Shown: positions 1 through 26,568 of the stretch, piece after piece
Layout: the number at the start of each line of letters is the position of its first letter
How positions within the stretch are numbered: the stretch's first letter is position 1
Virus record (IMG/VR): IMGVR_UViG_2724679237_000010
Coordinates: 1-26,568 of that record
Reading direction: 5' to 3' (one strand)
DNA length: 26,568 bases
DNA from: a virus
Taxonomy: Duplodnaviria > Heunggongvirae > Uroviricota > Caudoviricetes
Translations under genes and position numbers: made by a program
Notes under the pieces: model-generated
Database searches by the model: none
What the model was told of the DNA's origin: nothing
What the model saw: the letters and a program-made list of their open reading frames with translations, nothing else

Positions 1-8996: not shown

Positions 8997-9899
8997 TTAC
9001 GCCATTGGTTGGTTCGGTTGTTGTGTTTCCCCGTCCGGACATATATGAGTGTGTCCGTTATACGTTGTGCGGACTTCAGTTATTGTGCCTTGTCGATCCT
9101 GCACCTCTTGTTCTGCTAACACACTACCGCGAGTTGTGATATTACCGGTTCCACCGTTATCCCCAGTGACAGAAATATCGTTACGGAATGTCGCTAATTT
9201 ATCTACAATTAATGTCTCGGTGATATGCGTTGGACCAGCTAGTGTTATCCCACCCGGAGCCCACGCACTGATTGTTTGAGCTGTCAGCGATATTCTGTTC
9301 GCAGCAGTAACACTAACAGAACTCGTTGCTATAACGTTCACTAAATCAGCATGTGCGTTAATTGTATCTGTCGCTGTGACATTAATAATATCAGCGTCCG
9401 CGTTAATTAATTTCCCGCCATGGATATTAACTACATTTTCGCTATTAATAGTAACATCTGCGCGTCCAAATATTTCTATTTCAGACTCACCGAGTATTTT
9501 TACCACGCCGTCCGGTACGCCCTGCCATGTCAGAGTGTGATTTTTTGTGTTATACGTCATCGTAGCCCCGTCACAGTATGCAGTGACATGATCATGGGGG
9601 TCATTGCTTGGCGGAGCTTTGTCGTCAATGTGCAGCCCGAGCATAACTACACCGTTCCGCGTATCCCCACCCTCAGAAACAACAGTAACGGGATCGCCCA
9701 CTGATGGGGCGCTCCAGTCCACGCGCTCCGATGTCGCGTGCGTGAACCATTGTAGCCAGCCCGATTGGTGTTCTCCACCAAACGACACGCGACATCTTGG
9801 AGGATTCATCTGAACTGCAGCTATGGTGCCGCGTTTAACTGAGTCACGCAGCCGGCGAGCGTTCTCCGCGGAGGCGTATTCATCGTCCGATTGGGCCAT
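8997..9899 (-). CDS. Baseplate spike / assembly protein V (P2 gpV-like) with extended C-terminus
   Basis: 300-aa ORF. The N-terminal region (...RCRVSFGGEHQSGWLQWFTHATS...) matches the gpV signature (P2: RCRVQTGG...DWLQWLTH). The C-terminus carries a His-x-His motif (YNGHTHICPDG). Confidence 0.85.
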   Translation of the reverse strand: MAQSDDEYASAENARRLRDSVKRGTIAAVQMNPPRCRVSFGGEHQSGWLQWFTHATSERVDWSAPSVGDPVTVVSEGGDTRNGVVMLGLHIDDKAPPSNDPHDHVTAYCDGATMTYNTKNHTLTWQGVPDGVVKILGESEIEIFGRADVTINSENVVNIHGGKLINADADIINVTATDTINAHADLVNVIATSSVSVTAANRISLTAQTISAWAPGGITLAGPTHITETLIVDKLATFRNDISVTGDNGGTGNITTRGSVLAEQEVQDRQGTITEVRTTYNGHTHICPDGETQQPNQPMA

Positions 9900-10416
9900 A
9901 GTAGTCGCTCTCGTGTTCTGCGCCGATATCTGGCGCTATTCCGACGTATATATTTTTCAGGGTTCCCTGTGAGGGATAATCGAAAATATCGGGACCAACG
10001 CCTACAACCTGCGTGAACGACACGCACTGAACTGAATGCGAACCGACTGACTGTCCGTTTTTAATCCAGTCACACGGTTCCGCGTCGCTGAATTTTGCCG
10101 GTTTAGTTCCGGGACCGAACATTCGCCCATTAATCCAGCTCGTCATATAGAGCGCTGCATTCTGCGATTTCAGTCCGTACTGATCAGCCGCAAACTCCCG
10201 CAGCAAATACAAATTACACGACAGCTCGACTGACTGAATTGAACCCGACACAGGCTCATCACTCTGTGACCAGTTGCTGATTTCCAGGAACAGAGCTGGC
10301 GTTTCAAATCCAGCCGGAATTTCCGGATAAATACCGAACGTTTTGATGAACGGTATTTGTAAAACAGCGCCTTTAACGCAATCTAAATATTCGTCAAATG
10401 CATCCAGTCCGCTCAT
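9880..10416 (-). CDS. Hypothetical virion protein (possible tail completion / sheath-terminator analogue)
   Basis: 178-aa ORF between the head-tail joining genes and V, overlapping V by 20 nt. Function assigned from position only. Confidence 0.45.
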   Translation of the reverse strand: MSGLDAFDEYLDCVKGAVLQIPFIKTFGIYPEIPAGFETPALFLEISNWSQSDEPVSGSIQSVELSCNLYLLREFAADQYGLKSQNAALYMTSWINGRMFGPGTKPAKFSDAEPCDWIKNGQSVGSHSVQCVSFTQVVGVGPDIFDYPSQGTLKNIYVGIAPDIGAEHESDYYGPIGR

Positions 10417-11093
10417 AATCGTCTACCTGTTTTTGGGTCTACGTGGACATTACCTTTCACGCGACCACGCAAGTCCTGTTCAAAAAAACCCATGAACACG
10501 GTGCCAATATTTTCAAAAATATAATCATCGATAGCATCCTCCAGCGCTTCGTGCACCGGTACGCGAGCCTCTTCGATTCCTCCGCGAGCCAGTCGAATCC
10601 AGACACTTTTCGCACCGTAGCGTTTCGCTACGAATGAATCGGGCCAGCTCAGCATCGCCAGCCCTGCACTTTTGGGTGTAAAAGTTGCCCCTCGAGCGCC
10701 TTTTTTTGTTTTCAAAAATTGACCAGTCTCTGGATTGCGAGGCTGCTTTTGCTTCCTGGGATTTTGTAATCGCCCCTTTAGCTCAGATACACGGAAATCG
10801 TTCAGGCCGTACCATAGCTTTACGCTGCTCAGATCTCCTGCCCCTTCTTTTGTAAAATTACGGCGCTTAATGAACGGCTTGATTCGTTTATCTACGGCCT
10901 TATGATTTTTAGCTGCCAGTGCAGTCAAAATTATTCCTGCTGAAATTCGGTGCATATGTTTTGCAGTTCGGTTCAGCGCCCGGTTGTATGCCATCAACAT
11001 CTGATGTTGCGTCGCGCTGATTTCGACTCTGAGCTGCTCCAGCGCCGAAACATCGATATCGAACATCTGCGCGTTACTACGTAAATCGGCCAC
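10413..11093 (-). CDS. Hypothetical virion morphogenesis protein (basic)
   Basis: 226-aa ORF, translationally coupled to the next gene. It sits where a lambda-type head module would carry tail-joining genes; no recognisable motif. Confidence 0.45.
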   Translation of the reverse strand: MADLRSNAQMFDIDVSALEQLRVEISATQHQMLMAYNRALNRTAKHMHRISAGIILTALAAKNHKAVDKRIKPFIKRRNFTKEGAGDLSSVKLWYGLNDFRVSELKGRLQNPRKQKQPRNPETGQFLKTKKGARGATFTPKSAGLAMLSWPDSFVAKRYGAKSVWIRLARGGIEEARVPVHEALEDAIDDYIFENIGTVFMGFFEQDLRGRVKGNVHVDPKTGRRL

Positions 11094-11123
11094 GGTTCCC
11101 CCTTAGTAGGACCGCGGTCCCAC

Positions 11124-11504
11124 TTAGTATTTTGAATACTCGCTGTTTTCGCTGGACGTATGAGGCTCTAAAAAAATATTCGTGAGCCCGACACCGTCTG
11201 GCTGAGACTCTTTAACCACGTAATCGGTCCAGCCAGACCAGGTAACAGAGCCGTCAGGTTCGATGCTGCGCTGCTTTGAAACCCGGACGACGTCACGTGC
11301 AACAATGCCGGCGACGTCGTCTGAGAGCGCTGTCAGACTCGTTACTGTACCGGTAATAAAACCAGCGTGAGGAACGTCAACGCGCGCGTAAGGCTCGTTG
11401 AAAATAGCGATAATGGGGTCGGTTTTACCGCGTAATTTAACGGGCCGTCCCCACTCCAGAATCATCTCCTCATCGCCGGCCCGGAGGTCATCGTAGTAGC
11501 TCAT
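11124..11504 (-). CDS. Head-tail joining protein (lambda FII-like)
   Basis: 126-aa ORF immediately after the FI-like gene with an ATGA overlap. Weak by-eye similarity to lambda FII; lambda gene order supports it. Confidence 0.5.
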   Translation of the reverse strand: MSYYDDLRAGDEEMILEWGRPVKLRGKTDPIIAIFNEPYARVDVPHAGFITGTVTSLTALSDDVAGIVARDVVRVSKQRSIEPDGSVTWSGWTDYVVKESQPDGVGLTNIFLEPHTSSENSEYSKY

Positions 11505-11914
11505 AGAGCGTAAACGTGATCAGCTGCGATGAGGTCTGCAACCTCTGGTGAATCAACAACAATTTCACGGCCAGCGGCAACAATCTCGCGAACGCGACGC
11601 CCGTTCACGTAGTGATATACATCCAGCGTGTTACGCAGCTTAACGCGGCGCGTAGCGGGAGACAGTTCTGGTTGTGACGTCGTGCTCGCGATTGACGGTT
11701 GTTCTGCGCTGTCATCATCAGTTTCATCTGATGCGTTCGCATTAATGTTGGCATCACTCGCATCACCGGATTGCTCGTTCAGAATATCGAGTTCTGACTC
11801 AGCGCCGGCGGCGATTGATTCCAGCTCAGCAATAGTCCCGCTGCGCGGTAATTCGCGACCGAGCTGGGCGCTCAGATCGTCAATGCGCGCCAGCAATTCT
11901 GTTTTTGTGCTCAT
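11501..11914 (-). CDS. DNA packaging protein (lambda FI-like)
   Basis: 137-aa ORF. The N-terminus (MSTKTELLARIDDLSAQLGRELPRSGTIAELE) resembles lambda gpFI (MTKDELIARLRSLGEQLNRDVSLTGTKEELA), followed by an acidic linker; it sits right after the major capsid gene. Confidence 0.6.
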   Translation of the reverse strand: MSTKTELLARIDDLSAQLGRELPRSGTIAELESIAAGAESELDILNEQSGDASDANINANASDETDDDSAEQPSIASTTSQPELSPATRRVKLRNTLDVYHYVNGRRVREIVAAGREIVVDSPEVADLIAADHVYAL

Positions 11915-11946
11915 GCTAATTCCCTAAAAAAAGAGCCTTTCGGCTC

Positions 11947-12981
11947 TTACGCGATTTTTACGACGACAAACGCGTCGGCGTCGGTGAGGACCATCGCTGG
12001 CGCGGATTGAGTCATTGTCTGCGTCACTGCCGGATCGCCGGTCGTGGTCCAGACTTTTGGATAACGCGTGGCCTCGCAGATACCCTCTTTCAGCGCGTCC
12101 TCGTCCTGAATTGCGCCATAGGTGCGGAGTCCGCGGTTCTTTGTGTTGCCCAGAATCATCGTGTTATCCGGCATATAACGCGTTTCAGCGCCTGTTACCG
12201 GGTCGATGTATTGCCCCTTGTAGACAAACAGCGCCGTATCGCCGTAATAACCCTTAAAGCTGACAACGTCGCCCAGATTTTTCAGCGCGACTTCGAGCTG
12301 GCTGTTTGAGCCGCGTCGCGTATCCAGTGCCGTCCAGAATTTTTTAAAACGCTTCAACTGCTTCCAGGCTTTACCGTCCATGATGATGACGTTAACCGCA
12401 CCGGAGGCGAGGTCCGCATAGGATTCGATATCGTCGCTCGGGTCATATGTTTCCGCGTCCTGCGTAGACCAGGCCGTCGAACCAGACTGAGTGACGTTAT
12501 TCGTCGCGCTGCGGCTCATGTCTATCTCATAGGTCTCGATATTGCTGCCGGAGACAGTGTATTTACCGTACAGAACAGCCTGTACCGCCTGATATTCCTC
12601 GAGCTGGCTGATGCTGAGCTCTTCATCGAGCAGGTTCTGCATGATGAGTCTGGCACGACGAATTACGGGAGTTAATGGCTCACTAATCGGCTCCCCGCCA
12701 GCGCGCTTGATGCTCATATTAGGATTGATCGTGTGTTTTGGTTTCGTGTAACCCGGCTTAAAATGGTTCGTTGAATAGCCACGAGTGCGGTCAACTTTTC
12801 CGGTGATCATCGGCGCGCAATACACGGCCATGTTGACCTTGCCCGGGATTTTATCCAGAAAAACCTCTTCGCTTGTAAACGTGTAGGTCTCACGGAAAAA
12901 CAATCTTAAAAACAACGGATTGAACTTAAATACCTGCTGCGTTGCAGTAATCAGTTCTGACGTAGTAAACGAATCGCTCAT
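11947..12981 (-). CDS. Major capsid protein (lambda gpE family)
   Basis: 344-aa ORF with several blocks near-identical to lambda gpE: FKFNPLFLRLFFRETY, PGYTKPKH, DTRRGSNSQLE, LPDNTMILGNT..RGLRTYG, ATRYPKVWTTTGDPA. Confidence 0.92.
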   Translation of the reverse strand: MSDSFTTSELITATQQVFKFNPLFLRLFFRETYTFTSEEVFLDKIPGKVNMAVYCAPMITGKVDRTRGYSTNHFKPGYTKPKHTINPNMSIKRAGGEPISEPLTPVIRRARLIMQNLLDEELSISQLEEYQAVQAVLYGKYTVSGSNIETYEIDMSRSATNNVTQSGSTAWSTQDAETYDPSDDIESYADLASGAVNVIIMDGKAWKQLKRFKKFWTALDTRRGSNSQLEVALKNLGDVVSFKGYYGDTALFVYKGQYIDPVTGAETRYMPDNTMILGNTKNRGLRTYGAIQDEDALKEGICEATRYPKVWTTTGDPAVTQTMTQSAPAMVLTDADAFVVVKIA

Positions 12982-13039
12982 TTATATATCCTGTATAAAA
13001 AAACCGCCCGGAGGCGGCTTGTTTTGAGTTTTTGGGCTA

Positions 13040-13372
13040 TCAGCCGACGCTGATTGGTGTTCCTGCGAACGCTGATTTCCGTTTGCTACTATCAGTTACA
13101 GTTCCCCAGTTAATCGCTGTATAACGAAACGAACCGGCTTTGTAATACGACAAATCGGCTGTACTCGCACCAGTTTTGACGGGTGTTGCTGTCAAACCAA
13201 CGGCCTTACCGACAGAGCCGTCCCACACTTTAAATGTACCGATTGACGCATCGACCATAATTGGCGTTAACCGCGGAACATCAATGCTGGCCGCAAAATG
13301 GCCAACGGCTGTAACAACGAGATCGGGCCCGAGGATAAAATCATCCGGGCTATACGTTTCTGTGGTCATCAT
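13040..13372 (-). CDS. Head decoration protein (lambda gpD-like)
   Basis: 110 aa, the same length as lambda gpD, with a similar C-terminus (..SFRYTAINW....SSKRKSAFAGTPISVG vs lambda ..TFRYEDVLW....ETKKRTAFAGTAISIV). Located between the C-like and E-like genes. Confidence 0.85.
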   Translation of the reverse strand: MMTTETYSPDDFILGPDLVVTAVGHFAASIDVPRLTPIMVDASIGTFKVWDGSVGKAVGLTATPVKTGASTADLSYYKAGSFRYTAINWGTVTDSSKRKSAFAGTPISVG

Positions 13373-14679
13373 TCATCCTCTAAAATTGAACGCCCTGCTG
13401 CTACCAGCATTGAGACGTTTGCGGTTGTTCCTGTTGCCGTTGTGCTGCCTGCATCCTGAATAGTCGCCGGTGATTCAGTGCTCATGAGTGTATCGAGCGC
13501 CGTTTCTGTCCGCGCCTGCGCAGTTTGCGGTGCTGCCGCGAGGACCACACGCGCCTGCTCGAGCGTCATCCCTGGTACTCCGGCGAGCGCTTTTGCCTGC
13601 TCCTCGCGCCCGACGGCCTCGGGACAGTTGATAATAGCCATCACACGCGCCAGTTCGTTCGACGCCGCGTCCGCGCGAATCTGCTCCGTGTTGAACTCAA
13701 CCGGCGCGACCGTAGTCGTGACCGCGGTTTGTTCTGTGGTCGTGGTCTCCGCCGTGGTTTCTGTTGTACCTGGCATAAATCGCTCCATTTTTGGTTTCAG
13801 TGCGTCGGCCATCACTGCGATAGCGTCCGCGTAATTCACGAGTTGATCAGCGAGACCCGATTTAATCGCATCCGCACCGATAAAGACTGCGGCCTCTGTG
13901 GCCAGCACCCTGGATTTTTTCAGCCCGGTATAATCCGAGACTTTTTGCGCGAACTGCTCGCGTGTGCTGTTAATACTCAGCTGGAATTCGTCGCGAACGT
14001 CGTCGGGCAATTGGGAATACGGGTTCCCGTCGACCTTGTGCGCACCGGCGTAAATCAGCGTCACGTCAACGCCGGCAATCTCCAGCGCTTTTTCGACGCA
14101 GCGGTGAGCCATCAGGACGCCGATTGAACCAACTGTGCCGGTCTGCGTTATCAGCCGGCGCGAACACGCTGACGCCAGCAAATAGGCGGCGCTGCAGGCT
14201 GTATCACTGGCCAGCGCCCAGACTGGTTTTTGCTCTCGCGCCCGGGCGATTAAATCAGCAGTATCAAACGCGCCGGCAACCTCACCACCTGGGGAGTCAA
14301 TATCCAGCAAAATCCCCTTAACATCGGGATCAGAAATCGCCTGCTGCAGGCGTTTTACGATTCCGTCGTAACCGCTCATACCGCTAACCGGATTGATATA
14401 ACCCAATTTATGAACCAGTGTCCCGGTAACCGGCAGAACAGCTATACCACGCTCCACGCGGTACGATTTCTGACGTGTTCGCTCGCTGCTGTCCCACCCC
14501 ATCGCGAGGGCGTTCATTTCATCGCTGTTCATTACCTCTCCAGACGCTGTATCAATCAGTCGCCCGGTACCGAACCGGTCGCTCAGCGCAGAAAAAAATA
14601 CCCGCGCGTAGGCGGGCTCCAGCAAAAGCGGTTGATTGAACGCCCTGGCGGCGAGGTGCGGAAAATTGTTCCACGGCAT
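13369..14679 (-). CDS. Head maturation protease / scaffold (lambda gpC-like, S49 SppA-family peptidase)
   Basis: 436-aa ORF with an S49-peptidase-like core (..GILLDIDSPGGEVAGAFD.., ..ASDTACSAAYLLASAC..) and a Thr/Ala/Glu-rich C-terminal tail that could serve as a scaffold region. It follows the portal gene with a start/stop overlap. Confidence 0.85.
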   Translation of the reverse strand: MPWNNFPHLAARAFNQPLLLEPAYARVFFSALSDRFGTGRLIDTASGEVMNSDEMNALAMGWDSSERTRQKSYRVERGIAVLPVTGTLVHKLGYINPVSGMSGYDGIVKRLQQAISDPDVKGILLDIDSPGGEVAGAFDTADLIARAREQKPVWALASDTACSAAYLLASACSRRLITQTGTVGSIGVLMAHRCVEKALEIAGVDVTLIYAGAHKVDGNPYSQLPDDVRDEFQLSINSTREQFAQKVSDYTGLKKSRVLATEAAVFIGADAIKSGLADQLVNYADAIAVMADALKPKMERFMPGTTETTAETTTTEQTAVTTTVAPVEFNTEQIRADAASNELARVMAIINCPEAVGREEQAKALAGVPGMTLEQARVVLAAAPQTAQARTETALDTLMSTESPATIQDAGSTTATGTTANVSMLVAAGRSILEDE

Positions 14680-16250
14680 CAGTTACCTCCCCAGCCGTTA
14701 TCGTTGGTATTTGAGGGGTGAGATACAGACCATGACGGTTCGCTCAGCCCCATTTCACGCCGGCGCTGAATTTCGTATTCCTGTTGCTCCATAACCTCCT
14801 CGTAATCCTGTCCCTGCAGCGCCAGTTCGTTCTGATACGTGCTGAGGCCAGTTGTGATACGCATTGCACTCTCCTGAACCTCTTTCAGTCCGTCGATGGC
14901 CATGCGACCTGCACCGATCCAGAGCGCGTTCGTCCAAGAGTTCCGCGCCTCATAAAACGACCGGACCGCTGAGCGTGGCAGGGTGATAACTCCGCGCGCC
15001 AGAGCTTCCTCAAACCAGCAGCAGAACATCAGTGACGCCTGTCGTGCGGCGATAAAACGTCGACGGCCCATGAAAAAACGCCAGCTCACGTTTGCGCTGG
15101 CCCGCGCGCTGGAGTAACTGACCTGGCTGTAGTCCCGACTCAGTTCCTCATATGACGCGCCGACGCCAGCGGCAACGTAACGCAGGAGTGATTTTTCCAG
15201 CGAACTGAAACCAGCATCAGCATTCTGAGCGGTCTGTAAACTGAGTTTGTCGCCGGGATGCAGGTGAGGCACTTTCACGCCACCGAGCTTGATATTTGCG
15301 CCGTTGTAGTACGTCACGTAACTCTGAATAAACGAATTCAGCGGGTTAGAGTCGCTATCGGTACCCGTGCCGGCGATATATTCAAACGCCTGCTGGCTAT
15401 CGAGCTCTGATTCGATTGTCGCGGCGTACATCGCCTTCACGATGGCGCTCTGCAGCTGTGTTTGCTGCAACGTATCGAGCATTTTCAGCCGCTCCATTAC
15501 GCTGTAAAAAATGTTATCTCCGCGGGTTTGTCCGTCCTCGAGCGGCTCGAATATGTGAATGAATGCGTGTCTGCCGCTGCTGAGCTGCGCCGGGATGCGC
15601 CGGCATTTACCAACTCCACCGAGGGGGTAGGTGTCCTCGGCTATCCAGTACCCAACCGCGGCCCCGTTTTTATCAATATCAACACCGGCACGGCGAAATT
15701 GAGTGTCAGCTGTGTAACCGGGGTTTCTAATTCGTTTCGGTGAGACCATTTTGAATCGCGTCCGAAAAACGCTGCCGGCGCTGCTCTCCCACACCGGTTG
15801 TACGCAGGTTTCACCGTTGAACGCGTGAGTGGCCACGCCTTCGCGGATCATCATTGTGAACGTCCGTTTCCGCTCGATATCAATCGTGCAGTGAGGGTCC
15901 TCGGCGTATTCAGTCCACGCGACCTCAACGTCACGCGCCAGCGCCCTGGCGTCCTCGCGAGATATCCCGATGTAACGCCAGTTAGGGCGATAACTCAACT
16001 TAAACAGATTGCCGACGATATGATCCTGATGCAGCTGCACGGCGTTCGACGCGACGCCGTTATTACGAACGAGATCGTCTGCTCGCGCGTTACCGCGATA
16101 AAAATTAGGCAGCAGTGCCGCATCGGCGCTTTGCTGTGGTGCATTCCAGTCAATCAACTGGCCACCGAAGCCGGGACCGCCGCCGTTATACCCCGCGTAA
16201 CGGCGTAGTGGCGTTTTACCGTCAGGCCCGAGCAGCTGCTGAGCAGTCAT
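14679..16250 (-). CDS. Portal protein (lambda gpB family)
   Basis: 523-aa ORF between the W-like and C-like genes, with tight coupling on both sides. Size and position match lambda gpB. Confidence 0.85.
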   Translation of the reverse strand: MTAQQLLGPDGKTPLRRYAGYNGGGPGFGGQLIDWNAPQQSADAALLPNFYRGNARADDLVRNNGVASNAVQLHQDHIVGNLFKLSYRPNWRYIGISREDARALARDVEVAWTEYAEDPHCTIDIERKRTFTMMIREGVATHAFNGETCVQPVWESSAGSVFRTRFKMVSPKRIRNPGYTADTQFRRAGVDIDKNGAAVGYWIAEDTYPLGGVGKCRRIPAQLSSGRHAFIHIFEPLEDGQTRGDNIFYSVMERLKMLDTLQQTQLQSAIVKAMYAATIESELDSQQAFEYIAGTGTDSDSNPLNSFIQSYVTYYNGANIKLGGVKVPHLHPGDKLSLQTAQNADAGFSSLEKSLLRYVAAGVGASYEELSRDYSQVSYSSARASANVSWRFFMGRRRFIAARQASLMFCCWFEEALARGVITLPRSAVRSFYEARNSWTNALWIGAGRMAIDGLKEVQESAMRITTGLSTYQNELALQGQDYEEVMEQQEYEIQRRREMGLSEPSWSVSHPSNTNDNGWGGN

Positions 16251-16480
16251 AATCGAACTCCCACGGGACGGCGGCGTCCCGTACTCAGACCGAGCTGTGA
16301 TTTCAGCTCGATAATGTACGTTCGGAGCTGTTCAATACTAGCCTGGGAGTACTGATAGCTCCGGTTATTTCCCGCTGAATCGCCGTGAGACAGCGATACA
16401 GTCGATCTACCCGTTAATAATTTGTGCAGGGCAATTTCAGCTTCCAGTAGCCGTTCTGTTAAAACCTCGCGCGACGTCAT
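16247..16480 (-). CDS. Head-tail connector / head completion protein (lambda gpW-like)
   Basis: 77-aa ORF between the large terminase and portal genes with ATGA overlaps. Resembles lambda gpW (..LHKLLTGRS.., ..YIIELKSQLG.. vs lambda ..LHDLMTGKR.., ..YIAELEVQTG..). Confidence 0.75.
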   Translation of the reverse strand: MTSREVLTERLLEAEIALHKLLTGRSTVSLSHGDSAGNNRSYQYSQASIEQLRTYIIELKSQLGLSTGRRRPVGVRL

Positions 16481-18441
16481 GAGCTCCCTCCGAGCATTCT
16501 GGCCATCTCCTCGAGAGACAGTTTGTTTTGTGATTTTTTCCGTTGCTCAGCGAGCGTCTCGAGATTGAGCTGGAAACGAATTTTACTGATACGTAGCGCC
16601 GCCAGCGCGTATACCCAGCAGTCGAGCGCTTCATTTCGCCGGCCCTGGTTGTCCCAGCGATAAACGACGCGACCGTTAATCAGTTTCGGGATCAAAACTT
16701 CAGAGACGAGCTGTTTTGCCTCTGTCGTGCCGAATATTTCGTCGTCGTTGGGAAAATGAATCGCACCTGGTGTCGCCGATTTAGAATCGGGTTCCAGCGG
16801 CAGGCGCATTGCGAGCAAATCTTTTGCCGTATCAGTACCGATTAACGACAAATAGACTTTATTCGCGTTACGTGTACGCGGCATATTTACGACTGGCTGA
16901 CCGTATGAGCTCGCACCTTTAATTGGAATGACCCACAGCGGACCGAGTTTCAGCGAGCGGTTATAAACGACCTGCGCATCTATACCACCGGTATCCCACG
17001 CCCAGCGACTGACGCCGATTGTGGTTCCGTCGCTGCGTCGGTATTGTTTGCGAATCACACCGTCGACGCGCTGCAGCGTGTCCTCCTCGTCGTAGCGACC
17101 GAGAACGATGGTTTTATCAATCAACCAGCACTCTTCCTCGGCTCCCCAGCCCCATACGTAACACTCGTAGCGCCCGGACGTCTGAGAGTCGATGCCACCG
17201 GTCAGATAGACAACACCGTCAGGAACCTGGCTGGCGTATTTTTCCCGGCGATTAACGAGAATATCGTGCTCCAGCTGCTCGCTGGCTACGTCGCTCCAGA
17301 GTTCGCCGAGCGTCGTGTTATGAAACGTCTTCTCCTTGAGCGGGTCGCCTTTCGCTTTCAGCCACTCGCTGACAATCTCGCCCCAGCCGTCGAGATTCAG
17401 TGAATACAGGGCGTTTATCACGATCGCAGCGTGTTTCGGTGCGCGAACGACGCCTCCGTCATGATCAAAAAAATGAATGCCGTCCCGGGTCCAGGTGCAG
17501 TCCTCGGCTATCCAGCGCCCTCCGAGCTCCATTTTTTCGAGGTCGCGATAGTAAAAATGCTCCGGGCAGTGGCAGCACTGGTAATACGCGGACGACGATT
17601 TCGCCTCATTGGTCTGTAAGCTGTTATCCCATTTGAGGCCGTATTCGATACCGTCGAGACCAAATACCAGGGTCTGCTCCTCGCTACAATGCGGACACTT
17701 CAGGTAAAAACGAAATGTCAGATCAGCAGCGTCTTCCAACATTTCTATATGGCTTTTGCCGGTAACGGTCGGCGTCGAACCGAAAATTGCTTTTGGGTAC
17801 GCTGCACCTTTAATTCGAACGAGCGCCAGCTCGATGGGCGAGCCCTCGCCCTTGCCTTTTTTTACAACCTCCAGCGGCCAGCCGTCGACTTCGTCACCCT
17901 CGACAACCTGTTTCGTCAGTCGCCGGAAATTTCCTGGTGTACTCGCGCCACGAAAATCGATAATCGCCCCGTTCATCTCTTTACGCTGGAGATTGTTACG
18001 CTCGTTGCTTTTATCCCAGTCGGGGAAAATTTTCTGAATCACCGGCATTTCGGCGATAGCGGGGTCAACCTCGTCGGCGACAAATCCATCCGATTCGTCA
18101 TCGATAGGCTGATAGACCACGGCACTACGTTTTTTGTGCTCAGCGAAATAGAGCAGCGCCGCGACGAGTATTTTTGTATAACCGAGACGAGCTGATTTGC
18201 GAACAGACACTATTTTTATCGCGTCGTTTGTCATCATATTCAACATCACAATCTGGACCGGCTGAGTCGTCCAGTGACCCGCAATATGGCTGGAGCCTTC
18301 GGGGAGGTAAAAATATTTATCAGCCCACTCAACCCCCGTCATCGGTATCGTCACGCGCAAGGGATTCAACCCTGTCGAGATCGCGTTCGATATCGCTGAC
18401 ATCGTAATCGCTGAAGTCGACTCGTATGTCTGCCAGTTCAT
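16477..18441 (-). CDS. Terminase large subunit (lambda gpA family)
   Basis: 654-aa ORF with many lambda gpA-like blocks: VEWADKYFYLP, KSARLGYTK, YLTGGIDSQ, VWGWG, IPIKGASSYGQPV.NMPR.RN, GTDTAKD, NEALDCWVYALAALRIS. The start may lie at an internal Met, since the longest ORF overlaps the small-subunit gene by 113 nt. Confidence 0.92.
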   Translation of the reverse strand: MNWQTYESTSAITMSAISNAISTGLNPLRVTIPMTGVEWADKYFYLPEGSSHIAGHWTTQPVQIVMLNMMTNDAIKIVSVRKSARLGYTKILVAALLYFAEHKKRSAVVYQPIDDESDGFVADEVDPAIAEMPVIQKIFPDWDKSNERNNLQRKEMNGAIIDFRGASTPGNFRRLTKQVVEGDEVDGWPLEVVKKGKGEGSPIELALVRIKGAAYPKAIFGSTPTVTGKSHIEMLEDAADLTFRFYLKCPHCSEEQTLVFGLDGIEYGLKWDNSLQTNEAKSSSAYYQCCHCPEHFYYRDLEKMELGGRWIAEDCTWTRDGIHFFDHDGGVVRAPKHAAIVINALYSLNLDGWGEIVSEWLKAKGDPLKEKTFHNTTLGELWSDVASEQLEHDILVNRREKYASQVPDGVVYLTGGIDSQTSGRYECYVWGWGAEEECWLIDKTIVLGRYDEEDTLQRVDGVIRKQYRRSDGTTIGVSRWAWDTGGIDAQVVYNRSLKLGPLWVIPIKGASSYGQPVVNMPRTRNANKVYLSLIGTDTAKDLLAMRLPLEPDSKSATPGAIHFPNDDEIFGTTEAKQLVSEVLIPKLINGRVVYRWDNQGRRNEALDCWVYALAALRISKIRFQLNLETLAEQRKKSQNKLSLEEMARMLGGSS

Positions 18442-18895
18442 TCAGGGCTATCGCCAGCTCCTCTCGTAATACACTGCTCGCCTCCTGCGGCATTTCAGGC
18501 CACACCTTTTTCAATCGTGGTGGCCACGACTCGACGCGGGTACGTAATTCAACGGCGACGCGAGATACAGCTACGCTGATTAATTCAATTGGCGCGTAGC
18601 GTTTAGCAAGAATGCGACGTTTTACTCGTGCCATCAGGATTCGCTCCTGTCGTTCCTCATTTTTCAGCCACTGCTCGCGATTTTTTTCGGGAGAATTGTC
18701 CCCCACTTCCGGTTCGTCAGTACCAATTGTGTCGCGTCTATTACTCCGGAGATAATGAATATAAAAATGGCGCCAGGCATCAAGGTCCCAATCGCCACGT
18801 CCCTGTGGGACTGGAGCTCCCGGAAGTTTTGCAAGATCGCGCAGACGACGATCAGATAGCAGTAAATGTGCTGCGACCTCAGCCTGACTTGCCAT
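18329..18895 (-). CDS. Terminase small subunit (Nu1-like)
   Basis: 188-aa ORF directly upstream of the large subunit. N-terminal HTH-like segment (AEVAAHLLLSDRRLRDLAKLPGAPV) resembles the Nu1 N-terminus; GAGGA lies 7 nt before the ATG. Confidence 0.65.
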   Translation of the reverse strand: MASQAEVAAHLLLSDRRLRDLAKLPGAPVPQGRGDWDLDAWRHFYIHYLRSNRRDTIGTDEPEVGDNSPEKNREQWLKNEERQERILMARVKRRILAKRYAPIELISVAVSRVAVELRTRVESWPPRLKKVWPEMPQEASSVLREELAIALNELADIRVDFSDYDVSDIERDLDRVESLARDDTDDGG

Positions 18896-19248
18896 TAAAA
18901 ATCCTCACCGGAACCGGAAATACCCAAAATGAAAAAATACTAAAAATGAGTGAGTTTTTGCGCGTCTACCGACCCTCGGTGTTTTGGATTTCGGAAAGGA
19001 CCCGCGACCAGGGGGCTATCTCCCTTTCAGGACAGGAATCGGGGGCTCGCATCAGGTTCATCAAACTCGACTGTAGCCTCGCGGCGTACTTATTTGCATA
19101 CCTCAGCTTTGTGTATCTGATTATCAGCATAAGCTTTCACTTTGGCAGCGAGCCATCCTTTTGCGCTGTATCGATAGGCTACCGAACAAGTTTTCGATAT
19201 ATGTATATATCTTGAACTTATTGATATCCTTACAGAAAAAAAACAGCC

Positions 19249-19509
19249 ATGAGCACACAAAAAATGAACAGAGAAAAAACTGAAGCCTTAATGAGCGTAA
19301 TATTAAAAGAAGCTGACCCAAAAAAGTTTCCTGAGAAGTTATCAGAGGACGCCATCGTATCTTTTTATCGTGCGAACTCCTCTTATCTAAATTGTTCAAC
19401 TTTACGAGAATGGTTAAGCGGCGAAGCAGAGCCTTCAGATGAGATACTTCAGGAGATTATGGTTCAGAACAACTGGCGCGCAACAAAATGGTCAAATCAG
19501 TTACCTTAA
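19249..19509 (+). CDS. Hypothetical protein (moron, opposite strand to the late operon)
   Basis: 86-aa ORF in an AT-rich segment between the lysis cassette and the terminase genes, followed by a GCCGCC/GGCGGC hairpin at 19524-19548. Ribosome-binding site is weak. Confidence 0.4.
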   Translation: MSTQKMNREKTEALMSVILKEADPKKFPEKLSEDAIVSFYRANSSYLNCSTLREWLSGEAEPSDEILQEIMVQNNWRATKWSNQLP

Positions 19510-19777
19510 CCTGTTGAATGTGTGCCGCCTTGAAACAAAAAAGGCGGCCTCTCGTTTAAGTAAACGTTTCTTTCATCAGCCTCCAGCTCTTTGGCACATT
19601 GCGCAGTTGTTTTTTATACGTAGGCGAGCTGTTGCGACGCTCAGTCCCTGCGCGTCACACCATTCTTTCGGTGATACACATGATTTGACGTACTCGGACA
19701 GGAACTGCTTCTGAAGCTCAAGCCCAGTCCCGGTTTGCTCATGTAATTAAATCCTACTGTATTCTCATGGTGCCCAG

Positions 19778-20119
19778 ATGTCGTCTATGCTTTTAACTCG
19801 AACATTCAATGAAGAGAAATGCTCTATGGTTATTGGTATGCAGGAATCAAAAAATTGCCCTGTATGCGGCTCTGATGCCACGTGGACAAATCACGATACG
19901 TGCTGGAAAATTCATTGCAGTGGTTTTTGCGGTGATTTTTTAATCACAACCATTACGATAAATTATCTGAAGGGCGATGCACTAAGGCGTCTTGATGCCA
20001 TCGATCTATTAAAAGAGCCAACAACCCTCAAGACACCTTTAACAAACAAAATCCTTGCTGAATATGCTCGTACAAAACATCCCGTGCACATCTTTGAAGG
20101 TCACTATCCGGGCTACTAG
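19778..20119 (+). CDS. Hypothetical Cys-rich protein (possible zinc-ribbon); start may be the internal Met at 19826
   Basis: ORF contains CPVCG...C..HC..FC, a zinc-ribbon-like arrangement. AT-rich; converges on the next minus-strand gene at a palindrome. Confidence 0.4.
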   Translation: MSSMLLTRTFNEEKCSMVIGMQESKNCPVCGSDATWTNHDTCWKIHCSGFCGDFLITTITINYLKGDALRRLDAIDLLKEPTTLKTPLTNKILAEYARTKHPVHIFEGHYPGY

Positions 20120-20394
20120 TCAGTACTAGTAACTTTCGAAATAGGAGAAATTTTAGATGTGTGATAATTCATCTCGTCGATAGTCTGAGAAATTAACTCA
20201 CTCGCGCCATTTGCAACTGCAACGCGATAATGCGGTCCATTCCATCGACTAAAATCGGATCGTTCATAAATTACTACCTCATCCCCCACAGAAACCCTTA
20301 ACTCAGTGCTACCTACAGGTTCAATAGCGGAATTAGAATAAATGTCTTCAACACGACCGTGAAAAGGCCCACCAACGAACAAAAACTGTGACAT
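20116..20394 (-). CDS. Hypothetical protein
   Basis: 92-aa ORF with a good ribosome-binding site (AGGAAA about 7 nt before the ATG); no recognisable motif. Confidence 0.5.
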   Translation of the reverse strand: MSQFLFVGGPFHGRVEDIYSNSAIEPVGSTELRVSVGDEVVIYERSDFSRWNGPHYRVAVANGASELISQTIDEMNYHTSKISPISKVTSTD

Positions 20395-20532
20395 ATAATT
20401 TCCTATTAAAAAATAACCAGTTAAATCGGCATTTAAAAGTATGTCATATTTATGATTCTGTCTTTAGCACCTTTGTGTGGTCAGGTTGTCTGGGCCAAAT
20501 GACCAATCATCAATTCATTAAGATAAATTACC

Positions 20533-20727
20533 CTATTTTCCAACGGGGCATGAAGCCACTGCCCCGGTTGAATCAATACAACCACCGTTCGCAGTAGTAA
20601 TCTTCGTACCCGGCGCGATCATCACGTGTTTAATGCTGCTGCCGTCAGCGCGAGTCGCTTCGGTGTATGTCGAATGTGTACATCCTGCCAGCGTGAAGAA
20701 CGCGACAGCTAAGAGAAGTTTTTTCAC
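20533..20727 (-). CDS. Small lipoprotein (signal peptide + lipobox LAGC); candidate o-spanin-like lysis component or exclusion lipoprotein
   Basis: 64-aa ORF starting MKKLLLAVAFFTLAGC... (type II signal peptide with lipobox Cys), beginning 7 nt after the endolysin stop. Confidence 0.6.
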   Translation of the reverse strand: MKKLLLAVAFFTLAGCTHSTYTEATRADGSSIKHVMIAPGTKITTANGGCIDSTGAVASCPVGK

Positions 20728-20734
20728 GTTTTAC

Positions 20735-21214
20735 CTACGCTTCTGAGATAGATTTCTCAGCATTCACGAATGGAAGTGATTGTGGAACATCCGTTTGACC
20801 TGCTGGCCAGCGATAGCCGGTAACGCGTGAGCTCGGAAAAGCTTTGATATTTACTTCATCTGCCTGGTTACCCCCCAAAATCATTAAATCCCCGGCGGCA
20901 TTTTTCCCGACAACAAAGCCAACGTGGCCACCGCCAGACCGGGACAGAATAGCAATGCATCCATAGGCGGGTTCCTTCAGTTCATTACCCCAATCGAGAT
21001 AAGAATTCGCAGACTCAAAACGCGTTGAGCGAATACCCGCACGTTCCAGCATTGCCCCGGTGAAAGCAGCGCACCACGGGGTTTCATCATCCTTAATGCC
21101 GCCGCGTTTGATATCTTTCCAGTACTGCACAATTTCTGCAGCATGTTGCTTCCCTTTCATTTCCCGAATGCCGAGATTTTTTCGTGCCTCAATTAGCCAT
21201 TTAGGATCGGTCAT
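20735..21214 (-). CDS. Putative endolysin, CHAP / NlpC-P60-like peptidase (TIGR02594-like)
   Basis: 159-aa ORF with a Cys...His pair in CHAP-like context (ETPWCAAFTGAML ... GGGHVGFVVG). Lies downstream of two holin-like membrane protein genes. Confidence 0.65.
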   Translation of the reverse strand: MTDPKWLIEARKNLGIREMKGKQHAAEIVQYWKDIKRGGIKDDETPWCAAFTGAMLERAGIRSTRFESANSYLDWGNELKEPAYGCIAILSRSGGGHVGFVVGKNAAGDLMILGGNQADEVNIKAFPSSRVTGYRWPAGQTDVPQSLPFVNAEKSISEA

Positions 21215-21486
21215 TACCTGTCTCCTGTTATTTTTGAAATATTCCCTCGTGCCCGCCAGACAGCAATACAGATGGTGAGATTGAGAAAGAACTCTGCGGG
21301 ATCAACCTGCGTATATTTCCCGTAAAAAATTCGTAGGGCTATCCACGCAGCAGACAGAATCGCCAGGTAAGCAGTTAGTGAGATAAAAAAACGATAGCGG
21401 CCTGTTTTTTGAAAAAACATCAACCGTAGTGCCAGCATCAGACAGATAATTGCATTGGCATTGATGAGGACAGAGTGCAGGGTCAT
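21214..21486 (-). CDS. Holin-like / antiholin membrane protein
   Basis: 90-aa ORF with 2-3 predicted TM segments, between the holin-like and endolysin genes with overlapping start/stop. Confidence 0.5.
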   Translation of the reverse strand: MTLHSVLINANAIICLMLALRLMFFQKTGRYRFFISLTAYLAILSAAWIALRIFYGKYTQVDPAEFFLNLTICIAVWRARGNISKITGDR

Positions 21487-21869
21487 TATTTCATCCCCTT
21501 ATCTGATTTCCATAAACGAGCTTGTGACATGATCCGCAACAGTGATGTAACGCTGATTACTGATGCAACCAGTGCACCAATGGCGGGAGAGACTTTTACT
21601 GTTACGGGAGGGTTCAGGTGACTCAGCACCGCGTTCAGAATACCGGTAATGATTGCTGACGCTGTCTCAGCGCAATACACACCGCCAACAAACGAAATGA
21701 GTGCGAAAATAACCTGCTTCCAGAATCGATGCTGCCCGGATGACAACACATAGAGAGCTGCGCCTGCCAGCGCACAGATCATCACTGCAGGTGTTGCCTC
21801 AGGAAATAACGCAGCAAACGTCACCCCCGCCGAGCCAGCAGCAACGCCAGCGGTTAGAGGTTCAGACAT
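21486..21869 (-). CDS. Putative holin (multi-TM small membrane protein)
   Basis: 127-aa ORF with 3 hydrophobic segments and a charged C-terminus; first gene after the Q-like gene and a promoter/terminator-like element. Confidence 0.55.
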   Translation of the reverse strand: MSEPLTAGVAAGSAGVTFAALFPEATPAVMICALAGAALYVLSSGQHRFWKQVIFALISFVGGVYCAETASAIITGILNAVLSHLNPPVTVKVSPAIGALVASVISVTSLLRIMSQARLWKSDKGMK

Positions 21870-21883
21870 GATTTTTCCTGATT

Positions 21884-21913
21884 CAGAAACGACAAAACCC
21901 CGCCGTGGCGAGG
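21884..21913 (-). terminator. Intrinsic terminator-like hairpin between the Q-like gene and the holin gene (tR'-like)
   Basis: On the minus strand: CCUCGC-CACG-GCGGGG (6-bp stem with one G-U pair) followed by UUUUGUCGUUUCU. Confidence 0.45.
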
Positions 21914-21949
21914 TTCTTAGAAATTTGGCAATATACCAAATTAGCGTTA

Positions 21950-21978
21950 AATATGGCCTATTTTGTTCGGTTTCGCAA
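21950..21978 (-). promoter_or_regulatory. Candidate late promoter (pR'-like)
   Basis: Minus-strand TTGCGA (-35-like, plus 21973-21978), 17-nt spacer, CATATT (-10-like, plus 21950-21955), directly downstream of the Q-like gene stop. Confidence 0.3.
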
Positions 21979-21981
21979 GCA

Positions 21982-22653
21982 TTATACGTAAACGTCGTCT
22001 AAATGGTTCTGATAATGATGCAAAGTTGCAAGAAGTGCCATTTCATCAAGTGCTCTCACCGCCTCTTTCATTCCTGCCCAGTGCGGGGAGTATGTTTCGC
22101 ACCAGGTGGAACGAGAAACAGACAACATTCCAGCTAGCGCAGACCCGGCCATCTCCTTAAAATCCTCGCGTTTATTTGCTGCTGCAACCGCCTGCACGGA
22201 CAACCACACCAACGATAGCAGGCGCTTAACTACTTTTCTCTGAGTTGACGCGGGGATGTGTCCTTTATAGCGACTCCAGACAGCCTCACAAATAGCTGTT
22301 TGGTGTTTGAACGCCAGGTTACCACCGTAGCAATAACGCAACCACGCTTGCTGACTTGCATCCAGCGAGTTCACAGAACGCCGCCAGGATGAATCAGCAA
22401 ATTCAAAATCATTCATCGGCGGCGCGGGGCGACGTCTGCTGAAACTTTCCAGAGCGTAAACTGGCGTAACCAGAGCATCAACGGTCCGGTCCTCCAGCTG
22501 CACACGGTGAATATGTTTGCGTGGGTATGCGTTTTTGTCTGCCGGTGGGTGCTCACACAATGCTTCCAGCTGCCCCTTAGAACCACCAGACAAATCCCGC
22601 AATGCAGCGCGCAGTTTTATGCGGGTATATTCCAATAAATACTCGTTACTCAT
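21982..22653 (-). CDS. Putative late-gene antiterminator (Q-like), assigned by position
   Basis: 223-aa ORF immediately upstream of the promoter/terminator-like element and lysis cassette, and downstream of nin-type genes. No sequence motif recognised. Confidence 0.45.
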   Translation of the reverse strand: MSNEYLLEYTRIKLRAALRDLSGGSKGQLEALCEHPPADKNAYPRKHIHRVQLEDRTVDALVTPVYALESFSRRRPAPPMNDFEFADSSWRRSVNSLDASQQAWLRYCYGGNLAFKHQTAICEAVWSRYKGHIPASTQRKVVKRLLSLVWLSVQAVAAANKREDFKEMAGSALAGMLSVSRSTWCETYSPHWAGMKEAVRALDEMALLATLHHYQNHLDDVYV

Positions 22654-22946
22654 CAGATAAACTCCTCATCGCGCCAGATAGCCAGTGTTCTGAAAACTCC
22701 CTCAGCGTGCATCAACAGCAATGAGTCGTGCTCGTAATCCGTTTTTGTACGTCCGTCGATAGCATCGTGACACGCACTACAGGCGATAGCACCCTGCATA
22801 TCATGAGGTTTGATGGCTGTGCCGCACGTTCCGGCGAGACGATAATGAGCCAGTACGCTGGTTTCAGGATTGTGATTGCACACACCGGGGATACGCACAG
22901 TACAAGCGCGACCACGTGCAGCTTTTCTCAGGTCGATTTTTTTCAT
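22653..22946 (-). CDS. YbcO-like lambdoid nin-region protein (DUF1364-type, Cys-rich putative nuclease)
   Basis: 97-aa ORF strongly resembling E. coli DLP12 YbcO as I recall it (..DLRKAARGR.C.VRIPGVCN.NPETSVLAH.RL.G.CGT..KP.D....ACSACHD.ID.RT..). Confidence 0.85.
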   Translation of the reverse strand: MKKIDLRKAARGRACTVRIPGVCNHNPETSVLAHYRLAGTCGTAIKPHDMQGAIACSACHDAIDGRTKTDYEHDSLLLMHAEGVFRTLAIWRDEEFI

Positions 22947-23539
22947 GATGTGTAATCCAGCAGCTGCGCGGCAGCATTTTCAGCGGCCTCCTGAGAGGCA
23001 AACGTGCGGAACAAAATATAATTCCACAGCACATCTAAAACGGCTGAATACAGTTGACCGAACTCAAGATCGTCCATCGCAGCAAACGAGATTGAACGAG
23101 GTACGCGCATCAAACTGCCATCCGGCATCTGATGAATGTCATAAAACCCAGCTTCCATAATCGCCCAGGCGCGAAACGCCTCGAACGACTTCACCGCACT
23201 GATATTCCCCGCGCGCTTTTCCGACTCATCGAGAAGATACTGATCAGCCAGCTCTGCCATGACATCACCGTGTCCACCGTAATACGCCAGTAACTTAACG
23301 TAGCCATGGACCAGTTCGCGCTCCGCAGGAGAAATAGCCCCTCCGGACGGATGCCAGTAATCAAAGCCCAGGTTTAGAAGTGAGAAAAATTTACGATGAA
23401 ACGTGGGATTACGCGCCTGTTTGAAATCTGCATACACAACAGCACCTGGTTTGACTCGTTCAGTCAACCAGCGTTGCGTGTCTGGTGTCGCGGGTATTAG
23501 CGAACCGCCGGATACCCTGATAAATGAATGCTGCGCCAT
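22943..23539 (-). CDS. Conserved lambdoid prophage nin-region protein (DUF1367-like)
   Basis: 198-aa ORF coupled to the YbcO-like gene by an ATGA overlap. Family assignment is from memory and uncertain. Confidence 0.6.
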   Translation of the reverse strand: MAQHSFIRVSGGSLIPATPDTQRWLTERVKPGAVVYADFKQARNPTFHRKFFSLLNLGFDYWHPSGGAISPAERELVHGYVKLLAYYGGHGDVMAELADQYLLDESEKRAGNISAVKSFEAFRAWAIMEAGFYDIHQMPDGSLMRVPRSISFAAMDDLEFGQLYSAVLDVLWNYILFRTFASQEAAENAAAQLLDYTS

Positions 23540-23616
23540 GTTTAACTCCAGGTGGCGCGGCAGTGTTCAGAAAATGGTGCCGGGTGTTCAATCCAACACC
23601 GATATTATACCGTGTT

Positions 23617-23796
23617 TTACGCGTCAGGGGGTGTAATAGTATATCCAGCTATTTCTGCCAACTCGAGAAACGCCATCAGGCTGGCAATCCGTTCATCATC
23701 GGTCAGAACACGCACACCAACGATGTGTCCGTCCTTACGCTTGATAACAGCCCGGCATGTTTCCGGTAGTTCGCCTATAGATTCTTGAATATTCAT
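23617..23796 (-). CDS. Small hypothetical protein (59 aa), absent from the supplied ORF track
   Basis: I translated it by hand: MNIQESIGELPETCRAVIKRKDGHIVGVRVLTDDERIASLMAFLELAEIAGYTITPPDA. Strong SD-like AGGGGGAAG a few nt before the ATG. Confidence 0.4.
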   Translation of the reverse strand: MNIQESIGELPETCRAVIKRKDGHIVGVRVLTDDERIASLMAFLELAEIAGYTITPPDA

Positions 23797-23910
23797 GTCT
23801 TCCCCCTAACGCCATTACCTGTACATTTATACAGTATTTTATGGCATTTGTCATAACGCCAAATACAATGAGGGAATAATGAACAATTATATTCACATCG
23901 TGAATTTTAT

Positions 23911-23941
23911 TAAACGGTTTTATAGGGGATTAAACCGTTTA
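23911..23941. promoter_or_regulatory. Perfect 10-bp inverted repeat TAAACGGTTT-N11-AAACCGTTTA just downstream of the 213-aa ORF
   Basis: Read directly from the sequence. A second palindrome, ATTCAC-ATC-GTGAAT, lies at 23891-23905. Confidence 0.35.
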
Positions 23942-23947
23942 TGGGCA

Positions 23948-24589
23948 TTATTTATCACTCCTGTAAATTGAAATTAACCATTTTCTAATCGTCGAGGCTG
24001 CAGGTGGGTCAGAGTATTTCGCCACAAAAATACCGGATATGTACTGCACACCACGCGATAATGGCGCTGTCGGGTTTTCAGTAAAAAAACGATCAGCCAG
24101 TTCAATGGCTTCGCTTTTTAATCTGTGCTGTGGTCGTCCTCCGCCCTTTGTTCCCAGGTATCGCGCCAGTTGTTTGAAACGGTAGGCAATGATTAACGGT
24201 CGCATCATCATATTGAAAAAATCTCGGGCATCATTGTCAGCGCCTTGCGCTATCAACAGTGCAAAAAACAGATACGGGATTGTGTACACTTCAGGGGATA
24301 TACGAATCCGTTCACAGGTTGGTGGAGCCAATTTAATAAGTAAGTCAGCCAGCGAGTTCCCCTTTTCTCCACGTTTGTAATAGCGATACAGCGGCCCGAT
24401 ATCGAGTTTACTCACATCGATTTCAGGATGCCCGGCAACGGCTGTACGTACCTCTTCTGCCAGAGCGTCAAATATTGCCCCGGTCCGTTCAAGATAGAGC
24501 CTCCGGGTCGAGCCGCGATCATCCAACGCCCGTAACATATCTAACCGGCTAACGAAAGTTTCAGGCCAGTCCTCATAGAAAGTTTTCAT
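23948..24589 (-). CDS. Hypothetical protein, first gene of the leftward transcription unit
   Basis: Start placed at ATG 24589 (MKTFYEDW...) with GAGGT 5 nt upstream. The longest ORF begins at a GTG at 24625. No recognisable domain. Confidence 0.6.
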   Translation of the reverse strand: MKTFYEDWPETFVSRLDMLRALDDRGSTRRLYLERTGAIFDALAEEVRTAVAGHPEIDVSKLDIGPLYRYYKRGEKGNSLADLLIKLAPPTCERIRISPEVYTIPYLFFALLIAQGADNDARDFFNMMMRPLIIAYRFKQLARYLGTKGGGRPQHRLKSEAIELADRFFTENPTAPLSRGVQYISGIFVAKYSDPPAASTIRKWLISIYRSDK

Positions 24590-24832
24590 AATTACCTCGA
24601 ATAATAAAAATTGCATTATTTGCACAATTTATTATTCGTTTTCACGCCGCTGAGTTCTATAAAAAAGAAAAAACCTCCGAGGCAGGGTTTTGTTATGGCT
24701 CGTTAAATCATCATCCAACTTTTTAGACTGAACGGTGATACTTGCAAATATTTGAAAATATGGGCTGGAACCCTATCTTATGATGTGCCTGGTAATTTAT
24801 ATTGTTGGGTCTTTATATCATGAGGAATCACT

Positions 24833-25066
24833 ATGGGTACGTTAGGCAACCAGCCGTGCAGAAGTCGTTATGAGTTCGATGATTTTAATTTAGCCAATCG
24901 AGCTGCGGCTCTTACTAAGTTAGCAAAAGAAACTGGTGTATCGGTGGATACCTTAATCAAACTTGAAATTGCTATGCAACTGAATCGGCTCAACTCCATC
25001 CTTATCGAAAACGGTGACAAGATGGACGAGAATCTGGCAGGTATTGGCGAGATACTGCAGAAGTGA
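24833..25066 (+). CDS. Small putative DNA-binding protein (HTH, MerR/excisionase-like)
   Basis: 77-aa ORF with GAGGAA 7 nt before the ATG. The segment LTKLAKETGVSVDTLIKLEIAM fits a helix-turn-helix pattern (..GVS..TL..). Confidence 0.5.
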   Translation: MGTLGNQPCRSRYEFDDFNLANRAAALTKLAKETGVSVDTLIKLEIAMQLNRLNSILIENGDKMDENLAGIGEILQK

Positions 25067-25071
25067 GAGTA

Positions 25072-25091
25072 GCCCCTCTTCTGAGGGGTTG
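25072..25091 (+). terminator. Hairpin terminator candidate after the HTH gene
   Basis: CCCCTC-TTCT-GAGGGG, extendable to 8 bp, followed by TTGCACATTT (weak U-tract). Confidence 0.4.
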
Positions 25092-25373
25092 CACATTTAA
25101 AATATTAAGGGCGGTCTTCTTCACGTACACAGTCACCTGGTCGAATCGTTCACGCATACTGAGTACAAAAAATCTCAACGATAAGATCAGGTTAGACCTG
25201 TATTTTTCAGAAACATATGGACGCCTAAAAAAACACTAAACTCATGATTATCATGTATGTTTTTACTGGAAACATTGAACCATCCACAATACAGCGTAAA
25301 AAGCAAGCAATTCACAAGATTTTAAAGTGATTTATCTGGAAGACTTTACTACTAACAGTTAATATCGTACCAG

Positions 25374-25392
25374 AAGTGCAGAATTTGCACTT
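25374..25392. promoter_or_regulatory. Operator-like palindrome AAGTGCA-GAATT-TGCACTT upstream of the ImmA-like gene
   Basis: Perfect 7-bp inverted repeat with 5-nt spacer, nested inside a second inverted repeat CGTACCA...TGGTACG (25366-25410), about 75 nt upstream of the start at 25465. Confidence 0.35.
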
Positions 25393-25464
25393 TTACAGGA
25401 ATGTGGTACGGAACATGCTGTCTATATTTCAACCAATAATCGTAATGCAGTAACTGGAGGAGCT

Positions 25465-25953
25465 ATGGCTACCAACCCAAGAGAGCACGCCCGGCGAGTG
25501 CTGGACACGTTCTGGTGCGGGCGTGGTTTCCCTGTTGATCCAGCGAAAATTGCTCACGACATGGGATTAGATGTTTTTATTACCGATCTTCCTGGGAAAG
25601 TTTCTGGCGCACTGATTAAACAAAAAGATCAAGATCCAGCGATCTTTCTAAACAGTGATGACAACAAAGTTCGTCAACGTTTTTCATGTGGGCATGAGTT
25701 GGGGCATTACATCGCCCGACAAGCATCGCATAGCGATGAATATGAGTACGTTGATTTACGTGGCGAAACCGCAAGCGCCGGAACGCATCCTGATGAAATT
25801 TTTGCGAACAAGTTCGCAGCAGAACTTCTGATGCCGGTTGATGAGGTCAGAAAACTGCACGCTGACGGTCAACCAAGTTATATAATGGCGCATTATTTTG
25901 GCGTATCTGACGATGCGATGACTTATCGTTTAAAGAACTTGAGGTTGGGGTAA
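25465..25953 (+). CDS. ImmA/IrrE-family zinc metallopeptidase (HExxH; COG2856 / DUF955-like)
   Basis: 162-aa ORF with GGAGGAG 6 nt before the ATG and the motif FSCGHELGHYIARQ (HExxH). Size is typical of ImmA/IrrE-type peptidases. Confidence 0.8.
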   Translation: MATNPREHARRVLDTFWCGRGFPVDPAKIAHDMGLDVFITDLPGKVSGALIKQKDQDPAIFLNSDDNKVRQRFSCGHELGHYIARQASHSDEYEYVDLRGETASAGTHPDEIFANKFAAELLMPVDEVRKLHADGQPSYIMAHYFGVSDDAMTYRLKNLRLG

Positions 25954-25962
25954 CGCTTTAAA

Positions 25963-26568
25963 ATGCCATCGGATGACGATTTTAACAGCCGTTTCAAACA
26001 GGAAGTTGCACGCCGACTGAAGGATTCCCTCAACCTACACCGTCAGTTAGCAGAAGAGGTTGAACCGGAGGATGATGAAACTCCGGTTCAGTCTCCTGAC
26101 GAAGCTTCACCTCAGCCAAAGATTTCGCACGCCCCCAAAAAAACGGCTGTCCGTATTCGCGGAATAGCCAGAAAAAGAGCTGCCGAAGCTCGCAAAATGG
26201 CTGTAGCTGCGTCTAGCAAAAGAATTCCAACTGCTACCCCCTCTCAACAAGTCACCCGTACTGAGAGTAAAATATTGACCGAGTTCACATCTGTGAAACA
26301 GGTGAATTCACTTGATACCGAGCATGAGCGCAAACAACTCAACAACAAAGATTTTGAAGCAGAAATCGCTCTAAAAAAACGATACGGAAAATGGTTCCTG
26401 ATTATCCTTGCTTGCCAACTTCTGATAATGAATGGTGTATTTATTGCCGACGGCGCAGGTACGCTGGAATTTGAGGATTTAACACTACAGTTGTACATGG
26501 GCGGTACTTTGACAGAGGTATTCGGCCTCGTGCTGGTCGTGACAAAATACCTTTTTAAACGCAAGTAA
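25963..26568 (+). CDS. Membrane protein with charged N-terminal region and C-terminal two-helix hairpin
   Basis: 201-aa ORF. The first ~145 aa are highly charged and low-complexity; the C-terminus has two hydrophobic helices (WFLIILACQLLIMNGVFIA and LTEVFGLVLVVTKYLF). The stop codon is the last three bases of the window. Confidence 0.6.
   Translation: MPSDDDFNSRFKQEVARRLKDSLNLHRQLAEEVEPEDDETPVQSPDEASPQPKISHAPKKTAVRIRGIARKRAAEARKMAVAASSKRIPTATPSQQVTRTESKILTEFTSVKQVNSLDTEHERKQLNNKDFEAEIALKKRYGKWFLIILACQLLIMNGVFIADGAGTLEFEDLTLQLYMGGTLTEVFGLVLVVTKYLFKRK

What the first reader, a model, noticed from the sequence alone, without database searches (positions are those of the whole stretch)
8997..9899. 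Baseplate spike protein with a C-terminal extension and a His-x-His motif
At 300 aa the V-like protein is longer than P2 gpV (about 211 aa). Near its C-terminus it carries GHTHICPDG. Central spike tips of P2-type phages are known to coordinate a metal ion through HxH motifs, so this is probably the membrane-piercing apex; the extra middle region may be an added beta-helical domain.
Basis: partly seen in the sequence, partly recalled or inferred. Interest (0 to 1): 0.28.

Follow-up and report, generated by a model that had tools for sequence, protein, structure and literature searches.

The report
Long P2-type phage tail spike
This gene encodes the needle-like central spike of a P2-type contractile phage tail in an E. 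coli-type prophage; it is longer than the textbook P2 spike because its shaft is longer, its histidine motif is the known iron-binding tip, and overall it is an ordinary member of a well-known family.

Summary
A 300-aa ORF lies at 8997..9899 on the minus strand, and GHTHICPDG is residues 282-290.

It is a gpV-type central spike:
- Pfam OB domain PF04717 and NCBIfam TIGR01644 both score above cutoff.
- The closest solved structures are P2 gpV (3qr8) and the R2 pyocin spike (4s37).
- The gene heads a V-W-J-I-fibre block, as in P2.

A profile-profile alignment with P2-type spikes (probability 100%, E 4e-44) puts H283/H285 on P2's Fe-binding H197/H199. The HxH is invariant in 20 aligned homologues.

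The extra length is not an appendage beyond the tip. About 78 residues (136-213) are inserted in the beta-helical shaft. A 13-residue element (265-277) sits just before the HxH.
- The 13-residue element is common: 44 of the top 150 relatives have it, at a median length of 207 aa.
- It matched no solved structure by sequence.
- The long shaft is rare: 4 of 150 relatives reach 260 aa.

Cys287 is conserved in this clade only.

The gene occurs in 448 of 5426 complete E. coli genomes and is already annotated as baseplate assembly protein V. The trimer and metal binding could not be tested. Interest is low.

The parts
8997..9899 (-). Gene for the gpV-type baseplate central spike, 300 aa plus stop
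   Evidence: ORF list and translation. TIGR01644 scores 101.9 bits against a 46.75 cutoff. The same 903-nt CDS is annotated in ON470624 and in 448 E. coli genomes.
9630..9833 (-). N-terminal OB-fold domain (residues 23-90), which docks the spike to the hub and tube
   Evidence: Pfam PF04717, 3e-12, 47.2 bits. Aligned to P2 gpV residues 9-128 and pyocin PA0616.
9114..9608 (-). Shaft (residues 98-262): presumed intertwined triple beta-helix, about 165 aa. The P2 helix is about 94 aa (residues 97-190).
   Evidence: hhalign to the P2 family. Extended chain without helices, pLDDT 70-82 over residues 100-220. Lag-8 hydrophobic periodicity z=2.67. Weak sub-threshold similarity to VgrG helices (DUF2345 E 0.013; 8gra, 6u9e). 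P2 domain limits come from 10.1101/2023.02.25.529910.
9261..9494 (-). Main insertion relative to P2-type spikes (residues 136-213, 78 aa) within the shaft. This is the source of most of the extra length.
   Evidence: These columns are unmatched in hhalign. The 198-aa homologue P0036 lacks 77 residues starting at 136. Other homologues lack 15, 23 or 38 residues starting at 174-177.
9069..9107 (-). Pre-apex element EVQDRQGTITEVR (residues 265-277), with invariant Asp268 and Arg277. It is absent from P2, Mu and phiCTX.
   Evidence: It is a 13-residue insertion in hhalign. The pattern D..G[ST]M...R..YN.H.H occurs in 44 of 150 representatives. Its invariant columns are shown. No PDB sequence matched at E<=10.
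9000..9068 (-). Apex domain (residues 278-300, TTYNGHTHICPDGETQQPNQPMA)
   Evidence: Aligned with P2 apex residues about 192-211 and with the Mu gp45 tip. G290 is invariant and P295 nearly invariant.
9045..9053 (-). H283-T284-H285, the predicted ligands of the Fe histidine cage (three copies in the trimer)
   Evidence: Invariant in alignments A1, A3 and A4. Aligned to P2 H197/H199.
9039..9041 (-). Cys287, a clade-specific conserved residue two positions after the second His
   Evidence: Cys in 30 of 34 close homologues while both flanking positions vary. In the wider family it is Cys in only 2 of 98, and mostly Gly. The same HTHxCPDGET tip is found in rV5-like spikes.

Best explanation
The ORF encodes the central spike (gpV type) of a P2-like contractile tail in a prophage that combines a lambda-like head with a P2-like tail.

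By homology with P2 gpV, three chains form one trimer. The N-terminal OB-fold domains plug into the baseplate hub at the end of the tail tube. Residues about 98-262 wind into a triple-stranded beta-helical shaft. The last about 23 residues close into a pointed apex, in which three copies of H283-x-H285 cage one buried iron ion. On sheath contraction the spike is driven through the host outer membrane as a mechanical point and ends up in the periplasm.

Compared with P2, the shaft carries about 78 extra residues. The apex is preceded by a 13-residue element with invariant Asp268 and Arg277, and it carries a clade-specific Cys287 just beyond the His cage.

Shown here: family membership, alignment of the motif to P2's Fe ligands, conservation, the location of the extra length, and gene context.

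Inferred, not shown: the trimer, the beta-helical fold of the inserted region, iron binding, and membrane piercing.
For: - Family: PF04717 OB domain. TIGR01644 at 101.9 bits against 46.75. PHROG baseplate assembly and spike families. phmmer and profile hits to 3qr8 and 4s37.
- Fold: the Foldseek best hits are 3qr8 and 4s37 at 2e-11. They are followed only by spikes of contractile systems: VgrG, Mu gp45 (9ki1_V) and phi92 (3pqi).
- Apex: hhalign gives probability 100%, E 3.9e-44, and aligns H283/H285 with P2 H197/H199. The tail alignment with P2, Mu, phiCTX and bridging sequences such as P0151 (...YNGHTHPGDSGGTTG...) agrees. The HxH is invariant.
- Literature: a C-terminal HxH identifies an Fe-binding Apex. 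The P2 Apex is residues 191-211. The spike is delivered to the periplasm (10.1101/2023.02.25.529910; PMC12407873).
- Context: gpW/gp25, gpJ, gpI and the fibre lie immediately downstream on the same strand, in P2 V-operon order.
- Tip protein: no PAAR-type hit among the 17 tail- and head-module ORFs scanned. The 74-aa ORF 1048..1272 was scanned only against NCBIfam. The module has no unassigned gap. This fits the rule that HxH spikes lack a separate tip.
- Extra length: it maps to the shaft.
Against: - No trimer model could be made. The monomer AF2 model has mean pLDDT 68 and only 43-54 over the last 40 residues, so the apex geometry is unconfirmed.
- Pfam's Apex model (PF18946) and Phage_spike model (PF18715) do not hit the query. 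The Apex model is weak, though: P2 gpV itself scores below its cutoff.
- The 8-residue periodicity is modest (z=2.67). Indels among homologues (15, 23, 38 aa) are not clean multiples of 8.
- In P2 the Apex is dispensable for infection in the laboratory (10.1101/2023.02.25.529910). 'Needed for piercing' is therefore not established even for the archetype.
- The sheath gene in this window is frameshifted at an A8 run. If that is real, this particular tail cannot work.
Confidence: 0.92

Rival explanations
1. The extra 80-90 residues form a distinct functional domain, such as an enzyme or a receptor-binding module, inserted into the spike as the lysozyme domain is in T4 gp5. On this view they are not simply more shaft.
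For: The protein is about 90 aa longer than P2 gpV. It lies in the top few percent of family lengths: only 4 of the top 150 relatives reach 260 aa. Pfam's P2 'Phage_spike' helix model does not match.
Against: - No Pfam, NCBIfam or PDB domain hit in residues 130-262. The only signals are weak matches to VgrG and DUF2345 beta-helices.
- The model shows an extended chain without helices or a compact domain there.
- The sequence is low-complexity, with alternating small and hydrophobic residues and a period near 8.
- Homologues vary by 15-77 residue indels exactly here while keeping both ends. That is expected for a repetitive shaft, not for a folded domain.
Confidence: 0.04
2. The HxH is not a metal site at the tip. 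It could be a chance motif, or a registration clamp like those in tail fibres, with the true tip supplied by another protein.
For: - About 0.4 HxH are expected by composition, and a second, non-conserved HxH exists at residues 102-104.
- HxH cages also occur in fibres away from the tip (PMC12407873).
- The AF2 apex is low confidence.
Against: - H283/H285 are invariant across all alignments.
- They align to P2's Fe ligands at the same distance from the C-terminus: 15 aa here, 12 in P2.
- No PAAR-like or other unassigned gene is present in the tail module.
Confidence: 0.03
3. In this particular genome the gene is a relic. The prophage tail is defective because the sheath is frameshifted, so the spike is encoded but never used.
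For: The sheath is split into ORFs 4432..5451 and 5358..5933 by a 1-nt deficit in an A8 run, relative to the intact 500-aa sheath of ON470624. Database relatives include V-W frameshift fusions (P0002, P0030), so decay does occur in this prophage family.
Against: - A homopolymer indel is a classic sequencing error.
- The V ORF itself is intact, and its product is 95% identical to the common E. coli form (P0001).
- All other tail genes scanned are intact.
- This rival concerns activity in one genome, not what the protein is.
Confidence: 0.2

Closest known systems
Bacteriophage P2 gpV (PDB 3qr8, 3aqj), the iron-loaded membrane-piercing spike
   Same: OB-fold N-terminus (35% identity over residues 12-128; 1.2e-17). 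Shaft then apex. The HxH aligns to H197/H199. G..T..P tail after the motif. First gene of a V-W-J-I-fibre block. No separate tip gene.
   Different: 300 aa against 211. About 78 extra residues in the shaft. The 13-aa D..G.T...R..YN element before the HxH is absent in P2. The tip is ICPDGET where P2 has PGDSGGTT. P2's helix model PF18715 does not match. The host element has a lambda-like head, not a P2 head.
R2 pyocin spike PA0616 (PDB 4s37)
   Same: Same OB domain and the start of the helix (2.3e-14 over residues 8-147). Foldseek 2e-11. Listed with P2 gpV as an HxH spike in 10.1101/2023.02.25.529910.
   Different: 185 aa with a short shaft. It belongs to a tailocin, whereas this element carries head and packaging genes.
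Mu gp45 and its relatives (PDB 9ki1_V; Salmonella phage ST64B Sb19)
   Same: Spike with OB, beta-helix and apex. The apex holds Fe, and also Ca in Mu (PMC11915804). ST64B Sb19 ends GKTMAEMRTTYNGHTHKENGDGGGITDKPGQPMS, which is the same pre-HxH element as here.
   Different: The N-terminal domain is of the Mu gp45 type and is not detected in the query by Pfam. Mu gp45 itself lacks the pre-HxH element (...STDKHIHRGDSGGTTGPMQ).
phi92 gp138 and rV5-like central spikes (PDB 3pqi; PhiTE 9cuy_Y; Escherichia phage MaxTheCat bas57_0022)
   Same: Central spikes with a C-terminal HxH. The rV5-like spike ends YKGHTHSCPDGETSGPH, sharing 12 of 16 residues, Cys included, with the query's YNGHTHICPDGETQQP.
   Different: The rest of the protein is only distantly related (Foldseek 3pqi E 5.7e-3, 11% identity). 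phi92 gp138 itself has HTHPVRG with no Cys. The short tblastn match is not significant on its own (E 0.2).
T4 gp5 + gp5.4 and T6SS VgrG + PAAR
   Same: The same mechanical role and a triple beta-helix shaft. There are weak structural and sequence echoes of VgrG helices.
   Different: Those spikes lack a terminal HxH and are capped by a separate PAAR-type tip protein (PMC12407873). No such gene is found here, and there is no lysozyme or gp27-like domain.

Membership tests
P2 gpV-type baseplate central spike (TIGR01644 phage_P2_V) | Scores above the curated cutoff of the NCBIfam model | tested here: met
   101.9 bits against a 46.75 cutoff, but only model positions 2-159 of 192 are aligned. The P2 control scores 246.9 bits. 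The short homologue P0036, which has the same apex, aligns over positions 3-191.
P2 gpV-type baseplate central spike | N-terminal OB-fold domain (Pfam PF04717) | tested here: met
   47.2 bits against a 23.8 cutoff, residues 23-90. Aligned to 3qr8 and 4s37.
P2 gpV-type baseplate central spike | HxH near the C-terminus, homologous to the Fe-binding His cage (P2 H197/H199) | tested here: met
   hhalign pairs H283/H285 with H197/H199. They are invariant in A1, A3 and A4. The criterion comes from 10.1101/2023.02.25.529910.
P2 gpV-type baseplate central spike | Match to the Pfam Apex motif model PF18946 | tested here: inconclusive
   No hit at E<=10 for the query. The model has only 23 positions, and P2 gpV itself scores 18.9 bits, below the 20.8 cutoff. 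Close relatives P0040 and P0151 score about 15 bits.
P2 gpV-type baseplate central spike | P2-like helix segment (Pfam PF18715 Phage_spike) | tested here: not met
   No hit for the query. P2 scores 97.4 bits. The shaft sequence has diverged from P2's. This model covers a P2-subgroup feature, not the whole family: phiCTX also lacks it.
P2 gpV-type baseplate central spike | Intertwined trimeric beta-helix between the OB domain and the apex | tested here: inconclusive
   Only a monomer could be modelled. It shows an extended chain with pLDDT 70-82 over residues 100-220. Lag-8 periodicity z=2.67. Foldseek aligns 170-290 columns to spike protomers.
P2 gpV-type baseplate central spike | Bound iron ion in the apex | not testable with these tools
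   Needs metal analysis or an experimental structure.
P2 gpV-type baseplate central spike | Gene heads the baseplate block V-W-J-I-fibre | tested here: met
   gpW/gp25, Baseplate_J, Tail_P2_I and the fibre follow on the same strand. The P2 V operon order is V, W, J, I, H, G.
P2 gpV-type baseplate central spike | No separate PAAR-type tip protein | tested here: met
   No PAAR hit in the tail ORFs scanned, and no unassigned gap in the module. The rule comes from PMC12407873.
Mu gp45-type spike | Mu gp45-type N-terminal domain | tested here: not met
   Pfam finds only PF04717 in the query. Mu gp45 (9ki1_V) appears only as a distant fold match, E 2.8e-6 and 15% identity.
T4 gp5 / VgrG spikes with PAAR tip | gp27/gp5 fusion or lysozyme domain, no terminal HxH, separate PAAR cap | tested here: not met
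   None of these domains is found. A terminal HxH is present and there is no PAAR gene.

The most novel reading that the evidence does not exclude
The tip of this clade may be a structurally uncharacterised apex variant with two added features.

- A 13-residue collar with invariant Asp268 and Arg277 could form an inter-chain salt-bridge ring under the His cage.
- A ring of three Cys287 thiols just beyond the cage could form a second axial metal site, occupying the place where Mu gp45 holds a second ion (Ca).

The same HTHxCPDGET tip in unrelated rV5-like E. coli phage spikes would then point to exchange of, or selection for, a particular tip chemistry on E. coli envelopes.
Probability: 0.12. 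Interest if true: 0.35.

Novelty: new member of a known kind. Interest (0 to 1): 0.12.

Why it matters
It matters little beyond correct annotation. It confirms that the gene is the tail's piercing spike with a fused iron-type tip, so no separate tip protein need be sought.

Two small points may interest phage structural biologists:
- Shaft length is a freely varying parameter in this family. This clade sits at the long extreme.
- About 30% of the closest gpV-like spike families carry a conserved D...R..YN element before the HxH that matched no solved structure by sequence. Here it is combined with a clade-specific Cys.

The prophage is common (about 8% of complete E. coli genomes, including O25:H4 strains), so any property of its spike would apply widely.

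Tried and rejected
- AF2 monomer model from the 20-sequence alignment. Mean pLDDT was 68 and the last 40 residues scored 43-54. It is unusable for locating the motif in 3D. A trimer cannot be submitted with these tools, so I did not spend the second job.
- Pfam Apex (PF18946) as a direct test of the tip. The query does not hit it, but the positive control P2 gpV is itself below the cutoff, so the test does not discriminate.
- A profile of the apex variant against PDB sequences. There were no hits at E<=10, so no solved template could be named for the 13-aa element.
- Tandem-repeat search on the gene's DNA. It found nothing, so the long shaft does not come from recent DNA duplication.
- The idea that shaft indels come in whole 8-residue units. 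The observed deletions are 15, 23 and 38 aa. The differences are 8 and 15, but they are not clean multiples, so I do not claim it.
- phi92 as a source of the Cys-containing tip. Its solved gp138 has HTHPVRG with no Cys.
- The long 129-aa form of the W ORF that overlaps V. I rejected it in favour of the 110-aa form starting at 8985, which matches the annotation in ON470624.

Full report
**1. The observation**

The finding's coordinates hold a single 300-codon ORF on the minus strand (8997..9899, ATG start). The plus-strand translation is full of stops. GHTHICPDG is residues 282-290, the H283-T-H285 codons are at 9045..9053, and 15 residues follow the second His. P2 gpV, fetched from NC_001895, is 211 aa, so the length comparison is correct.

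An HxH alone is not remarkable. With 11 His, about 0.40 HxH are expected by composition. A second HxH is present at residues 102-104, and its first His is not conserved. The C-terminal motif stands out because of its conservation and position.

**2. What the protein is**

- Pfam finds the spike OB domain PF04717 at residues 23-90 (47.2 bits, cutoff 23.8).
- NCBIfam TIGR01644 phage_P2_V scores 101.9 bits (cutoff 46.75).
- PHROGs gives baseplate assembly and spike families.
- Against PDB sequences the only real hits are P2 gpV 3qr8 (1.2e-17) and the R2 pyocin spike 4s37 (2.3e-14). Both cover about residues 8-147. A family profile strengthens both to about 1e-26.
- The AF2 monomer model has mean pLDDT 68. 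Its best Foldseek matches are again 3qr8 and 4s37 (2e-11). Below them, every match down to E of about 6e-3 is a spike of a contractile injection system: VgrGs, Mu gp45 (9ki1_V), PhiTE, E217 and phi92 (3pqi).

**3. Context**

The next genes downstream on the same strand are gpW/gp25, Baseplate_J, Tail_P2_I and a tail fibre. This is the order of the P2 V operon. Further on come the sheath, tube, E-type chaperone, tape measure, gpU and gpD. Upstream come lambda-type head genes: FII-like attachment protein, FI and capsid E.

The region is 95.6% identical at the DNA level to Escherichia phages vB_EcoM-705R4, -569R10, -783R5 and -720R5, where the same 903-nt CDS is annotated 'baseplate assembly protein'. 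The gene occurs in 448 of 5426 complete E. coli genomes, always chromosomal, and PGAP names it 'phage baseplate assembly protein V'. So the protein is already correctly named in public annotation.

**4. Does the motif map to the apex?**

The literature states that P2 gpV is built of an OB domain, an intertwined beta-helix and a conical Apex (residues 191-211). Three copies of H197-x-H199 cage an Fe ion. The HxH is the only universally conserved feature of such spikes, and a C-terminal HxH can be used to identify an Apex (10.1101/2023.02.25.529910; PMC12407873).

I built an alignment of the query family (A1, 20 sequences) and one of P2-type spikes with P2 gpV as first row (A2, 23 sequences). 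hhalign gives probability 100% and E 3.9e-44. It aligns the query's TTYNGHTHICPD with P2's KVLHTHKHPGDS, so H283 pairs with H197 and H285 with H199.

A direct alignment of C-termini agrees. It includes Mu gp45 (...KHIHRGDSGGTTGPMQ), phiCTX, and bridging sequences that combine the query-type upstream element with P2's exact HPGDSGGTTG tail (P0151, P0134). It also shows an invariant Gly (G290) and a near-invariant Pro (P295). H283 and H285 are invariant in every alignment.

This is mapping by homology to a solved structure. The monomer model is uninformative at the tip (pLDDT 43-54), and a trimer could not be modelled with the tools available.

Pfam's 23-position Apex model does not hit the query. 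It also fails its own cutoff on P2 gpV (18.9 against 20.8 bits), so that negative carries little weight.

The literature's rule is that HxH spikes have no separate tip protein. Consistent with it, no PAAR-type hit appears in the tail ORFs scanned, and the module leaves no unassigned gap.

**5. Where the extra 89 residues are**

They are not a C-terminal appendage. hhalign shows two insertions relative to P2-type spikes: residues about 136-213 (78 aa) inside the shaft, and 13 residues (265-277, EVQDRQGTITEVR) immediately before the apex.

*(a) The shaft insertion.*
- It has no domain hit. The only signals are sub-threshold similarity to VgrG-type helices: DUF2345 at E 0.013, and 8gra and 6u9e at E about 0.05-0.07.
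- In the model it is an extended chain with pLDDT 70-82 and no helices.
- It shows a modest 8-residue hydrophobic periodicity: lag-8 autocorrelation 0.22, z=2.67, reached by 19 of 5000 shuffles.
- It is exactly where homologues differ in length. Deletions of 15, 23 and 38 residues start at residues 174-177. The 198-aa relative P0036 lacks 77 residues from 136 and 30 from 222, yet keeps the same OB domain and apex.
- There is no DNA tandem repeat, so it is not a recent duplication.

A scan of 1.84 billion cluster representatives found 3213 relatives. The whole 278-323 aa clade collapses into one 50% cluster (P0020), and the next hit drops to 1e-56 at 226 aa. The top 150 have a median length of 207 aa, and only four reach 260 aa. 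One of those, P0099 (289 aa), has lengthened its shaft independently with a different repeat of about 10 residues.

I conclude that the extra region is a lengthened beta-helical shaft and not a new domain. From general knowledge of T4 gp5-type helices (roughly 4.5-5 Å rise per strand), about 78 residues would add a few nanometres. I did not compute this.

*(b) The 13-residue pre-HxH element.*
- It is a common variant. The pattern D..G[ST]M...R..YN.H.H occurs in 44 of the top 150 representatives (median length 207 aa), with Asp268, Arg277, His283 and His285 invariant.
- It also occurs on a Mu-gp45-type body in Salmonella phage ST64B Sb19. It is absent from P2, Mu and phiCTX.
- A profile of this variant finds no PDB sequence at E<=10, so its structure appears uncharacterised.

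**6. Cys287**

Two positions after the second His, 30 of 34 close homologues have Cys, while the residues on either side vary freely. Three of the exceptions have Glu and one has Tyr. Across the wider family the position is mostly Gly (37 of 98), and Cys appears in 2 of 98.

A tblastn of the last 49 residues also picked up more than 100 rV5-like E. coli phage records (E 0.2 each, not significant alone). Their central spike ends YKGHTHSCPDGETSGPH, which is 12 of 16 identical to the query, Cys included. The solved relatives of that spike do not share the Cys: phi92 gp138 has HTHPVRG and PhiTE has SHTHGG.

Mu gp45 holds a second axial ion (Ca) in its apex besides Fe (PMC11915804). A second site formed by three Cys is therefore conceivable, but it is pure inference.

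**7. Mechanism and caveats**

By homology the protein is the trimeric drill bit on the tube tip. It is driven through the outer membrane on sheath contraction and released into the periplasm, as shown for P2 gpV (PMC12407873). In P2 the Apex and its His cage are dispensable for folding and for plating in the laboratory. Only tip cross-section mattered (10.1101/2023.02.25.529910). The functional necessity of the motif is therefore unproven even in the archetype.

In this window the sheath gene is split by a 1-nt deficit at an A8 run near position 5421, relative to ON470624. This may be a sequencing error or a real inactivating mutation.

**8. Verdict**

The protein is a new, uncharacterised member of a well-known family and is already correctly annotated in public genomes. 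Its long shaft is an extreme of normal family variation. Its apex belongs to a common sequence variant that matched no solved structure by sequence, with a clade-specific Cys. Interest is low.

Noticed in passing
window 4432..5933 (minus strand), site about 5413-5422: The tail sheath gene is split into two overlapping ORFs (5358..5933, 191 aa; 4432..5451, 339 aa). The cause is a 1-nt deficit at an A8 homopolymer, relative to the intact 500-aa sheath of phage ON470624. It is either a sequencing error or an inactivated tail.
   Followed up: partly
window 5945..7114 against L001 7655..9228: The fibre gene shares only its first ~440 nt (about 88% identity) with the related phage and then diverges. 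The 129-aa gene that lies between sheath and fibre in ON470624 has no counterpart here. This looks like a swapped host-range module.
   Followed up: partly
window 9588..9596 (residues 102-104): A second HxH (H102-D-H104) lies at the OB-to-shaft junction. H104 is nearly invariant across the family, but H102 is Asn in most homologues, so it is not a conserved HxH cage.
   Followed up: yes
window 8653..9042 and 8997..9042: The gpW ORF can be read from an ATG at 9042 (129 aa), overlapping the end of V by 46 nt. The related phage annotates the 110-aa form, which starts at 8985. Database proteins P0002 (415 aa) and P0030 (302 aa) are V-W fusions made by frameshifts just after the HxH motif into this upstream W frame.
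   Followed up: partly
L005 1877..2554 (Escherichia phage MaxTheCat, rV5-like): The central spike of rV5-like E. coli phages ends YKGHTHSCPDGETSGPH. This is nearly the same Cys-containing tip as the query, on an otherwise very distant spike. It could reflect module exchange or convergence.
   Followed up: partly
L006 466..999 (Salmonella phage ST64B Sb19): A Mu-gp45-type spike carries the same pre-HxH element (GKTMAEMRTTYNGHTH) as the gpV-type query. Mu gp45 itself lacks it. Apex variants do not track the N-terminal domain type.
   Followed up: partly
L003 568..1269 (Aeromonas phage 3) and representatives P0047, P0059, P0101, P0109, P0115, P0159, P0168, P0178: A subset of gpV-like spikes has no HxH. 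They end in a His/Cys-rich motif such as GAHVCAYTGKPHAACSGTV. Another subset ends abruptly in ...NSNHHxH. Both look like alternative tip chemistries within the family.
   Followed up: no
window 9880..10416 (minus strand): A 178-aa protein is encoded immediately upstream of V and overlaps its start by 20 nt. It has no Pfam or NCBIfam hit, only PHROG 1072 (unknown function). It is conserved in position between the tail-completion gene and V.
   Followed up: no
window 1..26568: The element is a mosaic. It has lambda-type packaging, head and head-tail joining genes (capsid E, FI, FII-like; by annotation of the related phage also terminase, portal B and protease C). These are joined to a P2-type contractile tail, with lambdoid lysis and Q-antiterminator genes beyond.
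   Followed up: partly

Follow-up and report, generated by a model that had tools for sequence, protein, structure and literature searches.

What are three small, AT-rich genes doing in the lysis-to-packaging interval of a lambda-like prophage? The lambdoid junction between the two modules is a known home of lysogenic-conversion and defence-related cargo, and the question is raised in acute form by a lambda-like prophage of E. albertii, whose 26,568-nucleotide stretch of DNA, referred to as the window, carries three small ORFs, A, B and C, at 19249–20394 (Table 1). The original prediction described them as a moron cluster containing a zinc-ribbon-like protein and a possible bidirectional terminator, with possible roles in host interaction, exclusion or anti-defence. 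The reading we favor, with a probability of about 0.6, is that the cos-proximal, right-hand end of the prophage holds an accessory-gene slot, shaped by mosaic recombination, in which B is an autonomous unit and the palindrome at its 3′ end is not a terminator.

Composition and setting of the cluster

The cluster is set apart by its base composition. The GC content of A, B and C is 0.39, 0.42 and 0.41, respectively, and that of the entire 19249–20394 segment is 0.42, compared to 0.50–0.53 for the endolysin, terS and terL genes. The predicted AT-rich cluster, bordered by the endolysin and lipoprotein genes on one side and by terS and terL on the other, with two of its three small genes on the plus strand, is therefore borne out, at the very coordinates first proposed. 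None of the three products contains a transmembrane segment (0/3), and all appear soluble. Overlapping ORFs on the opposite strands (19439–19714, 19963–20091, and others) were taken as spurious. Database and signal searches returned little: Rfam produced a single chance miRNA match across 18800–20800 and nothing else; NCBIfam gave no match to A, B or C; sequence profiles of the PDB gave nothing below E 0.1 for any of the three; and a sigma-70 promoter scan with a cut-off of 9/12 found no qualifying site upstream of any of the three genes.

Table 1. Coordinates of the genes, sites and remnants discussed, numbered from the first letter of the window
Feature	Position	Strand	Remarks
terL	16477–18441	−	flank of the A–C cluster
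terS	18329–18895	−	flank of the A–C cluster
Putative cosN	18963–18974	−	GGTCGGTAGACG; 6/12 bases shared with lambda GGGCGGCGACCT; located by local alignment to the cos junction of lambda
cosQ-like block	18992–19004	−	CGGGTCCTTTCCG; 13/13 identical to lambda right-end DNA immediately preceding cosN
Gene A	19249–19509	+	86 aa
GC-rich hairpin	19524–19548	+	GCCGCCTT-(9)-AAGGCGGC; 15 nt past the A stop
Left microhomology	19556–19564		TTAAGTAAA; edge of the ~950-bp segment
terS remnant, frameshifted 5′ part	19584–19742	−	ATG at 19742–19740; MSKP...LQKQFLSEYVKSCVSPKEWCDAQGLSVATAR...; between A and B
Upstream intergenic region of B	19743–19825	+	from the terS remnant to B; conserved together with B
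Gene B	19778–20119 (longest ORF)	+	113 aa; with the revised start at 19826, 97 aa
Palindrome TACTAGT-cagt-ACTAGTA	20114–20131		exact; unique in the window
Gene C	20116–20394	−	92 aa
Right microhomology	20518–20527		TTAAGATAAA; 6 nt past the stop codon of the lipoprotein gene
Lipoprotein gene	20533–20727	−	64 aa; 3′ of the endolysin gene; right border of cargo swaps
Endolysin gene	20735–21214	−	flank of the A–C cluster

The cos region and gene A

The cluster adjoins a site resembling the lambda cosQ/cosN region. The fully matching 13-nt block corresponds to a lambda right-end segment that we take to be cosQ. We place the putative cosN 17 nt from this block (the lambda spacing is 18 nt) and ~70 nt upstream of terS, a position that we infer only from its alignment to lambda. 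Together with the inward orientation shared with lambda bor and p78, this setting agrees with the proposal that the genes occupy the bor-equivalent slot of a lambda-like phage.

Gene A, which opposes the late operon, encodes an acidic, soluble protein of pI 5.1 that matches phrog_5191 over its full length (E 2.2e-59, residues 1–86 on profile positions 1–86) and bears faint HTH_3 hints (E 0.08). In a tblastn search of 50,697 phage records its sole match is phage vB_EcoM-705R4. That phage, relatives of the deletion type described below, and the remaining E. coli relatives that were inspected all keep the gene, which belongs to the backbone of this phage lineage and is not variable cargo. It is followed by a GC-rich hairpin of −19.7 kcal/mol (z −3.68), a stability equaled by 0 of 200 shuffles, which is also kept in an EC28-type relative. 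The U tract is weak, such that a terminator scan makes no call; the hairpin is probably a terminator or a 3′ stabilizer of A. A reads inward from cos and is furnished with this hairpin of its own.

A variable segment bounded by recombination scars

B and C reside on a segment of ~950 bp (19565–20527), along with the frameshifted 5′ remnant of a foreign terS. When 1851 bp around the slot were used to query 5426 complete E. coli genomes, 444 matched part of the query, and only 14 carried B and C. Most related E. coli prophages lack the B–C segment and exhibit a 9–10-nt microhomology at the junction. In the EC28 type, 19565–20527 is missing and 19564 is joined to 20528 through the TTAAGTAAA/TTAAGATAAA repeat, while in the E24377A type 19739–20563 is replaced by other cargo, with the swap falling exactly at the ATG of the terS remnant. 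Elsewhere, alternative cargo of the slot includes a DndB-like gene and recurring families of small ORFs.

The terS remnant, a pseudogene overlooked by the original prediction, is ~74% identical in nucleotide sequence to the terS of Klebsiella phages and carries a PGAP pseudogene label in E. coli W284. Its three-frame translation reveals at least two frame changes, and an uninterrupted ORF of 85 aa in the homologous locus L010 matches its N-terminal part.

The present form of the slot would have arisen by mosaic recombination: segment 19565–20527 resembles a piece from the lysis-to-terS junction of another phage, and most relatives would have either deleted it between the 9–10-nt repeats or traded it for other cargo at gene boundaries. 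That the segment was lost by deletion, rather than gained by insertion, we infer from the microhomology alone. With its terS stub, microhomology deletion and gene-boundary swaps, the window presents a well-resolved example of such a slot, the scars of which are clear.

Gene B encodes a small zinc-ribbon protein with a strict position

The start codon of B is almost certainly at 19826 (MVIGMQ...), since its distant homologues all begin with MVIGQ, a GAGA/GAGG Shine–Dalgarno sequence precedes it, and the upstream ATG is missing in L010; on the grounds of the homologue starts and the missing ATG, the 113-aa start at 19778 was rejected. The resulting 97-aa product is neutral and soluble, and is composed of an N-terminal four-cysteine zinc ribbon and a C-terminal four-helix domain that ends in HYPGY. 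The predicted zinc-ribbon-like motif, CPVCG...CWKIHCSGFC, is present, albeit the cysteine of its "CW" is not invariant in the family. The four invariant cysteines (CPxC...CxxxC in 19 sequences) are spaced CX2C-X16-CX3C, and together with HYPGY they stay the same, or almost so, in homologues as distant as 43% identity. Structure prediction, suggested as a check on the proteins, succeeded for B (pLDDT 88.5, pTM 0.76) and produced a four-strand ribbon plus four helices. Searches with this model found no relative, either in BFVD (best E 0.2) or, using Foldseek, in the PDB (best E 0.44). As modeled, the zinc ribbon of B is genuine, and metal binding is predicted.

The family is very small and occurs only in enterobacterial prophages: at 90% identity it makes up 23 clusters in a collection of 5.8 billion non-redundant sequences, and a set of 1.84 billion contains three true representatives. 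A tblastn search of the 50,697 phage records matched neither B nor C, and a scan for B in genome contigs of 185,579 species representatives yielded one spurious match of 12 residues.

The placement of B is unusually strict. In nine of the 10 contexts examined, B occupies the interval from the lysis to the packaging genes on the strand opposite to the late operon, nearly always directly upstream of the first packaging gene, and the contexts in this slot span at least five terminase types. The intergenic region preceding B is conserved along with it, including a block, GTCGTCTATGCTTTTAAC, shared by the window, L015 and L010. This region also bears a GAGA Shine–Dalgarno sequence and a candidate weak promoter, TTCTCA-18-TATGCT, recognized by eye and falling below the 9/12 cut-off. 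The orientation and the conserved upstream sequence suggest that B is an autonomous single-gene unit, probably transcribed against the late operon from an intergenic region common to B and the first packaging gene. Its product, presumably a cytoplasmic protein combining the zinc ribbon with the helical domain, may bind a macromolecular partner and serve in host takeover or anti-defence, as opposed to a role in virion structure or lysis.

Gene C

C encodes an acidic (pI 5.0), β-rich protein, the last residues of which (78–92) constitute a lineage-specific extension; relatives of 80 aa stop earlier. In E. coli CD09, where the B–C DNA is 98.6% identical, the position of C is occupied by a 279-nt gene that PGAP names "DUF8847 domain-containing protein" (WP_071791986.1). 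The Pfam copy used here gave C no DUF8847 match, and a literature search returned no paper mentioning DUF8847. A structure model built from four sequences reached a pLDDT of 57.5, below 50 in the tail, and was too poor for a fold search.

C has been found only with close relatives of B, in convergent orientation, in four contexts: the window, L010, L006–L009, and L015. A single hidden partner family, uniting C with the small ORFs downstream of B elsewhere, was considered and rejected: all-against-all BLASTP never linked C, the only links being L003_82 with L040_81 and L005_66 with L017_72. As it lies on the late strand without a detectable promoter, C may be no more than an accessory gene of the late operon; it is probably expressed as part of the late transcript, and would be dispensable for B.

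Alternative explanations of the B–C locus

The palindrome does contain both stop codons, as first described (the TAG of B at 20117–20119 and the minus-strand stop of C at 20116–20118), and its precise placement at the B/C junction invites the view that it is a functional bidirectional terminator or insulator between convergent genes. On the minus strand its RNA forms a 9-bp stem with a z of −3.27, and L010 and L015 each carry a different hairpin at the equivalent place. Moreover, the common E. coli allele harbors two substitutions in the palindrome that keep the plus-strand stem through G-U pairs, a pattern that would fit, if weakly, a selected RNA hairpin; the same substitutions, however, break the minus-strand stem. 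The stem itself is poorly suited to termination: only two of its seven pairs are G-C, the sequences that follow provide no U tract in either direction (plus, ACUUUCG; minus, CCCGGAU), and the scan makes no call. The plus-strand RNA has a z of only −1.26 and is matched in stability by 20 of 200 shuffles. Nor is the palindrome conserved, being absent in L010, interrupted by one mismatch in L006–L009, and reduced to 5 bp in L015. Perfect 7-bp stems with loops of 3–8 nt are commonplace in the window, with 17 listed (~14 distinct) against 9.8 ± 3.4 in shuffled sequence, and only the position at a gene junction is mildly unusual. Finally, the late, Q-modified polymerase must pass the palindrome in any event to reach the packaging genes. 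A terminator or insulator is thus very unlikely, and the original proposal of one does not hold; the palindrome is at most a weak 3′ stem-loop. It would instead be a by-product of the CTAG overlap of the two stops, itself a consequence of C having lost its original stop and gained 12 codons.

Could the ORFs be decaying, non-functional leftovers of recombination? An adjoining terS pseudogene, the loss of the B–C segment from most related prophages, and alleles that are frameshifted or read through a stop (P0005, P0006, P0012, P0002/3) all lend themselves to this notion, which is largely refuted by the dN/dS of B and C, 0.12–0.26 in pairs with pS of 0.2–0.7 (0.15–0.20 for C against the window). 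Also opposed to it are the confident structure prediction for B and the near invariance of its cysteines and HYPGY, and we regard it as extremely improbable. The substitution pattern indicates that B and C are real genes under purifying selection. A further alternative is that they form a two-gene toxin–antitoxin-like or defence pair, whose convergent, overlapping 3′ ends would provide antisense control in the manner of ralR/RalA, which are likewise convergent with touching 3′ ends. That C occurs only next to B could point to a functional link, and in the window and L009 their 3′ ends share 4 nt. In L010, however, they are separated by 31 nt; in L015, B is intact while C lacks its N-terminus; and B homologues at 45–71% identity adjoin unrelated genes without any C. 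For all three proteins PADLOC yielded nothing beyond noise (PD-Lambda-5_A, E 0.023), and Rfam gave no sRNA. Such a pair has but a slim chance of being real. The resemblance to the RalR/RalA type I system is further limited to the zinc ribbon of RalR, and the convergent partner of B, unlike RalA, is a protein gene under purifying selection. The same ribbon underlies the possibility that B by itself is a restriction-alleviation protein of the Lar/RalR type. Its best Pfam match is Lar_restr_allev (PF14354), tags for which, from a newer version of the model and marked "weak", are precomputed on close B homologues, and hhalign pairs the K-x-CPxCG...CxxC ribbon of B with RalR residues 5–35. Rac RalR is a small zinc-ribbon DNase toxin that alleviates EcoKI restriction (PMC4041452), and B shares with it the small size, the prophage origin, the N-terminal ribbon and a convergent 3′ neighbor. 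Against this stand the score of the match (E 1.8e-5, 25.3 bits, below the gathering cut-off of 28.6), its restriction to profile positions 2–33 of 58, i.e., the zinc ribbon, and the hhalign probability of 31% over 30 columns. B also lacks the C-terminal "...ERWNKR" segment of Lar, having a 55-residue helical domain in its place, and is found at the end of the late operon rather than in the early recombination region that houses Lar. Membership of B in the Lar/RalR type is therefore rather unlikely, and the exclusion or anti-defence function originally suggested, with a sub-threshold Lar match and nothing significant from PADLOC, retains the standing of a prior expectation. The Ogr/Delta late activators of P2 and P4 offer another comparison, being small phage C4 zinc-ribbon proteins of 70–100 aa like B. 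Their cysteine spacing is CX2C-X22-CX4C, as opposed to CX2C-X16-CX3C in B, and Pfam Ogr_Delta does not match B even at E ≤ 1.

Comparison with known morons

The accessory-gene slot can be set against the moron concept, that of an insert expressed on its own within a phage operon, defined for lambdoid and P22-like phages (PMC2629481). Patchy presence applies to B and C, in 14 of the 444 query-matching genomes and with both deletion and replacement variants, and not to A. The deviant base composition is evident throughout. As for a promoter and terminator, B has its weak candidate promoter and ends in the weak palindrome, and the hairpin of A, though strong, has a weak U tract. The description as a moron cluster is thus partly sustained: the slot is indeed variable among relatives, but A belongs to the backbone, B is an autonomous antisense unit, and C lies on the late strand.

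The closest parallel is the bor/lambdap78 region of lambda, which likewise follows the lysis genes, precedes cos and the small terminase gene, is oriented against the late operon, has a GC content below that of its flanks, and is patchy among related phages. Bor itself is an outer-membrane lipoprotein, in contrast to the soluble A, B and C, which share neither sequence nor fold with it. The locus further departs from the bor region in the constancy of A, the late-strand placement of C, and the lack of a demonstrated promoter–terminator pair. The ant moron of P22-like phages is also a variable, independently oriented insert in the late operon, the transcription of which may affect late-gene read-through, but is located elsewhere in the operon, before the tailspike gene (PMC2629481). 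The A–C slot has no counterpart to its characterized repressors, antirepressor and sar RNA. A Gifsy defence paper was also considered as a parallel and set aside, as it concerns an unrelated STAND protein in an immunity region.

Possible roles of B at the cos-proximal end

The useful lead from this locus is B, which combines a tiny family, purifying selection, a confident model devoid of structural relatives, and its strict rule of position and orientation. Should B turn out to counter restriction or defence, or to regulate late read-through, it would represent a new small effector that is genetically easy to test; otherwise, the locus is routine phage mosaicism. In lambda, the right end of the chromosome is injected first. 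Counting inward from the right cos end, B would enter the cell ahead of any other complete promoter-plus-gene unit. It is conceivable, though quite unlikely, that B (and perhaps A) is deliberately stationed at the end with which the virion chromosome enters, B being a new, distantly Lar-like zinc-ribbon protein of anti-restriction or anti-defence function, expressed before the remaining genome is exposed. Alternatively, antisense transcription of B may adjust the extent to which late transcription continues past the lysis genes and into the packaging module. Either role would explain why B retains its slot and orientation in nine of 10 contexts, across at least five unrelated terminase types.

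Gene content and setting of the slot

The region 19249-20394 lies in a lambda-like prophage whose minus strand carries the late operon, and its three small ORFs, here called A, B and C, are placed as the original prediction had them, between the lysis and packaging genes and with A and B opposing the late operon; the immediate borders are a lipoprotein gene after the endolysin on one side and terS and terL on the other. The AT-richness noted there is equally evident, the GC content being 0.39-0.42 in A, B and C versus 0.50-0.53 in the adjoining lysis and terminase genes. All three are real genes, and purifying selection is shown by Nei-Gojobori dN/dS values of 0.12-0.26 for B (versus loci at 58-88% protein identity) and 0.15-0.20 for C (versus the window). 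The A, B and C proteins (pI 5.1, 6.9 and 5.0) contain no hydrophobic segment. By sequence look-up, proteins of this region have exact matches, every one annotated as hypothetical, among those of Escherichia albertii, with locus tags CXP54_09705 to _09725, and of other Escherichia.

Features of the slot and its surroundings, in late gene order
Feature	Position	Strand	Remark
Q antiterminator	22653-21982	-	first in late gene order
Two holins		-	between Q and endolysin
TIGR02594 endolysin	21214-20735	-	
64-aa lipoprotein gene	20727-20533	-	between endolysin and slot
TTAAGATAAA	20518-20527		right edge of segment absent from EC28 type
Gene C	20116-20394	-	ORF confirmed
Palindrome TACTAGT-cagt-ACTAGTA	20114-20131		exact, unique in window
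Gene B, longest ORF	19778-20119	+	ORF confirmed; start corrected to 19826
terS stub	19584-19742	-	foreign, frameshifted 5′ end
TTAAGTAAA	19556-19564		left edge of segment absent from EC28 type
GC-rich hairpin after A	19524-19548		-19.7 kcal/mol, z -3.68
Gene A	19249-19509	+	ORF confirmed
terS	18895-18329	-	next late-strand gene past slot
GpA-type terL, then gpW, portal		-	after terS

The lysis cassette (20735-21869) is not followed by any recognisable Rz/Rz1-type spanin pair; the place after the endolysin is taken by the conserved lipoprotein, which has two extra cysteines, lacks a C-terminal transmembrane segment and weakly matches a PHROG "Rz-like spanin" (E 0.012) and YgdI/YgdR (E 0.009). 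The same arrangement follows the endolysin in L010, one of the phage and prophage loci compared. No stretch is richer in AT than the 138-nt spacer separating C from the lipoprotein gene (20395-20532; GC 0.31), and an imperfect inverted repeat there (20377-20395/20440-20458) overlaps the start of C.

Mosaic history

The locus is a lambdoid accessory slot, a kind already known, of which the window adds another example; the description given here, taken as a whole, has a probability of about 0.6. Part of an 1851-bp query around it is matched by 444 of 5426 complete E. coli genomes, and only 14 of them carry the query in full or carry B and C. In the common EC28-type prophages and in the induced phage vB_EcoM-705R4, position 19564 is joined straight to 20528 (window coordinates); the presence of TTAAGTAAA and TTAAGATAAA at the two edges is characteristic of deletion between short repeats. 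The E24377A type retains the terS stub, which the original prediction had overlooked, and has 19739-20563 swapped for a 156-aa gene (+) and an 82-aa gene (-), with a left breakpoint exactly at the ATG of the stub and a right breakpoint inside the lipoprotein gene, among its last codons. The stub shares ~74% DNA identity with terS of Klebsiella phages and is flagged as a pseudogene by PGAP in E. coli W284. At locus L015, B adjoins an intact 211-aa terS, and C is truncated by a deletion reaching into the endolysin. In L010 the order is lipoprotein, C, B and then an 85-aa uninterrupted ORF that matches terS in its N-terminal part, likely the donor layout.

From these slot variants it follows that A is a backbone gene and B-C imported, dispensable cargo. 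The three genes do not form the single moron cluster proposed (moron as defined in the wording quoted in PMC2629481). A matches phrog_5191, a family without known function, over its full length (E 2e-59), and gives weak helix-turn-helix hints.

vB_EcoM-705R4 (L034, ON470624.1) is the sole cultured or induced phage record with this backbone. At 27.1 kb it is about the size of the window, and it has an ImmA/IrrE gene; the element may be a lambdoid that is defective or of unusually small size.

Genes B and C

The start of B is almost certainly the ATG at 19826, which makes the protein 97 aa long: all distant homologues begin MVIGQ, every lineage has a GAGA/GAGGA Shine-Dalgarno ahead of this ATG, and L010 has no upstream ATG. 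The family is very small: 1.84 billion clusters built at 50% identity contain 3 genuine representatives, and the members present in 5.8 billion non-redundant sequences fall into 23 clusters at 90% identity; members with an organism name come from Escherichia or Enterobacter. Searches of 185,579 species-representative genomes and of 50,697 phage records turned up no member.

The zinc-ribbon-like motif read from the sequence is well founded: C11, C14, C31 and C35 are invariant, as are P12, S16, A18, W20, N22 and several helix residues, the C-terminus (H/Y)(Y/F)PG(Y/D) is well conserved, and the AlphaFold2 model (19 sequences; pLDDT 88.5, pTM 0.76) folds residues 6-41 into a four-strand zinc ribbon followed by four helices (42-93). 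No relative of this fold appeared among the structure libraries searched, including BFVD and PDB. Among known families only Pfam Lar_restr_allev gives a signal, which at 25.3 bits stays under the 28.6 cut-off and spans profile positions 2-33 of 58, and profile alignment to Rac RalR/Lar (RalR biology as in PMC4041452) covers 30 zinc-ribbon columns at 31% probability. So weak and ribbon-limited a match means that B shares a generic zinc ribbon with Lar/RalR, membership in Lar being undemonstrated. Gene B is an orphan of modest interest and easy to test.

Structure prediction, proposed as a check, thus gave a confident model for B; the beta-rich model of C is poor (pLDDT 57.5). C, named DUF8847 by PGAP, has only three sequence clusters. 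Its 80-aa versions end at ...NYQPI; loss of this stop in the lineage of the window lets the ORF continue 12 codons into the stop of B, producing the 4-nt B/C overlap. Some B alleles (the metagenomic P0002 and P0003, and L006-L009) carry CAG for the stop TAG, which extends B by 15-16 residues into the coding strand of C and disrupts the left arm of the palindrome.

In 9 of 10 distinct contexts, B lies opposite the late-operon strand between the lysis cassette and the packaging module, and in 7 of those 9 directly upstream of the first packaging gene, the exceptions being the window, where A and the terS stub lie in between, and L032, where a 72-aa gene does. In the tenth context, the degraded prophage remnant L006-9, B and C adjoin an integrase gene. 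The first packaging gene is phrog_57 terS in the window and elsewhere a 211-aa terS, a 344-aa terS, a DUF1441 terS with GpA, a ParB-like protein, an HNH endonuclease with Terminase_4 or a 162-aa protein with Terminase_2/6. The genes 3′ of B are mutually unrelated (C, a DndB-like gene, Rz/Rz1, a GH108 endolysin and assorted small ORFs). With neighbours this varied, B is autonomous and C is not its obligate partner.

The palindrome and expression

The palindrome at the B/C junction does contain both stop codons, through the self-complementary CTAG. Its proposed role as a bidirectional terminator fares poorly: the stem has only 2 G-C pairs, neither side has a U tract, and a terminator scan makes no call there. 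On the minus strand G-U pairs lengthen the stem to 9 bp (z -3.27); the plus-strand RNA context is no better than shuffles (z -1.26). Comparable stems in the window number 17 as listed, ~14 distinct versus ~10 expected by chance. In the common E. coli allele, TATTAGT-cagt-GCTAGTA, two G-U pairs preserve the stem on the plus strand but the minus-strand one is broken; L006-9 carries a mismatch, and L010 has a different hairpin nearby and no palindrome. We read the palindrome as a by-product of stop-codon overlap, at most a weak 3′ stem-loop.

A and B would be transcribed from their own weak promoters and C read off the late transcript. B may act in host takeover or against host defences by binding a partner; any single function proposed for it is unlikely to be the right one.

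A possible cos site lies ~70 nt upstream of terS (18963-19004). On the minus strand, CGGGTCCTTTCCG (18992-19004) matches 13/13 the lambda sequence just upstream of cosN, in the cosQ region, and 17 nt past it (18 nt in lambda) follows a divergent cosN-like 12-mer, GGTCGGTAGACG (18963-18974). This stretch probably marks the virion chromosome ends; if so, the right end is the one from which both A and B read inward, as do bor and p78 in lambda.

Other accessory cargo

In the B-carrying phage L016 (4385-6066, -), the slot holds an unassigned 181-aa ORF and a 379-aa DndB/DGQHR-like protein (Pfam E 1.4e-31; PADLOC DndB E 4.6e-21), which may be defence cargo. HK97-like B-carrying prophages have a second variable slot between Q and holin, with opposite-strand cargo: a TIR_2-domain protein, a weak match, in L039 (5968-6783, +) and an NA37-family protein in L038 (5962-7137, +). 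Two families of small late-strand ORFs recur in the same slot of unrelated phages (L003 2944-3192/L040 4632-4877, 33% identity; L005 3730-3930/L017 4385-4603, 66%), which suggests that tiny accessory genes at the lysis-to-packaging junction are drawn from a shared pool.

Follow-up and report, generated by a model that had tools for sequence, protein, structure and literature searches.

Pairs in which a protease antitoxin of the ImmA type is joined to one of diverse toxins are classed as RosmerTA defence systems, and those assayed so far protected against phages (PMC10440598; 10.1101/2022.05.11.491447). Canonical RmrA antitoxins (Millman et al. 2022) measure ~360 to 400 aa, with an Xre HTH at the N terminus and an extension at the C terminus; the HTH is part of the original and of most PADLOC models and, according to NetFlax, in which toxin-antitoxin (TA) partners are described as swappable, it is "often" present. 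A pair has also been assayed from the Gordonia phage Kita, consisting of RmrA_D25 (gp32, YP_009301393) and RmrT_D5 (gp33, YP_009301394). The Kita toxin is toxic alone, depolarising and permeabilising E. coli membranes, RmrA reduces this toxicity incompletely, and the pair protects against a narrow range of phages, a few of the BASEL collection (some myoviruses) (Ernits et al. 2023, PMC10440598). Since neutralisation is partial and the RmrA/RmrT complex could not be modelled (pDockQ 0.05; PMC10440598), direct neutralisation is not firmly established even there.

Peptidases with the fold and active site discussed below also belong to the CapH/CapP, DdrO/IrrE and ImmR/ImmA systems. [quoted passage not shown] Membrane toxins are known from PanAT as well, in which PanT (E. 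coli STEC O31 and Bartonella; WP_000019185.1 and WP_077993242.1) depolarises membranes and forms pores (Kurata et al. 2022, PMC8832971).

The window analysed here (the whole stretch of 26,568 nucleotides) ends in two adjoining genes that we consider probably to be a TA anti-phage module of the RosmerTA kind (25465-26568), a moron of a lambdoid E. coli prophage.

Layout of the locus and the stand-alone peptidase

The features referred to in the text are the following.

24833-25066, + strand: 77-aa ORF (phrog_5550)
25067-25464: stretch of 398 bp between the 77-aa ORF and the peptidase gene
25069-25092, + strand: terminator-like hairpin 3' of the 77-aa ORF, from folding energy
25175-25464, + strand: proximal upstream region of the pair, delimited by conservation in an E. 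whittamii prophage
25188-25200: second, weak terminator-like site
25465-25953, + strand: rmrA-like gene, 162 aa, PF06114 M78 peptidase, predicted antitoxin
25954-25962, + strand: spacer of 9 nt between the peptidase and membrane genes, from the sequence
25963-26568, + strand: rmrT-like gene, 201 aa, candidate membrane toxin (phrog_5346)

A sequence-only reading of this DNA had described a plus-strand cassette of three ORFs behind an untranslated leader of ~400 bp, in AT-rich DNA and opposite to the phage genes. The ORFs are where it placed them, the stretch ahead of the peptidase gene measures 398 bp, and the GC content is 43% from 24626 to the end and falls to 38% between the ORFs at 25067-25464, whereas the window as a whole has 48.6%. 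The larger phage ORFs upstream, which include Q, lysis and head genes, are all on the minus strand. The gap of 9 nt between the peptidase and membrane genes was also as described, and because the spacer is so short the two are tightly coupled, as in an operon. CI-like, Cro-like and YdaT genes lie ~10 kb from the pair within the same prophage, in which no CBASS genes are present.

The ImmA/IrrE identity proposed for the 162-aa protein was borne out by Pfam (PF06114, Peptidase_M78, E=7.7e-18; score 64.9 bits, cut-off 22), and so was its HExxH motif (H77-E78-L-G-H81). In an alignment of 11 peptidases, H77, H81 and E111 are invariant and E78 is kept in 10. Catalysis may not be required for neutralisation, given that the distant peptidase L012 carries HMISH at the position of HExxH. 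The nearest solved structure is CapP (7T5T, E=1.7e-4). Family match and alignment establish the 162-aa product as a genuine zinc peptidase of the ImmA/IrrE (M78) family, one that stands alone and keeps its zinc ligands and catalytic glutamate; neither an HTH (Pfam) nor a GAF domain was found in it. Unlike CapP and IrrE, it ends at residue 162, without linker or GAF domain.

The best PADLOC match of the peptidase is capP (E=2.4e-25), covering only positions 3-151 of the 242 in the profile, and RmrA is matched at E=5.8e-12 over the peptidase part only (~positions 166-266 of 363). The Kita RmrA gives the same pattern (capP at ~1e-25, RmrA at 1e-12 to 1e-15) and has PF06114 as its sole Pfam domain, without HTH. 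Given that this validated RmrA has no HTH, the HTH is typical of the RmrA family but does not define it. Aligned over 157 aa, the two peptidases share 43% identity (E=1e-41).

The candidate membrane toxin and its relation to Kita RmrT

Hydropathy shows two hydrophobic segments in the 201-aa protein (~143-163 and ~175-197), and in its AlphaFold2 (AF2) model helices occupy residues 4-32, 119-164 and 172-198, with ~33-118 disordered. This model is of low confidence (mean pLDDT 61.7, pTM 0.27), the membrane-proximal helices reaching ~71-84. The charged N-terminal region and C-terminal two-helix membrane hairpin read from the letters were borne out. No Pfam, PADLOC (including its RmrT models) or NCBIfam family matched the protein, which belongs to a phrog of unknown function, a tblastn search of GenBank phages gave no match, and no solved structure was found for the toxin family. 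With the C-terminal 90 aa, however, 301 clusters were matched at E<=1e-3. Conservation is greatest towards the C terminus: the protein and its Enterobacterial homologues are 76% identical in that part, against 36% in the N helix and 9% across the linker, whose length among Enterobacterial toxins ranges from 12 to 112 aa. Short members of the family (119-135 aa) are almost without linker. A broad alignment of 69 sequences was too diverse for a pattern scan, and its profile search added little.

The profile of this membrane family matched Kita RmrT_D5 in hhalign (probability 96.8%, E=2.7e-10, 79 columns) and in hmmsearch (1e-13), along the juxtamembrane helix and the two TM helices; it is a profile match at 24% identity on a short, hydrophobic and compositionally biased region. 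The 201-aa protein is accordingly a predicted RmrT_D5-like toxin of the inner membrane, and at the level of sequence both proteins of the pair are homologous to the Kita RmrA/RmrT pair, although the sequence-only reading had not recognised the pairing as a described system.

The likeness to Kita extends to gene order and close coupling, an M78 peptidase that stands alone (~160-180 aa, no HTH), a small toxin ending in a C-terminal two-TM hairpin, and a location in the moron region of a temperate phage (near int in Kita). The toxins differ in size, 201 aa in E. coli against 119 aa in Kita, owing to an additional conserved N-terminal helix and a linker of ~75 aa; this N-terminal extension of 110 aa has no counterpart in the Kita toxin. 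The host phylum also differs, and the Kita pair has been assayed, whereas that of E. coli is known from its sequence. With canonical RosmerTA and the Xre-peptidase TA pairs of the PD-lambda-2 type, the locus shares an M78/ImmA peptidase antitoxin adjoining a variable toxin, and the logic of an anti-phage TA; it differs in having the peptidase domain alone. The hallmarks of RosmerTA found here are thus an M78 domain with HExxH...E, a co-oriented adjoining pair and homology of both proteins to a validated pair, while the N-terminal Xre-type HTH on RmrA is absent. The module reveals no new kind of system and is an E. coli prophage copy of the known RosmerTA module.

The pair also behaves as a unit across genomes. 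The peptidase gene is directly 5' of the membrane gene in 50 of the 52 loci with a family member, which upholds the co-occurrence expected of these two genes, and the spacing of the paired genes across related loci varies from -20 to +12 nt. The two exceptions are a contig end and a locus (L019) where a Panacea-antitoxin gene (PF13274, E=3e-20) takes the position of the peptidase beside a distant membrane homologue (P0188); hence two known "hub" antitoxin domains serve as partners of the toxin family. L019 is also the likeness of this family to PanAT, whose antitoxin is SocA/Panacea (PF13274) whereas that of the window is an M78 peptidase; the published PanTs were compared by description only.

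The loci that bear the pair belong to Enterobacteria, low-GC gut phages and one actinophage. Of 5,426 complete E. coli genomes, 453 carry the module, which also occurs in many gut phages and in prophages of Klebsiella, Enterobacter, Serratia and Salmonella (the scan of genome contigs gave 3 loci only). Its sites within prophages vary: a tRNA-Ser att site next to int, the interval separating the antiterminator from the lysis genes, the nin region, or the DNA that follows the lysis cassette. Judging from these neighbourhoods, the conserved unit is of two genes, peptidase and membrane protein, which move together among unrelated prophage positions, and not the three-gene cassette first described. 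A literature search by WP accession found nothing in main texts or NetFlax supplements. A canonical immunity pair is ruled out by the mobility of the genes and by the distance of ~10 kb to CI/Cro/YdaT.

Proposed mode of action

We infer that the E. coli pair acts as that of Kita does, and also how its toxin is neutralised and what releases it. The downstream gene would encode a small inner-membrane toxin whose juxtamembrane helix and two-TM hairpin may oligomerise, depolarising or permeabilising the membrane. In the lysogen the M78 peptidase of the upstream gene would keep the toxin harmless by binding and/or cleavage, probably in contact with its cytoplasmic N-terminal helix and linker. Certain infecting phages would break this neutralisation, so that the membrane collapses and the infection is aborted. 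A membrane effector of the abortive-infection or defence type, one of the options raised earlier, is the best reading of the locus, and the peptidase is predicted to be the antitoxin of a membrane-depolarising toxin, as in Kita, not a transcriptional switch.

The layout of the toxin, with a conserved N helix, a variable disordered linker (12-112 aa) and a very conserved TM hairpin, is also that of a cleavable pro-form. The peptidase could then be a sensor and activator that, upon infection or DNA damage, cuts the disordered linker, removing an autoinhibitory N-terminal helix and freeing the pore-forming hairpin, with a logic similar to that of gasdermins and close to an idea of the sequence-only reading. 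Signal activation in ImmA, IrrE and CapP and the catalytic residues kept in 10 of 11 peptidases are in agreement with this. However, the Kita toxin is toxic alone and RmrA lowers its toxicity (PMC10440598), delta-rmrA mutants of another RosmerTA system were unobtainable, and rmrA is essential in Pectobacteriaceae that bear the system. In addition, the short family members have almost no linker to cut, the peptidase has no GAF sensor domain of the kind found in CapP and IrrE, and at L019 a Panacea antitoxin stands in its place. We regard activation by cleavage as improbable, and it is equally doubtful that this peptidase, devoid of HTH and GAF, is a phage-sensing protease that processes the toxin linker in a minimal bacterial protease-gated pore. 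If it were, the variable linker (9% identity) would be the interface of an arms race with phage triggers or inhibitors.

The pair could also serve the prophage with no phage-triggered release of a toxin, either because it only stabilises the prophage or because the membrane protein blocks DNA entry, that is, addiction or superinfection exclusion without abortive infection. TA modules carried by mobile elements often serve for addiction, a module of the Rosmer type in E. coli E101 makes clpP essential and has no known link to phages, and the defence by Kita is narrow, with few BASEL phages affected (PMC10440598). Nevertheless, the pair is located at hot spots of prophage morons and defence genes, and protection was obtained with the RosmerTA systems assayed; we find a role restricted to addiction or exclusion unlikely.

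With a RosmerTA-type assignment, two common prophage genes of the "hypothetical" class acquire a function that can be tested, and the pair offers a model native to E. coli for the way in which a membrane toxin is neutralised by a bare M78 peptidase and for what frees that toxin during infection. As PADLOC v2 has no model for this toxin, defence annotation with that tool will probably miss the module.

The 77-aa ORF and the DNA upstream of the pair

In the CapH/CapP, DdrO/IrrE and ImmR/ImmA systems the peptidase is tied to a repressor, and the first of the three ORFs had been read as an HTH protein that the peptidase might cleave. On these precedents, the peptidase would be an ImmA-type anti-repressor that controls induction by cleaving an HTH repressor of the prophage or the host, either CI or the 77-aa protein, with the membrane protein as a co-transcribed passenger, for example holin-like or for superinfection exclusion. 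Such a switch is favoured by capP being the best PADLOC match and by a stretch in the 77-aa ORF that looks like an HTH (LAKETGVSVDTLIKLE). Yet the 77-aa ORF has no HTH match in Pfam or NCBIfam, its AF2 model (pLDDT 82) consists of two helices folded into a hairpin (H17-34 and H38-76), and a Foldseek search of the PDB with this model gave no match with E<5; on these four results the HTH reading was ruled out. The ORF was not found at any other locus carrying the pair, and in the E. whittamii prophage unrelated DNA stands in its place; a 53%-identical homologue is found in a different prophage without either the peptidase or the membrane gene. It is an independent small neighbour gene of the prophage, outside the module.

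Other observations also speak against an induction switch. A strong hairpin lies between the 77-aa ORF and the peptidase gene, no HTH gene flanks the pair at the other loci, the CI/Cro/YdaT module of the prophage is ~10 kb away, and the pair is found in very different prophage types and positions, unlike an immunity component. Compared with CapH/CapP and IrrE/DdrO, there is no adjoining HTH repressor here or at other loci; compared with ImmR/ImmA, the pair is not beside a CI-like repressor and its position varies between prophages. No regulated CBASS, SOS-like or integration operon accompanies the peptidase as in those three systems, its partner being a membrane toxin. Cleavage of a partner HTH repressor thus did not hold up, and we consider the induction switch very unlikely.

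The hairpin at 25069-25092 (stem of 10 bp, -19 kcal/mol, z=-3.4, with 0 of 200 shuffles equally stable) separates the 77-aa ORF from the peptidase operon. The leader had been described as packed with palindromes, but inverted repeats were not above chance: 6 had stems >=6 where dinucleotide shuffles gave 2.7 +/- 2.0 (a fraction of 0.09 had at least as many), and 1 had a stem >=7, against 0.74. No Rfam match was found for the ~400-bp leader, and comparison with the Klebsiella, Enterobacter, Serratia and E. coli-155 loci detected no conservation beyond the RBS (GGAGGAGCTATGGCT). A structured or conserved leader of 400 bp was discarded on these three grounds.

The proximal region, 25175-25464, is ~97% conserved in the E. 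whittamii prophage, in which the DNA further upstream is replaced, and it likely holds a putative promoter of the pair's own, to judge by this conservation; no consensus sigma-70 site was called in it. The same region contains the inverted repeat AAGTGCA-N5-TGCACTT (25374-25392), and its hairpin folds at -10.2 kcal/mol (z=-2.95).

Prophage setting and gene content

The window belongs to a lambdoid E. coli prophage, and positions 24600-26568 were matched in 453 of 5,426 complete E. coli genomes, with at least 99% identity in most of them and a chromosomal location in every case. In the annotation of SK1144, the head, terminase, lysis, Q, DUF1364 and DUF1367 genes around the peptidase/membrane-protein pair all lie on one strand and the pair on the opposite one; beyond it come three further accessory genes, the replication genes and then a CI-like/Cro-like/YdaT immunity region about 10 kb away. 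ORF calling recovered the three genes that the sequence-only reading had grouped as a cassette, at the same positions and with the same spacing:

24833-25066, plus strand: 77-aa ORF
25465-25953, plus strand: 162-aa peptidase
25963-26568, plus strand: 201-aa membrane protein, starting 9 nt past the peptidase stop

At 43% GC the cassette lies below the window as a whole (48.6%), and the 398-bp intergenic stretch falls to 38%.

The sole matching GenBank phage record, Escherichia phage vB_EcoM-705R4 (27,112 bp; ON470624.1, 25759-27112), stops within the cassette, where the peptidase gene ends, and therefore lacks the membrane-protein gene. In strain AR_451 (NZ_CP030337.1, 1672096-1674840) an IS1 insertion splits the matched region, with an "IS1 family transposase" annotated under the match. 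Between the 77-aa gene and DUF1367, and divergent from the former, lies an ORF of 213-225 aa (23948-24625, minus strand; phrog_5215) that has no Pfam, NCBIfam or PADLOC match; its tblastn match in Escherichia whittamii (L002, 3901-4574) is broken in two, which suggests a frameshift there.

The peptidase, the membrane protein and their linkage

For the 162-aa protein, the Pfam match is Peptidase_M78 (PF06114; E=7.7e-18, far over the curated cut-off) and the phrog match is phrog_87 ("metallo-protease"); its HExxH site is conserved, in agreement with the ImmA/IrrE assignment made from the sequence. In PADLOC, the hits were capP (E=2.4e-25) and several RmrA models, the best of them at 5.8e-12. Since only positions 3-151 of 242 in the capP profile, and only the central peptidase part of the RmrA profiles, are covered, the protein is a bare peptidase domain. 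It thus differs from CapP/IrrE, which carry an HTH-like linker and a GAF domain (10.1101/2022.04.27.489752), and from canonical RmrA, with its N-terminal Xre HTH. By sequence, CapP (7T5T, E=1.7e-4) is the nearest protein of solved structure. Across 11 homologues from very different loci, H77, H81 and E111 never vary, and 10 of the sequences have E78. In one distant paired peptidase (L012, 608-1120) HMISH replaces HExxH, with the catalytic Glu gone and both His and the third ligand retained; from its sequence, this may be a non-catalytic antitoxin variant.

The 201-aa protein belongs to no Pfam, NCBIfam or PADLOC family, and its only family match is phrog_5346, whose function is unknown. By hydropathy, the chain has two hydrophobic segments (about 143-163 and 175-197), and an AF2 model built with 18 homologues, low in overall confidence (mean pLDDT 61.7, pTM 0.27), has helices at 4-32, 119-164 and 172-198 and a disordered, low-confidence stretch at about 33-118. 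Mean identity among the Enterobacterial homologues is 76% in the C-terminal 91 residues, 36% in the N-terminal helix and 9% in the linker, which is anywhere between 12 and 112 residues long. In an exhaustive phmmer search, 301 cluster representatives reached E<=1e-3; most have 100-170 aa and align via the juxtamembrane helix and hairpin.

We scanned loci with HMMs built from both families; they came from Klebsiella, Enterobacter, Serratia, a 155-aa E. coli variant, metagenomic members (29-42% identity), E. whittamii, Leclercia and Buttiauxella genomes, and three sets of IMG/VR viral contigs that include low-GC gut phages. In 50 of the 52 loci, many of which are redundant copies, the membrane gene is directly preceded by a co-oriented M78 peptidase gene (about 160-190 aa), the distance between the two being -20 to +12 nt; the two genes do co-occur across genomes. 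The two exceptions are a locus cut by a contig end (L057) and one (L019) whose upstream gene instead carries a SocA/Panacea antitoxin domain (PF13274, E=3e-20). The pair occupies several kinds of site: the interval between a tRNA-Ser att site and int, that between antiterminator and lysis genes, past a Gram-positive holin/endolysin cassette or, in the window, the nin region. Across genera, upstream DNA conservation ends at the ribosome-binding site GGAGGAGCTATGGCT.

A 75-nt remnant of the membrane-protein gene, encoding its last 25 residues at 92% identity, is found outside the window (L001, 17315-17389), between LprI-family and ORF6N genes that follow the intact gene at a distance of about 3.3 kb on its downstream side, and also in E. 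whittamii (L002, about 10076-10203) and in IMG/VR loci L032-L035. It looks like a scar that recombination left of a second or former copy, and accounts for the two matching places per E. coli genome. In a Serratia prophage, a gene for an Acb2/Tad1 hairpin domain, an anti-CBASS/anti-Thoeris sponge family, follows the pair about 4 kb further downstream (L008, 9651-9932).

Homology to RosmerTA and proposed mechanism

The sequence-only reading had not recognized the pairing as a described system, but it is homologous to the RosmerTA pair of phage Kita (PMC10440598; genome KU963257, accession via PMC5559632). Kita gp32 (178 aa) and gp33 (119 aa), the antitoxin RmrA_D25 and the toxin RmrT_D5, overlap by 4 nt in the moron region upstream of int. 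Over 157 residues, the window peptidase and gp32 share 43% identity (E=1e-41); a 69-sequence profile of the membrane family matches gp33 with 96.8% probability (E=2.7e-10), the match taking in the juxtamembrane helix as well as both TM helices, and the family HMM, run against the ORFs of all loci, found gp33 at 1e-13. The two peptidases also share the same PADLOC pattern, and both toxins are matched by no PADLOC model. Because both proteins match in this way, the pair is a homologue of a characterized system, by sequence a widespread Enterobacterial member of the RosmerTA D25:D5 type, itself uncharacterized.

In the NetFlax analysis (Ernits et al. 2023, PMC10440598), RosmerTA-type defence systems have the ImmA protease domain, node D25, as a hub antitoxin. 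The Kita toxin quickly stops translation, transcription and replication, depolarizing and permeabilizing the E. coli membrane; RmrA neutralizes it only partially, and the operon gives protection from a few BASEL myoviruses (PMC10440598). In that paper, the legend of Fig. 5 names Bas54 and Bas60 as the phages defended against, to be set against the text of section 11. The Panacea-paired relative at L019 fits partner swapping in these TA networks. It is also in keeping with the membrane PanT toxins (Kurata et al. 2022, PMC8832971), described as having "a charged N-terminal region" and TM helices at the C-terminus.

For the pair itself, the present analysis establishes the domain assignments, the linkage and the homology; toxicity and protection are extrapolated from the Kita homologue and from other RosmerTA systems. 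On this analogy, the membrane protein is probably a depolarizing or pore-forming toxin and the peptidase its antitoxin, and phage infection would free the toxin from the peptidase and so abort the infection. The earlier idea of a membrane effector in defence finds support in outline; the repressor-cleavage logic attached to it does not. With an N-helix and a hairpin that are both conserved and a hypervariable linker between them, a pore that the peptidase switches on is conceivable, but homologous toxins are toxic without the peptidase and rmrA is essential or undeletable wherever tested, so we consider such protease activation improbable. As antitoxin, the peptidase could cleave the cytoplasmic N-terminal region of the toxin, bind that region or pass the toxin to ClpXP, the last being hinted at by a different Rosmer-type module, that of E. 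coli E101. The HMISH peptidase hints that neutralization may not always require catalysis.

The 77-aa ORF and the upstream DNA

The three-gene unit did not survive comparison, the 77-aa ORF being absent at every other pair-bearing locus examined. E. whittamii has a peptidase with 99% identity, but there about 500 bp including this ORF are swapped for unrelated DNA; about 290 bp next to the peptidase are retained (about 97%, with a 78-bp insertion). A 53% identical homologue lies in a different prophage with neither the peptidase nor the membrane gene nearby. The HTH label was not upheld either: no HTH family in Pfam or NCBIfam matched, AF2 (pLDDT 82) models the protein as a helical hairpin in which one helix runs for 39 residues, and Foldseek against the PDB returned nothing at E<5. 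A hairpin follows the stop (10-bp stem, -19 kcal/mol, z=-3.4). Being unlinked to the pair, lacking an HTH match or fold and having a hairpin after its stop, the ORF is a separate small gene. Its family (phrog_5550) is tiny and confined to Enterobacterial prophages, with an invariant MGTLGNQ N-terminus and C-terminal half (LEI-MQLNRLNSILIE-GD--DENLAGIG); with its own SD and terminator, it acts like an independent swappable mini-moron.

The intergenic stretch had been described as packed with palindromes, yet its inverted repeats do not exceed those of dinucleotide shuffles, and it has no Rfam match. About 70 nt upstream of the peptidase start, inside the sole upstream segment kept in E. whittamii, there is a hairpin with a 9-bp stem (25372-25393) that contains the 7-bp inverted repeat AAGTGCA-N5-TGCACTT (25374-25392) and is followed by TTTTAC; it could be an operator or attenuator.
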